A DNA stretch of 37,907 bases. Origin: a virus (lineage: Duplodnaviria > Caudoviricetes). Positions 1 through 37,907 of this stretch are shown piece after piece. The notes beneath the pieces are model-generated. The model saw nothing but the letters and a program-made list of their open reading frames with translations. It was not told the DNA's origin and did no database searches. How positions within the stretch are numbered: position 1 is the first letter of the stretch; the number at the start of each line of letters is the position of its first letter. Location: positions 1-37,907 of IMG/VR virus record IMGVR_UViG_3300042196_000209; one strand, written 5' to 3'. The translations under genes were made by a program, and so were the position numbers.

Positions 1-1
1 G

Positions 2-379
2 CGCAACAGCGGTACGCCGGCCCGGAAGAAGACGCTCGACCGCCTACTGCTGCAGGCCATGATGGGCTGGCCCTCGACGTCGAAGCTGACCATCGCCGGC
101 GACACGTTCCTGCACCCGACCAAGGGTCGCAGGCGCAAATCCCCGGGCCGCAAGGTCGAGGTGCTGACGAAGAACAAGGTGTCGCCGAAGCGTCCGCGCC
201 GGTTCACGCCGCTCGAGACCGCCGTCCGCGGCATGACGAACTGGCAGCGGAAGCTGTACGGCAGGGCGGTCCGCCTACTCGACGGCAAGAAGCGCCTGAG
301 CGCGGAGCAGACCCTGGCCATGGCCGTCTGCTGCCGCAACACGCCACGCAGAGGGCCGGGTCACGGCCAGGTCGTCTGA
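2..379 (+). CDS. Basic hypothetical protein, 5' truncated by the window edge
   Basis: The frame of ORF 59..379 stays open back to position 2; K/R-rich; no recognisable motif. Confidence 0.6.
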   Translation, partial: RNSGTPARKKTLDRLLLQAMMGWPSTSKLTIAGDTFLHPTKGRRRKSPGRKVEVLTKNKVSPKRPRRFTPLETAVRGMTNWQRKLYGRAVRLLDGKKRLSAEQTLAMAVCCRNTPRRGPGHGQVV

Positions 380-384
380 CGGCC

Positions 385-606
385 GTGCTGACTCAAGAGC
401 AGATCGACGACATAGCGGAAACCCTCAGGGGCACGGCGACGTCGCTCGAGGAGCAGCTGGAGCGGTACGACACCGACTTCGCGACTGTGACCGTCGAGGA
501 CTGCCGCGCACTCGACGAGCTCGTATTCTGCTGCGACGCCTGCGGGTGGTGGTGCGGCAGGGACGAGGAGTCGGACGAGCCGGGCGTCTGCGACGACTGT
601 GCGTAG
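385..606 (+). CDS. Small acidic zinc-finger-like protein
   Basis: CCDACGWWC...CDDC Cys pairs; tightly packed in the operon. Confidence 0.65.
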   Translation: MLTQEQIDDIAETLRGTATSLEEQLERYDTDFATVTVEDCRALDELVFCCDACGWWCGRDEESDEPGVCDDCA

Positions 607-757
607 GACGAGGGTCTGGGAGCGCGTGGAGACGCCGGCACTTCGCGAGATACTGCGGGAGTGCGGGTGGGTCAAGAGGCGCTACGGTAGGCGGACGCTC
701 GTGGAGGTAGAGGACCTCGCCGTGGAGATCGAGCTGGAGCTGGAGCGCAGGCTATAA
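599..757 (+). CDS. Hypothetical 52-aa protein (not in the ORF track)
   Basis: GTG at 599, MRRTRVWERVETPALREILRECGW...ELERRL, TAA at 755-757; fills the gap and overlaps the polymerase start. Confidence 0.55.
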   Translation: MRRTRVWERVETPALREILRECGWVKRRYGRRTLVEVEDLAVEIELELERRL

Positions 758-2910
758 TCACCTTCGACTACGAGGCCAGGTCCCACAGCAACGTCACGAG
801 GGTCGGCGCCTACAAGTACGCCGAGGACCCCTCTACGGAGGTGACGTGCGCGGCGTGGCTGTTCGACGACGACCCCCAGGCCGGTCACTGGCATATAGGG
901 ACGACCGGCCAGGGCGAGTGGGAGCCCGTGCCGCAGTCGGACGACGACGTGCTCGACGAGCTCGTGCGACGCGTCAGGGACGGCGAGCCCATAGAGGCCC
1001 ACAACGCCTTCTTCGAGCGGGTGATGTGGGAGCAGGTCTGGCTGCGCATGCTCCCCTGGCTACCGCTCCCGAGGCCGGAGCAGTGGCACTGCAGCGCGGC
1101 CAAGGCCGCCTCCTTCGCACTCCCCAGAAAGCTGGAGGTCCTGGCACAGGTCCTCCAGGTGCCCGAGCAGAAGGACATGGACGGCCACCGGGTCATGCTC
1201 AAGCTCGCGAGGCCGGCGAGGCCTACCGCGGACAACCCCGACCGACAGTGGTGGGAGGACCCAAGGGACATACGTCGCGCCTGGAGGTACAACATCCAGG
1301 ACGTCCGCACCGAGCACGCATGCTCTAGGCAGATGAGGCCCCTGTCAGACTTCGAGCGCCAGGTCTGGCTGCTCGACCAGCGCATGAACCGCCGCGGCGT
1401 GCGCTGCGACCGCGAGATGGTGGGCCGGGCGATCGACCTGGCGGACGCAGAGGTGATCCGTCTGAACGCCGACATCTGCGAACTGACCGGCGGCGCGGTG
1501 AAGAAGGGCACCAGTCGGCCGTCGCTCAAGAAGTGGGTGAACGCACAGGGCGTAGAGCTGCCGGGCACGACCGGCAAGACCATAGAGCGCGTCCTCGACA
1601 GCGAGGTCATGTCGCGAGAGATCGAGAGGGTCCTACGCATGAGCCTAGAGGTCAACAAGACCTCCATCAAGAAGTACCACTCCATGCTGCAGAGGCTTTG
1701 CGACGACGGCCTCCTGCGCGACCTGCTGATATACTGCGGGGCCTCCACCGGGCGCTGGGCAGGTTCCGGCGTGCAGCCGCACAACTTCCCCCGCGGCGGC
1801 ATCAAGGACATAGACGTCGCCTGCGAGGTCATATCCTCCGGCGACAGGTGGGCGATCGAGTTCCTCTTCGGCCCGGTAATGGAGCACCTGTCGCACTCGA
1901 TACGGGGCGCCCTGACCGCGCGGGAGGGCCGCGAGCTCATCGTAGCGGACTACGCGGCCGTCGAGGCCCGCGACGTGTTCTGGCTCGCCGGCGACGAGGC
2001 CGGGCTGAACGACTTCAGGCTCTCGGACGCCAAGGAGGGCCCGGGGGTCTACTGCGTCATGGGTGAGCAGATATTCGGCTACCCGATAAACAAGGACGAC
2101 CACCCCCTCGAGCGCTTCGCCGGCAAGCAGGCTATCCTGGGCTCCGGCTTCGGCATGGGGCCCGACAAGTTCCACGAGACCTGCCTGAAGTACGACGTCG
2201 ACCTCCCCATGGACATCTGCAGGCGCGCCATATACACCTACCGCGACGTGCACGAGCCCGTGCAGCGGATGTGGGGCGAGCAGGAGGCGGCGGCGAAGGC
2301 GGCGGTCGCGCACCCCGGCAGGGTGTTCCCGTGCGGCCGCGTCAGCTGGGCCGTGCGCGGTCGGTTCCTGCACTGCAAGCTCCCGTCCGGTCGACTGCTG
2401 TCGTACTACAAGCCGAGGCTGTCGCGCATGCTGAACTTCAGGTTCAAGGTGCTGAAGCCCGGTCGCGAGTCTGACCTGTCCCTGAACCAGGACCTACGAG
2501 GAGGCGAGGGCGGCGCTCTGAGGCGGGCCGCGTTCCGGGCCCGCGCGATATGCAAGGAGAACCGGTGGAAGCTCGTCGACGAGCCGCCAAAGATGCGTGA
2601 GCAGACGGTCCTGCGGTTCGAGGGCATGGGCAAGAAGTGGGGCCTGCAGGAGACCTACGGCGGCAAGCTGGTGGAGAACATCACGCAGGCCGTGGCCAGG
2701 GACCAGCTCGCGGAGGCGATGGTGCGGATCGACGCCGGCGGCGTTTACGACATGCTGCTGTCGGTGCATGATGAGACCATAGGCGAGGTCGACGTGGGCG
2801 CCGGCGACCTGAGGGAGTTCGAGCTGGAGATGGCTCGACCCCCGCTCTGGTGCCCTGACGCGCCGCTCGTCGCAGTGGGCTGGCGCGGAGTGAGGTACCG
2901 AAAGGCATGA
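754..2910 (+). CDS. polA: Family A DNA polymerase with 3'-5' exonuclease; probable ATA start at 754
   Basis: ExoI IITFDYEARS...GAYKYAEDPSTEV lies upstream of the GTG at 841; ExoII HNAFFE; ExoIII YNIQD; motif A DYAAVEAR; motif B KQAILGSGFG; motif C VHDE. Confidence 0.95.
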   Translation: MITFDYEARSHSNVTRVGAYKYAEDPSTEVTCAAWLFDDDPQAGHWHIGTTGQGEWEPVPQSDDDVLDELVRRVRDGEPIEAHNAFFERVMWEQVWLRMLPWLPLPRPEQWHCSAAKAASFALPRKLEVLAQVLQVPEQKDMDGHRVMLKLARPARPTADNPDRQWWEDPRDIRRAWRYNIQDVRTEHACSRQMRPLSDFERQVWLLDQRMNRRGVRCDREMVGRAIDLADAEVIRLNADICELTGGAVKKGTSRPSLKKWVNAQGVELPGTTGKTIERVLDSEVMSREIERVLRMSLEVNKTSIKKYHSMLQRLCDDGLLRDLLIYCGASTGRWAGSGVQPHNFPRGGIKDIDVACEVISSGDRWAIEFLFGPVMEHLSHSIRGALTAREGRELIVADYAAVEARDVFWLAGDEAGLNDFRLSDAKEGPGVYCVMGEQIFGYPINKDDHPLERFAGKQAILGSGFGMGPDKFHETCLKYDVDLPMDICRRAIYTYRDVHEPVQRMWGEQEAAAKAAVAHPGRVFPCGRVSWAVRGRFLHCKLPSGRLLSYYKPRLSRMLNFRFKVLKPGRESDLSLNQDLRGGEGGALRRAAFRARAICKENRWKLVDEPPKMREQTVLRFEGMGKKWGLQETYGGKLVENITQAVARDQLAEAMVRIDAGGVYDMLLSVHDETIGEVDVGAGDLREFELEMARPPLWCPDAPLVAVGWRGVRYRKA

Positions 2911-3140
2911 CACGGAGGACGAACGAGCTCTGCGTAGAGTGCGGCGCGGCTAGGAACTGCCACACGCCGCTGAACCGCGCCACGGGCCTGTGCTGCGACG
3001 GGTTCACCGCCGCCGTCAAGCGCGTGCTCGCCAAGGACACGGAATACTGGGACGCCTGGGGCGGCTCCACGGAGGACCGCTCCACGTACAACCTGGGCGA
3101 CGGCTGTCGCCGTGTGCCCTCCAGAGGGGGCCAAGACTGA
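2907..3140 (+). CDS. Cys-rich hypothetical protein
   Basis: ATGA overlap with the polymerase stop; CVECG...CH...CCDGF. Confidence 0.6.
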   Translation: MTRRTNELCVECGAARNCHTPLNRATGLCCDGFTAAVKRVLAKDTEYWDAWGGSTEDRSTYNLGDGCRRVPSRGGQD

Positions 3141-3838
3141 TGCGAAATGTACAGGCCGACAAGTCGGCGAAGCTGATAGCCGACCTCGAGGGCGACGACT
3201 TCAGCTGCCACGCCGGGCCGCTGAGTACGCGGCTCGAGTGGCAGGAGCTGAGGCGGCGCGTGCTAAGCCTTGATACACAGGAGCACGAGCTGTACACCGT
3301 CGAGGACGGCTGGATAGAGCTGCACTCCGGCGAGCGGTTCTTCTACAGGAGCCCCACAGCGGACATGATCCACCTGTCGGACATAGCCGCGTCGCTGGGA
3401 AAGACCGCGCGCTACGCCGGACACACACACACGTTCTACTCGGTGGCAGAGCACAGCTGCCTGCTAATGAGGTGGGCGCGCCGTAACATCGTGCCCGACC
3501 GCCGGCTGCTGCGGACCATACTCATGCACGACGCGACAGAGGCGTACATCCCGGACGTGCCGAGGCCGCTGAAGCACATGGTGCCACTGTTCAGAGAGTT
3601 CGAGGGCAGCATAGAGCGGGTCATGTCGCCGAAGTTCGACCTCATCTCGCCGCACCCGGCGATCATCCGCGAGATCGACAGCCGCATACTACGCGACGAG
3701 CGCGAGCAGGCCATGAACCCGAGCGGCAACGACTGGGGCACCGACAAGCTCGAGCCCCTGGGCGTGAAGCTGCACCTCTGGCCGCCCGAGGTCGCGATAG
3801 ACAACTTCCTCGGGGACTACGCCGAGGTCGCGCCATGA
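3140..3838 (+). CDS. HD-domain hydrolase (YfbR-like 5'-deoxynucleotidase family)
   Basis: RYAGH...YSVAEHS...LMHDATEAYIPDVPRPLK...D; ATG at 3140 coupled to the upstream TGA. Confidence 0.85.
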   Translation: MRNVQADKSAKLIADLEGDDFSCHAGPLSTRLEWQELRRRVLSLDTQEHELYTVEDGWIELHSGERFFYRSPTADMIHLSDIAASLGKTARYAGHTHTFYSVAEHSCLLMRWARRNIVPDRRLLRTILMHDATEAYIPDVPRPLKHMVPLFREFEGSIERVMSPKFDLISPHPAIIREIDSRILRDEREQAMNPSGNDWGTDKLEPLGVKLHLWPPEVAIDNFLGDYAEVAP

Positions 3839-4098
3839 CCACATGGAAGCCTGCGGAGGAGATGTACGCCATCGTGGGGGGTCCGCCATCGGACTGGTAC
3901 AACCTCAGGATAGTCGACGAGGAGACGCAGGCAGAGGTCGGTGAGGTAGTGGAGGTGAACCTGCTCGAGGGCTGGCTGCGGCGGCACGTGACCGACGCTG
4001 ACGGCCACAAGGTAATCGAGGGCGTGAACGGCGGTAGGCAGGTGGCCTGCGAGCGCCTGGAGGGCAGGTTCACGCTCGAGAGGCTCGTCGAGGATTGA
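3835..4098 (+). CDS. Hypothetical protein
   Basis: Start/stop overlaps on both sides; codon usage like neighbouring genes. Confidence 0.65.
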   Translation: MTTWKPAEEMYAIVGGPPSDWYNLRIVDEETQAEVGEVVEVNLLEGWLRRHVTDADGHKVIEGVNGGRQVACERLEGRFTLERLVED

Positions 4099-5531
4099 GG
4101 ACCGAGCCGTACAGACACCAGGCCGAGGAGTACGAGGCCTCCAAGGGCCTCGAGGCCCGCGCGCTCCTGTGGCAGATGCGAACTGGCAAGTCCAAGGTCA
4201 TAGTCGACACGGCGTTCCACCTGCGCGACGACCTGGCAATAGAGGGCGCCATCATCAACGCGCCGAACGGCGTCCACGCGAACTGGACCCGTCGAGAGCT
4301 GCCTAAGCACTCGTGGGACGACGGCTACTCTGCCCTCGCCTGGAGGTCGCGGCGCCCGGACATGGACGAGGTGGCGGCGCACTTCGCGCGTCACGCCGAG
4401 TTCCCCATCCTGGCCGTGAACAACGAGGTCCTGCCGAACCCGCGAGCGCAGGCGGCCATAAAGGGCATGCTGAAGCGCGGCCGACTCCTGTACGTCGCGG
4501 ACGAGTGCCACGACTTCCGCAGCCCCGGCTCCAGGCGCACTAAGCTGGCCCGCGGGCTGTCCGCCAAGTGCGCCTACAGGCGCATACTCACGGGCACAGC
4601 CGTCCTGAACAGCCCGCTTCACGCCTTCTCGCAGTTCGAGCTCCTGCAGAAGGGGGCCCTCGGCTACACGCGGTACGACGAGTTCCGGTCGCGCTTCGCG
4701 ACTGCGGTCATGCACACCACGAGGAGCGGGCGGCAGTTCCCGGAGTGGAGGCCGCGCGACCTGGGCGAGCTGCGCGAGAGGCTGGCTAGGTGGTCGTCCG
4801 TGGTCCTGCGGGCAGACGTGGACGACATGCCTGAACTGATCGAGGACGAGCGCCTGGTCTACATGAGCGCGTCGCAGTCCGAGGCCTACCTGCGGATGGT
4901 GAAGGAGTGGAAGCTCGACCTCGACGCCGGCTCCGTCTCCGTGAAGGAGGGTGGCGCGAGGATGATGAAGCTCCAGCAGATACTCGGCGGCTTCGTCATA
5001 ACAGACGACGGCGAGGTCAGATCCATAGAGGACAACCCCCCGCGCCTGGACGCGGTCGTAGAGCAGGTGGTCGGCACACTGCCCGGCAAGACCATAGTCT
5101 GGTGTCGCTTCCGGGAGGACATAAGGCGCGTCGTGGCCCGGCTCCGCGAGGAGGGCTTCGACCCGGTGGAGTACCACGGCGGCGTGTCGGCGGGTCTCAG
5201 GGACGAGACCGAGGACCGGTTCCGCGACGACCCGACCGCGAACCCACTTGTCGGCCAGCCCCAGTCGGGCGGCCAGGGGCTCGACCTGTCGACGGCGGAC
5301 ACGGTGGTCAACTACAGCCACTCGCACAACTCCATAATCCGCGAGCAGTCCAAGGAGAGGGCCACGGCCATCGGCGGCAAGTCCGTGGGCCTCGTGGACC
5401 TCAGGACGCCCGGCTCGGTGGACGACGTCATACTGGAGTGCGCCGCGGAGAACCTGAGCGTGTCCGAGTACCTCACCGGCCCCGGGCTGAAGCTGCGGCT
5501 GCAGGAGATACTGGACGCCACAGATGTGTGA
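4095..5531 (+). CDS. SNF2-family (superfamily 2) DNA helicase
   Basis: QMRTGKS Walker A, DECH box, LTGT motif III, GQGLDL, QSKERA motif VI. Confidence 0.92.
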   Translation: MRTEPYRHQAEEYEASKGLEARALLWQMRTGKSKVIVDTAFHLRDDLAIEGAIINAPNGVHANWTRRELPKHSWDDGYSALAWRSRRPDMDEVAAHFARHAEFPILAVNNEVLPNPRAQAAIKGMLKRGRLLYVADECHDFRSPGSRRTKLARGLSAKCAYRRILTGTAVLNSPLHAFSQFELLQKGALGYTRYDEFRSRFATAVMHTTRSGRQFPEWRPRDLGELRERLARWSSVVLRADVDDMPELIEDERLVYMSASQSEAYLRMVKEWKLDLDAGSVSVKEGGARMMKLQQILGGFVITDDGEVRSIEDNPPRLDAVVEQVVGTLPGKTIVWCRFREDIRRVVARLREEGFDPVEYHGGVSAGLRDETEDRFRDDPTANPLVGQPQSGGQGLDLSTADTVVNYSHSHNSIIREQSKERATAIGGKSVGLVDLRTPGSVDDVILECAAENLSVSEYLTGPGLKLRLQEILDATDV

Positions 5532-5542
5532 GGGGACACTGG

Positions 5543-5571
5543 CTGACGCCCCGCCATTCGTGTGGCATAGT
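5543..5571 (+). promoter_or_regulatory. Putative sigma70-like promoter CTGACG-N17-CATAGT
   Basis: Intergenic; 17-bp spacer; TG before the -10; same pattern as 5939 and 15757. Confidence 0.45.
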
Positions 5572-5611
5572 GGGAGGGAACGAGCACTGAACCGAATAGG
5601 AAGGGCGTCAC

Positions 5612-5923
5612 ATGAGCGAGGATAAGAAGAAGGTCGCGGGCATCGGCATGATCGCGATCGAGGCAATCTTGGCCGGCAAGACAAACGAGCAGGCGTTGGA
5701 GGCCGTCAGCAAGGCGCACCCGGGGGCGAACACTGGCATGGCCTCCATCAACTGGTACCGGAACAAGCTGCGCGCGGAGGGTGCCAAGCTGAAGGGCTCC
5801 AGCAAGCCGGTGCCGACCAGCCGCGAGCTGGCCGCTGCGGCCAAGAAGGTCAACGGCGCGGCCCCAAAGAAGGCCCCAAAGAAGGCCCCAAAGAAGGCCG
5901 AGCCGACCGATCCGTTGGCTTAA
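5612..5923 (+). CDS. Small basic DNA-binding protein with histone-like APKK repeats
   Basis: Helical/HTH-like core (TNEQALEAV...HPGANTGMASINWYRNKLR) and an (APKK)x3 tail. Confidence 0.7.
   Translation: MSEDKKKVAGIGMIAIEAILAGKTNEQALEAVSKAHPGANTGMASINWYRNKLRAEGAKLKGSSKPVPTSRELAAAAKKVNGAAPKKAPKKAPKKAEPTDPLA
5861..5899 (+). repeat. 12-bp tandem repeat GCCCCAAAGAAG x3
   Basis: Read directly; encodes APKK repeats. Confidence 0.9.
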
Positions 5924-5967
5924 CCATAAATTAGGGGGCTCACGTGACCCCTCGAATATGGTATAAA
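5920..5967 (+). promoter_or_regulatory. CtrA-like box TTAA-N7-TTAG followed by putative promoter CTCACG-N17-TATAAA
   Basis: TTAACCATAAATTAG at 5920-5934; -35 at 5939-5944; -10 at 5962-5967. Confidence 0.5.
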
Positions 5968-5994
5968 GGGTCCACCTCATTGGTGGACCCTTTA
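5964..5994 (+). terminator. Perfect 13-bp hairpin, probable intrinsic terminator
   Basis: TAAAGGGTCCACC-tcatt-GGTGGACCCTTTA downstream of 5612..5923. Confidence 0.65.
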
Positions 5995-6062
5995 ACCTTA
6001 TGGAGCTCAGCATGCTACTGACCAAAGAGCCGTCTACCAACGCGGACTGCCGGACGGCGGAC

Positions 6063-6764
6063 ATGCCCGGCGATCTCAGCTACCAGGCCGTCTACTACAT
6101 GAACGGCCCGGCCCCGAAGTGTGGCAGGAGCGACTTCGCGATCAAGGACCCGCCGAACGCCGGCTGGTCGTTCGCGTTCGTGATCGGGGCTCCGGACGCG
6201 AAGCGGGTCACGCTGTTCTGCCCGTTCACGATCCAGTCGTACCAAATCCCGGCCACGGCCGGCGAGCTCAGGAAGCGCGAGCGCCTGCACATGAGCAACG
6301 CCCGAAAGAGCTGGCTCATAGCGCGGATCACGGAGAACTGGCGCGACTTCGTAAAGCTGGGCCTGGCCCGGGACTACGACGTGGCCGCCGTGGTGCTGAC
6401 CAGGCTCGGCGCCGAGGTGCCGACGGCGTCTGTACCGGACGTCACTGTCGGGCCGTCCACAGAGGCCGACGGCTACGTACCGTCCGTCTCCCGTGAGCGC
6501 AAGGAGCGCCGCGGTGGCAAGGACCACGCGGACGCGCTGCTGAGACCGGTCGCCAGGTCGAGCAAGCGGGGCCAGGTGGCGGAGTTCTTCCTCGGCTCTG
6601 AGCCGAGGTCGGTGCGGGAGTGCATGGCCCGCATGGACATGTCGCGCAACAGCGTGCTGTCCGCGCTCCACGTGCTGAACAAGACCCACGGCCTCGGCTA
6701 CGAGGTGCTGAACGACACGGCCAGGGTGGACGCGCCGACCGACTGGAATATATGGGGCGAGTGA
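6063..6764 (+). CDS. Hypothetical protein with C-terminal winged-helix-like segment (start uncertain, 6000-6063)
   Basis: C-terminal RSVRECMARMDMSRNSVLSALHVLNKTHGLGYEV resembles a wHTH. Confidence 0.65.
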   Translation: MPGDLSYQAVYYMNGPAPKCGRSDFAIKDPPNAGWSFAFVIGAPDAKRVTLFCPFTIQSYQIPATAGELRKRERLHMSNARKSWLIARITENWRDFVKLGLARDYDVAAVVLTRLGAEVPTASVPDVTVGPSTEADGYVPSVSRERKERRGGKDHADALLRPVARSSKRGQVAEFFLGSEPRSVRECMARMDMSRNSVLSALHVLNKTHGLGYEVLNDTARVDAPTDWNIWGE

Positions 6765-6765
6765 C

Positions 6766-6945
6766 GTGCCACAGTTCGACGTGACACGGAGGGCCGACGG
6801 AGCCTGCCTGATCGTCATGACCGAGCGGTACAGTACGGTAGCGGTCGCGCACTGCCCGCCGGGGTGTCACCCCACCGAGACACAGGTCCGCGAGTGCGTG
6901 CGCGCGATGATGGGTGAGCCCGTCCATGTCGACCAGACTTGTTGA
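6766..6945 (+). CDS. Hypothetical 59-aa protein (not in the ORF track)
   Basis: GTG at 6766, MPQFDVTRRADGACLIV...DQTC, TGA at 6943-6945; fills the gap. Confidence 0.45.
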   Translation: MPQFDVTRRADGACLIVMTERYSTVAVAHCPPGCHPTETQVRECVRAMMGEPVHVDQTC

Positions 6946-7366
6946 CGCCCCGCCGCGCGGACGGCTGTTTCAGGAGGCGCTCCGGCGTCGTCCGTTCTGG
7001 ATGCTTGTCGCGTGCTGCCTTGTGAACCTGACCACGTGGGAGCAGGCGAGGCCCGTTCTGCGCAGCCTCATGCGGCACCACACCATAGGGTCGCTCGCCT
7101 CGGCCGACCCCGCCTCGATCGAGCCGTTGCTGAGGCCGCTCGGCCTCCAGCGCGTCAGGTCCGAGCGCTTGACAAGAATGGCCCGTGCTTGGTTGCACGC
7201 GAGGCCAAGGGGGTATAATGACGTGATTGGACTGCCCGGGTGTGGCAAGTACGCAGGTCACTCATGGGCAATCTTTATAGATGGCTGTCTCAATGTACAG
7301 CCCGACGACGGTAAATTAAATTGGTACTTGGACAAAATACGCAGTGAGCACGACAGAGCAGCATAG
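6926..7366 (+). CDS. MBD4-like HhH-GPD DNA glycosylase (T/U:G mismatch type)
   Basis: LFQEAL..PFWMLVACCLVN.T, LLRPLGL, HhH LPGCGKYA..S..IF, and QPDDGKLNWY matching the MBD4 catalytic HPEDHKLNKY; no Fe-S cysteine cluster. Confidence 0.85.
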   Translation: MSTRLVDAPPRGRLFQEALRRRPFWMLVACCLVNLTTWEQARPVLRSLMRHHTIGSLASADPASIEPLLRPLGLQRVRSERLTRMARAWLHARPRGYNDVIGLPGCGKYAGHSWAIFIDGCLNVQPDDGKLNWYLDKIRSEHDRAA

Positions 7367-7422
7367 GCGCTGGCGAGCTAATAACAGGGACAAGGTCGCT
7401 ACGAACTCAAGAGCCTACATAG

Positions 7423-7720
7423 CATGCCTATCCGGTTGTCGCCCAAGGAGACTAGATGATGAAGTCTGAATACGCGCCGATCACCATTGATCAGAAGCTC
7501 GGATATTTGGTTGAGGAGTGTGGCGAAGTTCTAGCGGCAGTCGGAAAGACACAGCGCTGGGGGCTTAATAGCTTCAATCCGGAGCCTGGCGCCAGCCGCG
7601 AAACAAACCGCGAATGGATATTGCGGGAGTTGGACGACCTTGAGAACGCCTGCCACCTTGTTCGCTCGGCCTTGGACGGCTCAATGGGTGGTAGCAATGG
7701 GTAACAACCGGATAGGCATG
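7423..7720. mobile_element. Non-autonomous 298-bp insertion cassette with 23-bp TIRs and an 8-bp TSD (CTACATAG)
   Basis: Left end CATGCCTATCCGGTTGTCGCCCA; right end TGGGTAACAACCGGATAGGCATG (21/23 inverted match); CTACATAG at 7415-7422 and 7721-7728. Confidence 0.88.
7456..7704 (+). CDS. MazG-like nucleotide pyrophosphohydrolase (cargo of the cassette)
   Basis: LVEECGEV...ELDDL (EExxE...ExxD); AAGGAG RBS just inside the left TIR; stop codon inside the right TIR. Confidence 0.75.
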   Translation: MMKSEYAPITIDQKLGYLVEECGEVLAAVGKTQRWGLNSFNPEPGASRETNREWILRELDDLENACHLVRSALDGSMGGSNG

Positions 7721-8078
7721 CTACATAGAGCGGCACTTCGCCCGGTACATGCTCAAGAGAACTCGGGACAGCGCACGGCTCAGGAAGCTAGATTTCAGCC
7801 TTACCGAGGAATGGATACAGGGGTACCTCGATATCGGTCGGTGCCAGGTTACAGGTCTTACCTTTGATTTTAAGGTCGGTACTGGTGCCGGCAATAATGG
7901 CCGCAATCCATACGGTCCTAGCATAGACCGAAAAGACCCATCTAAAGGCTATACTGGGGACAACTGCCAGGTCGTTTTGTGGATGTTGAATGCGGCAAAG
8001 GGGTCTTGGAGCATGGACGAAGTGATGACGCTCGCAAGAGCGTTGATCGACTCAACTAACACGTAAATAGGAGGAGAG

Positions 8079-9209
8079 ATGGGCGCATACCGCAACTCGC
8101 TGCGTGAGGAGGGTTCCAGGAAGGACCTGCTCAGGGCACTGGAGCACACGTGGCATCAGATCGACGAGCTGAATGGCGAGAGCGTCGTGCCGTCGATGGC
8201 CACAGACGTCGAGCGCTTCAACCGGGAGCTGTTGGGCTTTCCCGTGCCGACCGTGCCGACCAAGCTACGCGGCTCCGGTCGGCTCATGCGGTCGAAGCAC
8301 CTGCTCGAGGAGCTGCAGGAGTTCACCGACGCCACGACGGCGTTCGACCAGGCGGACGCCCTTGTCGACCTCGTGTACGTAGCGCTCGGCGGGCTGATCC
8401 AGATGGGCATGTGCCCCGGCGCGGCGTTCGAGGAGGTGCACCGTACGAACATGCTCAAGCGCAGGGGCGCGCAGGCGAAGCGCCCGGACAGCTGCGGCTA
8501 CGACGCCGTGAAGCCGAAGGGCTGGACCGCGCCTGACCTGAAGAAGCTGCTCCTGGTGTCCCTGGACGACGTCGACTGGCTGGCCGAGTACAGGTGGATG
8601 ACCGACGGCCCGCAGGCGGAAGTGTGCTTTCATGTGTCTGAGCCTGAGCCGATGCCAAAGCCGAAGATACTCGTACTCGGCTACGCGCGCCACGGCAAGG
8701 ACACCGTCGGCGAGATGCTTCGCGACAGGTACGGCCTGAGCTTCACTTCGAGCAGCATGTTCTGCGCAGAACGGGTGATGATGCCATACTTCCGCCGCAA
8801 GGGCAACGCGGAATTTAGGGATAAACCCGACGCTATACAGGACACGCCGCACTACCTAAACGCACAGGAGTGCTTCGAGGACCGCGCCAACCACCGCGCG
8901 GAGTGGTACGAGGCCATACGTGATTTCAACCAGCCCGACGCGACGGCGCTCGCCCGCGCTATCCTCGAGGAGCACGACGTCTACTGTGGCATCCGCAGCA
9001 AGGCCGAGCTCAGCGCGTGCCGGGTCGCGGGCGTCTTCGACGTAATCGTCTGGATCGACCGCACCGACCACCAACCGCCCGAGGACCGGTCGTCCTGCAC
9101 TGTCGAGCCGTGGATGGCCGACTACGTGATCGACAACAACGGCACGCTGGAGGACCTCGCGCTCAACGTAGAGCGACTGGCGACGAGCATGGGCCTGGAG
9201 GCTGCCTGA
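8079..9209 (+). CDS. Fusion of an all-alpha (MazG/DR2231-like) dNTP pyrophosphatase and a P-loop dNMP kinase
   Basis: N-terminal LLEELQEF...DALVDLVYVALG...EVHRTNMLK...VKPKGW; C-terminal LGYARHGKDT P-loop...DYVIDNNGTLEDL; AGGAG RBS. Confidence 0.85.
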   Translation: MGAYRNSLREEGSRKDLLRALEHTWHQIDELNGESVVPSMATDVERFNRELLGFPVPTVPTKLRGSGRLMRSKHLLEELQEFTDATTAFDQADALVDLVYVALGGLIQMGMCPGAAFEEVHRTNMLKRRGAQAKRPDSCGYDAVKPKGWTAPDLKKLLLVSLDDVDWLAEYRWMTDGPQAEVCFHVSEPEPMPKPKILVLGYARHGKDTVGEMLRDRYGLSFTSSSMFCAERVMMPYFRRKGNAEFRDKPDAIQDTPHYLNAQECFEDRANHRAEWYEAIRDFNQPDATALARAILEEHDVYCGIRSKAELSACRVAGVFDVIVWIDRTDHQPPEDRSSCTVEPWMADYVIDNNGTLEDLALNVERLATSMGLEAA

Positions 9210-9210
9210 C

Positions 9211-10035
9211 ATGTACCAGACCTACCCGAACATCGTGAGGCACATCATGGGCCCCGACGCCGTGACCGAGGTCAACACCCGCACTGGTCACGAGATCAGG
9301 ATGCTGCCGTACCCGATCGGCTTCCAGGTCGACCTGCGCTCCGACCATATACCTCTGCCCGGTAACCGGCGCGTGTTCCCGCAGACCGCGGCGGCTGAGC
9401 AGGCGTGGTTCCTCAGCGGCAAGAGGGACGTCAACTGGCTGCGCAAGTACTGCAAAATCTGGGACAAGTTCACGGAGGACGACGACGTCACGGTCGACGC
9501 GGCCTACGGCTACCGCTGGCGCAGTCACTTCGGCCGCGACCAGCTGGGCCTGGCGATCGATGCACTAGAGAAGAACCCGACGGACCGACGCGTGTTCGTG
9601 TCTGCGTGGGACCCCGCGATGGACGGTCTCGGCGCCGAGGGTCAGCGGAACGTGCCGTGCCCCGTCGGCTTCACGCTGAGCGTCGTCGAGGGCCACCTAA
9701 ACTCCGCGCTGATGATACGCTCGAGCGACGTGTTCGTCGGCCTACCGTACGACGTCATCGGCCACGCGCTGCTCATGGACGCCGTGGCCGTCAGCCTGGG
9801 CGTCAGGGGTCTCGGCTGGATGCACGTCACGCTTGCGCATCCGCACATCTACGACGTGCACTACGACATGGCCCGCGAGAGCCTGGGGAGGACCTGGGCG
9901 GAGAAGCCCGTCATGCCGAGCTGGTCGGTAGAGGAGATCGAAGCGGACCCGGACGGCTACGTCGCCAAGGTCAAGGCGCTCACCGACCGCGTGAGACCGC
10001 ACGACTTCAACCCGAAGCCGGAGGTCACCCAGTAG
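9211..10035 (+). CDS. Thymidylate synthase homologue, predicted dCMP-specific (methyl- or hydroxymethyltransferase)
   Basis: TRTG, AEQAWFLSG, AYGYRW, catalytic PC, RSSDVFVGLPYD (Asp at E. coli TS Asn177), HPHIY. Confidence 0.88.
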   Translation: MYQTYPNIVRHIMGPDAVTEVNTRTGHEIRMLPYPIGFQVDLRSDHIPLPGNRRVFPQTAAAEQAWFLSGKRDVNWLRKYCKIWDKFTEDDDVTVDAAYGYRWRSHFGRDQLGLAIDALEKNPTDRRVFVSAWDPAMDGLGAEGQRNVPCPVGFTLSVVEGHLNSALMIRSSDVFVGLPYDVIGHALLMDAVAVSLGVRGLGWMHVTLAHPHIYDVHYDMARESLGRTWAEKPVMPSWSVEEIEADPDGYVAKVKALTDRVRPHDFNPKPEVTQ

Positions 10036-10112
10036 GCGCCCGTAGCTCAACCGGATAGAGCACCGATTTCCTAGGTCGGGGGTTGCAGGTTCGAGCCCTG
10101 CCGGGCGCACCA
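10036..10112 (+). tRNA. tRNA-Arg (anticodon CCT)
   Basis: Full cloverleaf: acceptor GCGCCCG/CGGGCGC, D arm GCTC/GAGC, anticodon loop TTCCTAG, TTCGAGC T loop, encoded CCA. Confidence 0.95.
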
Positions 10113-10129
10113 ACAGGGAGGGTCACACC

Positions 10130-10588
10130 ATGATACTGGGACAGGTCACCACGGGCACGCTGGAGTGGGACCGCCGCATGTACGGCCTAGCGCTCGAGGC
10201 CGCGTCCTGGTCCAAGGACCCGGTCCGCAAGGTCGGCAGCGTGGTCGTTTCCGCGGACCGGCGCAGGATGTCGCCCGGCTACAACGGCTTCCCGCGCGGC
10301 ACCCCGGACGTCAAGCAGCACCTCATGGACGAGACGATGCGTCAGATGCTGATGGTGCACGGCGAGGTCAACTCGATCATAAACGCGGGCTTCGACGTAG
10401 AGGGCTGCACCCTCTACGCGACTAAGTACCCGTGCCACGCCTGCGCCGGCATAATGGCGAACTCCAGGATCGCGCGCCTCGTGTGCCCGGCCCCAGACTA
10501 TGACAACCCTAAGTGGGACGAGTCCTACAGGGTGGCGTCTGAGGTCCTAGCGAACGCGTCCGTGGAGGTGGACAGATGCGACTCCTGA
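10130..10588 (+). CDS. dCMP deaminase (ComEB-like, Zn-dependent)
   Basis: SKDP..KVG, GYNGFPRG, HGEVNSI, PCHAC. Confidence 0.92.
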   Translation: MILGQVTTGTLEWDRRMYGLALEAASWSKDPVRKVGSVVVSADRRRMSPGYNGFPRGTPDVKQHLMDETMRQMLMVHGEVNSIINAGFDVEGCTLYATKYPCHACAGIMANSRIARLVCPAPDYDNPKWDESYRVASEVLANASVEVDRCDS

Positions 10589-11007
10589 TGGCGGTCTCAG
10601 TCGACGGGTTCCTCTGCATCGGCCCCGACGACGACATGACCTGGACCGGGCCCGCGGACAAGACGCTGTTCCGCGCGCTGACCTCTGTCGGGGGCATATG
10701 CGCGGCCGGCTCGGCGACGTGGCGGATCATGCCGCGTCTCGAGGGCCGGCAGCTCATACCGGTCTCACGGAGCGGCTACACCCTGCACAGGCTCGAGGCC
10801 GAGCACCCGGAGGCGTGGCTCATAGGGGGACCAACGATCGCCGTGGCCGCGCTCAGGCTGGGACTCGTGACGGAGATGCACCTGTCCGTCGTGCACAGTT
10901 ACCGCCTAGGGTCGGGCGTCAGCGTCCGATGCCTGGGGGACCTGAGTCGGCCGTCGATGCAGACGCACTTCGGGGAGGACCTGACGCACCGGGTCTACCG
11001 GCGATGA
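10576..11007 (+). CDS. Dihydrofolate reductase
   Basis: MAVSVDGF...MTW...DKTLFRALT...GSATW..MPRLEGR...WLIGG. Confidence 0.82.
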   Translation: MRLLMAVSVDGFLCIGPDDDMTWTGPADKTLFRALTSVGGICAAGSATWRIMPRLEGRQLIPVSRSGYTLHRLEAEHPEAWLIGGPTIAVAALRLGLVTEMHLSVVHSYRLGSGVSVRCLGDLSRPSMQTHFGEDLTHRVYRR

Positions 11008-11441
11008 AGACGTTGGAGAAGAACCTGTGGGGCTGGCTGAAGCGAGGCTGTCGTAACCGCTTCCGGTTCGACTGTCTGTTCATGGAGAGGGTGGAGAACG
11101 TCGCGGGCTCGGGCACACCCGACGTGGACCTGTGCCTGAACCGTCACGCGTTCAAGTTCGAGCTGAAGACATGCGACAGGCCGAAGCGTGAGGGCACTCG
11201 CATAAAGGTCAGGTTCCAGCCAGCCCAAATACCGTGGCTGAGGGCCTACCACGCGGCCGGTGGACGGGCCTACGTCCTGATCCAGGTTGGCTCTGGCTCC
11301 ACGGCGAGACGATACCTGATCCACGGCCACTACGCGGCCACCGTGGAGTGTGGCGTCACCGAGGCCGTCCTGAGTAAGCTGTCGATAACACAGTCCGACG
11401 ACAGCGCCGCCGATATCGTGCTGAAGGCCTACCGCCTCTAG
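11004..11441 (+). CDS. PD-(D/E)xK nuclease (VRR-NUC / Holliday junction resolvase-like)
   Basis: E..LW...RVEN..GSGTPD...FELK...PAQIPW...AGG; ATGA overlap with DHFR. Confidence 0.85.
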   Translation: MKTLEKNLWGWLKRGCRNRFRFDCLFMERVENVAGSGTPDVDLCLNRHAFKFELKTCDRPKREGTRIKVRFQPAQIPWLRAYHAAGGRAYVLIQVGSGSTARRYLIHGHYAATVECGVTEAVLSKLSITQSDDSAADIVLKAYRL

Positions 11442-11617
11442 AGGTCGATAAGGCCCGCCAGCTCGTCAGCCGCGGCGCCACTGCGTATGTAGTGACGGAG
11501 GGCCCGCCGCACTAGCCACGACACGCCCGGCCCATCGCCGATCTCGGCCGACTTCCTGGTCAGCCAGTCCGCGAGCTCCGGCGTCAGTGTCACGGTCACT
11601 CGTCTCATCTTCTCCAT
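11438..11617 (-). CDS. Ribbon-helix-helix (CopG/Arc-like) regulator, 59 aa (not in the ORF track)
   Basis: MEKMRRVTVTLTPELADWL...VSWLVRRALRHYI; GAGGAG RBS. Confidence 0.75.
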   Translation of the reverse strand: MEKMRRVTVTLTPELADWLTRKSAEIGDGPGVSWLVRRALRHYIRSGAAADELAGLIDL

Positions 11618-11632
11618 GTCAATCTCCTCGGG

Positions 11633-11959
11633 TTACTCCTTGAAGTTACGATCGTACGACAGGGCCCAAGCCGCGTTCCACAGCTCGACGTCGTCCTGAT
11701 CGTCCAGGTCGATCGGTCTGTCAAATGTCAGTACGAATGCGTCCGCCATAATTTCGTTCGCGTCGCAGAAGTCATGCGTCGCGCAAATGCCCGTTTGGGC
11801 CTTGGCTTTGTGGTCCTCGTTGATGCGGACGATCTCCTCCAGATGCTCGGCGAGATCACGACGAACGATATCACTGAAAGCCGCTGAGAGCTTCGACACG
11901 GCCACTGTCAGCTCAGAATGCTTACCGACGCTTAGGTACTGCGGTTTTAGGACGGTCAT
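11633..11959 (-). CDS. Small acidic hypothetical protein (CATHDFCDAN motif)
   Basis: First gene from the leftward promoter; ATG at 11959 sits at the mirror position of ATG 12242. Confidence 0.7.
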   Translation of the reverse strand: MTVLKPQYLSVGKHSELTVAVSKLSAAFSDIVRRDLAEHLEEIVRINEDHKAKAQTGICATHDFCDANEIMADAFVLTFDRPIDLDDQDDVELWNAAWALSYDRNFKE

Positions 11960-11997
11960 TGTCGGTCTCATTTAAGGGTCACTCACTCAATATGACC

Positions 11998-12029
11998 ATT
12001 ATACCCCGCATCCGCTAACGAGGGACTAA
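11998..12029 (-). promoter_or_regulatory. Leftward promoter: TATAAT -10 with a CTAA-N7-CTAA box over the -35 region
   Basis: ATTATA at 11998-12003; CTAACGAGGGACTAA at 12015-12029. Confidence 0.7.
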
Positions 12030-12173
12030 CGGACGGAGGAAATTGCGGCCTGTCCGCTCTTGCCACAGATAAGATCAATCTTACATAAAAAGAGCTAACA
12101 GATATCAGCCATAACTGGATGCGATCCTACCTATATGTGGCAAATAGGGGTCGCTGAAAATATCCCCCGTTCG

Positions 12174-12205
12174 TTAGTCCCCCGTTAGCGCCTATGGGGT
12201 ATAAT
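12174..12205 (+). promoter_or_regulatory. Rightward promoter: TTAG-N7-TTAG box and TATAAT
   Basis: TTAGTCCCCCGTTAG at 12174-12188; TATAAT at 12200-12205; AAGGAG RBS before ATG 12242. Confidence 0.7.
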
Positions 12206-12241
12206 GGTCATATTGAGTGAGTGACCCTTAAGGAGACCGAC

Positions 12242-12490
12242 ATGTTCCTTTGCATCAGAAGCGACGCCGGTATGAAAAAGCTCACGGTTTCGAGCTTTGA
12301 CGAAGCCTCGAAAGAGGTACGCGCATTTATCGAACATCACGACCTTGGTGCCGGATGTGCCAATGATGGGTGGGCGTTTCACCTTGCTACCATCGCCTCG
12401 GGCGACAAGCTGCAAAAGTTGGCAACTGTGTCCTATAACGGGCGCGTTTGGAGCTGTAAGGATGGGCCCGAGTATGCGCTTAGGTCATGA
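12242..12490 (+). CDS. Hypothetical early protein (SYNGRVW motif)
   Basis: AAGGAG RBS then ATG at 12242. Confidence 0.7.
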   Translation: MFLCIRSDAGMKKLTVSSFDEASKEVRAFIEHHDLGAGCANDGWAFHLATIASGDKLQKLATVSYNGRVWSCKDGPEYALRS

Positions 12491-12523
12491 GCAAATCGAT
12501 CCATAAGCAAGAGGGAGACTGAT

Positions 12524-12838
12524 ATGAAGATCTATGCGATATTCGCCACAAACCACGACCTCGCCATGGACGACGCTCGGTGCGGGCAGTTCGAGAACTG
12601 GTGCCCGATCGGGGTCTACAGGACCCGCGAGGCCGCAGAGGCCGCTATATGCGAGGAGATCAACGAGGCCCGAGCTGAAATACGTGAGGACCTGATCGAC
12701 GACGACTCGGTCCTAGACGGCTACGAGGACGTGAAGCCTGGGAGCCTCGACTGGTCGGGCGACGAGACCTCGTGGACGTACTATGACAAACCTCAGGATC
12801 TCTACTACGTGATGTCCGAGCACGAGCTCGCTGACTGA
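12524..12838 (+). CDS. Highly acidic hypothetical protein
   Basis: GGGAG RBS; about 26 D/E versus about 8 K/R in 104 aa. Confidence 0.75.
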   Translation: MKIYAIFATNHDLAMDDARCGQFENWCPIGVYRTREAAEAAICEEINEARAEIREDLIDDDSVLDGYEDVKPGSLDWSGDETSWTYYDKPQDLYYVMSEHELAD

Positions 12839-12853
12839 CAAGGAGAGTGGATT

Positions 12854-13045
12854 ATGGAAACACGGCATGATATCGCCCGAAGATATGGCTATCGGCTCAG
12901 GTCGTCCCTGGACGCCGACTTCCTCAGTCGTGGCTCCGGCGACGATTTGATGAAAATTTACGGCAACGAGGGCGCGATCGACATCTACGCGCATTGCGCC
13001 GAGGCCTATTTCGTCGCCAGACTTATCAGCAACACCCCGAGGTAG
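12854..13045 (+). CDS. Hypothetical protein
   Basis: AAGGAG RBS. Confidence 0.65.
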   Translation: METRHDIARRYGYRLRSSLDADFLSRGSGDDLMKIYGNEGAIDIYAHCAEAYFVARLISNTPR

Positions 13046-13049
13046 ACCC

Positions 13050-13256
13050 ATGTACAAGGCTCAGCTCGAGGAGGACCTCATGATGGAGGGCCTCGGAATA
13101 TGGCGGCGGGCCGAGGCCGAGATGTTGGCCACGCCGAACCTGTACCTGCGACGACTGCTGGAGACCCGGAGGGCGCTGGAGCCTGAGGGGTCGCGGGGTC
13201 ACCCACTGCGACGTACAGTGGCCGCCATGACGGAGGGGTCGCGTGAGCAAAGGTAA
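13050..13256 (+). CDS. Hypothetical protein
   Basis: GAGG RBS; operon packing. Confidence 0.6.
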   Translation: MYKAQLEEDLMMEGLGIWRRAEAEMLATPNLYLRRLLETRRALEPEGSRGHPLRRTVAAMTEGSREQR

Positions 13257-14250
13257 CATCAAGGAATACGTGCTCGCCATCCTAGCCGAGCGACCAGACC
13301 TCGGCAACGAGGACATAGCCACGCTGGTCAGGTCATCGTTTGGCTCGTCGACGACAGCGGCGTCCGTCAGCTCGATCAAGAGCAACGCCCGCAGGAACGG
13401 TGAGCTCGAGCGGGTGGACCTGAGGTCCTCCACCGACAAGGAGCCTGAGGCCGTCGAGGAGGTCCCCGAGGGCGACGACCTGGATGACGAGATGGAGATC
13501 GCCATGCGGCTCAGCAGACGGTTCGACGCGTTGGACCGCATGGCCGCAGGGGTCATAAAGGGCGTCGTCCCGGCGCTCATAGTGAGCGGACCCGCGGGCC
13601 TCGGCAAGTCGTACGGGATCGAGCGTGCCCTCGAGGCGCACTCACGGGAGCACGTCGACTTCAAGTACGACGTGATAAACGGCTCCATCAGCGCGGTCGG
13701 CCTGTACATAGCCCTGTACCGCATGAGGGAGGGCGGGGTCGTGGTCCTCGACGACGCCGACGACGTGTTCCGCGACGAGACCACGCTCAACATCCTCAAG
13801 GCCGCCCTGGACAGCAGCGAGCGGCGGGTGATAAGCTGGCGCAAGCAGGCGAACTGGCTAGAGGCCGAGGGCATAGAGGACCGGTTCGAGTTCGAGGGCC
13901 GCGTGATCTTCCTGACGAACGTGGACTTCGAGCGGCAGGTCGCGAGCGGCCGGCCCGGGTCCGTGCACTTCAAGGCGCTCATGGACAGGTCGCTATACCT
14001 GCACCTGACACTGAGGACGCTCAGGGACTACATGGTACGCATCCGGCAGGTCGTCATAGACGAGAGCATGCTGGACAAGTACGGCCTGAGCGCAGACGAC
14101 GTCGTGGACCTGCTGGCATACGTGGAGGATAACAAGCGCAGGTTCTATCACCTGAGCCTGCGGCTCATACACCAGATCGCACTGTGCAAGCTCGCCGACC
14201 CCGACAACTGGCGCGCCGACATAGAGATGACAAAGATGAGGGTAGAGTGA
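13243..14250 (+). CDS. AAA+ ATPase with N-terminal HTH-like domain
   Basis: GPAGLGKS Walker A; VVVLDDAD Walker B; LTN sensor; DRS Arg finger. Confidence 0.85.
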   Translation: MSKGNIKEYVLAILAERPDLGNEDIATLVRSSFGSSTTAASVSSIKSNARRNGELERVDLRSSTDKEPEAVEEVPEGDDLDDEMEIAMRLSRRFDALDRMAAGVIKGVVPALIVSGPAGLGKSYGIERALEAHSREHVDFKYDVINGSISAVGLYIALYRMREGGVVVLDDADDVFRDETTLNILKAALDSSERRVISWRKQANWLEAEGIEDRFEFEGRVIFLTNVDFERQVASGRPGSVHFKALMDRSLYLHLTLRTLRDYMVRIRQVVIDESMLDKYGLSADDVVDLLAYVEDNKRRFYHLSLRLIHQIALCKLADPDNWRADIEMTKMRVE

Positions 14251-14450
14251 TGACCAGACACATCTCCGGTCTCCGATACGTCACTGACGCCGACCAATAC
14301 CTCGCACAGCTCAACAGCGCCTACACCTGGGGCGAGAAGGTCCGCGCGGCCATAATCATGCAGGCGTGGGTGGACGGCCTGAGCACGCTCGAGTACCAGG
14401 ACGAGATAATCATAAAGGAGAAGCCCGATGCCCGACAAGACCCAGTATGA
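14250..14450 (+). CDS. Hypothetical protein
   Basis: TGATG coupling to the ATPase stop. Confidence 0.55.
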   Translation: MTRHISGLRYVTDADQYLAQLNSAYTWGEKVRAAIIMQAWVDGLSTLEYQDEIIIKEKPDARQDPV

Positions 14451-14601
14451 GAAGGACCAGCGGTTCTACCGGGATATGCTGGTCGCCGCCGCTCAGTACA
14501 ACCGGGCGGTGATGATCGCCCATCAGGCCGGCCTCGACGTCAAGACCGAGGTGGATCGGGCCCGCATAGCGCCGTCCTGTCGACGGCCCATAGAACCGTG
14601 A
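14428..14601 (+). CDS. Hypothetical 57-aa protein (not in the ORF track)
   Basis: AAGGAG RBS; MPDKTQYEKDQRFYRD...PIEP. Confidence 0.6.
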   Translation: MPDKTQYEKDQRFYRDMLVAAAQYNRAVMIAHQAGLDVKTEVDRARIAPSCRRPIEP

Positions 14602-14610
14602 GGTGCAACC

Positions 14611-15522
14611 ATGGCCCTGATCAAGTACAGAGAGGTCCATCTGCGGGCAGACGCGCTCGACCTGGTGGACAAGGCGAACGAGGTGCTCGGCTCAATGGCC
14701 GCGCAGGGCTACACGCTTACGCTGCGGCAGCTCTTCTACCAGTTCGTTTCACGCAACTGGATCGCCAACTCCGAGAAGACGTACAAGCGCCTCGGCGACG
14801 TAGTGGCCAAGGCCCGGCTGTCCGGCCGCATAAGCTGGACCGCCATAGAGGACCGCGGCCGAGGCCTGAGTGGCTGGTCGTTCGAGGAGGACCCGGGCGA
14901 GGTAGTGTCCGGCCTCGAGTACGGCCTCTGCGTCGACCTGTGGAAGCGACAGCCGACATACGTGGAGGTGTGGGTCGAGAAGGACGCCATGGTCAACGTT
15001 CTATCCAAGGCCTGCAGCCGGCTACTGGTGCCTTTCATGGCCTGCAAGGGGTATCTGTCCCTTAGCGAGGCGTGGCGAGCGGGGCTCAGGTTCAACGAGG
15101 CCGCCGAGCGCGGCCAGACCTGCGTGCTGATCTACCTCGGCGACCACGACCCGAGTGGCGTGCACATGACCGACGACCACCGCGACAAGCAGGACATGTT
15201 CTGCGACCTCGGCCACGTGGACGTGCGCAGGATCGCGCTCAACATGGACCAGGTCGAGCAGTACGACCCGCCGCCCAACCCTACCAAGGTCACAGACAGC
15301 AGGTCGAAGGCCTATATCAAGCGGTTCGGGCAGACCTGCTGGGAGCTGGACGCGCTCCAGCCCAGCGTGGTCGACAAGCTGATAACGAAGGAGGTTAACG
15401 GCCTGCGGGACCGTCGGGTCTGGAAGGAGGCCCTGGAGGAGCAGGCAGAGAAGAGGCACATACTGTCGGCGGTATCCGAGAACTGGCCCGTAATCGACCG
15501 GTACCTGAGAAAAAAGGTCTAG
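14611..15522 (+). CDS. Toprim-domain protein of Topo VI-A/Spo11/JetD-like architecture
   Basis: N-terminal TLRQLFY (wHTH Tyr), VEVWVEKD, YLGDHDPSG DxD motif, WELDAL. Confidence 0.75.
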   Translation: MALIKYREVHLRADALDLVDKANEVLGSMAAQGYTLTLRQLFYQFVSRNWIANSEKTYKRLGDVVAKARLSGRISWTAIEDRGRGLSGWSFEEDPGEVVSGLEYGLCVDLWKRQPTYVEVWVEKDAMVNVLSKACSRLLVPFMACKGYLSLSEAWRAGLRFNEAAERGQTCVLIYLGDHDPSGVHMTDDHRDKQDMFCDLGHVDVRRIALNMDQVEQYDPPPNPTKVTDSRSKAYIKRFGQTCWELDALQPSVVDKLITKEVNGLRDRRVWKEALEEQAEKRHILSAVSENWPVIDRYLRKKV

Positions 15523-15525
15523 TCG

Positions 15526-15558
15526 TTAGCGGTTTGTTAGGTACTGCCGCGGTATAAT
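15526..15558 (+). promoter_or_regulatory. Promoter with TTAG-N7-TTAG box and TATAAT
   Basis: TTAGCGGTTTGTTAG at 15526-15540; TATAAT at 15553-15558. Confidence 0.65.
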
Positions 15559-15588
15559 AGTTGGATTGTGGGAATATGGGAGATGGAC

Positions 15589-15750
15589 ATGGAACTAGAG
15601 CAGGCCATCCAGGAGCTACGTCGTGAGGCCGCACACTGGTCTGGTTACGACGAGGAGACGAGGCATCTCCTCCGTCAGCAGGCCGCAGAGAGGGCCTCCA
15701 TCGTCCGCAAGGATCACTCCAGCGAGGTCTACCCCTCAACGATGGGTTGA
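15589..15750 (+). CDS. Hypothetical protein
   Basis: GGAG RBS; downstream of the promoter. Confidence 0.55.
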   Translation: MELEQAIQELRREAAHWSGYDEETRHLLRQQAAERASIVRKDHSSEVYPSTMG

Positions 15751-15756
15751 GGGGGG

Positions 15757-15785
15757 CTCGCGAGGGCCCCTCATAGGGGTATACT
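15757..15785 (+). promoter_or_regulatory. Putative promoter CTCGCG-N17-TATACT within a palindrome
   Basis: TGAGGGG-ggCTCGCGAGgg-CCCCTCA inverted repeat overlaps the -35. Confidence 0.55.
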
Positions 15786-15817
15786 GGAGGGACCTTGAAT
15801 ATAGGAGCACCGTTCAG

Positions 15818-16249
15818 ATGAAGCCCAGTGTAAGAGAATTGCTGGTCGTCCACAACCTAAGGGCGACCGCGACGGGTCAGAGACCCCTAGTGGGTTGGAA
15901 GTCCGGCAAGGACAAGCTGCTCGCGAGGATCGAGGCCCTGCCGAAGATCAAGACGGACAAGAAGCCGGTCGCGGCAAAGAATGACCTCGCCGACTACGAG
16001 GCCACGATCGCCGCGATCGGCGTCAGCGCACGTGACACGATACAGGTCGCCTCTGAGAAGTTGCTCGAGGCCACTGCCTACGAGCACGACGGCAGAAAGT
16101 GGGGTATCCCATACGACGTCGTCCTGACCGAGATCAGGCGCGTCTTCCCCGACTGCAGGACCACGGTCGCCTGCCTCAGGTGGTACGCAGTCCGCATGAA
16201 CGAGGTCGGCACGAGGCTGCCGAAGCGTAAGAGGAGCTTCAAGCCATGA
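15818..16249 (+). CDS. Basic protein with an HTH-like C-terminal domain related to 5612..5923
   Basis: AGGAG RBS; YDVVLTEIRRVFPDCRTTVACLRWY. Confidence 0.7.
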   Translation: MKPSVRELLVVHNLRATATGQRPLVGWKSGKDKLLARIEALPKIKTDKKPVAAKNDLADYEATIAAIGVSARDTIQVASEKLLEATAYEHDGRKWGIPYDVVLTEIRRVFPDCRTTVACLRWYAVRMNEVGTRLPKRKRSFKP

Positions 16250-16785
16250 GTGAACCACGCGCATGGATCGGGGTCTACACGGACAACGACCGCGTCGACC
16301 TCTACATCGAGCCCGCGGCCATGGCCACGCTCGACCCGTTCGACCGTGGCCCGGCCTGGGTACTGTCGTTCAGCCCGCAGGGCATGGTGTTCGAGATGAC
16401 CCACGCAAACTTTGGGTCGCGGGGGTCGCGCTTCTTCTTCGAGGGGCACCTAGGGCTGTACCGCGCGAACTTCCCTACGGGCGATATCAAGAACGCTCAC
16501 CTACTCGCTCAGCAGTGGCCGCGGGGGGCCACGAAGATGCCGCTGCAGGCCGTCACGGTCGAGCAGGGCGTGCTGATCGGCTCGCAGCCCGAGACGGCCG
16601 ATCCGCCGCGCGACCGCAGCAGCCCCGCCGACGGAGGCGACTGCGCGGCCATCCGCGTGGTGAAGGCGGATCGATCCACGCTCGTGGTCAAGGCGAAGTG
16701 CCTGCGGCAACGTATACTGGAGGACGGCACCTTCCGCGCCGCGGACGTGGAGGCCTTCCTCAGGCTCCTGGGGGTGGCGTCATGA
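16246..16785 (+). CDS. Hypothetical protein
   Basis: ATGA overlaps at both ends. Confidence 0.65.
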   Translation: MSEPRAWIGVYTDNDRVDLYIEPAAMATLDPFDRGPAWVLSFSPQGMVFEMTHANFGSRGSRFFFEGHLGLYRANFPTGDIKNAHLLAQQWPRGATKMPLQAVTVEQGVLIGSQPETADPPRDRSSPADGGDCAAIRVVKADRSTLVVKAKCLRQRILEDGTFRAADVEAFLRLLGVAS

Positions 16786-17375
16786 TGGGCCTGGCCCCGT
16801 CCCTACGACTGCCGTCATTGGCAGAGCTCGCGTCGAGCTGTCACGAGCCGCGCGTTCACCCGAATGGGTTCATCCAGCTGGACATGTCTGAGCTGCAGAG
16901 GATCCATGTCTGGCACCCAAGGCTGCCGTACCGTCAGCGGACCTACCACCCCGTCCACGACCACGCCTTCGCCTTCACCAGCATGGTGCACAGCGGTCGG
17001 CTGGTGAACGTGCAGTACGATATAGCATCGGACGACCTACGAGGCGCACACTATGTAGCGGAGGCCGAGGGCATCGGCCCCAGCGAGAGCGTGCTGAGGC
17101 CGGTCGAGCCCGGGCGCTTCTATAAGTTGTCGGCGCGAAGTCCGGCCGCCATCGTGCAGCCCGGCGAGAGGTACCACATGGACGCCGGAGTGCTGCACGA
17201 GACGCTCTCCAACGAGCCGACGCTGACGGTCATGCGCAAGGACTACCCAGGGACCCCCCTGTGGAAGCCCAGGGTCATGGTGCCACGTGGCGTGGCTCCG
17301 GACAACGAGTTTCGCAGGTCGGACGTCGACACGGACCTGCTCTGGGAGCTCATAGCGGAGGCCCACCCGTCATGA
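16782..17375 (+). CDS. Cupin-fold metalloprotein
   Basis: HPNGF...HVW...VHDHAFAFTSMVHSG...YHMDAGVLHE (HxH...H). Confidence 0.7.
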   Translation: MMGLAPSLRLPSLAELASSCHEPRVHPNGFIQLDMSELQRIHVWHPRLPYRQRTYHPVHDHAFAFTSMVHSGRLVNVQYDIASDDLRGAHYVAEAEGIGPSESVLRPVEPGRFYKLSARSPAAIVQPGERYHMDAGVLHETLSNEPTLTVMRKDYPGTPLWKPRVMVPRGVAPDNEFRRSDVDTDLLWELIAEAHPS

Positions 17376-17551
17376 GGGATTGGATCGTACCCTACATCCT
17401 CGCGGGAGTGGCCATGGCCGAGTGGTGCGACCACTCCCTGAGACGGAACGGTCCGGTGCGTGGCGGGATGTACCTGATGTGCGCAGTGGCGTGGCCGGGC
17501 ATCGCGCTGTTCCTGGCATGGTTCATGTGGACCAACAGGCGGAGGGGCTGA
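17372..17551 (+). CDS. Small membrane protein
   Basis: Two hydrophobic segments; ATGA coupling. Confidence 0.55.
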   Translation: MRDWIVPYILAGVAMAEWCDHSLRRNGPVRGGMYLMCAVAWPGIALFLAWFMWTNRRRG

Positions 17552-17703
17552 TGTGCAGGCTCTGCGGCTATGACCTGACGCACTGCTCATCCTGCGGTGA
17601 GCTGTGCGAGGAACTCGACGACGAGGACATATGCAGAGCCTGCCTCGACGAGGCGGAGCACGAGCGCCAGCTCAGGAGCGACTACAGCAGGAGCGTACTA
17701 TGA
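17551..17703 (+). CDS. Small Cys-rich zinc-finger protein
   Basis: CRLC...CSSC...CRAC. Confidence 0.55.
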   Translation: MCRLCGYDLTHCSSCGELCEELDDEDICRACLDEAEHERQLRSDYSRSVL

Positions 17704-18152
17704 ACGAGGCCGCCTTAGCCATCATGCTGGCCCTGTTCGGCGCCGACCGGGCCGTGGACCAGGCCCAACTTTTCTGCCTGGCCCAGAACGTCTGGTTCGA
17801 GGAGGAGCACTCCGACCCTGGGGACAGACTGGCGATAGCACACGTAGTCCTGAACCGCGTGGCCGACAGGAGGTTCCCCGACGACGTCTGCTCCGTGGTG
17901 TGGCAGAGGTACCAGTTCTCCTGGACACACGACGGCAAGCCCGATCGCGTGCTACCGGTGATCCGCAGGGACTACGTGGGCGCTTGGGTGGAGGTGGTCA
18001 AGGCCTCTTATGACGCGCTGACCGGCAGGACCGTCGACCCGACCGACGGGGCCACGCACTACCACGCATCGTACGTCAGACCCTACTGGGCCGGTGTAAT
18101 GACGCCGACCCAGGTCACATTCGGGCACGTGTTCTATAGGAGGGATAGATGA
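17700..18152 (+). CDS. SleB-like cell wall hydrolase (Hydrolase_2)
   Basis: CLAQNVWFE...VVLNRV...FPDDVCSVV.Q..QFSW...DPTDGATHYH...PYW. Confidence 0.9.
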   Translation: MNEAALAIMLALFGADRAVDQAQLFCLAQNVWFEEEHSDPGDRLAIAHVVLNRVADRRFPDDVCSVVWQRYQFSWTHDGKPDRVLPVIRRDYVGAWVEVVKASYDALTGRTVDPTDGATHYHASYVRPYWAGVMTPTQVTFGHVFYRRDR

Positions 18153-18247
18153 ACTGGTTCAACGAGCGGCCCGTGCTTACCGCGACCCTGATGTCCGCCC
18201 TGCTCTGGGCCCTGATCCTCGGCTGGGGCTTGTACCTGATATCCTAG
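18149..18247 (+). CDS. 32-aa single-pass membrane peptide
   Basis: ATGA coupling; AGGAGG upstream; MNWFNERPVLTATLMSALLWALILGWGLYLIS. Confidence 0.5.
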   Translation: MNWFNERPVLTATLMSALLWALILGWGLYLIS

Positions 18248-19881
18248 GCCCAGGCCTTGCCCGCCCACACGGTAACCAGCGTGCGCTTGCCGCTTGGGTA
18301 GGTCAACGTGAACGTTTGCGACCAGCTCCCCGGGCCCGTGTTGAACTCCAGGTCCAGCAGCGAGGACGTGCCGGCCACGTAGCACCCGTGCCTGATCTCG
18401 GCGGAGTGCTTGTCACCGATGTTAGTCTTGCGGCCCAACCTGGACAGCCCGCGAGGTGTACCGCGGGCACCGTTCGGGCCCTCGTCCCCGTGCATGCCAC
18501 ACTCGAGGCCGCCCGACTTGTCTCGGCAGATGATGAAGCTCTCGTCCTGTCGAAGGAATGTGACCTCCTCGCGGACGCCTGCGAGCCGCATCACGTGCTC
18601 TACCAGGTGGAAGTCCTCGTCTCCGCGCTCCATCGCCTCGTACAGCGCCAGGGCCGTACGGAGGTAGAAGACGGCGTTCACGTTGTCGTCCTTGTGGCTT
18701 GCCTCGTCGATCCACCGTGTAAGGTGGCGGTCGTGGTTGCTGTCGACCACGACGGTCTCGCACCACTCACGGAAGCTCTCTATGGACAGGAAGTGAGCCG
18801 TGCCGGCGACCTCATTCATCATGCTGTTCCGCCCCTGGGCGAAGCGCTTGAACCTCTTAAGCGGGGACTTAAGGTCGTGGTGGCTTATGCCACACGAGAC
18901 CGCCAGGGTGTCGTGCATGAACTGGTACTTCGGACGGAGCGTGTCAAGTACGCCCCCCTTGCCCCAGGCGATCTGCCGCACCTCCGGGTCGAGCTGCTCC
19001 TCGTGTATGTCGCCCCAGGTAATACCCTCTGCGCTGTGGCCGTCGGTTACCCGCCCGAGCTGTGCGTAGAGGGTCAGGTCCTGGATGCCCTCATCGCCGT
19101 CCGCGTTCAGCTGCCGGACCCACCAGGCGCCGTTTTGGTCGACCTCCACGATCGAGGCCCCGTACACGTGGTGGAACTCGGCCTTGAGGCCGGCCTTCTT
19201 CTGGATGTAGTTCCGGAGGGTGACCGTGCCTGTGGTGTAGTTGAACTTCGTGGGCTCATACTTGGCGGATGCGATAGACCTCATCTCGATCTTGACGTGC
19301 GGGAAGATACCCGACTTGCGGCCGCTGTACGTCTCCAGGCCGCTGAGCGGGTCCTCCGCGGTGGGCAGGATGTTCATCTCGCCGCACCAGACCAGGCCCG
19401 GGGCCAGCTCGACGCGACGGTCCACGATGAACGGCTCGAGCTCCGGGTCGTACCAGTCGAGGGCGTTCTCCGCGGCGTTGTTCAGGGTGCCGCGCTTGAC
19501 CGACTTACGGCCGTAGGCGGACTTGTTGTAGCTGAAGGTCCCGACCATCACCTCGGCGTCGTAGTGGTGCGACAGGGCGAGCAGGTTCTGCCAGACGCCG
19601 ACGTTTATGTGGGTGTTGTTCTGCGCGCAGGTCAGGATGTACCGACGGACCCGGCCCTTCTTAGGGAGCGGTCTCACCTCGGCCTCGATGCCGTGCACCC
19701 TCCCGCCCGCGACCTTTCCCAGGCGGACGCCCAGGCGCTTCTCGGCCGCGACCAGTCTGTTGGCGAAGGTCTTCCGCGGAATGCCCAGGGCCTTGGCGGC
19801 GTCGGACTTCACCCCGCCGTGCTTCTCGTATGCGGCCACGGCCTCGCGGAGCTGCTCCTCCGCATGGGGCTTTTGTGACAT
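18244..19881 (-). CDS. Calcineurin-like metallophosphoesterase with N-terminal Fis-type HTH
   Basis: KSDAAKALGIPRKTF; GDIH, HD, SNHD, MHGD, GDKHS motifs. Confidence 0.75.
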   Translation of the reverse strand: MSQKPHAEEQLREAVAAYEKHGGVKSDAAKALGIPRKTFANRLVAAEKRLGVRLGKVAGGRVHGIEAEVRPLPKKGRVRRYILTCAQNNTHINVGVWQNLLALSHHYDAEVMVGTFSYNKSAYGRKSVKRGTLNNAAENALDWYDPELEPFIVDRRVELAPGLVWCGEMNILPTAEDPLSGLETYSGRKSGIFPHVKIEMRSIASAKYEPTKFNYTTGTVTLRNYIQKKAGLKAEFHHVYGASIVEVDQNGAWWVRQLNADGDEGIQDLTLYAQLGRVTDGHSAEGITWGDIHEEQLDPEVRQIAWGKGGVLDTLRPKYQFMHDTLAVSCGISHHDLKSPLKRFKRFAQGRNSMMNEVAGTAHFLSIESFREWCETVVVDSNHDRHLTRWIDEASHKDDNVNAVFYLRTALALYEAMERGDEDFHLVEHVMRLAGVREEVTFLRQDESFIICRDKSGGLECGMHGDEGPNGARGTPRGLSRLGRKTNIGDKHSAEIRHGCYVAGTSSLLDLEFNTGPGSWSQTFTLTYPSGKRTLVTVWAGKAWA

Positions 19882-19892
19882 TCAGTGTCTCC

Positions 19893-20210
19893 CTATTTGA
19901 TGCCGAACTTGGCTCCGACGCCCATGTACACGAGGACGCCCAGGCCGAGTATAGCCATACCGATCCCTACCAGTACGCCCTTGCTCTCCACCGCGTTCAT
20001 GGTCACGCGCCAGCGGCGCAGGTGCAGCAGGTCGGCCTGGACCTCCGGGTCCTCGATCAGGACCCGCAGCTCGCGCAGCGTGGCGAAGTCCTTCTGTATC
20101 TCGATAGGGTGCTGGTGGTCTACGCCGAGCCGGGTGAGCGTTTCGGAGACGGTCTTCTTCGCTGTCTCCTCGGCGACCTGCTGCATCATCAGCCTGCTCT
20201 CCGCGTCCAT
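19893..20210 (-). CDS. Membrane protein with C-terminal TM helix (holin/antiholin-like)
   Basis: C-terminal hydrophobic helix; lysis-cassette position. Confidence 0.6.
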   Translation of the reverse strand: MDAESRLMMQQVAEETAKKTVSETLTRLGVDHQHPIEIQKDFATLRELRVLIEDPEVQADLLHLRRWRVTMNAVESKGVLVGIGMAILGLGVLVYMGVGAKFGIK

Positions 20211-20215
20211 GTGTC

Positions 20216-20518
20216 TCACCTCGCCCCGGGTCGCGCCAGCTGGGCGCGGTAGTAGTCGAGCCGCCACTGGGCCTCCGTCACCCAGCGCATTACCTCGGCC
20301 ATGGTGCGTGACAGGGACTCGTAGTCCTTGACCGACAGGCCGTAGCGGACGACCCCGTCCTCATCGGGCGGTAGGACCTTCCACTTGAACGGCGACGGCC
20401 TAATCGGCGTCGGGTCGGGCAGCGGCTGCGTCGTCGGCAGGTCGACCCTCAGCTGCGCAGTCTGCACCTCCACCGGTCGCACACTCGAGCACGCGGAGAG
20501 CAGAAGCAGTGCCGCCAT
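20216..20518 (-). CDS. o-spanin (Rz1-like lipoprotein)
   Basis: Lipobox LLLLSAC; Pro-rich; overlaps the 3' end of the i-spanin in another frame. Confidence 0.75.
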   Translation of the reverse strand: MAALLLLSACSSVRPVEVQTAQLRVDLPTTQPLPDPTPIRPSPFKWKVLPPDEDGVVRYGLSVKDYESLSRTMAEVMRWVTEAQWRLDYYRAQLARPGAR

Positions 20519-20879
20519 TGATACGGCGCTCAATGAGACCGGGCCTCGCGATCGACAGGGCCTCGAGGTCGTGCTTGGCGAATACGTCATTCAGCCTCCT
20601 CATCTGGGCGGACGCGCTCTGTTGCGCCAGGGCCATCTCGCCCAGGGACTTACCCAGCTCTGCGGCGCTCTCGCGCCAGGCGGCTATCGCGTCTGTCGCG
20701 GCCTCGGTGGCCGCGCGCTGCGTCGCCAGCGCCTGCGTCAGCACCGCCTCGTTCACGCGCAGGCGTGCGTTGTCCTCAAGCAGACCCTTGTAGTGAGCGT
20801 AGCCCAGGCCAATTATACTCACGACCGCCAGCGCCGCGATACCATAAAGCGCCAGCCTGGCCCCTCCGAACCCGAGCAT
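20400..20879 (-). CDS. i-spanin (Rz-like)
   Basis: N-terminal TM helix followed by an Ala-rich coiled coil. Confidence 0.75.
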   Translation of the reverse strand: MLGFGGARLALYGIAALAVVSIIGLGYAHYKGLLEDNARLRVNEAVLTQALATQRAATEAATDAIAAWRESAAELGKSLGEMALAQQSASAQMRRLNDVFAKHDLEALSIARPGLIERRINGGTASALRVLECATGGGADCAAEGRPADDAAAARPDAD

Positions 20880-20881
20880 GC

Positions 20882-21136
20882 TCAGTCCTCCTTCCTCTTC
20901 GCCACCCTCTCGTACACGGATACCCCGAGGTACCCGAGCACGACGGTCGTGAACGCGGTCAGCAAGCCGTTGAGAACACTAGAGGAGACGTCGATAGCAT
21001 CCGCTATGTCCGTCCTCTCCGGGCTCAGGACCACGCCGTACAGTATGGCCACGGCCGTCCCCACCATAAGCGAGAAGCTTACCCATGCCATCCGCCTCCT
21101 GGCCTGCCTCCTGCGCCTGTCCAGGTCGTCGCTCAA
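20882..21136 (-). CDS. Holin (two TM helices)
   Basis: TTG start in a TTGA overlap with the endolysin stop; RRRMAW-TM1...TM2-basic tail. Confidence 0.7.
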   Translation of the reverse strand: MSDDLDRRRRQARRRMAWVSFSLMVGTAVAILYGVVLSPERTDIADAIDVSSSVLNGLLTAFTTVVLGYLGVSVYERVAKRKED

Positions 21137-21600
21137 GGCGTCAAACCCTCCCTGTACTCTGTGTCCTCGCCGGGGTGCCCTATGGCTGTGAGGCACTGCC
21201 GCCGGTTTGCCCCGGCTCGGTAGGAGCAGTGCACCCAGCCGGAGCTCGGGTCCCCCGGCGTGTAGAACTCCAGGATTAGCTGGTCGAAGTGCAGGCCGCT
21301 GTCGCGTATCCACTCCGCGAGCTCCAGGTTGCTCACGCCGACGACCTCGAAGTCCGCCGCCTCGCCGCGCCTGTGGGCGCTGTTCCTGGACCCGCCCGCC
21401 CTGCGGTTCACCTCGTTGGAGCGGAAGCCGCTGCTCGGCGTGAACGGGCCGAAGCGCGAGCGGACGGGCTCCAGCACGTTCGCGCACAGCATGCACAGTG
21501 CGTCGACCTGCTCACGGTTCGGTGTGTTGTCCAGGCCGAGACGCGACGCGGTCTGGCTCCTAGTCAGTTCCCGCAGTGTGAAGTGCTCGCTCAGTCTCAC
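21133..21600 (-). CDS. Endolysin, peptidase M15 family
   Basis: LSEHFTLRELTRS...SSGFRS..VN..AGGS..SAH..GEAADF...WVH. Confidence 0.88.
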   Translation of the reverse strand: MRLSEHFTLRELTRSQTASRLGLDNTPNREQVDALCMLCANVLEPVRSRFGPFTPSSGFRSNEVNRRAGGSRNSAHRRGEAADFEVVGVSNLELAEWIRDSGLHFDQLILEFYTPGDPSSGWVHCSYRAGANRRQCLTAIGHPGEDTEYREGLTP

Positions 21601-21603
21601 GGC

Positions 21604-22332
21604 TCAGGCTCCGTTCCCGGCGATCTCTGAGTAGGTCACCGTCCAGTCGATCGTCTTGGCCGCCTCGCCCGTCACCACGATCTCCCAGACGTCCGTGGTG
21701 TCGTTCGCGACCAGGGTCGCGTCCCATGTCGCGGCGCCGGCGTCAGCGACCTCCGTCACGTCCGGGGTCGGGGCCGACGACGTGCCGCCCTCGTTACGCG
21801 CGCCGCCGAAAATCCTGAAGTGGTACGTGTCCCCGGTGGCGTCCTCGTAGCCGTGGCCCACGGCCGTGACCGTGTGGACGCTGTCGGCGGCCATGGGGCG
21901 CGAGGCTATCACCGTCGGCGTCGCGTCCGTCGTCTGCACTTCCGCGACTATAAGCCCGTCTGTCCGCTTGAGGTCGTTCGTCGCGCCGTTGGTGGACAGC
22001 TCGCGCACTGAGCCGGCGGGCAGGATCGAGGAGGTCGTGCCGTGGACGACCGTCAGTGGGGCCGTGCCGGCGGAGTTGTCCACGACAAAAGAACCGCGCG
22101 AGATGCTGGGCCCGGTCGGCAGCGTGAGCGATCGCGGTACGGACAGGCTCGAGGCGACGAACCGGTGGTTCTCGCGGAACTGCGCGGCCGTGAGCGTGAT
22201 GTCGCCGGACGTGAAGTCCAGCGCGAGCGAGGCGGTGATCGCGGCGTCCAGGTCGCCGGTCGCCTCGTTGATCGTCACCGTCTTCTGGTTCTGCGCGGCG
22301 GTGACCTGGGCTACGCCTAGATTGTTCGTCAT
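21604..22332 (-). CDS. Tail fibre / tail-associated protein
   Basis: Q..K..TINEA N-terminus; beta-rich; follows the central fibre gene. Confidence 0.6.
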   Translation of the reverse strand: MTNNLGVAQVTAAQNQKTVTINEATGDLDAAITASLALDFTSGDITLTAAQFRENHRFVASSLSVPRSLTLPTGPSISRGSFVVDNSAGTAPLTVVHGTTSSILPAGSVRELSTNGATNDLKRTDGLIVAEVQTTDATPTVIASRPMAADSVHTVTAVGHGYEDATGDTYHFRIFGGARNEGGTSSAPTPDVTEVADAGAATWDATLVANDTTDVWEIVVTGEAAKTIDWTVTYSEIAGNGA

Positions 22333-22341
22333 GTCCGGCTC

Positions 22342-25300
22342 CTATACCCTGGGGAACGGTCCCGCGGGCGGCGTGAAGTTCCCACTGTACCTGCCGACGC
22401 CCTTCGTCACGCGTATCTCGTCCTGGGAGCCGTGCATCTCTCGGTTGGCTACGCTCGGGTCGTCGCCTATGACGAGCGAGGCCCCGCTAGCAGTTATATC
22501 ATAGGAGGCGGTGTGGCTGACACCCTCCTGTACGCCGTTCACGAATAGCCTGGTCACGCCGTCCCGGCGGCTGACGGCCAGGTGCCTCCAGCCGCCACCC
22601 AGTACGTTGGTCGTGCCGGTGATGAGCTGCGAGCTCGAGTGGAACCACGCGTACGTCCCGGTTATTAGCAGGAACAGCCTCCACCACCCGGTGCCGGATG
22701 TGCCGCGGGTTATGACCCCGTCGGACCCGAAGCCCGCGGTCGGGTTGACCCACGTCTCCACAGTGAAGTCGTCGGTGCCGAAGTCGAAGTCCGTCAGGGT
22801 GCCGGTCACGTTCACGCGCGCAGTGGTCGCCCCCGACAGCAGGAGGGCGGCGGTGCCGAACTTCTTCACCGCGGTGTCGAGCTCGGCCCCGGGGGTGTCG
22901 AACGTGAGGGTGTGCGCGCTCGCGCTGTCGTCCGTGGAGGTCGTGGCGCCGTCCGCTCCGTCGAGGGCGAGCAGCAGGACCGTGAAGGCCAGGAACGGGT
23001 CGACGCCCACGAGCTCGAAGAGCTGACGCGTGTAGCGTCCCCGGCCGACGGTCGCGCTGACCTGGTAAATCTGGGCCTCTACGGTCGGCACGACGGATGC
23101 CGACAGCCCGGTCGCGGTGTTGTACTCCGCGGTCGTCAGTGTCGTGGCCGGCGAGGTGAGCCCGGTCCTGGTCAGGAATGGGACGGACGCCCCGACCTCG
23201 AAGAAGTCCACGTCGTACAGCTCCGCCTGCTCGTTGAGCGGGACCGTGTCGGTGCCGTCCAGTAGCTCGCCGTTGAAGCGCGTCCTGCGGACCCAGGTCA
23301 GTGCGAGGTCGCCCCCGGGCCTGGTGGCCACTACCTGCGCGACCGAGTAGGGCATGAGGTCCTGGCCGGTGTACGCAAAGCTGGTCGTCGGCGCGTCCTC
23401 GAGGAGTGTCCCGAACGTCACCGCGCGGTGCTGCGTGGTGACGTCCAGGAGGTCGAGCGGCAGCTGCATCGCCTCTATCGGCGACACGTCGAGCAGCACC
23501 CACCGCTCCCCGGGCACGTGATCCCTGGAGTTGTCCTCGGTGCCGAGCCGACCGCGGAGCAGTCTCGACAGCCTCACTGTGCCTGGGTCCGTCTGCGTCA
23601 CGTTCACGAACTGTATGATCTCCGGCAGGCCGTCGCCGCGCACGATCGCTATGGCGTTGGCGCCGTTGAGCACCTCCAGGTCCGTGGAGGATGAGAAGTC
23701 GCCTATGCCGCGGACAACCTTCAGGTCTACCATAGAGCTCTCGTCCCAGGTCGTCGTGGTAGACGGGTCCGCCAGCGTGCCTGCCACGGTGCCCCATGTG
23801 GCCTCGACGGATGAGCCGCCGATCTCGTCGAAGCTGGAGGCCCCGTCCCGCGACCGCATCAGCGTAGCCCCGGGCCACGAGTCCTCGTAGGCGGACACCG
23901 CCCAGTAGGCCCGGCTGAACTGCTGCAGGCTCGCGTCCACGGCCCTGAGTAGCGGCAGGTCTAGCAGGTGCAGCTTGGTCGGCAGCGCGGAGGATATGAA
24001 CTGCGCGGGGTGACCGAGGCCGCCGTCCGCGGCCACGGCGCTGACGTTGGACTCGGCGTCCTCCTGGGTGGCCGTGAACTCCGTGTCCAGGTCCGCACCC
24101 AGGTCTATCCTCGAGCCGCGCAGGCGCCGTGTCTCGCCGCGAAAGTTCAGCTCGAACACGTCTGTCGGGTCCAGCCTCATGTACCTCCAGGGGAGCACGC
24201 TCTCGACCGAGACGCGCTCAGACCATGAGGTGTAGAGCCACCTCTGCGCGAGGCGCTTCGCGTCGGGCGCCAGCATTACGATCGGCAGGTCCAACGTTAC
24301 CTCGTTCCGGGAGTACTGGCTGGGCGTGGGCAGGCTGACCCGCTTGTCCGACTGTACGCCGGCCTGGTAGTCCTTGTCCTTGTCCGCGAACCTGACCGAG
24401 AAGCGGCCGGGGAGTTCCACCTCCTGCGCGCGCACCTCTTTTATGACTTCAGAGTTGCCCGCGGTCGACGCCCGGCCGAGGTAGTCCTCGTCAATCGTCA
24501 GCACAGACGCGCCGCCACGTCGGACGAAGCGCATGCGCCAGTCTGTCTCAGCGCCCTCGAACAGGTAGCCGTTTATGAGCGGCTCCAGGGCGGATCGACC
24601 CGAGGCCTGCTTGGTCAGGCTGTAGCCCAGGACAGTCTCCGAGACGAGGTCCGACACGTCGAACAGCGTGTCGTCCAGGCCCGAGCGTCGTGAGATGTCC
24701 GCGACGACGTCGCTGAGCGGCACGCCAAGGCCGACCTTGCGGCCGAGCAGTATGCGCACCACCCTGTTGGAAGCGGGGTTCGTGACGTTGACCCGGGACA
24801 GCAGTATGGAGTGGTTCCGCGGGTCGTAGCCGGCCCGTTGGTAGTTTGCCTCTGCGCCGGGGAAGGGTATCCCCAGGTCTAGTTCGTCGACGACGGCGAG
24901 GTCGTCCGTGCTTATCGTGTACACGACCCCGACCGCCGATCCGCCGCCGGCGCCGTTGCCGAACGCGAACACGCCCGAGGTCGCGTACTGCTCCTGTGAG
25001 CCGAAGCCGAGTGCGAGGTTCCTGGCTAGTACAGCGCCCGTGTCCACGTCCACCTTGACCATGCTGACGGCGTTGGACAGGATGAGCGCGTTCTCTGACG
25101 GTACGTGACACCACCCGCTTAGGTCGCCCGTGCCGGCCCAGTCCGTCCCGCCCTTCAGGTATGTGCCGACCAGGCGCTTCACTGGGTTCGCCGCGGATAG
25201 ACCGAGGGGACCGACGTTGACGCCCGCTGTCACCTCCCAGACGTCGATCTGTGAGTCGTTCTCCTGACCGACGAACAGTCGTCTGTTCACGTGGTCCTGC

Positions 25301-26430
25301 ATGACGTGGGCGCCGCGGCCTATGTCTGTGTCCAGGTGGTTGTCCTGGACGAACGCGCCAGACTCGTTCTTGTAGAGGACCACGAAGCCCCCATCGCCGA
25401 GTAGGCTCATGCCCGAGAAGACGTACACGTCCACGAAGCCCTGGCCCAGGTTCGGGTCGCCCACGCGTAGCACGCCGATGGAGACGGGTCTCGGGTAGTG
25501 CTGGAGCGTGCCCCATGACCCGAGCGCATTGGAGATGCCGAACTGCAGCCCGGTGGCCTCGAGCGTCACCGGGTCGTACTGTATCACCGGGGCGAAGTTC
25601 GGACCGCGCTGCCCCCAGACAAAGCCGTCCATGCAGTACCGCACGGCATCCGAGAACAAGTCGCCTATGCTGTTGTTCAGCACCACGGTGGACATGGAGC
25701 CCAGGGTCGACCGGCTTACGCCCGAGGCCTTGAGTATGTAGGCGTCGTCTGTGAAGGGGTCTATGTAAAAGTGGCTCTCCTGGTCCGAGCCCGTGGGCGA
25801 GCCCGGCACAACTTGCCCCGAGAGCAGGATCAACGGGTCGAACGGCGCGGTGACCTGCGAGCTGTACGCTATCTCCGCGGTGATGTTCGGTATGCGGTTG
25901 CCGAAGTTAGCCAGGGGCCACAGCTCCGCCACCAAGTAGCACATGCCGCGGTGGGCCGGGACGTTGCCCACGCCCTTGTCCGCCTCCATGAGGAAGTCTG
26001 GCTGCTGGGTCTCCGAGCCCCTGTAGAACCTGAACTTGTAGCCGCCGAAGCTCGTTGAGCCCGTCCGGTCATAGATCAGCTTGCCGTCGGCCCACAGCCT
26101 GAGCAGGTCATCTGCCTCGCCCTCGCCGAAGGACACGGCGAAGGACGCGAAGTACGAGAACGACGTTAGCGAGCTCTTCGGTGCACCGCCGCCCTTGCCG
26201 CCCTGCGTCTGTGTGCTGACCACCTCCTGAATGCCTGGGGACCATATGACGTTGCCGCTGGTGCGGGGAGTGCCATAGTGCACGAATATGGGCCCGCCGT
26301 ACGCCGACGACGTCACGCTCAGGTCGCTAAGCCTCGGCCCCACCTGCGACTGCCCCTTCGACGGGGCCAGGAGGTTCAGGACGATGCCGACGCCGATGTT
26401 GACCGCGGCCGAGACAAGTAGTGTTGCCAT
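22342..26430 (-). CDS. Central tail fibre / host-specificity protein (GTA g15-like) with C-terminal LamG domain
   Basis: GPRLSDL..TSSAYG...GNVIW, VPAHRG..Y, FGNRIPN, LLRGRLGTE, W.RRTR; C-terminal FTVETW...WRHLAV.R...LFVNG...DEIRVT. Confidence 0.88.
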   Translation of the reverse strand: MATLLVSAAVNIGVGIVLNLLAPSKGQSQVGPRLSDLSVTSSAYGGPIFVHYGTPRTSGNVIWSPGIQEVVSTQTQGGKGGGAPKSSLTSFSYFASFAVSFGEGEADDLLRLWADGKLIYDRTGSTSFGGYKFRFYRGSETQQPDFLMEADKGVGNVPAHRGMCYLVAELWPLANFGNRIPNITAEIAYSSQVTAPFDPLILLSGQVVPGSPTGSDQESHFYIDPFTDDAYILKASGVSRSTLGSMSTVVLNNSIGDLFSDAVRYCMDGFVWGQRGPNFAPVIQYDPVTLEATGLQFGISNALGSWGTLQHYPRPVSIGVLRVGDPNLGQGFVDVYVFSGMSLLGDGGFVVLYKNESGAFVQDNHLDTDIGRGAHVMQDHVNRRLFVGQENDSQIDVWEVTAGVNVGPLGLSAANPVKRLVGTYLKGGTDWAGTGDLSGWCHVPSENALILSNAVSMVKVDVDTGAVLARNLALGFGSQEQYATSGVFAFGNGAGGGSAVGVVYTISTDDLAVVDELDLGIPFPGAEANYQRAGYDPRNHSILLSRVNVTNPASNRVVRILLGRKVGLGVPLSDVVADISRRSGLDDTLFDVSDLVSETVLGYSLTKQASGRSALEPLINGYLFEGAETDWRMRFVRRGGASVLTIDEDYLGRASTAGNSEVIKEVRAQEVELPGRFSVRFADKDKDYQAGVQSDKRVSLPTPSQYSRNEVTLDLPIVMLAPDAKRLAQRWLYTSWSERVSVESVLPWRYMRLDPTDVFELNFRGETRRLRGSRIDLGADLDTEFTATQEDAESNVSAVAADGGLGHPAQFISSALPTKLHLLDLPLLRAVDASLQQFSRAYWAVSAYEDSWPGATLMRSRDGASSFDEIGGSSVEATWGTVAGTLADPSTTTTWDESSMVDLKVVRGIGDFSSSTDLEVLNGANAIAIVRGDGLPEIIQFVNVTQTDPGTVRLSRLLRGRLGTEDNSRDHVPGERWVLLDVSPIEAMQLPLDLLDVTTQHRAVTFGTLLEDAPTTSFAYTGQDLMPYSVAQVVATRPGGDLALTWVRRTRFNGELLDGTDTVPLNEQAELYDVDFFEVGASVPFLTRTGLTSPATTLTTAEYNTATGLSASVVPTVEAQIYQVSATVGRGRYTRQLFELVGVDPFLAFTVLLLALDGADGATTSTDDSASAHTLTFDTPGAELDTAVKKFGTAALLLSGATTARVNVTGTLTDFDFGTDDFTVETWVNPTAGFGSDGVITRGTSGTGWWRLFLLITGTYAWFHSSSQLITGTTNVLGGGWRHLAVSRRDGVTRLFVNGVQEGVSHTASYDITASGASLVIGDDPSVANREMHGSQDEIRVTKGVGRYSGNFTPPAGPFPRV

Positions 26431-26431
26431 G

Positions 26432-26854
26432 TCAGTCCGTCCTGAAGCTGAACACAGACACCATACTCAGCCTCCTCTCCTCGGTGAGCGCCTCCCTGAC
26501 CACCATGCGGGCGGGCAGGTACGCGTGTATCACCCACATCAGGCCGGCCGCGTCTCGCTCCAGTATGCCGACGTGGCAGGGGTGCCGCGGCTCCCTGAAT
26601 ACGGCCACCATGCCGTGGTCGGCCTCGGACCGCGGGCGCTCCGTCAGCTGGGCCCTCGCCAGCCTCAGGACGTCGGCCGGGTTCGGGCGCCGCGGGTAGT
26701 CCAGTGTATCGTACGTCGTCAGGCCAAGCGCGTGACCCACTTTTATGGGCACGCCTATGCAGTCCACGCCGAACCTGTCGCGGCCCTTGTCCCTGAACGG
26801 CACGCCGAGCCAGGTCTTCGCCTCGGCCACTATGAGGTCCTCGAGCGCGCTCAT
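26432..26854 (-). CDS. NlpC/P60 tail-tip peptidase (GTA g14-like)
   Basis: WLGVPF...GR...GVDCIG...HVGI...IHA. Confidence 0.9.
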   Translation of the reverse strand: MSALEDLIVAEAKTWLGVPFRDKGRDRFGVDCIGVPIKVGHALGLTTYDTLDYPRRPNPADVLRLARAQLTERPRSEADHGMVAVFREPRHPCHVGILERDAAGLMWVIHAYLPARMVVREALTEERRLSMVSVFSFRTD

Positions 26855-28680
26855 CCCTTTGCGTCCGGGTAGCCGTAAAGCAGGTCCTGTCCGGGCACGT
26901 ACGGCTCGCCCCTGAAGTTGTCCACGTTGTCGAACACGTCCCTGCAGTCCTCGAGCACTCTCTTCAGGCAGCCCCGGTACACGCGGCCCGTGTCTCCGAC
27001 CTCCACGTCGAAAGGCATGTCGAGGAACAGGTTCAGGTCCTGCTCTATGGTGACGCCGTCGTCCGCTGTGAAGCCCCTGATCTCCATCGCCTTGCCGGCG
27101 TTGGGGCCTGTCTCCCAGAATACAACCCCGCCGTCCAGGGCGCCGTCCGGGAAGTGGTCACGGCCGATCGTCGAGCCGCCCGAGTTCGGGGTGAGCTCGG
27201 AGACCGTGAACTTCTTGCGCGGCTCCGTGGGGTCCACGGCGACCACCTCGACGCACCTGGACCACGCCTGCTCCGCGGTGAACACCGCGCTGCCGTCTGC
27301 CGTGGTGTTGCCCACCGCGGAGTCGTACGCGGGCTGGACAGAGCCCGTGGTACCCGCGGTAGCGCACCTGTATATGCGGTCCTCGAAGTCCGGGCACAGG
27401 AGGCCCTCGAGTATCTCGCTGGATGAGAGGAACTGCGCGGTCGGCGGAGTGAAACCTGAGGTGTAAGCGGCGGCCCCTACTATGAACCTGAACTCGTCCA
27501 CGAACCCGTGCAGCGGACTGTCGTCGAACCCGGCGCTCCTGAACGCGCCGAGCCTGATGGGAGTGGTGCTGTTGAAGATGCTGCCACCGTTATTCAGCAC
27601 GGCCCCCTGTTGGACGCCGTCTACGAATAGTCTGATATCGCTCGACGCGTCCCTAGTCACGGCGACGTGGTACCACGTGTCGACGGCCCATGTGACGGCC
27701 CGTGCCATGGTCGTCACCGTTGATCCATTCAGCGAGAACGCGAACTCTATGTCGGAGCCATTACGGTTGAGCCTCCATGCTCGCTGGTTGCCTGTGTTCA
27801 AATAGTGCGAAGCAAATATCTGTAGGGTCTGCGTCAGGTCCTTGAACCTGACTTGCGCCTCGATGGTGAACTGCTGCGTGCCTATGGTGTACGCAGCGAT
27901 GTCGGGGTAGCTCACCACCGCCGCTGTGGGGTCCACGGAGCCCGATGGGGAGAACTCTATGGAGCCCGCGCCGAACTTCTTCTCGATGGTCTGCACCGCC
28001 GCCTGCGCGCCAGGTGTGGCCGTGGCCGCGTTCGGACTGTAGTCGTCTGCGTCCTCGTCAGCGTGCACGAGCAAGGTGGGCGTAAGCACACCCTCCAGCG
28101 CCGGACTGGCCCGCACGAAGTCGCCGACGACGTAGGCCGTGGACCTGAGTACAACGGGCGGCAGTATAGGGACCCCGCATCGAATGTCGCCCAGGTCCGC
28201 TCGGCACTCCGGGCTGTATAGCTCGCCTATGCTCCTTGAGTACGCCTGTGTCAGTCCGCGGAGCTCTGCGGTGAACAGCCCGCTCGGGGTGATCGTGACC
28301 TCCCCCAGCCAGCCCTTGCGCATCCTGAGCACGCCTTGCGAGAGGTCCGACCAGTTCACGGTGAAGATGTCCACCTCTGCGAAGTCGAATAGCCCGCGCC
28401 GCAGCTCGGTCTCGTCTATATCCGCGTCGTCGAGCACGCCGGTCAGGTCGAGGTTGTCGACCGCGAGCGTGTCGTCGTTCCTGATGGCCGACCTATTGTA
28501 CGAGCTGGAGGCCTTATAGGTGCTGAGGCCCTTGCCGTCTGCCAGGTCGACTGGAAGACTCACATCGTGGTCCGTGAAGTGGAAGGCCTGCCCGTCGACG
28601 CGCGTCACGCGCCAGCACGTGGCGAGCATCGTGACCTCGCCCTGCAGGTGTGTGTTTAGTGCTACGCTCGCGGACTTCAT
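26851..28680 (-). CDS. Tail hub protein (DUF2163/BR0599, GTA g13-like) with an inserted LamG domain
   Basis: CWRVTR.DG..F.FTDHD, CRADLGD.RC, GC.K....C...F.N..NFRGEPYVPG. Confidence 0.88.
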   Translation of the reverse strand: MKSASVALNTHLQGEVTMLATCWRVTRVDGQAFHFTDHDVSLPVDLADGKGLSTYKASSSYNRSAIRNDDTLAVDNLDLTGVLDDADIDETELRRGLFDFAEVDIFTVNWSDLSQGVLRMRKGWLGEVTITPSGLFTAELRGLTQAYSRSIGELYSPECRADLGDIRCGVPILPPVVLRSTAYVVGDFVRASPALEGVLTPTLLVHADEDADDYSPNAATATPGAQAAVQTIEKKFGAGSIEFSPSGSVDPTAAVVSYPDIAAYTIGTQQFTIEAQVRFKDLTQTLQIFASHYLNTGNQRAWRLNRNGSDIEFAFSLNGSTVTTMARAVTWAVDTWYHVAVTRDASSDIRLFVDGVQQGAVLNNGGSIFNSTTPIRLGAFRSAGFDDSPLHGFVDEFRFIVGAAAYTSGFTPPTAQFLSSSEILEGLLCPDFEDRIYRCATAGTTGSVQPAYDSAVGNTTADGSAVFTAEQAWSRCVEVVAVDPTEPRKKFTVSELTPNSGGSTIGRDHFPDGALDGGVVFWETGPNAGKAMEIRGFTADDGVTIEQDLNLFLDMPFDVEVGDTGRVYRGCLKRVLEDCRDVFDNVDNFRGEPYVPGQDLLYGYPDAKG

Positions 28681-29354
28681 TAGGTCAGTCTCAGCTCTAT
28701 CAGCGGTATCTGCGGCACGGAGGCCGCGGAGAACACGTGGACGTTGACCGCGAGGTGGTCGTCAGCAAACCGCACAGGCACGTCGAACTCGCAGGCGATG
28801 GAGACGACCTCCGCGCCCCCTGGCCCGGAGCCGCCTGTGGCCGCCGGTGGTGTGGTAAAGGTGACGGTGCCCGCGTTGGCGTCCACCGTCACCCCGCCGA
28901 CCTGCACGACACCCTCCAGGAGCACTGAGACGGTGCCGGCAACCAGCTTCTTTATGACCCTGTCGTGTAGGGCCGATCCGAATGAGTACCTCTTGTAGAC
29001 TTGGAACACTGTCGTCGAGCCGTTGCCGAAGCCTATGATCTGGTTGGACGCGACGGGGTCGTCCTTGTCGCCTATCTTGAAGTCGGACCAGTCCTTGAAG
29101 CGGAAGCCGTTGGCCCGGCCGTTCATGGCGTAGAACAGGTTCATCACGGCCTGCACGTGGAGCAGGGCTACACCGTCGTCTTCTAGCAGCATGATGCCGT
29201 AGCCGACGTCCCACTCACCCTTGCTGTTCTCCCAGTCTACGTTCCTCTGCTCGAAGCCGCTCTCGAGCTCTAGCACGCGGGTCTTGAAGCGTGGTCCACC
29301 GGATGCACCCCGTTCTACGTATATGGGCAGTCTTACGTCGTCGAAGAAGGCCAT
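28680..29354 (-). CDS. Distal tail protein (DUF2460, GTA g12-like)
   Basis: F.DVRLP...GGP.F.T...SGFEQRN..W...GFRFKDW.D...FDVPVRF. Confidence 0.9.
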   Translation of the reverse strand: MAFFDDVRLPIYVERGASGGPRFKTRVLELESGFEQRNVDWENSKGEWDVGYGIMLLEDDGVALLHVQAVMNLFYAMNGRANGFRFKDWSDFKIGDKDDPVASNQIIGFGNGSTTVFQVYKRYSFGSALHDRVIKKLVAGTVSVLLEGVVQVGGVTVDANAGTVTFTTPPAATGGSGPGGAEVVSIACEFDVPVRFADDHLAVNVHVFSAASVPQIPLIELRLT

Positions 29355-29355
29355 G

Positions 29356-31944
29356 TTAGTTGTTCCTCGTATTCGCGCGTGCGAGCATGCTGCTGATGCG
29401 TGCGGCCACCTGACCCTCGGACCTACGGAAGCTCTCGACGTTCGTGCCTGACGGGAAGTTGAAGTTGACGCTCATAGGACGACCGCCGCCGCCCGCGGAG
29501 TCACGTGGGGTTATGTTGACCTCCTCGCCGTCGCGCGCCTTGAACGCGACAACCCGATTATCCAGGCCAGGTAGAGATGCCACTGACGTACTGTCGCCGA
29601 CCGTGAAGCCGCCGCCGTTGGCGAAGCCGAAAAGCGAGCCGATGCCCCCGAATATGCCGCCGTCTCCACCTCCCCCTCCTCCGCCTCCGCTGAGCGCTCC
29701 GGTGACAAGGGCTCCGAGACCTCCGCCGCCGCTGCCGCCGCCGCCTGTCAGTGCGGTGAACGCCTCGTTAGTGCCCAGTCGGATCAAGTCGGCGGATATC
29801 GACCTGATCAGGTCGCCGAACTCGAACTTGCCGGTCTGCGCGAACTCCACGAGTGCGTCCTGCGCGGAGTTGAACGCACCGACGATCAGGCTTTCGGTCT
29901 GGGACGCGAAGTCCGCCGCGTCGCGACCTATCTTCAGGAACGCCCGCTCAGCGCCCGAGGCCGCGTCTTGCTGTGTGTCCAGGAAGTTTATGCGCGCGTC
30001 GGTGAGGGCACGGTTGAACTCGGCCTGCGATACGGCACCCTGCTTCAGCAGAAAGTTCAGGTCCTCCTGCGTCTGGGCGTAGCTCTTGGCCGGCCCCTGT
30101 ATGCTCTGAAGGAGGTCCAGCTGCTCTTGCGTCTGCAGGTTGTACTTCTGCACCAGATTGCCGCCGGCCTCGTCGAACTGGCGGTTCAGGCCCGCTTGCA
30201 GCCTCTCATACTCGGCCGCGGAAACGGCGCCGGCCTTAAGCGCCAGGTTGAGGAGCTCCTGGTCCTTCGTCTGCTGACGCGTGAGCGCACCCAGCGGGTC
30301 AAGTCTATCACGCAGCGTAGCGAACGCGGAGGCCTGTGCAGTGGTCAGCTCTATAGCCTTCGCCTTGGCCACGTTGTCCGCGACCGTCGCCTTGGTGGCC
30401 TTCCCCTGCTCTATACGTAGCCTTGCCACAGCGAGGGCCTCGTCACCTATCAGCCCAACGAGCGCCTCCACCGGCCTAACGTCCAGGCCCGAGCTGAACG
30501 CGGTCGAGATGGCGTCCGCGGCCTCCCTACCGGCCGCAGAGCCCTCAAGCTTGAGCGGCTCGAACGTGACATCGGCTATGTCCACGCCGAGCTTGCGCAG
30601 GATGCCGAATATGAAGTTCGCCGTCGCCTCGGCCGCGGTCACCGCGCCGTTGAAGCCGGCTATGAATGCACCCTCGATCGCGGCCGGCAGGTCGGTGAGC
30701 CCGATCCTTATGGCGGTGCCGATCGCGCGGCCGAAGCCGACGGCGACGCCTATGAGCGTGTCCAGCGTACGCACGAAGAAGTTGAACGTAGCGGCCAGGA
30801 CGTCGCGCAGTGACCCGATCTCCTGGCCCACTAAGCCAAAAGCGGGCGCGAGCGTCTGGGTGACCACCGATGCAGTGGTCTCGAATAGGCTCTTGGCCAC
30901 GCCGAAGGTGGTGGTTATCACGTCGCCGAGGGTGACCGTGACACCCTCGAGCTCGAACAGTCCGCCGGTCAGCTCCTGTGCTGCCACTGCCAGGGCCACC
31001 AGTGCAGTCGCAGCTATGCCTATCGGGCCGAGCGCGAGCACGAAGCCCGCTGCGGCGGCGGTTGCGCGGCCTATAAGCGCGACCAGCGACGGCGCAAAGG
31101 CTGTCGCCATGGCCGTGCCGACCACCAGTGCGATCTTGCCCACCCTGTCCAGGTTGAGGGCTAGCTTGAGTATGGACTGCGAGATGAGCGCGGTCACGCC
31201 CGTGCCCTTGTCCAGCTCGCCGAAGAACTGGATCGCGTTGTTGCGGAGCACGGTGAAGGCCTGGCTGATGGTGGGCGTCGTGCGTGCGAACGCAGCCTCG
31301 AGCGCGTCGCTCTGGGACAGCAGCGCGTCGAAGAACTCCTTCGAGGTGACCTGCCCCTGGATGATTAGGTTGCGCAGCTTGGACACAGAGCCACCGGCCT
31401 TGTCGAGGCCAGCGGCCACCGCGAGCGCGATGGGGAAGGCGCCCTCCAGGATCGAGTTGAACTCCTCCGCGCGGACGATGCCTGAGCCGATGGCCTGTGA
31501 CAGCTGCAGCAGCGCGCCGCTTGCGGCCGACGCCGAGCCACCCTGGATGGCCAGGGCCCGACCGGTCGTCTCCACGAACGTGAACAGCTGCTCCTGGGTA
31601 GCACCGAGCTCGCCGGCGGCGAAGGACAGCCTCTGGAACAGCTGGACGTTCGCCTCTATGGACGTCCTCGTCTTGTTCGATATCTCGAATAGGCGCTGTG
31701 TGGTGGCCACGAGGTCGTTCGTCTCGCCCGAGGCGACGCGTATCTGGTTCTGCAGCTGTGTGAAGCTGTCAGCGAAGCCCACGATGGCGCGGATCGCGAG
31801 CGCCCCGCCGAGCAGCTGAAGCCCGCGCCGTAGCAGGTCCACAGAGCCGCCCGCGCTCTTGGCGCTGTTGCCGACGTCGTTTATGTTGCGTGACACCACA
31901 CGAGAGCCGCGCTCCTCTACGACGATGTCTAGGCGTTCAGCCAT
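29356..31944 (-). CDS. Tape measure protein
   Basis: QLSQAIGSG..RAEEFNSI.E tape-measure motif; Ala/Gly-rich; FANGG C-terminus. Confidence 0.93.
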   Translation of the reverse strand: MAERLDIVVEERGSRVVSRNINDVGNSAKSAGGSVDLLRRGLQLLGGALAIRAIVGFADSFTQLQNQIRVASGETNDLVATTQRLFEISNKTRTSIEANVQLFQRLSFAAGELGATQEQLFTFVETTGRALAIQGGSASAASGALLQLSQAIGSGIVRAEEFNSILEGAFPIALAVAAGLDKAGGSVSKLRNLIIQGQVTSKEFFDALLSQSDALEAAFARTTPTISQAFTVLRNNAIQFFGELDKGTGVTALISQSILKLALNLDRVGKIALVVGTAMATAFAPSLVALIGRATAAAAGFVLALGPIGIAATALVALAVAAQELTGGLFELEGVTVTLGDVITTTFGVAKSLFETTASVVTQTLAPAFGLVGQEIGSLRDVLAATFNFFVRTLDTLIGVAVGFGRAIGTAIRIGLTDLPAAIEGAFIAGFNGAVTAAEATANFIFGILRKLGVDIADVTFEPLKLEGSAAGREAADAISTAFSSGLDVRPVEALVGLIGDEALAVARLRIEQGKATKATVADNVAKAKAIELTTAQASAFATLRDRLDPLGALTRQQTKDQELLNLALKAGAVSAAEYERLQAGLNRQFDEAGGNLVQKYNLQTQEQLDLLQSIQGPAKSYAQTQEDLNFLLKQGAVSQAEFNRALTDARINFLDTQQDAASGAERAFLKIGRDAADFASQTESLIVGAFNSAQDALVEFAQTGKFEFGDLIRSISADLIRLGTNEAFTALTGGGGSGGGGLGALVTGALSGGGGGGGGDGGIFGGIGSLFGFANGGGFTVGDSTSVASLPGLDNRVVAFKARDGEEVNITPRDSAGGGGRPMSVNFNFPSGTNVESFRRSEGQVAARISSMLARANTRNN

Positions 31945-31946
31945 GC

Positions 31947-32360
31947 CTACTGCCCCAGCAGCTTGACGCCGTCGAGGGTCTCACGCGCGGCCTGCACGGC
32001 CTTGCGCGTCATGCCCTCCGGGGCCTGTGCGGACGAGCCGCGCTCCAGATCGACGATGTAGTCCAGGTTATTCGTTATGTGGATGGCCCGGTTCACGCGC
32101 GACCTGAACGTGGCGATGACCGAGTTGGCAATGGCGATCGCGGACTGCCCAGACTGGTCAAGCGCGCCGACGAACCCGTCGGCCGGCCTGTCGATGGCGA
32201 CGCGCCAGTTGGAGCGTGCGCGGCCCGTGTCCACGGGCGTCGCCAGCGTAACCACCTGGTCGGCGACGACGGCCGCGCGTCGGACTGCCCGGCCCGCGTT
32301 CTCCTCCACGCGCCTGGAGAGCTGTGTCATGCGCCTAGCGAAGTCCCTTGGGTTTGCCAC
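31947..32360 (-). CDS. HK97 gp10-like tail completion/neck protein
   Basis: TPVDTGRARSNW...NNLDYI..LE.GSS.QAP.GM. Confidence 0.85.
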   Translation of the reverse strand: MANPRDFARRMTQLSRRVEENAGRAVRRAAVVADQVVTLATPVDTGRARSNWRVAIDRPADGFVGALDQSGQSAIAIANSVIATFRSRVNRAIHITNNLDYIVDLERGSSAQAPEGMTRKAVQAARETLDGVKLLGQ

Positions 32361-32697
32361 GGCTGTTCACCCTGTTCTCAGCCTTCGCCTTGCTGAGGCT
32401 GTGCCTGTCCATGTCACGGATGACCCTCAGGAAGGTGTCGAAGTCCTCGCCGTCCAGGTCGTATCTCTCCGCGTATACGCTCACTGCGGTCCACGGTATC
32501 GGTAGACCCGGCTCACGTCGTTCTGTAGAGCACTCGTAGAAGGCGTTCATGTAGAACTCCATCCAGGGCTCCTGCAGCTCCAGACCCTCAGCTATGGCCT
32601 CCGGCAAACCGAGGCCCTGCGACTCGACCTGCTGAAGCAGGGAGCCGAGGTGGCCCCCCTGCTTCAGCCGGAAGTCGAGGGCCCTTAGGAGTTTTTT
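32335..32697 (-). CDS. Tail assembly chaperone, -1 frameshift extension (gpT-like)
   Basis: The -1 frame is open from the slippery site to TAG at 32335; AFYECSTER...IPWTAV..YA. Confidence 0.75.
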   Translation of the reverse strand, partial: KKLLRALDFRLKQGGHLGSLLQQVESQGLGLPEAIAEGLELQEPWMEFYMNAFYECSTERREPGLPIPWTAVSVYAERYDLDGEDFDTFLRVIRDMDRHSLSKAKAENRVNSRGKPKGLR

Positions 32698-33101
32698 GTA
32701 TCCGCCTCCGTGATTGCGAATACCTCGTCGGACACAGCGTTCTGCATCACCTTGCCGAAGAGCACCTTGCCCTCCTGCGTGGACGTGAACATCTCGTAGC
32801 CGACGTCGCGCGACCAGGCGACCTCGTTGCCGTCGTCGTCCGTCAGCGCCCGCTTGCCCCAGCCGACCACGATCATCTCGCAGAAGAGCTCGACGTCCTG
32901 CTCAAAGTTGCCGGTGAGCGAGCCCTTGTCCGGGACCAGGGACTTGCGCTTCGCGGCCATCGACCGCTTGGCGACCGCGGCCCTGAAGCCCTCATTGTGG
33001 ACCGCGGCCTGACGGATGCGGATGTCGAACTCACCGCAGTTCAGGTCGGCGAACTCGGCGAGGTCAAAGACCTTTAGCGCTTTCGAGATGTTGAGTGTCA
33101 T
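32685..33101 (-). CDS. Tail assembly chaperone (gpG-like)
   Basis: GAGGAG RBS; lies between the major tail and tape measure genes; ends ACA AAA AAC TCC TAA. Confidence 0.8.
   Translation of the reverse strand: MTLNISKALKVFDLAEFADLNCGEFDIRIRQAAVHNEGFRAAVAKRSMAAKRKSLVPDKGSLTGNFEQDVELFCEMIVVGWGKRALTDDDGNEVAWSRDVGYEMFTSTQEGKVLFGKVMQNAVSDEVFAITEADTKNS
32691..32697 (-). other. -1 ribosomal frameshift slippery heptamer A AAA AAC
   Basis: X XXY YYZ heptamer in the correct frame, just before the final Ser codon and stop. Confidence 0.8.
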
Positions 33102-33134
33102 AGACTGTGCTCCTCTATCAGTCTGTTGGTGGCT

Positions 33135-33173
33135 GACCGTCTGGCGTGGTCTTATACCCCGCGCCAGATGGTC
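33135..33173. terminator. 15-bp hairpin after the major tail gene
   Basis: GACCGTCTGGCGTGG-N9-CCGCGCCAGATGGTC. Confidence 0.45.
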
Positions 33174-33185
33174 GTCCCGAAGCCC

Positions 33186-34997
33186 CTAGCCCGCCGCGTT
33201 CGGCAGATAGGGGAAGTTGTTCAGTAGCAGGGTGTGGTCGAACACTGGGTCGGCGCCCGCGTCGAGGGACAGCGGGATGGTGATCGGGGCGTCCTGCTCC
33301 ACGTTCAGCCTGGCGTTGCCCAGGGTGACCTGGGGCACGCTGACGGCCCAGCCGGCGTTGTTCTTGACGACGGCGAAGTCGAACGCGACGCTCTCGTTGT
33401 TGCGCACGGCCTCCTTGGACGTCACGTCGGCGAAGTACGCGGTGATGGACGCTGAGACCACGAACTGGCCGGGGGAGACGTCGAATGCCCCCAGAACGGC
33501 CACGGCCTTGTTTGCCTGCAGACTGTTGTCGATCGTGAGGTTGAACTCTGTCACGAACGCGAACAGTGGCAGGCCGGTGGACAAGCGCGTCAGCTTCAGA
33601 CGGGAGAAGTTGGAGCTTGTATTAAAGGCCTCCTCCTTCTCCAGTGCAGGCCTGGCCCCAGCCTTGACGCCTACCGTACCGGTCCTGGTCTCCTCGTCGA
33701 GGGCCAGGAATGCCATGTCGCACTCGATCTTGCCGGCCGTGCCGACGTTGAACTGGAACGTGGACCCCACCGCGCCGACCTCGTACTGGGACTGGATGCC
33801 GACGCCGTCGTTGCCGAGCGTGCGCTCCAGCTGGTAGCTGCGGCACACGATAAGCGCGGGGTCGGCCTCGTTCTTCAGCGTCTCGGGCAGGAACAGCCTG
33901 ACGGTCTCCGTAGTGGAGGCCTCGGCGATCATGTCCTCGCCGCCCAGGTCGACCTCCAGGCGCCCGGCCACGATCGAGTAGACGCGCTTGAAGCCGTTGT
34001 TCTCGGGGTTGGCGAGGCCCAGTGCCGCTGCGTCACCGCCGACGAAGACCCACGCGCCCGGGACCAGGCCCAGGGTCGTGAAGTTCAGCGTGGTGGAGGT
34101 GTATGCGTTCTTGGCGCCACCGCCCGGCACGTCGACGTCGACGTCGCCGGCCGCGGCCTGGAAGCCCGCCACCGTGATCTTGCCGGCCGCTGGGGCCACG
34201 GCCTCGTCGACGACGTCCTCATCGACCGTCACTACGCCTGGGCCCACTACGGTCAGGCGCTTGAGGCCGTTGTTGGCCGCGTTCGTGAAGCCCTCGACCA
34301 GGACGAGGTTGCCGGCCTGGAAGCCGGCCTCGTCGTTCATGTAGAGAAGCTCGTTGACGCCGTCGACCGACACCCTGCGCTGCAGCAGCCTGGTGGCGTC
34401 GTCCACGCCGGCGCTGGAGAACGCGACGAGCACTGGGACGGTGGCGACGGCGTCCGCGTGGCTCTCCGCCACGCTGAAGTTGCCCGCGTCTACGCGCACG
34501 ATCCAGTACTCGGTGTCCTCGAGGATGTTGCCCGGCAGCGTGCCGGAGCCCTCGACGAAGTGGAACGGGCCGTCGCCGGTCAGTAGGCCGTGCGCGCCGA
34601 CCGCGAAGTTGATGTCGCCGCCGACGTCAGACGCGGTGTACTGGACGGGCGTGAACGTCACCCCGGCCAGGCCACCGACGAGCGGGCCGACGTCCGTCGG
34701 CTGCGGGCGCCAGTCCGCGAACATGAAGCCCTGCAGGATGTCGCGCAGCTTCTTCTGCACGAAGTCCTGGCTGAAGCCACCGGACGCGTCGAGGTCGGTA
34801 GTGACGCCCTTCTGTCGCTGACGGCTCTCGTTGATCGGGTTGCGGGCCTGTGTGGTGATCTGCCCGCCGAAGTCAGAGTAGCTGTTCGGCTCGTAAGCCA
34901 CCCACACTGGGGAGGCCGGCAGCGTCTTCAGCGAGGCCTCCTCCGCGATGCGCAGGCCTGATACGTTGCCGCTCTTAGAGTTCTCTCCACAAGACAT
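33186..34997 (-). CDS. Major tail tube protein with internal accessory domains
   Basis: EPNSYSDFGG.I....RNPIN..RQ..KG..TDLDASGG; position in the tail module; 603 aa. Confidence 0.85.
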   Translation of the reverse strand: MSCGENSKSGNVSGLRIAEEASLKTLPASPVWVAYEPNSYSDFGGQITTQARNPINESRQRQKGVTTDLDASGGFSQDFVQKKLRDILQGFMFADWRPQPTDVGPLVGGLAGVTFTPVQYTASDVGGDINFAVGAHGLLTGDGPFHFVEGSGTLPGNILEDTEYWIVRVDAGNFSVAESHADAVATVPVLVAFSSAGVDDATRLLQRRVSVDGVNELLYMNDEAGFQAGNLVLVEGFTNAANNGLKRLTVVGPGVVTVDEDVVDEAVAPAAGKITVAGFQAAAGDVDVDVPGGGAKNAYTSTTLNFTTLGLVPGAWVFVGGDAAALGLANPENNGFKRVYSIVAGRLEVDLGGEDMIAEASTTETVRLFLPETLKNEADPALIVCRSYQLERTLGNDGVGIQSQYEVGAVGSTFQFNVGTAGKIECDMAFLALDEETRTGTVGVKAGARPALEKEEAFNTSSNFSRLKLTRLSTGLPLFAFVTEFNLTIDNSLQANKAVAVLGAFDVSPGQFVVSASITAYFADVTSKEAVRNNESVAFDFAVVKNNAGWAVSVPQVTLGNARLNVEQDAPITIPLSLDAGADPVFDHTLLLNNFPYLPNAAG

Positions 34998-35010
34998 GTC
35001 CTGTCCTCCT

Positions 35011-35454
35011 TCACTTCAGTGTGTCGTATCGGAACTCCGCGACGACGTTCAACTGGAACCACTTATCTGTGGGTCCGACCTCGGTCATGCGGACGTCCCT
35101 GAAGCACACCTGCTCCTCCGGACCCGCGGTCTTGCCTTCGAAGGCATTCACGGCTATCTTACCCAGCCGGCGAGCCAGCGTAACCCCATCGCCACGCCTG
35201 ACGAACACCTGGACTGTCACCAGGCCGACCCGGTCGAACAGCCTGTTCCCCATCTCGCCGAGCGTGGCCTGGTTGCCGAGCGTGTGCTCGACCCTGACGC
35301 GCGCCCACGGTGCGTTCGGCGGGGCCAGCGGCTCTAGGTTGTCCCACTCGACCGGAGGTACGGACCCCGCGATCGCCGCGGCGTCGGCGTCCCACTGGGT
35401 CTTGAACCTCTCCTGCACCGCGTCGGCCGCGGTCTCGAAGTCCAGTGATGCCAT
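35011..35454 (-). CDS. Tail terminator protein
   Basis: PWARV.V.H...QATLG...R.G.V.VQVF...WFQ.NV..EF.YD; position in the tail module. Confidence 0.8.
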   Translation of the reverse strand: MASLDFETAADAVQERFKTQWDADAAAIAGSVPPVEWDNLEPLAPPNAPWARVRVEHTLGNQATLGEMGNRLFDRVGLVTVQVFVRRGDGVTLARRLGKIAVNAFEGKTAGPEEQVCFRDVRMTEVGPTDKWFQLNVVAEFRYDTLK

Positions 35455-35825
35455 CAGCGCTTCACCCTAAGCTCGTACAGCAGGGCCACGTCGGCGGGCC
35501 TGAGCGTCAGTACCGTGACGACCTCCCACACGTCGGCCCCGTCGACCACTCGGTCCTTGCCGATCGGCACGACGGCCCCCAGCGTCTTCGCGTCGACCAG
35601 CACGATCGACTGGTCCTCCGGTATCTCCTCGCCGGAGAGGAAGCTCCTCTCGGTGTCGAGGAAGACGCCTACGCAGACGGCGTCCGCTGTCGCCTCCGCG
35701 CCCGGGACCCAGGGCTTGCCTGGGTCCGGCGCCGAGGCCGTGGTCACCTTCCTCAGTGAGACGGGCCTGCCGAACTCCAGTATAAGCTCCTGCGCGACGG
35801 CCGCGAGCTCTGCGTAGTCAGCCAC
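35454..35825 (-). CDS. Head closure / head-tail joining protein
   Basis: LI.EFGR.V.LR...KPW; position. Confidence 0.7.
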   Translation of the reverse strand: MADYAELAAVAQELILEFGRPVSLRKVTTASAPDPGKPWVPGAEATADAVCVGVFLDTERSFLSGEEIPEDQSIVLVDAKTLGAVVPIGKDRVVDGADVWEVVTVLTLRPADVALLYELRVKR

Positions 35826-36330
35826 GGACAACGCCCCCGCCGTGCCTGGTCAGCGCGGCCATCAGCCTGTCGGCCTTCGGGTACGCCTTAAGCGTGGTGG
35901 TCGCACCGCCGGCCCTATAGGTGTCCTCGGTCTCGATCGGCCCGACCTTGCGACGGCGCCCGACGAGCGCTGGGTCCAGCACTGGGTCCGGCGCGAGCTC
36001 GGCCGTGGCAGCCCTGAGCGCGTACTCGGCGACGGCCTGGGCGAGCTTCGGGGGCACGCCCTCGAGAATGAAGCCGTCGTCGTCGTAGGCCTCCTCACGG
36101 GGCCAGCCGAGGCCCTGCGTCTCGAGCGTCCGCGGTCCGCCGCGGTAGGCCCGGCCCCAACGGAGCTCTACGTAGTCCGTCGCCTTGATGATGGCGGCCT
36201 GCCTGACCGCGCCGACGGTGACTGCAGACACGTCGTTCGCGCGCTCAGCGTGATAGTCGCCGAAGAAGGTCTCTGTGATGTACGCGTTCGCGCCGGCGAC
36301 GCCGGTTCCGTCCTCAACCGTGAATGTCAT
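35818..36330 (-). CDS. Head-tail adaptor (DnaT-like family)
   Basis: FTVEDGTG..GANAY...ATDY...Q.L.WPR...KVGPIE..Y. Confidence 0.82.
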   Translation of the reverse strand: MTFTVEDGTGVAGANAYITETFFGDYHAERANDVSAVTVGAVRQAAIIKATDYVELRWGRAYRGGPRTLETQGLGWPREEAYDDDGFILEGVPPKLAQAVAEYALRAATAELAPDPVLDPALVGRRRKVGPIETEDTYRAGGATTTLKAYPKADRLMAALTRHGGGVVRG

Positions 36331-36620
36331 CGCGCCTCTCCCCACGCCTCGGAGTTGACAAGGTCCCGTACCACCTCGAGGTCACGCTCGTCGTAGGCCC
36401 TGAGCACCGCCGGCATATCAAAGACCTCGCGCGTCGTGACGCCCGAGACCTTGACCACCGCCAGCGTGCCGGAGGCGTTGCGGCTCACCGACAGTTTGTG
36501 ATCGCCGCGGCGACCGTGCGCGACGGCCAGAACCTCCAGCGTTGTGGCGCTGTCCGGGTCTGTCAGATCCACAACGGCCCAAACCAGTCGGACTGGGTTC
36601 TTATTCCTCATCATAGCCAT
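36327..36620 (-). CDS. Hypothetical protein
   Basis: ATGA coupling to the adaptor gene. Confidence 0.6.
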   Translation of the reverse strand: MAMMRNKNPVRLVWAVVDLTDPDSATTLEVLAVAHGRRGDHKLSVSRNASGTLAVVKVSGVTTREVFDMPAVLRAYDERDLEVVRDLVNSEAWGEAR

Positions 36621-36622
36621 GG

Positions 36623-37906
36623 TCAGTCGCTCGGGCTGGAGGAGGCGTCGGTGAGGGCACCGACCTCGGTGAAGCCGCCGCCGGAGCCCTTGTTCGTGTG
36701 CCAGTCGACCGTTGGGCCTGAGAAGTATACCAGCGGGGTCGCGCTGAGCGGGTCCTCGCCGTTCGCGCCCAACTCTACCGGCTTGCCGCCGATCGAGATG
36801 AACTTGCGGCGGTTGGCCTCCACTGTAAAATCCAGGAACTCATTTGTGAAGTACACTTCAGCCAGGTCTCCATTCAACTTATTAGCGCCTGCAGTATCAG
36901 CACCAATACTCCAGTTTGTCTGTATCCAACGAATGATGCCGTCCAGGTTGAACGTGTCTATAAGCAGGGACTCAGCAATATCATTGATATATAGGGATCG
37001 GTCTCCAGTCTCAGAGTTCACTGATGCCAACACATGCAGCCACCCTGAGGCGGCCAGGGCTTTTGTGGTAGAACGGCCTAACCAGACGCTTGTGCCTGCG
37101 GCGTCCGTAAAGGCGACTTGCATCTCGTCGGTGCCTATCCGCTCCATAGGTCGCGCTGCGAATACTACATGGTCCAACAGCGTCGGCCCGGCATCGTCGT
37201 TGACGAAATTTACCCAGAATGAATATATGCCCTTCTTGTTATCGGTTGCGCCGTCCAAACCGGCGTCACGTGTTAGGAAATCGTTCGTACCGTCAAAATG
37301 TACGGCATTCACTACGATCTCAGCGGGGTCTGTCGGGAGAGCAATGACAGTGACGACGGTCTGTGGCGTGTTGCTGGCGTTCGTGCCGTCGGTGGCGGAG
37401 AACTCGACGGTCCTGTCACCCTCGGTCGGCGTGATCATGGTGTTCTCGTAGGTGACGGTGCGCAGCACCTCCTGGAAGCCCGCGGGCGACGCTGGACCCG
37501 TTAGGGTGAGCGTCGGCGCGGCGTATAACTTCGTGATGCCTGTGGCACCCACGTCCGCGTCGAGCAGCTCCTCGCCGGTGTCTACCAAGTCGGTGACGGT
37601 GACCGTCATGGACTCCAGTGTGGGGCTGTCGCCGTCGGACACGACGGCTGTAGCGTCCGCTATGAATACGGCGGGGTCGCCCTCAGTGAAGACCGCTGCG
37701 AAGTCCGCCCCGCCCGCCGCGCCGTTCAGGTCTATGACGGGCGCGAGTATGTCCGCCGCCTGCGAGCCGGCGATCAGGCGGCGTCGGCCGAACGGATCAA
37801 CCACGTACAGACTGATCGCGCCGTTGGACGCGCCGGCGTCCTTGACCACGTTGACCGCGCGGCCCTGCTCGACGTAGTGGCCGTCGTGTACCTCGTCCGC
37901 CTCCAG
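36623..37906 (-). CDS. Virion decoration/adhesion protein with a cadherin-like repeat and a LamG-like domain; 5' truncated by the window edge
   Basis: Frame open to the window end; PVIDLNG...FTEGD...D.DS..L...LTLTG.AS...FQ.VLR.VTY.N; AVHFDGTNDFL...WLHVL. Confidence 0.7.
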   Translation of the reverse strand: MEADEVHDGHYVEQGRAVNVVKDAGASNGAISLYVVDPFGRRRLIAGSQAADILAPVIDLNGAAGGADFAAVFTEGDPAVFIADATAVVSDGDSPTLESMTVTVTDLVDTGEELLDADVGATGITKLYAAPTLTLTGPASPAGFQEVLRTVTYENTMITPTEGDRTVEFSATDGTNASNTPQTVVTVIALPTDPAEIVVNAVHFDGTNDFLTRDAGLDGATDNKKGIYSFWVNFVNDDAGPTLLDHVVFAARPMERIGTDEMQVAFTDAAGTSVWLGRSTTKALAASGWLHVLASVNSETGDRSLYINDIAESLLIDTFNLDGIIRWIQTNWSIGADTAGANKLNGDLAEVYFTNEFLDFTVEANRRKFISIGGKPVELGANGEDPLSATPLVYFSGPTVDWHTNKGSGGGFTEVGALTDASSSPSD

Positions 37907-37907
37907 G

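Follow-up and report, generated by a model that had tools for sequence, protein, structure and literature searches.

Organisation of the locus

The window (the whole 37,907-nucleotide stretch of caudoviricete DNA analysed here, IMG/VR record IMGVR_UViG_3300042196_000209) represents a deep branch, with at most 49% identity to any row of the tree, and its contig is ~64% complete, so that a further modifying enzyme could lie outside view in the missing third or so of the genome. The five genes that the preliminary description had grouped, encoding a glycosylase, a pyrophosphatase-kinase, a thymidylate synthase (TS) homologue, a deaminase and a dihydrofolate reductase (DHFR), were all recovered in one cluster on the plus strand (Table 1), and this clustering is not chance, as the gene order is the same in Xp12 and Donnerlittchen.

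Table 1. Features of the proposed modification and repair cluster, in window positions
Feature	Position	Strand	Details
MBD4-family HhH DNA glycosylase, stand-alone, 146 aa	6926..7366	+	alternative GTG start 6914; predicted T:G (and U:G) mismatch glycosylase
Small MazG-like NTP pyrophosphohydrolase ORF, 82 aa, accessory	7456..7704	+	phrog_4856 E 9.5e-10; GC 0.55
Endonuclease VII/HNH-like ORF, 105 aa	7749..8066	+	phrog_3322 E 5.7e-27; GC 0.51
dNTP pyrophosphatase, all-alpha (MazG/DR2231-like), fused to P-loop dNMP kinase domain	8079..9209	+	PRA-PH E 2.3e-9; phrog_139 E 1.4e-13
TS homologue, Xp12 type, predicted dCMP methylase	9211..10035	+	Cys150, Asp173 (=D169), Asp181 (=N177)
tRNA-Arg(CCT) gene, between TS and deaminase	10036..10112	+	ARAGORN
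dCMP-deaminase-family protein, predicted 5mdCTP deaminase	10130..10588	+	PF00383 E 5e-18; HGE and PCxxC zinc motifs intact
DHFR, Pamexvirus/Bosavirus type	10576..11007	+	Pfam E 3.5e-5; phrog_13578 E 1.6e-41

The arrangement corresponds to the 5-methylcytosine (5mC) module of Xp12, PaMx74 and contig B5 (Mesyanzhinovviridae, Bradleyvirinae), which in Xp12 runs in the same order of glycosylase, pyrophosphatase, Asp-type TS, deaminase, DHFR and nuclease. Identities between the window and Xp12 proteins are 55% for the glycosylase, 43% for the pyrophosphatase, 48% for the TS, 40% for the deaminase and 45% for the DHFR. Unlike the Xp12 module, that of the window has a kinase-pyrophosphatase fusion, an upstream HD hydrolase, a MazG/endonuclease insert and a tRNA gene. 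The insert, of low GC (~7201-8070), separates the glycosylase gene from the rest of the cluster; homologues of its endonuclease were found at other module positions in three loci (L009, L012, L017), and it is likely a mobile homing-type endonuclease. Eleven DNA sequence sets, all assembled contigs, carried the window, and one contig of depth 3 lacks 7339-8041, which hints weakly at a phage form without the insert; no RNA data carrying the window sequence were found among the datasets listed. AGG makes up ~25% of the arginine codons in the window, against 4-11% in seven relatives. A palindrome avoidance scan of the window found CTAG alone to be depleted, and a promoter and terminator scan gave matches at chance level.

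Predicted synthesis of 5-methylcytosine

The motif of the TS homologue reads RSSDVFVGLPYD, and alignment to E. coli ThyA bears out the earlier observation that Asp, here Asp181, occupies the position of Asn177, with the catalytic Cys146 and Asp169 of E. coli numbering also kept. Its best tblastn matches are Bradleyvirinae, Xp12 and PaMx74 among them, and 19 of 21 checked active-site positions are the same as in the Xp12 TS. The protein is nearer to ThyA than to T4 gp42 (the best 60 of 122 matches were all TS). By published residue diagnostics for TS homologues, which include L143 and D169 (PMC13326640), the marks of a T4-type dCMP hydroxymethylase or 5hodCMP synthase (L143D/E, or D169N) are absent. 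The Leu143 position, where an acidic residue marks a hydroxymethylase, holds neither Asp nor Glu: it is Asn147 counting from the Cys (as in 86 of 89 members of the clade, Xp12 included) or Ala by MAFFT column (in Xp12 also), a five-residue insertion blurring the column. Xp12 DNA contains 100% 5mC (PMC7653180), and the Xp12 orthologue is reported to yield 5mdC in E. coli. Orthology to this enzyme supports the earlier 5mC call, and the sequence suggests that the window module would likely replace cytosine with 5mC. A canonical thymidylate supply, which is the reading of these genes in the AXL1 paper, is set aside in view of Asp181 and of the Xp12 assay.

The kinase part of the fusion protein was recognised through its phrog match, the Pfam DNMK match (E 0.0035) being below the cut-off, and this domain is missing from all 20 named relatives. 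DR2231 is the best PDB match of the pyrophosphatase domain and its nearest solved relative, and family and position suggest that it likely acts on dCTP (and dUTP). The best PDB match of the deaminase is 7FH4, also the nearest structure given for mSCD-B5, the one characterised deaminase of the module, in the accessible portion of the mSCD preprint. This portion describes mSCD-B5 as using 5mdCTP and as inactive on 5mdCMP, treats the 5mC-selective deaminase (mSCD) trait as polyphyletic, and gives no diagnostic residue. Context and nearest structure agree in predicting a 5mdCTP deaminase in the window. Hence the earlier proposal of dTMP supplied from 5mdCMP needs revising, and dTTP is the more likely form in which T is provided. 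The AXL1 orthologue of the DHFR is reported to be functional in E. coli.

An MBD4-type glycosylase

The glycosylase is an HhH-GPD protein, and its description as MBD4-like was upheld: all 15 of its phmmer matches in the PDB were MBD4 (best E 1.5e-13), and its AlphaFold model (pLDDT 95.8) retrieved MBD4 at Foldseek ranks 1-16 (TM 0.81-0.84), followed by NTHL1 and Mig at 0.66. In both sequence and fold it lies nearer to MBD4 than it does to EndoIII, MutY, Mig or AlkA, sharing with the mammalian MBD4 domain (PDB 1ngn, 4e9g, 6vjw; ~31% identity, TM 0.82) a short HhH fold without an Fe-S cluster. Residues Q16, Y109, D128 and K130 correspond to Gln449, Tyr540, Asp560 and Lys562 of MBD4; Y109 and D128 are present in 60 of 60 homologues, and Q16 in 48 of the 49 rows covering the position. 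The Arg468 finger of MBD4, which takes up the space vacated when the base flips out, is Leu35 in the window protein, and among the 60 homologues the position is Leu in 39 and Arg in 13. As MBD4 reads the opposite G via the main-chain carbonyl of this residue (PMC3479182), Leu could keep that reading. Gly471 and His561 of MBD4 are replaced by Trp and Gly. Unlike mammalian MBD4, this single-domain protein has no N-terminal methyl-CpG-binding domain and is therefore classed as an MBD4-type glycosylase domain, rather than as MBD4; it must act where every C is methylated. It is predicted that it probably excises T from T:G mismatches.

The Xp12 homologue is annotated as hypothetical, and that of AXL1 is labelled ENDO3c with a low-confidence catalytic Asp. 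No MBD4-like naming of the Xp12 protein was found in the literature searched, although the supplements of the mSCD preprint may annotate its neighbourhood.

Distribution of the glycosylase and silent-site GC content

The TS motif was readable at 34 of 67 glycosylase loci, some of them duplicates, and had Asp in all 34, which supports the association that a co-occurrence search had been proposed to reveal. Glycosylase matches occurred in only 13 of 50,697 phage records, all 13 within the best 60 TS matches. Most Asp-TS phages examined lack the glycosylase, an optional gene carried by 6 of 20 named phages; Xp12 itself is a carrier. The glycosylase tree follows the core tree (Mantel rho 0.55), and the gene appears to have been present in the ancestor of the clade and lost repeatedly since, with lineages lacking it drifting towards A+T. 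Non-carriers held no remnant, the gap being a hairpin/promoter-like spacer common to Elanor, so that the DNA does not tell gain from loss at that node.

The glycosylase has 1,909 relatives at E<=1e-10. Elsewhere in the family, one member (P0093) is a fusion with a C5 methyltransferase and another lies in an Asp-TS/deaminase/DHFR locus of unrelated origin (L063), whereas some (P0133, P0164) are joined to hmdU-kinase helical domains, a setting less in keeping with the repair reading. Two jumbo contigs with a T4 gp42-like TS also carry MBD4-like genes, and T4-like records gave no match. A search of 37 records for replacement repair genes found HhH-GPD only in the window, Xp12 and G052, an Asp-TS phage with a Mig-like T:G glycosylase, and neither Vsr nor UDG; five records searched for a C5 methyltransferase had none.

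Across 65 genomes, median GC4 was 0.92 in 32 carriers and 0.76 in 33 non-carriers (PGLS p 1.5e-5 to 4e-8). This comparison omits 23 of 89 rows (21 non-carrier fragments and two carriers with too few genes), and the weak TS loci L134-L138, five in all, never entered it, nor did three records that duplicate named ones. Carriers had the higher GC4 in 11 of 11 sister contrasts, which were picked after the values were seen, include three in unresolved forks and leave 15 of the 65 rows in none. Independent-pair tests on thresholded GC4 gave median p values of 0.06, 0.06, 0.008 and 0.008, and three other optional genes, used as controls, did not predict GC4. PaMx74 lacks the glycosylase at a GC4 of 0.95; QDWS359 and L092 likewise combine high GC with absence of the gene, and a search for another HhH gene, a Vsr or a UDG in them found none. 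G052 has a GC4 of 0.23 despite its Mig-like gene.

Mutational signal among close relatives

At silent sites, with changes polarised by an outgroup, three Bosavirus comparisons of non-carrier with carrier gave 240 vs 57, 238 vs 68 and 204 vs 59 C:G>T:A changes, alongside control C<>G changes of 232 vs 212, 212 vs 180 and 235 vs 216. Gene-bootstrap odds ratios for C:G>T:A were 3.85 (2.5-6.0), 2.97 (2.0-4.3) and 3.18 (2.1-4.7), and the excess was seen in 28, 28 and 25 of 32 genes. Lineages without the glycosylase fixed ~3-4 times more of these changes, in comparisons that rest on one shared loss event (shared stems: odds ratio 2.5, p 0.003). Together with the lower GC4 of non-carriers, this excess lends comparative support to the T:G repair role put forward in the preliminary description. 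G/C>A/T transversions were also up 1.6-2 fold in non-carriers, and the rise in transitions exceeded that in transversions (odds ratios 2.65, 1.70 and 2.22, every interval above 1). Outside these comparisons, PaMx74, which has 5mC and no glycosylase, showed 38 C>T changes vs 82 in the carrier Donnerlittchen, a phage of Janthinobacterium lividum.

The non-carrier C>T rate was ~2 times higher for coding-strand C than for G and highest in CpG, carriers being skewed likewise; CpG specificity was significant in only two of five comparisons, with the signal present in all contexts and leaning at most mildly to CpG. The data did not support an Elanor-like low-GC donor as the source of the DLP4 excess, derived T/A alleles being common to Elanor no more often in DLP4 (52/216) than in AXL1 (11/48).

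Discussion

We consider it reasonably probable that an Xp12-type module, likely swapping C for 5mC before replication, is coupled to an MBD4-family glycosylase that probably removes T from T:G after 5mC deamination. In this scheme the pyrophosphatase would clear dCTP (and dUTP) from the pool, giving dCMP, as its family and position suggest; the Asp-type TS would methylate dCMP with CH2-THF, as shown for the Xp12 orthologue, with folate regenerated by DHFR, an activity shown for the AXL1 orthologue; the fused kinase would phosphorylate 5mdCMP; the deaminase would convert part of the 5mdCTP to dTTP, as shown for mSCD-B5; and the phage polymerase A would incorporate 5mdCTP. Each deamination in such fully 5mC DNA would yield T, invisible to uracil glycosylase. 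The glycosylase would turn the T of a T:G pair out into the Gln/Tyr pocket and cleave it by means of Asp128, whatever the sequence context, so that host repair takes over at the abasic site. It would be most useful on virion DNA that has just entered the cell, ahead of the first round of replication.

The same C:G>T:A excess is predicted if, with the module as described, the glycosylase mainly removes uracil, also an MBD4 substrate, or T that a skewed dTTP/5mdCTP pool has caused to be misinserted opposite G, instead of 5mC decay products. The module's deamination makes dTTP and could skew pools, and T and 5hmU are bound in the same MBD4 pocket (PMC3479182). This reading is nevertheless unlikely: uracil glycosylases occur in the hosts (PF03167 in 13/14 control genomes), a fully methylated genome would form little U by deamination, and the C>T bias to coding-strand C and CpG fits chemical decay, though carriers share it. 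It is quite unlikely that the gene is a bystander, kept by GC-rich phages or hosts, with population size, host shifts or recombination lowering non-carrier GC. The high-GC non-carriers, the raised transversions to A/T and the inclusion of uncultured contigs in the GC comparison would suit such reverse causation, as would the empty allele of DLP4, which resembles that of Elanor, meaning that recombination took part. However, transitions rose more than transversions with C<>G changes level, alleles shared with Elanor were no commoner in DLP4 than in AXL1, isolation hosts were common to AXL1 and DLP4 and to DoCa6 and DoCa10, and the three other optional genes did not predict GC4.

Very unlikely, in our judgement, is another modified cytosine, either 5hmC or a further-modified 5mC, with the glycosylase removing its deamination product or serving that pathway. 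Asp at 177 does not tell methyl from hydroxymethyl (PMC13326640), only five of the seven TS genes of this kind yielded 5mdC in the published test, the two jumbo contigs pair MBD4-like genes with a gp42-like TS, and part of the genome is missing. Against this, the window TS is nearer to ThyA, has an Xp12-like active site and lies next to DHFR, and no dioxygenase, glycosyltransferase or carbamoyltransferase was found among the 45 window ORFs scanned.

The preferred reading of 5mC substitution with T:G repair has several parallels. The T4 hmC pathway (gp56, gp42, gp1) likewise combines pool editing, an Asp-type TS homologue and a dNMP kinase but, unlike the window, involves hydroxymethylation, an acidic residue at the L143 position and later glucosylation. 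T:G repair countering 5mC deamination is known in cells, where a plasmid-borne methyltransferase accompanies Mig, and Dcm accompanies Vsr. Mig.Mth (Methanothermobacter) is reported to be a dedicated T:G repair enzyme against 5mC deamination, the role predicted for the window glycosylase. However, Mig belongs to the MutY family and contains an Fe-S cluster and Vsr is a nuclease, whereas the window enzyme is MBD4-type, and both counter site-specific, post-replicative methyltransferases, whereas methylation in the window would be pre-replicative and total. The novelty first supposed for the pathway holds only in part: the core module has already been described in Xp12, PaMx74 and B5, and Xp12 has the glycosylase, but the link between 5mC substitution and T:G repair is apparently undescribed. 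No phage pairing of MBD4 with 5mC repair was found in the literature searched, although Iyer et al. 2013 (NAR) and Weigele and Raleigh 2016 may mention the family. What is new here is this link and the evidence for the glycosylase's role.

That all C in Xp12 is 5mC, at 68% GC, has been known for fifty years, and its escape from decay to T is unexplained in the literature searched. The glycosylase, present in Xp12 itself, is a candidate for the enzyme keeping 5mC genomes from decay, which makes a measurable prediction: C>T changes should be fixed 3-4 times less often in carriers than in the non-carriers closest to them. The analysis ties one optional gene to genome GC content across some eleven state changes. 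A 146-residue, probably context-free T:G glycosylase could also serve in the repair of 5mC deamination damage in sequencing libraries. Tentatively, a stand-alone viral MBD4-type T:G glycosylase, widespread in viruses with methylated or hydroxymethylated C, may serve them as a dedicated anti-mutator. Its repeated losses in the Xp12-like clade would be experiments of nature on a single gene that determines both C>T rate and GC content; as a lead, and a candidate only, the viral family may also be where the catalytic domain of eukaryotic MBD4 originated.

A known pathway to 5-methylcytosine

The five genes and the RSSDVFVGLPYD motif named in the preliminary description were all present in the window. 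Aligned with E. coli ThyA, the window's thymidylate synthase homologue (TS) has Asp181 at the position of Asn177 (an Asp-TS), with Cys150 and Asp173 matching Cys146 and Asp169, and it is identical at 19 of 21 checked positions to the TS of Xp12, a phage in whose DNA 5mC is reported at 100% (PMC7653180). A 2026 NAR paper (PMC13326640) attributes dCMP use to N177D, hydroxymethylation to L143D/E and hydroxylation to D169N; only N177D was found in the window TS. In the mSCD preprint (10.1101/2024.12.05.627091), 5mdC was produced in E. coli by the Xp12 enzyme and by five of seven related TS genes. The preprint also reports that genes of this type are found in clusters with those for dCMP deaminase and PRA-PH, and that deaminase B5 is active on 5mdCTP and on neither 5mdCMP nor dCMP. 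The nearest structure of the window deaminase is 7FH4, as for B5. Activity has also been described for the DHFR of phage AXL1 (PMC9206674); the window's DHFR belongs to a family whose AXL1 and DLP4 members are reported to raise trimethoprim resistance.

It follows from this published work on Xp12, B5 and AXL1 that the first five steps of the scheme proposed earlier, from dCTP cleavage through dCMP methylation to incorporation and a deaminase supplying T, are those of the Xp12 pathway itself, except that T more probably arises from the triphosphate, 5mdCTP, than from 5mdCMP. The window pathway is a further case of this already known kind, and the module very probably makes 5mC. 5mdC synthesis, DHFR activity and 5mdCTP deamination are established for orthologues; in this phage, the pyrophosphatase would hydrolyse dCTP, the fused kinase domain is predicted to act on 5mdCMP, and 5mC would completely replace C.

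An MBD4-family glycosylase and its setting

The module's glycosylase matched MBD4 in 15 of 15 PDB sequence matches, and its predicted model (pLDDT 95.8) had MBD4 at structural ranks 1-16 (TM ~0.82), ahead of NTHL1 and Mig (TM 0.66). Its D128, Q16 and Y109, conserved in 60/60, 48/49 and 60/60 homologues respectively, align to the catalytic Asp560 and the thymine contacts Gln449 and Tyr540 that PMC3479182 assigns to MBD4, although the Arg468 finger of MBD4 is replaced by Leu, as in 39 of 60 homologues. The AXL1 paper (PMC9206674) assigns the orthologue, gp65, to ENDO3c and gives its catalytic Asp at low confidence, and in the text searched neither MBD4 nor T:G repair is named for it; in Xp12, the gene lies immediately upstream of the pyrophosphatase and is annotated as hypothetical.

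In the window, a low-GC insert carries an endonuclease gene together with a MazG-like ORF and resembles a cassette of homing type that has undergone co-conversion; one shallow contig (sequencing run X8) skips positions 7339-8041. That the glycosylase gene is chimeric is only a possibility, because in other carriers, too, GC3 tends to be lower across the gene's final third.

The window, a 37.9 kb viral contig that is ~64% complete, has a replication block on the + strand (polymerase A, HD hydrolase, SNF2 helicase and the module) and a siphovirus tail block on the - strand. Its TS first matches Bradleyvirinae, including Xp12 (48%) and PaMx74 (47%), and in the tree it is a deep branch within a wider clade of such relatives. 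The HD-domain product may be an additional pool-editing enzyme; its gene is missing from 20 named relatives and frequent in contigs having the kinase fusion. The gene-transfer-agent-type tail proteins, three of which have inserted Laminin G lectin domains, and the cell-wall hydrolase hint at an alphaproteobacterial host. AGG, the one Arg codon that ends in G or C yet has no C on the coding strand, accounts for ~25% of the window's Arg codons, compared with 4-11% in seven relatives.

Locations of features in the window and in other phages
Feature	Location	Details
HD-domain nucleotidase-like gene, YfbR-like	window 2990-3838	between polymerase and helicase; best PDB match Atu1052
Low-GC insert (GC 0.50-0.59)	window ~7201-8070	between glycosylase and pyrophosphatase; starts inside glycosylase gene
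tRNA-Arg(CCT) gene	window 10036-10112	immediately 3' of TS stop
DHFR	window 10576-11007	
Cell-wall hydrolase	window 17604-18152	
Gene-transfer-agent-type tail proteins	window 22342-28680, 36623-37849	DUF2460, BR0599, Rcc01698
Unrelated locus outside the clade	L063:1488-6412	MBD4-like gene, DNA-ligase-like gene, deaminase, ThyA-like TS, DHFR
Cyanophage S-TIM54 hypothetical protein	L230:4277-4663	MBD4 Gln, Tyr and Asp motifs
Mig-like glycosylase of phage G052	L127:16929-17576	in place of MBD4-type; best match 1kea, E 9e-27

Mutation in phages with and without the gene

A tree built from 32 shared genes groups two carriers of the glycosylase gene, AXL1 and DoCa6, as sister to three non-carriers, DLP4, Bosa and DoCa10, and places the carriers Xp12, MET13 and FMYAK outside. 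Among outgroup-polarised changes at four-fold sites, C:G>T:A was more frequent in the non-carrier in three comparisons (240 vs 57, 238 vs 68 and 204 vs 59), with C<>G changes numbering 232 vs 212, 212 vs 180 and 235 vs 216. Gene-bootstrap odds ratios were 3.0-3.9 with C<>G as the reference and 1.7-2.7 with the other G/C>A/T changes as the reference, every interval lying above 1; the three comparisons represent a single event, for which the stem odds ratio was 2.5 (p 0.003). The excess was seen in 25-28 of the 32 genes and almost every context, persisted with structural genes alone, and did not reflect alleles shared with Elanor; AXL1 and DLP4 share one isolation strain, and DoCa6 and DoCa10 another. 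Elsewhere, Elanor and A1432 differed from Xp12 in the same direction (204 vs 33 and 268 vs 20), and PaMx74 from Donnerlittchen in the opposite one (38 vs 82).

Across 65 genomes (from 89 units, with 23 dropped and G052 set aside), four-fold-site GC (GC4) was 0.92 in 32 carriers (minimum 0.70) and 0.76 in 33 non-carriers (maximum 0.94), the presence of the gene having changed state at least 11 times. The association held under PGLS (p 1.5e-5 with lambda 1, to 4e-8), whereas the kinase fusion, HD gene and DHFR did not predict GC4 in these genomes (p >0.5 each). Hand-picked sister contrasts favoured carriers in 11 of 11 cases, one reversing under the worst case, and independent pairs with thresholded GC4 gave median p values of 0.06, 0.06, 0.008 and 0.008. 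For the contigs, host GC remains a confounder of this link.

As to direction, the DNA at the Bosavirus node fits gain of the glycosylase as well as loss; DLP4, Bosa, DoCa10, Elanor and QDWS359 instead have a 70-100 base spacer upstream of the pyrophosphatase, containing an inverted repeat and promoter-like hexamers. Clade-wide, the glycosylase tree agrees with that of the core genes (rho 0.55, p 0.001), a pattern that fits a gene present in the ancestor and repeatedly lost. Beyond the gene content, motifs, fold, co-occurrence and mutation pattern observed, the glycosylase would excise T from T:G, and the combined reading, a 5mC module with repair of deaminated 5mC by this enzyme, is probably correct. 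Within the titles and abstract openings surveyed, no pairing of complete 5mC substitution with a repair gene of MBD4 type was found, nor a link of such a pairing to mutation rate; Mig.Mth is a cellular precedent for the logic of T:G repair alongside 5mC.

Association with Asp-type TS and other solutions

Of 67 glycosylase loci, which include a few duplicates and come mostly from one clade because the search patterns were derived from it, 34 had a complete TS motif, with Asp in 34/34. Only 13 of 50,697 phage records (8 phages) matched the glycosylase, all within the 60 best TS hits. The reverse association is weak, the gene being present in 6 of the 20 named phages that have an Asp-TS and in 17 of 63 IMG/VR TS contigs (7/25 of those at least 90% complete).

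Outside the clade, the TS of the unrelated locus has the Asp (CPHD) and retains Leu143, and is likely an independent dCMP methylase. Jumbo contigs G064 and G065 (L020, L021, L227, L228) carry an MBD4-like gene 30-40 kb from a T4 gp42-type TS, itself followed by DUF6378 and dUTPase; in G065, apparent SAM-cycle genes, read by eye, adjoin the glycosylase. Cyanophage S-TIM54 also encodes a C5 methyltransferase. Among 27 longer proteins scanned, five (P0093, P0119, P0133, P0164, P0171) fuse an MBD4-like domain to partners comprising C5 DNA methyltransferase, PRA-PH with dGTP diphosphohydrolase, hmdU-kinase helical domains and Nmad1. Finally, in G052, a phage of 36% GC, the Mig-like gene lies ~6 kb from an Asp-TS, and its product, a putative T:G glycosylase judging by sequence, appears to meet the need served by the MBD4-type gene in a second way, unrelated to the first.

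Follow-up and report, generated by a model that had tools for sequence, protein, structure and literature searches.

An MBD4-type DNA glycosylase in the 5-methylcytosine module of an Xp12-type phage: a candidate T:G repair enzyme

We find that an uncultured 37.9-kb virus, the whole record of which (37,907 nucleotides, hereafter the window) was analysed here, encodes an MBD4-type DNA glycosylase domain, an identification confirmed by sequence, predicted fold and tree. The gene is part of a module of the kind found in phage Xp12, and the prediction that the genome of the window phage is fully 5-methylcytosine (5mC) is well supported by the sequence of this module. We therefore propose, with a probability of about 0.75, that the window glycosylase would act in the repair of T:G pairs that arise from deaminated 5mC. 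At the comparative level, related phages that do not have the gene accumulate more C>T changes. If correct, the proposed role offers an answer for Xp12-type phages to the question of how a wholly 5mC genome limits a C-to-T decay that uracil repair cannot counter.

The glycosylase frame opens with an ATG at 6926 and ends with a TAG at 7366 (Table 1), an alternative GTG start at 6914 being possible. In homologues, gene prediction often places the start at Met26 and so loses Gln16, as in P0002 with 121 aa. A phmmer search against the PDB gave 18 sequences at E<=1, of which the first 15 were MBD4 (E 1.5e-13 to 5.5e-12, residues 9-144), followed by MIG (1kea, E 0.022) and endonuclease III (E 0.085). 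Identity to the mammalian MBD4 glycosylase domain is ~31%. The alignment contains the motifs LFQE, PFW, NLT, LRPLGL, LPGCGKY, SWAIF and PDDGKLNWY, and the MBD4 motifs that an earlier sequence-only reading had picked out by eye (N.T, PLGL, GKY, P.D.KLN.Y and others) are thus recovered by a search program. The predicted structure leads to the same assignment. With the AlphaFold2 model (mean pLDDT 95.9, input alignment of 49 sequences), Foldseek placed MBD4 at all of ranks 1-16 (TM 0.80-0.84), with NTHL1 (0.63) and MIG (0.66) coming only afterwards. Likewise, VIA-align gave Z 18.8-19.7 and rmsd of 1.5-2.1 Å over 129-133 residues for MBD4, and clearly lower scores (Z <=13.4) for Nth, MIG and MutY. 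The features of the HhH-GPD superfamily are present, namely LPGCGKY at 103-109, then D128, and the match in fold; the Pfam HhH-GPD family scores 25.2 bits (E 2.1e-5), just below its cut-off of 26.2, and PHROG and NCBIfam searches with the protein returned no match.

The C-terminal 4Fe-4S motif is absent, because the only cysteines, at 30, 31, 106 and 121, do not make it, and the protein ends 18 residues past D128. There is also no Pfam match to a methyl-binding domain (MBD) in the 146-aa protein, and since the reading frame closes upstream of 6911 according to a frame scan, there is no room for an in-frame MBD. In both respects the earlier description of the protein holds. A stand-alone domain is the usual form of this family, as 75 homologues of 80-256 aa were found, compared with 5 among longer proteins, for which 7,993 candidates were scored. 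The database label, endonuclease III, is ruled out by the fold, the missing Fe-S motif and Tyr109. Several ORFs overlap the gene (on the reverse strand at 6815-7261, and others), and the conservation of this region is explained by the forward frame. A promoter and terminator scan of 5400-8200 revealed nothing above shuffles on the coding strand.

Table 1. The glycosylase gene and its neighbours in the window
Feature	Coordinates	Strand	Remarks
Family A DNA polymerase	841..2910	+	
HD-family 5'-deoxynucleotidase, YfbR-like	2990..3838	+	True start probably downstream of listed GTG
SNF2-type helicase	4095..5531	+	In conserved gene order
Small basic protein, function unassigned	5612..5923	+	Related domain fused to glycosylase in some relatives
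Conserved unknown gene, phrog_11422	6000..6764	+	Usually immediately upstream of glycosylase
MBD4-type HhH DNA glycosylase, stand-alone, 146 aa	6926..7366	+	Sequence, predicted fold, tree; residues noted: Q16, N34, L35, T36, W38, L72, L74, Y109, D128, K130
Small MazG-like NTP pyrophosphohydrolase, phrog_4856	7456..7704	+	
NTP pyrophosphohydrolase (PRA-PH) fused to dNMP-kinase-like domain	8079..9209	+	
Thymidylate-synthase homologue	9211..10035	+	Asp181 at N177-equivalent; predicted Xp12-type dCMP methylase
dCMP/dCTP deaminase family	10130..10588	+	Predicted to convert 5mdC to dT nucleotides
Dihydrofolate reductase (DHFR)	10576..11007	+	

In a quick tree of 80 rows over 133 columns, which had 4 outgroup rows and did not include Ogg or AlkA, the window protein groups with Xp12-type sequences; the split that separates every MBD4-like row from Nth, MutY and two MIG-like rows has an SH-aLRT of 87. 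Together with the best PDB E-value (1.5e-13) and the structural agreement (Z 19.7 at 1.6 Å), this placement with MBD4 rather than with Nth bears out the assignment to the MBD4 catalytic domain made in the sequence-only reading. That reading had also called the domain eukaryotic. The homology to the eukaryotic domain stands, but a large viral and environmental branch exists as well. A profile search gave 1,853 cluster representatives at E<=1e-10, a figure that counts eukaryotic members too. In the nearest Atlas clusters, viruses make up 75-100% of the few members for which a taxon is known. Animal and green-lineage MBD4 form one clade (97) and fungal-like rows another (99), with the backbone unresolved. 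A topology test does not reject a single clade holding the 54 non-eukaryotic rows (p-AU 0.7), and the tree so constrained is 18 log units better than the free one. Consequently, the nesting of eukaryotes within viral rows in the quick tree is at most tentative, and transfer may have gone in either direction.

The genomic setting of the glycosylase points to its likely substrate. The order polymerase, helicase, two unknowns, glycosylase, pyrophosphohydrolase/kinase, thymidylate-synthase homologue, deaminase and DHFR is the same in Xp12 and Donnerlittchen, and the window has the features of an Xp12-type module, namely an Asp-type synthase, deaminase, DHFR, pyrophosphohydrolase/kinase and the conserved order. 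In Xp12, all C is replaced by 5mC, and its synthase served as the positive control for 5mdCMP production (10.1101/2024.12.05.627091). Asp at the N177 position marks dCMP specificity (PMC8670742); the window synthase has this residue and is 48% identical to the tested Xp12 enzyme, in agreement with the earlier supposition that every C is methylated, which we likewise predict. The remaining genes may be understood along the same lines. The PRA-PH/kinase fusion likely removes dCTP and phosphorylates 5mdCMP, the formation of dT nucleotides from 5mdC nucleotides is the proposed role of the deaminase family (10.1101/2024.12.05.627091), and DHFR fits a reductive transfer, that is, of a methyl and not a hydroxymethyl group.

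Several other properties of the window are worth pointing out. An HNH/endonuclease-VII-like ORF (7749-8066) and a tRNA-Arg(CCT) gene (10036-10112) interrupt the otherwise conserved module. Two paralogous genes (5612-5923 and 15623-16249) share a small basic domain recurrent in these phages, and in P0086, P0226, P0227 and P0078 the glycosylase carries a related domain as a fusion (HMM E 7e-9 to 7e-4 among the proteins collected for this analysis; hhalign 93.5%). This domain might be a DNA-targeting partner, or the fusions might merely reflect adjacency. The minus strand at 22342-29354 encodes GTA-like tail genes (Rcc01698, DUF2460, Gp84_N and BR0599) with Laminin-G insertions; these tail genes suggest an alphaproteobacterial host.

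Based on the module and the fold, the following pathway can be envisaged. The phage would methylate dCMP before replication, so that every C becomes 5mC, as indicated by Asp181, the gene order and the tested Xp12 enzyme. By established chemistry, 5mC deaminates to T, which is invisible to uracil glycosylase; the phage deaminase and the misinsertion of T opposite G may add further T:G pairs. The glycosylase would then flip out T opposite G, and, judging from its fold and pocket, Gln16, Tyr109 and the backbone of Phe15 would read the base. Cleavage by Asp128 would leave an abasic site, with no lyase step. Finally, host AP endonuclease, a polymerase using the 5mdCTP pool and ligase would presumably restore 5mC:G. 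In a full-5mC genome, such an enzyme would need neither a methyl reader nor sequence specificity. When deaminated Xp12 DNA is treated with just the glycosylase domain of mouse MBD4, C>T errors decrease in every context (10.1101/2023.03.02.530819), which means that this DNA is a suitable substrate and that no methyl reader is needed.

The active site is largely that of MBD4, a family of enzymes that excise T, U and 5hmU opposite G. In MBD4, T or U is recognised through Gln449, Tyr540 and the backbone of Val448, catalysis depends on Asp560, and Lys562 stacks against the base; recognition of the orphan G falls to main-chain carbonyls, those of Arg468 and Leu506 (PMC3479182, PMC3458566). The window glycosylase keeps the equivalents of Gln449, Tyr540, Asp560 and Lys562 (Q16, Y109, D128 and K130) as well as those of Asn467, Leu506 and Leu508 (N34, L72 and L74); N34, L72, Y109 and D128 are invariant among 76 close sequences aligned with hmmalign, the set used for all counts in close homologues. 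Tyr109 aligns with the Lys of the E. coli Nth HhH motif. Since that Lys is the lyase residue of Nth, a monofunctional enzyme with no lyase activity is expected. On its sequence, the window glycosylase is a member of the MBD4 domain lineage, yet without two of its residue features. The sequence-only reading had missed three differences from mammalian MBD4, at Leu35, Trp38 and His112. At the finger, a basic residue in MBD4 (Arg468; Lys in plants) that occupies the space vacated by the flipped base, Leu35 replaces Arg468 (among the close homologues Leu occurs in 48, Arg in 17 and Gln in 6), whereas eukaryotic rows have Lys in 43/54. The reading of the orphan G through main-chain carbonyls may survive this change. 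In the pocket, Trp38, kept in 71/76 close homologues, replaces Gly471, a position at which Trp is found in 0/54 eukaryotic rows and Gly in 38/54, with Cys and Ile also occurring.

These two replacements raise the question of whether the enzyme still acts on T:G. The Cα of Gly471 (Gly445 in mouse) lies 4.0 Å from the thymine methyl (PMC3458566), so Trp38 might narrow the C5 pocket and, along with the Leu finger, turn the protein into a G-mismatch glycosylase with shifted specificity, directed mainly at U:G or at an oxidised or damaged pyrimidine. We consider this unlikely. It is established that a genome without C yields little U:G, which host Ung would cover, and phages with the same Leu and Trp have the lower C>T signature described below. 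Indeed, Leu35 and Trp38 are identical in all 13 gene-plus genomes, so that both changes are compatible with that signature. The altered residues, being at the DNA interface, could also be taken in favour of a role in host takeover, in which the enzyme would excise bases from unmodified host or competitor DNA and spare the phage's own 5mC DNA. The location within a set of nucleotide-pool genes, as is typical for lytic takeover, and the patchy distribution, like that of an accessory gene, would fit as well. Nonetheless, such a weapon, an alternative raised in the sequence-only reading, is very unlikely and lacks support. Gln16, Tyr109 and Lys130, the residues that read T/U, are unaltered, mammalian MBD4 cuts none of C:G, 5mC:G and 5hmC:G (PMC3458566), and attack on foreign DNA predicts neither a C>T excess in gene-minus genomes nor a link with post-replicative C5-methyltransferases. 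We thus return to T:G repair as the preferred role of the window glycosylase.

To characterise mutation patterns, we analysed substitutions in the first 55-60 kb of 24 phage records by blastn projection, considering changes private to one genome; in Bosavirus, singletons were counted at sites with conserved flanks. The 7 gene-plus Bosavirus genomes have 209 C>T, 37 T>C and 216 transversions, and the 3 gene-minus genomes 409, 9 and 84, respectively, so C>T per transversion is five-fold higher in the latter; the result is the same with Bosa as the reference. At four-fold sites, the ratio of C>T to transversions is 126/164 = 0.77 in 9 plus tips and 492/183 = 2.69 in 7 minus tips, with the minus tips phiH2 and phiH1 reaching only 1.6 and 2.0. 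In Pamexvirus, four short minus tips have ratios of 3.7-14, compared with 1.8 and 0.8 for the plus tips G009 and G010. In other words, on recent branches C>T per transversion is ~3.5 to 5 times higher in gene-minus phages, the p-values for this signature treating related tips as independent. The excess is seen in 8/8 neighbour contexts, as expected for a context-free enzyme, and tests for differences in the excess between contexts are inconsistent (p 0.007 to 0.45). Long branches have a low ratio in either gene state (PaMx74 0.18, QDWS359 0.29, G030 0.46 and Donnerlittchen 0.25), so that the contrast rests on short tips, comprising two minus and two to three plus groups. All these values come from related phages and not from the window phage's own lineage.

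The relationship might, of course, have other causes. The window protein might belong to a T:G repair family but be weakened or inactive, or the C>T contrast might stem from another factor, such as polymerase or deaminase alleles or virion lifetime, with the gene being a near-neutral passenger. His112 replaces the nearly invariant Asp that follows GKY (Asp in 72/76 and His in 4/76 close homologues), losses are frequent, with 9 changes of state across a tree of 50 rows, and the independent contrasts are few. There is also an exception, DoCa6, which is gene-plus and yet has a ratio of 3.1-3.7; mosaicism does not account for it, since its C>T singletons are not clustered in the DoCa10-like tract. 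On the other hand, the frame is intact, the catalytic Asp and the Gln and Tyr are kept, and homologues 69-71% identical to the window glycosylase retain every motif. Furthermore, no other gene was found to separate plus from minus Bosaviruses by its presence or absence. Of 117 AXL1 ORFs, just the glycosylase and its shadow on the opposite strand occur in 7/7 plus and 0/3 minus genomes, and none of 122 Bosa ORFs has the reverse pattern (all minus, no plus), the comparison covering the genomes except for their ends. Plus and minus phages also have host strains in common (AXL1/DLP4 and DoCa6/DoCa10). We therefore regard a defective copy or a mere passenger as quite improbable, and an active T:G repair enzyme remains our preferred reading.

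The gene is further associated with a higher GC content. Bosavirus genomes with the gene have a GC content of 0.670-0.682, and those without it 0.649-0.655. For 50 synthase loci the corresponding values are 0.63 (17 plus) and 0.56 (33 minus). In 7 independent pairs taken from a FastTree tree, on average 5.5 agree with the higher GC content in plus and 0.1 oppose it (median p 0.06). PaMx74 is gene-minus, yet its GC content is 68%.

We next consider how closely the glycosylase follows cytosine methylation. It matches 13/50,697 phage records (8 phages, Xp12 included) at 54-55% identity, and all 8 phages carry the Asp-type synthase, DHFR and deaminase. A synthase match is found in 18 of 19 viral glycosylase loci (17 Asp, 1 unreadable) and in 24 of 63 metagenome loci (18 Asp, 6 unreadable, 0 Asn), including 14/14 of those at least 9 kb long; both sets include near-duplicates. 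The 39 metagenome loci without a synthase match are short contigs. Among them is a soil group of near-identical copies with Val at the finger (L055-L064, L066, L070 and L071), the context of which looks bacterial (RecD2 helicase, GNAT) and includes neither the phage module nor such a synthase. The reverse link is weak. Only 17/50 contigs with an Asp-type (Xp12-type) synthase have the gene; in near-complete Asp-type contigs it is present in 7/30 and absent in 23/30, and 10/18 cultured relatives (Bosa, DLP4, DoCa10, PaMx74 and six others) are without it. One of these, PaMx74, is reported to have a fully 5mC genome (10.1101/2024.12.05.627091). The glycosylase gene is thus dispensable. Neither Vsr as a replacement T:G enzyme nor a UDG-family gene was found in any of 50 Asp-type contigs (out of 58 loci with an Xp12-type synthase, the 8 from the shortest contigs having been dropped), and the result for UDG also argues against the U:G specificity considered above. 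The RcRudolph gene that occupies the glycosylase slot is a zinc-finger DUF3268 protein and not a substitute.

A plasmid search gave 2 weak matches, one annotated as MutY and the other MIG-like, and a pattern-limited search of GTDB genomes gave 1 match, on a 1.6-kb contig that also bears a synthase fragment. A 64% identical sequence, P0030, is labelled in its source as hypothetical and assigned to a Brucella assembly, but may derive from a phage contig that was assembled along with it. Among viral structures, a granulovirus HhH-GPD protein matches best (BFVD U5KBB0, TM 0.80), so MBD4-like domains extend to an insect virus.

Distant relatives of the glycosylase accompany other C5-cytosine-modifying genes. 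Cyanophage S-TIM54 (L097:4277-4663, L098 and L099) encodes ThyX, an Asp-type synthase and a C5-methyltransferase in addition to its MBD4-like gene, and the glycosylase as annotated begins close to the Gln position. In L080, the MBD4-like gene occurs with an Asp-type ThyA-like enzyme; in L072 it adjoins a C5-methyltransferase, and P0094 is fused to one. The 273-kb contig G001 encodes an MBD4-like gene and a synthase bearing Asp, whose motif presumably resembles that of T4 hydroxymethylase. In this contig (L021:2464-8749 and 9995-10456), the MBD4-like gene is preceded by ORFs that, judged by eye, look like SAM synthetase, QueF, methionine synthase and SAH hydrolase. Other MBD4-like domains (P0137, P0162, P0228, P0119 and P0180) are fused to a 5-hmdU DNA kinase helical domain, an MT-A70 methyltransferase, PRA-PH plus dGTP diphosphohydrolase, or DUF1599, which suggests links with other base-modification systems.

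It is therefore tempting to speculate more broadly. MBD4-type glycosylases might natively be a large viral family that evolved as matching repair for C5-modified genomes (5mC, 5hmC or methyltransferase-made 5mC) and measurably sets the mutation spectrum and GC content of phages. Eukaryotes would have recruited MBD4 from this viral pool, with the MBD added later, and the Leu-finger/Trp-pocket form would be an adaptation to fully methylated DNA, acting on T:G in any context. As a whole, this scenario is tentative and rather doubtful. Irrespective of it, MBD4, usually deemed a eukaryotic epigenetic repair enzyme, is widened to a viral family, and the question of its origin is reopened. Gene-plus and gene-minus sister phages provide natural pairs that hint at a phage antimutator shaping the GC content. 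In addition, a small T:G glycosylase with no context bias could be a reagent against 5mC-deamination errors in sequencing libraries.

T:G repair of this kind is itself already known from MBD4, MIG and Vsr. In the case of MIG and Vsr, the T:G repair gene travels with a cytosine methylation gene, and both enzymes serve site-specific methylation; on a Thermus plasmid, a MIG-like gene adjoins a C5-methyltransferase. MIG (Methanothermobacter, 1KEA) resembles the phage protein in its HhH motif and in the Tyr at the lyase position, but contains an Fe-S cluster and is only distantly similar (E 0.022, Z 13.2, rmsd 6.2 Å). The Vsr enzyme is unlike it, with another fold and sequence-specific nicking.

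The closest counterparts are Xp12 QNN97216.1, AXL1 gp65 and Donnerlittchen USN14433.1, orthologues 54-55% identical and located in the same gene slot, which are annotated as hypothetical, ENDO3c or endonuclease III. AXL1 gp65 has been described as an ENDO3c protein shared with Xp12, having an HhH motif and a low-confidence catalytic Asp (PMC9206674); the available text of that article draws no link from gp65 to MBD4 or 5mC repair, and that of PMC11946847 mentions no glycosylase. Neither 'MBD4' nor 'HhH' appears in the main texts of 10.1101/2024.12.05.627091 and PMC8670742; HhH-GPD could be listed in the supplement of the former among the families enriched in modified contigs. No publication on a phage MBD4 came up in our search of openly accessible main texts and abstracts. 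Plant, algal and fungal-like MBD4 (P0242, P0245, P0265 and P0221) are similar in that the domain often comes without a Pfam MBD match, so the missing reader is not unique to the phage; they differ in their long extra regions, and in the eukaryotic rows the finger is mostly Lys and the pocket never Trp. Finally, the mammalian MBD4/MED1 domain (4DK9, 4EW4, 6VJW, 1NGN and 4E9G) is matched over 133 residues of the fold, shares the equivalents of the reading and catalytic residues, and likewise has no Fe-S cluster. The phage copy differs in having no MBD or linker, Leu for Arg468 and Trp for Gly471, and whereas mammalian MBD4 serves CpG, the phage enzyme is predicted to serve 5mC at all positions.

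Follow-up and report, generated by a model that had tools for sequence, protein, structure and literature searches.

A probable transposase-less IS1595-type cassette with a single passenger gene, inserted in an endonuclease gene of a tailed phage

Anatomy of the locus and its two alleles

The window analysed here is the whole 37,907-nt stretch of a tailed-phage record that is about 64% complete. Thymidylate synthases with ~50% identity to that of this phage occur in phages of Janthinobacterium, Rhodobacter, Xanthomonas, Stenotrophomonas and Pseudomonas whose genomes measure 56-65 kb. Within the window, a 298-bp element (7423-7720) that contains one 82-codon gene is inserted in frame in a phage endonuclease gene. 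Its boundaries and the exact 8-bp target duplication around it are observed directly, as the initial annotation had claimed. The features of the locus are as follows.

7344..7422, + strand: 5' piece of the endonuclease gene, with a GTG start and no clear RBS
7415..7422, + strand: left copy of the target duplication, CTACATAG, 8 bp; the single copy in the empty allele
7423..7445, + strand: left terminal inverted repeat, IS1595/ISAcr1 type
7446..7461, + strand: inner left end, comprising the RBS (7446-7450) and a conserved 10-bp box (7452-7461)
7456..7704, + strand: cargo gene, 82 aa, with its stop (7702-7704) inside the right repeat
7687..7697, + strand: inner right end, a motif common to two cassettes with unrelated cargo (E29, E30 and E36 compared), which encodes the last residues of the cargo
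7698..7720, - strand: right terminal inverted repeat, containing the cargo stop codon; 22/23 identical to the ISAcr1 right end
7721..7728, + strand: right copy of the target duplication, CTACATAG, an exact 8-bp match to the left copy
7729..8066, + strand: 3' piece of the endonuclease gene, of phage HNH/EndoVII-like families (phrog_3322, E 5.7e-27)

The two inverted ends match at 21 of 23 positions. The pair of 23-bp inverted repeats described initially is present, but the conserved ends reach farther, to about 33-36 bp; the left one takes in the RBS and the first ATG, and the right one takes in the final codons together with the stop. The layout of the single gene is as first described, with the AGGAG RBS directly after the left repeat and the stop within the right one. 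The 10-bp box of the left end lies at element position 30 and contains the ATG at 7456. Based on sequence comparison, this first ATG likely belongs to the end and the second ATG (7459) is likely the cargo's own start, since homologues without the extra methionine start at the second ATG. On the right, a 9-bp end motif begins at 7687, which is about where free cargo homologues diverge. The end-supplied first ATG, the right motif and this point of divergence together suggest that the captured stretch runs from the start codon of the gene to just before its stop. At up to three mismatches the window contains the end sequence just twice (mean in shuffles, 0.06), and a position-weight scan of the window finds no ends beyond the same two. 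By a rough estimate, the chance of such an end pair with an exact 8-bp flank is ~1e-6.

With the insertion in place, the 5' piece of the endonuclease gene runs on into the cassette and stops at 7469. By frame arithmetic, the flanking pieces (79 nt and 338 nt) make up 139 codons in a single frame with no internal stop, which bears out the earlier statement that removal of the element plus one duplication restores the host frame. The phrog_3322 match of the 3' piece starts at profile position 55 of 162, and the first ATG of this piece (7749) has no RBS ahead of it. A proposed comparison with homologues, which should carry the N-terminal segment restored by excision, gave a divided answer. Two of the three homologues (149 and 154 aa) extend farther on the N-terminal side, and the 5' piece has a weak match to the N-terminal part of P0004 (pairwise E 0.006 with 8/21 identities), but the third homologue, P0002 (110 aa, 69% identical), begins where the 3' piece begins, which counts against the restored N-terminus. 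Endonuclease relatives in IMG/VR are too distant for an empty-site comparison.

The GC content of the endonuclease region (7200-8066) is about 0.52-0.54 compared with 0.65 for the phage, and on the strength of this low GC the cassette appears to sit within an earlier likely insertion. The surrounding 6914-11007 is a nucleotide-metabolism cluster with an HhH-GPD-like gene, thymidylate synthase, dCMP deaminase and a DHFR-like gene, and the same cluster includes, at 8079-9209, a pyrophosphohydrolase fused to a dNMP kinase-like domain. Among 80 loci for this last gene, only one (L034) matches beyond the kinase half. A promoter scan of 5400-8300, which phage-type promoters could escape, gave nothing above shuffles. 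Elsewhere in the window, two tail proteins (1362 and 609 aa; 22342-28680) share a ~220-aa domain and the same PHROG families (3545, 24074).

Twelve sequencing runs contain part of 6800-8400 and eight of them were examined; one (X11) yielded nothing and two (X7, X10) yielded short pieces only. The empty-site allele, which the initial annotation had proposed to look for, is observed directly in two sediment runs, X5 and X6. In each, position 7414 runs directly into 7721 on one contig and 306 bases are missing; eight letters fit both sides, and one copy of the duplication is left. The short side of this contig has 123 letters in X6 and 30 letters in X5, the latter one under the bridging threshold, and X5 shows no depth over the element. 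The depths of the empty-site contigs are low (5.9 and 2.8) and the two studies possibly belong to one campaign. A base change at 6991 is linked to the empty site in both runs, and the empty allele is thus a distinct haplotype. Furthermore, X5 has no listed difference within the endonuclease gene, which suggests a recent insertion. The filled allele is found in X1, possibly the source run of the window itself, as a single contig across the whole region, and in X3 and X4, where overlapping pieces cover both junctions.

These runs hold other arrangements as well. A 58-nt contig of X3 joins 7339 to 8041 on a 28-letter side, a weak case in which 7340-8040 including the cassette is missing; such a variant would lose most of the endonuclease gene, and the glycosylase-like gene upstream would stop a few codons early. 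In X3/X4 and X6, the left 30-39 nt of the element (7423-7461) stand behind other flanks, which likely belong to sister cassettes, either elsewhere in this habitat or in the part of the phage that the record lacks. Because these flanks are absent from the window, they are no evidence for an adjacent deletion or for a second site. A second site of the exact cassette was not found with a 28-nt left-end pattern, which hit one viral contig with other cargo, and blastn gave no match to the element in 50,697 INPHARED phage records.

The ends, their transposase family and sister cassettes

The initial annotation had noted that the window is without a transposase, and a scan of its large ORFs agrees, the record being only about 64% complete. 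Inside the element, an IS1595 transposase (DDE_Tnp_IS1595, with its usual N-terminal zinc ribbon) is likewise absent, the sole ORF being the 82-aa cargo. The mobilizing family had been called unidentifiable. This view did not hold, as the ends are shared with transposase-bearing elements that identify it as IS1595, ISAcr1-like. Direct observation places the same ends, with exact 8-bp duplications, around intact IS1595 transposases in two elements (L008, L018) that match PF12762 and PF12760 (E 1e-35, 8e-37) and score above the NCBIfam IS1595 cut-off (NF033547); these are autonomous partners of the kind that had been sought. Residues D156, D237 and E301 are invariant in 15 of 15 aligned IS1595-type transposases. 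The nearest named element is ISAcr1, which is 67% identical to the L008 transposase and whose right end differs from that of the window element at one position of 23; the ISAcr1 copy examined (L525) has no matching duplication at its flanks. The end motifs may point to the ISSod11 group of IS1595. The window element thus resembles IS1595/ISAcr1 in end sequence, in the 8-bp duplication and in having the inner gene's stop codon within the right end, and differs from it in that there is no transposase and a phage gene fills the interior. According to the accessible part of PMC8101967, the IS1595 family makes 8-bp duplications, encodes a single transposase with a zinc finger and a DDE domain, and is divided into named groups; its founding paper is Siguier, Gagnevin and Chandler 2009, as cited in the accessible part of PMC3129680. 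In two cases a transposase-bearing element and a cassette lie on one viral contig (L008/L169, L175/L182). A search of INPHARED for the partner transposase returned only two distant records (27%) and no example from cultured phages.

The end sequence is widespread and is found on cassettes with other cargo, as a proposed search for sister cassettes had anticipated. None of the three findings that would have spoken against the initial annotation, concerning the empty site, the spread of the ends and the endonuclease N-terminus, arose. An exact 17-mer of the end occurs at 25 viral loci, a looser end pattern at at least 150 viral loci in IMG/VR (about 370 estimated) and a somewhat stricter one at at least 139 loci in cellular genomes (about 410 estimated); full flanks were obtained for 80 loci each of the viral and cellular listings. 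Among the matches listed, 93 of 147 distinct inward-facing end pairs have an exact 8-bp duplication, compared with one pair at 9 bp, two at 3 bp and two at 4 bp. Allowing one mismatch in the duplication gives 104 elements among the matches listed, with one tandem duplicate dropped. On viral contigs, 48 of the 54 bounded elements among the matches listed are transposase-less (207-1191 bp), most of them with one tightly fitted gene, and the remaining 6 have a transposase, all together with passengers. The matches listed from cellular genomes comprise 13 bare ISs, 23 elements of <230 bp, 8 larger transposase-less elements, 2 elements with passengers and 2 partial ones. These counts are indicative of a prevalence of bare ISs and empty MITEs in cellular genomes as opposed to cargo cassettes in viral contigs; the contrast is not a measured rate, since elements were sorted by their length and a tblastn hit (with one of 207 bp put in the cargo class by hand) and the search patterns differed.

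Sister cassettes are observed directly, and one of them indicates that transposase-less units do move: a 365-bp cassette (E37/E38, 98% identical) is present at two different target sites. In the set of 49 cassettes made up of the 48 viral ones and the window element, one ORF fills 41, compared with 9.8% of length-matched control windows (by heuristic gene calls), and 44 have one called gene. Stops cluster at end-supplied codons, at 13, 16, 29, 35 and 41 nt from the end. The left-end type of the window occurs in 12 of the 49, and the ORF starts of all 12 are in one frame, at position 34 or at 37. The cargoes are mostly unrelated, with four related pairs among transposase-less elements of at least 200 bp. 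Thirteen of 72 cargo or passenger ORFs scanned have a PHROG hit, namely four DNA methyltransferases, two Mom-like proteins, a radical SAM protein, a PAPS reductase, a peptidase, a TnpB and three families without known function, so that DNA-modification genes form the largest named group (6/13). A test of strand agreement with neighboring genes was mixed (upstream 42/48, downstream 27/47) and is unreliable, as it miscalled the window element itself.

Several individual elements are worth recording. TnpB is the sole gene of one cassette (L193 1253-2408), and a shortened relative lies in a cellular contig (L336 2501-2878). Three unrelated cassettes (L001 3001-3480, L009 3001-3496, L195 2521-3023) have the same RBS-containing 8-mer duplicated before the host start codon, and an ATG follows close behind the right end in 16 of 55 viral elements, a count made without a control. 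Cassettes or ends stand side by side, array-like, in four viral contigs (L013 2523-3416, L006 3001-4081, L129 3001-5826, L012 2705-3313), and in L002 (2243-2976) a cytosine methyltransferase cargo is split across two overlapping frames.

The inner box of the ends allows two readings. The 10-bp core used in the end scan, modeled on the NrdR box, occurs with at most one mismatch in 25 of 49 left ends and in 19 of 49 right ends, compared with 4.2% for control windows, and sits at fixed positions 29-30 or 40 of the ends. This enrichment and positioning would be expected if the box were a site for the host dNTP sensor NrdR that couples cassette expression or movement to nucleotide pools, an idea that we nevertheless regard as improbable. 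NrdR needs two boxes ~31-32 bp, or about three turns, apart (accessible parts of PMC2892513 and PMC9110341), whereas these ends carry one as a rule; in the window element the left end contains a box with one mismatch, the right end contains no box, and the two-box spacing is absent. In addition, the center of the motif varies in autonomous elements. The constant distance from the end suits a site for the transposase, which is the simpler reading of the box. A search of the literature, mainly of openly readable papers, found no description of NrdR boxes in IS ends.

The cargo protein

The cargo is an 82-aa two-helix protein that matches phrog_4856 (E 9.5e-10) and has no Pfam or NCBIfam hit above cut-off. 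It scores 13.5 bits against Pfam MazG, for which the cut-off is 22, and 45 of 50 family members likewise match Pfam MazG below the cut-off (E <= 0.1, best 0.0011). An Atlas cluster, 31% of whose members have MazG, matches the cargo at 0.91, and the cargo has relatives in cultured phages that are annotated as MazG-like. In 50 aligned members, which are 57-89% identical and of the same short length, E20, E21, E24 and E58 are invariant and D61 is nearly so. These acidic residues lie on helices 11-35 and 51-74 of the predicted model (pLDDT 90), and we take acidic metal-binding residues on two helices to be the MazG-type pattern. In a Foldseek search with this model the top rows were iMazG, dCTPase and YpjD, all at E >= 0.2, with no match at E <= 0.001. 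A wide fold search returned generic hairpins that are not specific (Z <= 7.9), and for 2p06 it gave Z 6.8, rmsd 1.5, 57 aligned residues and 30% identity. The profile of the cargo family gave two chance rows only against PDB sequences. A resemblance of the cargo to MazG-type NTP pyrophosphohydrolases is weakly but consistently supported by these profiles and by the predicted model. The original label of a mazG-like gene stands insofar as the PHROG hit, the sub-threshold Pfam match and the acidic residues favor it, and falls short in that no Pfam or NCBIfam hit exceeds the cut-off.

The toxicity of TIR-STING is countered by Atd1, a MazG-like phage protein that depletes (p)ppGpp (accessible part of bioRxiv 10.1101/2022.06.09.495361). 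The cargo shares with Atd1 and phage MazG-like proteins a weak profile and fold resemblance and the conserved acidic residues on two helices. It is shorter than MazG-like pyrophosphohydrolases and below the Pfam cut-off, and it is set beside Atd1 by description only. By analogy, an Atd1-like counter-defence role is possible for the cargo, and nucleotide pool clean-up would fit the neighborhood of thymidylate synthase, dCMP deaminase and DHFR equally well.

The cargo gene family is also directly observed free of the cassette. The protein collection contains 210 homologues with identities of up to 89%, and at 123 of 124 loci with a cargo homologue (some duplicated between collections) no end rises above background. 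In another phage (L116), a clear left end stands at the same distance from the start codon, and an eroded right end lies 294 bp away, scoring 9.6 against a background maximum of 10.9, with flanks that match at 5/8. We read L116 as a putative old and eroded copy of the same cassette.

Origin, movement and significance

We consider it very probable that the element is a transposase-less IS1595 (ISAcr1-like) cassette with one passenger, inserted in the endonuclease gene with an 8-bp duplication and likely moved in trans. An IS1595 transposase from the host or from a co-infecting phage would act on it; this DDE transposase would bind both ends, cut the unit out and insert it with an 8-bp stagger. 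The cassette may have originated when an ordinary phage gene replaced the transposase of an IS, or when a passenger-carrying IS lost its transposase, and it would then have been trimmed until the ends provided RBS, start and stop. It would have no promoter of its own and would be read from the same-strand operon of phage replication genes. The insertion would be tolerated because the disrupted endonuclease gene is dispensable, the function of the endonuclease being lost. As an oligomer, the cargo would probably hydrolyse nucleotides of the (d)NTP type and so serve either to clean up the pool or to counter host defence. Over time the ends would erode, and the cargo would then look like an ordinary phage gene.

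The mobile insertion cassette is a known class, and MICs, transporter ISs and small phage mobile elements have all been known before. According to the accessible part of PMC3129680, MICs are derivatives that have no transposase and are activated by a cognate one, and a transporter IS is an IS that carries passengers. The likeness to MICs that the initial annotation had pointed out is borne out by IS ends around a passenger gene and the lack of an own transposase, as in MIC231 of Bacillus cereus, and it would extend to activation in trans by a cognate transposase. Insertion as a unit, a further feature of MICs, is seen in the duplication and the empty site and in the sister cassette at two sites. 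Unlike MICs and transporter ISs, the window element resides in a phage, measures only 298 bp and has ends that provide RBS, start and stop, and its sisters are concentrated in viral contigs and hold phage-type genes. A search of mainly openly readable papers found no description of IS1595-derived one-gene cassettes in phages; Siguier 2009 may cover IS1595 MICs.

Mycobacteriophage elements MPME1 and MPME2 are also small, bounded by inverted repeats, located within phage genes and missing from empty sites in relatives, and MPME1 (439 bp) has a similar size and a single ORF (accessible part of PMC3029335). By analogy, the window element might be autonomous, with the small ORF itself mobilizing it, but we assign this a very slight chance: the 210 homologues of the ORF are almost always found without ends, the unrelated ORFs of the sister elements contradict it, and MPME adds 6 foreign bp at its left end and has a conserved interior (same source), whereas the window element has an exact 8-bp duplication with one copy in the empty site, a variable cargo and a known IS family. 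The suspicion that the element is an assembly artefact or a chance repeat, which arises because the window comes from a metagenome assembly, is practically negligible and was rejected: one contig of X1 spans the region, X3 and X4 cover both junctions, the family is large with many sister end pairs, and both filled and empty alleles are found in the runs.

Two further proposals accept the cassette and concern its history or its use. It is possible, if doubtful, that the element is a selfish hitch-hiker whose cargo, maybe a shortened inactive MazG-like protein, is useless to the phage. The element is indeed polymorphic in the population, the X3 variant appears without 7340-8040 including the cassette (on a weak, 28-letter side), and the phage already owns the pyrophosphohydrolase-domain gene at 8079. 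On the other hand, the ORF is intact and has an RBS, and the acidic motif invariant in the 50 aligned members at the same short length points to a function. Dedicated gene capture, an integron-like sampling of genes for phages in which the IS ends or the transposase would attach to a donor gene at its start and stop codons, would account for the uniform start in the 12 cassettes of the window's left-end type, for the single called gene in 44 of 49 with stops at end-supplied codons, and for the mostly unrelated cargoes with their four related pairs. We think it unlikely, as selection for expression and small size would yield the same picture, passenger-carrying elements whose transposase stops in the right end are plausible precursors, and no intermediate was seen among the elements examined. 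We retain the trans-mobilized IS1595-type cassette, putatively formed by replacement or loss of a transposase and subsequent trimming, as the preferred reading.

For this known class, the window element offers a case in which the empty allele occurs naturally, a named IS has a nearly identical end, and the cargo also sits in a sister copy that has eroded. The gain of single accessory genes at clean boundaries is usually ascribed to rare illegitimate recombination followed by selection. The dozens of sisters found in other phages point to a likely way for phages to acquire extra genes, on which a named transposon family leaves datable marks. More speculatively, ISAcr1-like ends could serve as shells, ready for expression, into which single genes are captured at their start and stop codons before the ends erode, and a sizeable share of morons could be old cassettes; this broader idea has perhaps one chance in a few of being right. 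If it is true, the filled allele, the empty allele and the eroded sister would represent three stages of a cycle of capture, delivery and erosion between unrelated phages. The DNA-modification cargoes are typical counter-defence genes, and the ends provide a search handle for small phage genes without known function that are under active exchange. Finally, the 36-bp ends and the 350-aa transposase form a two-part system that is directly testable.
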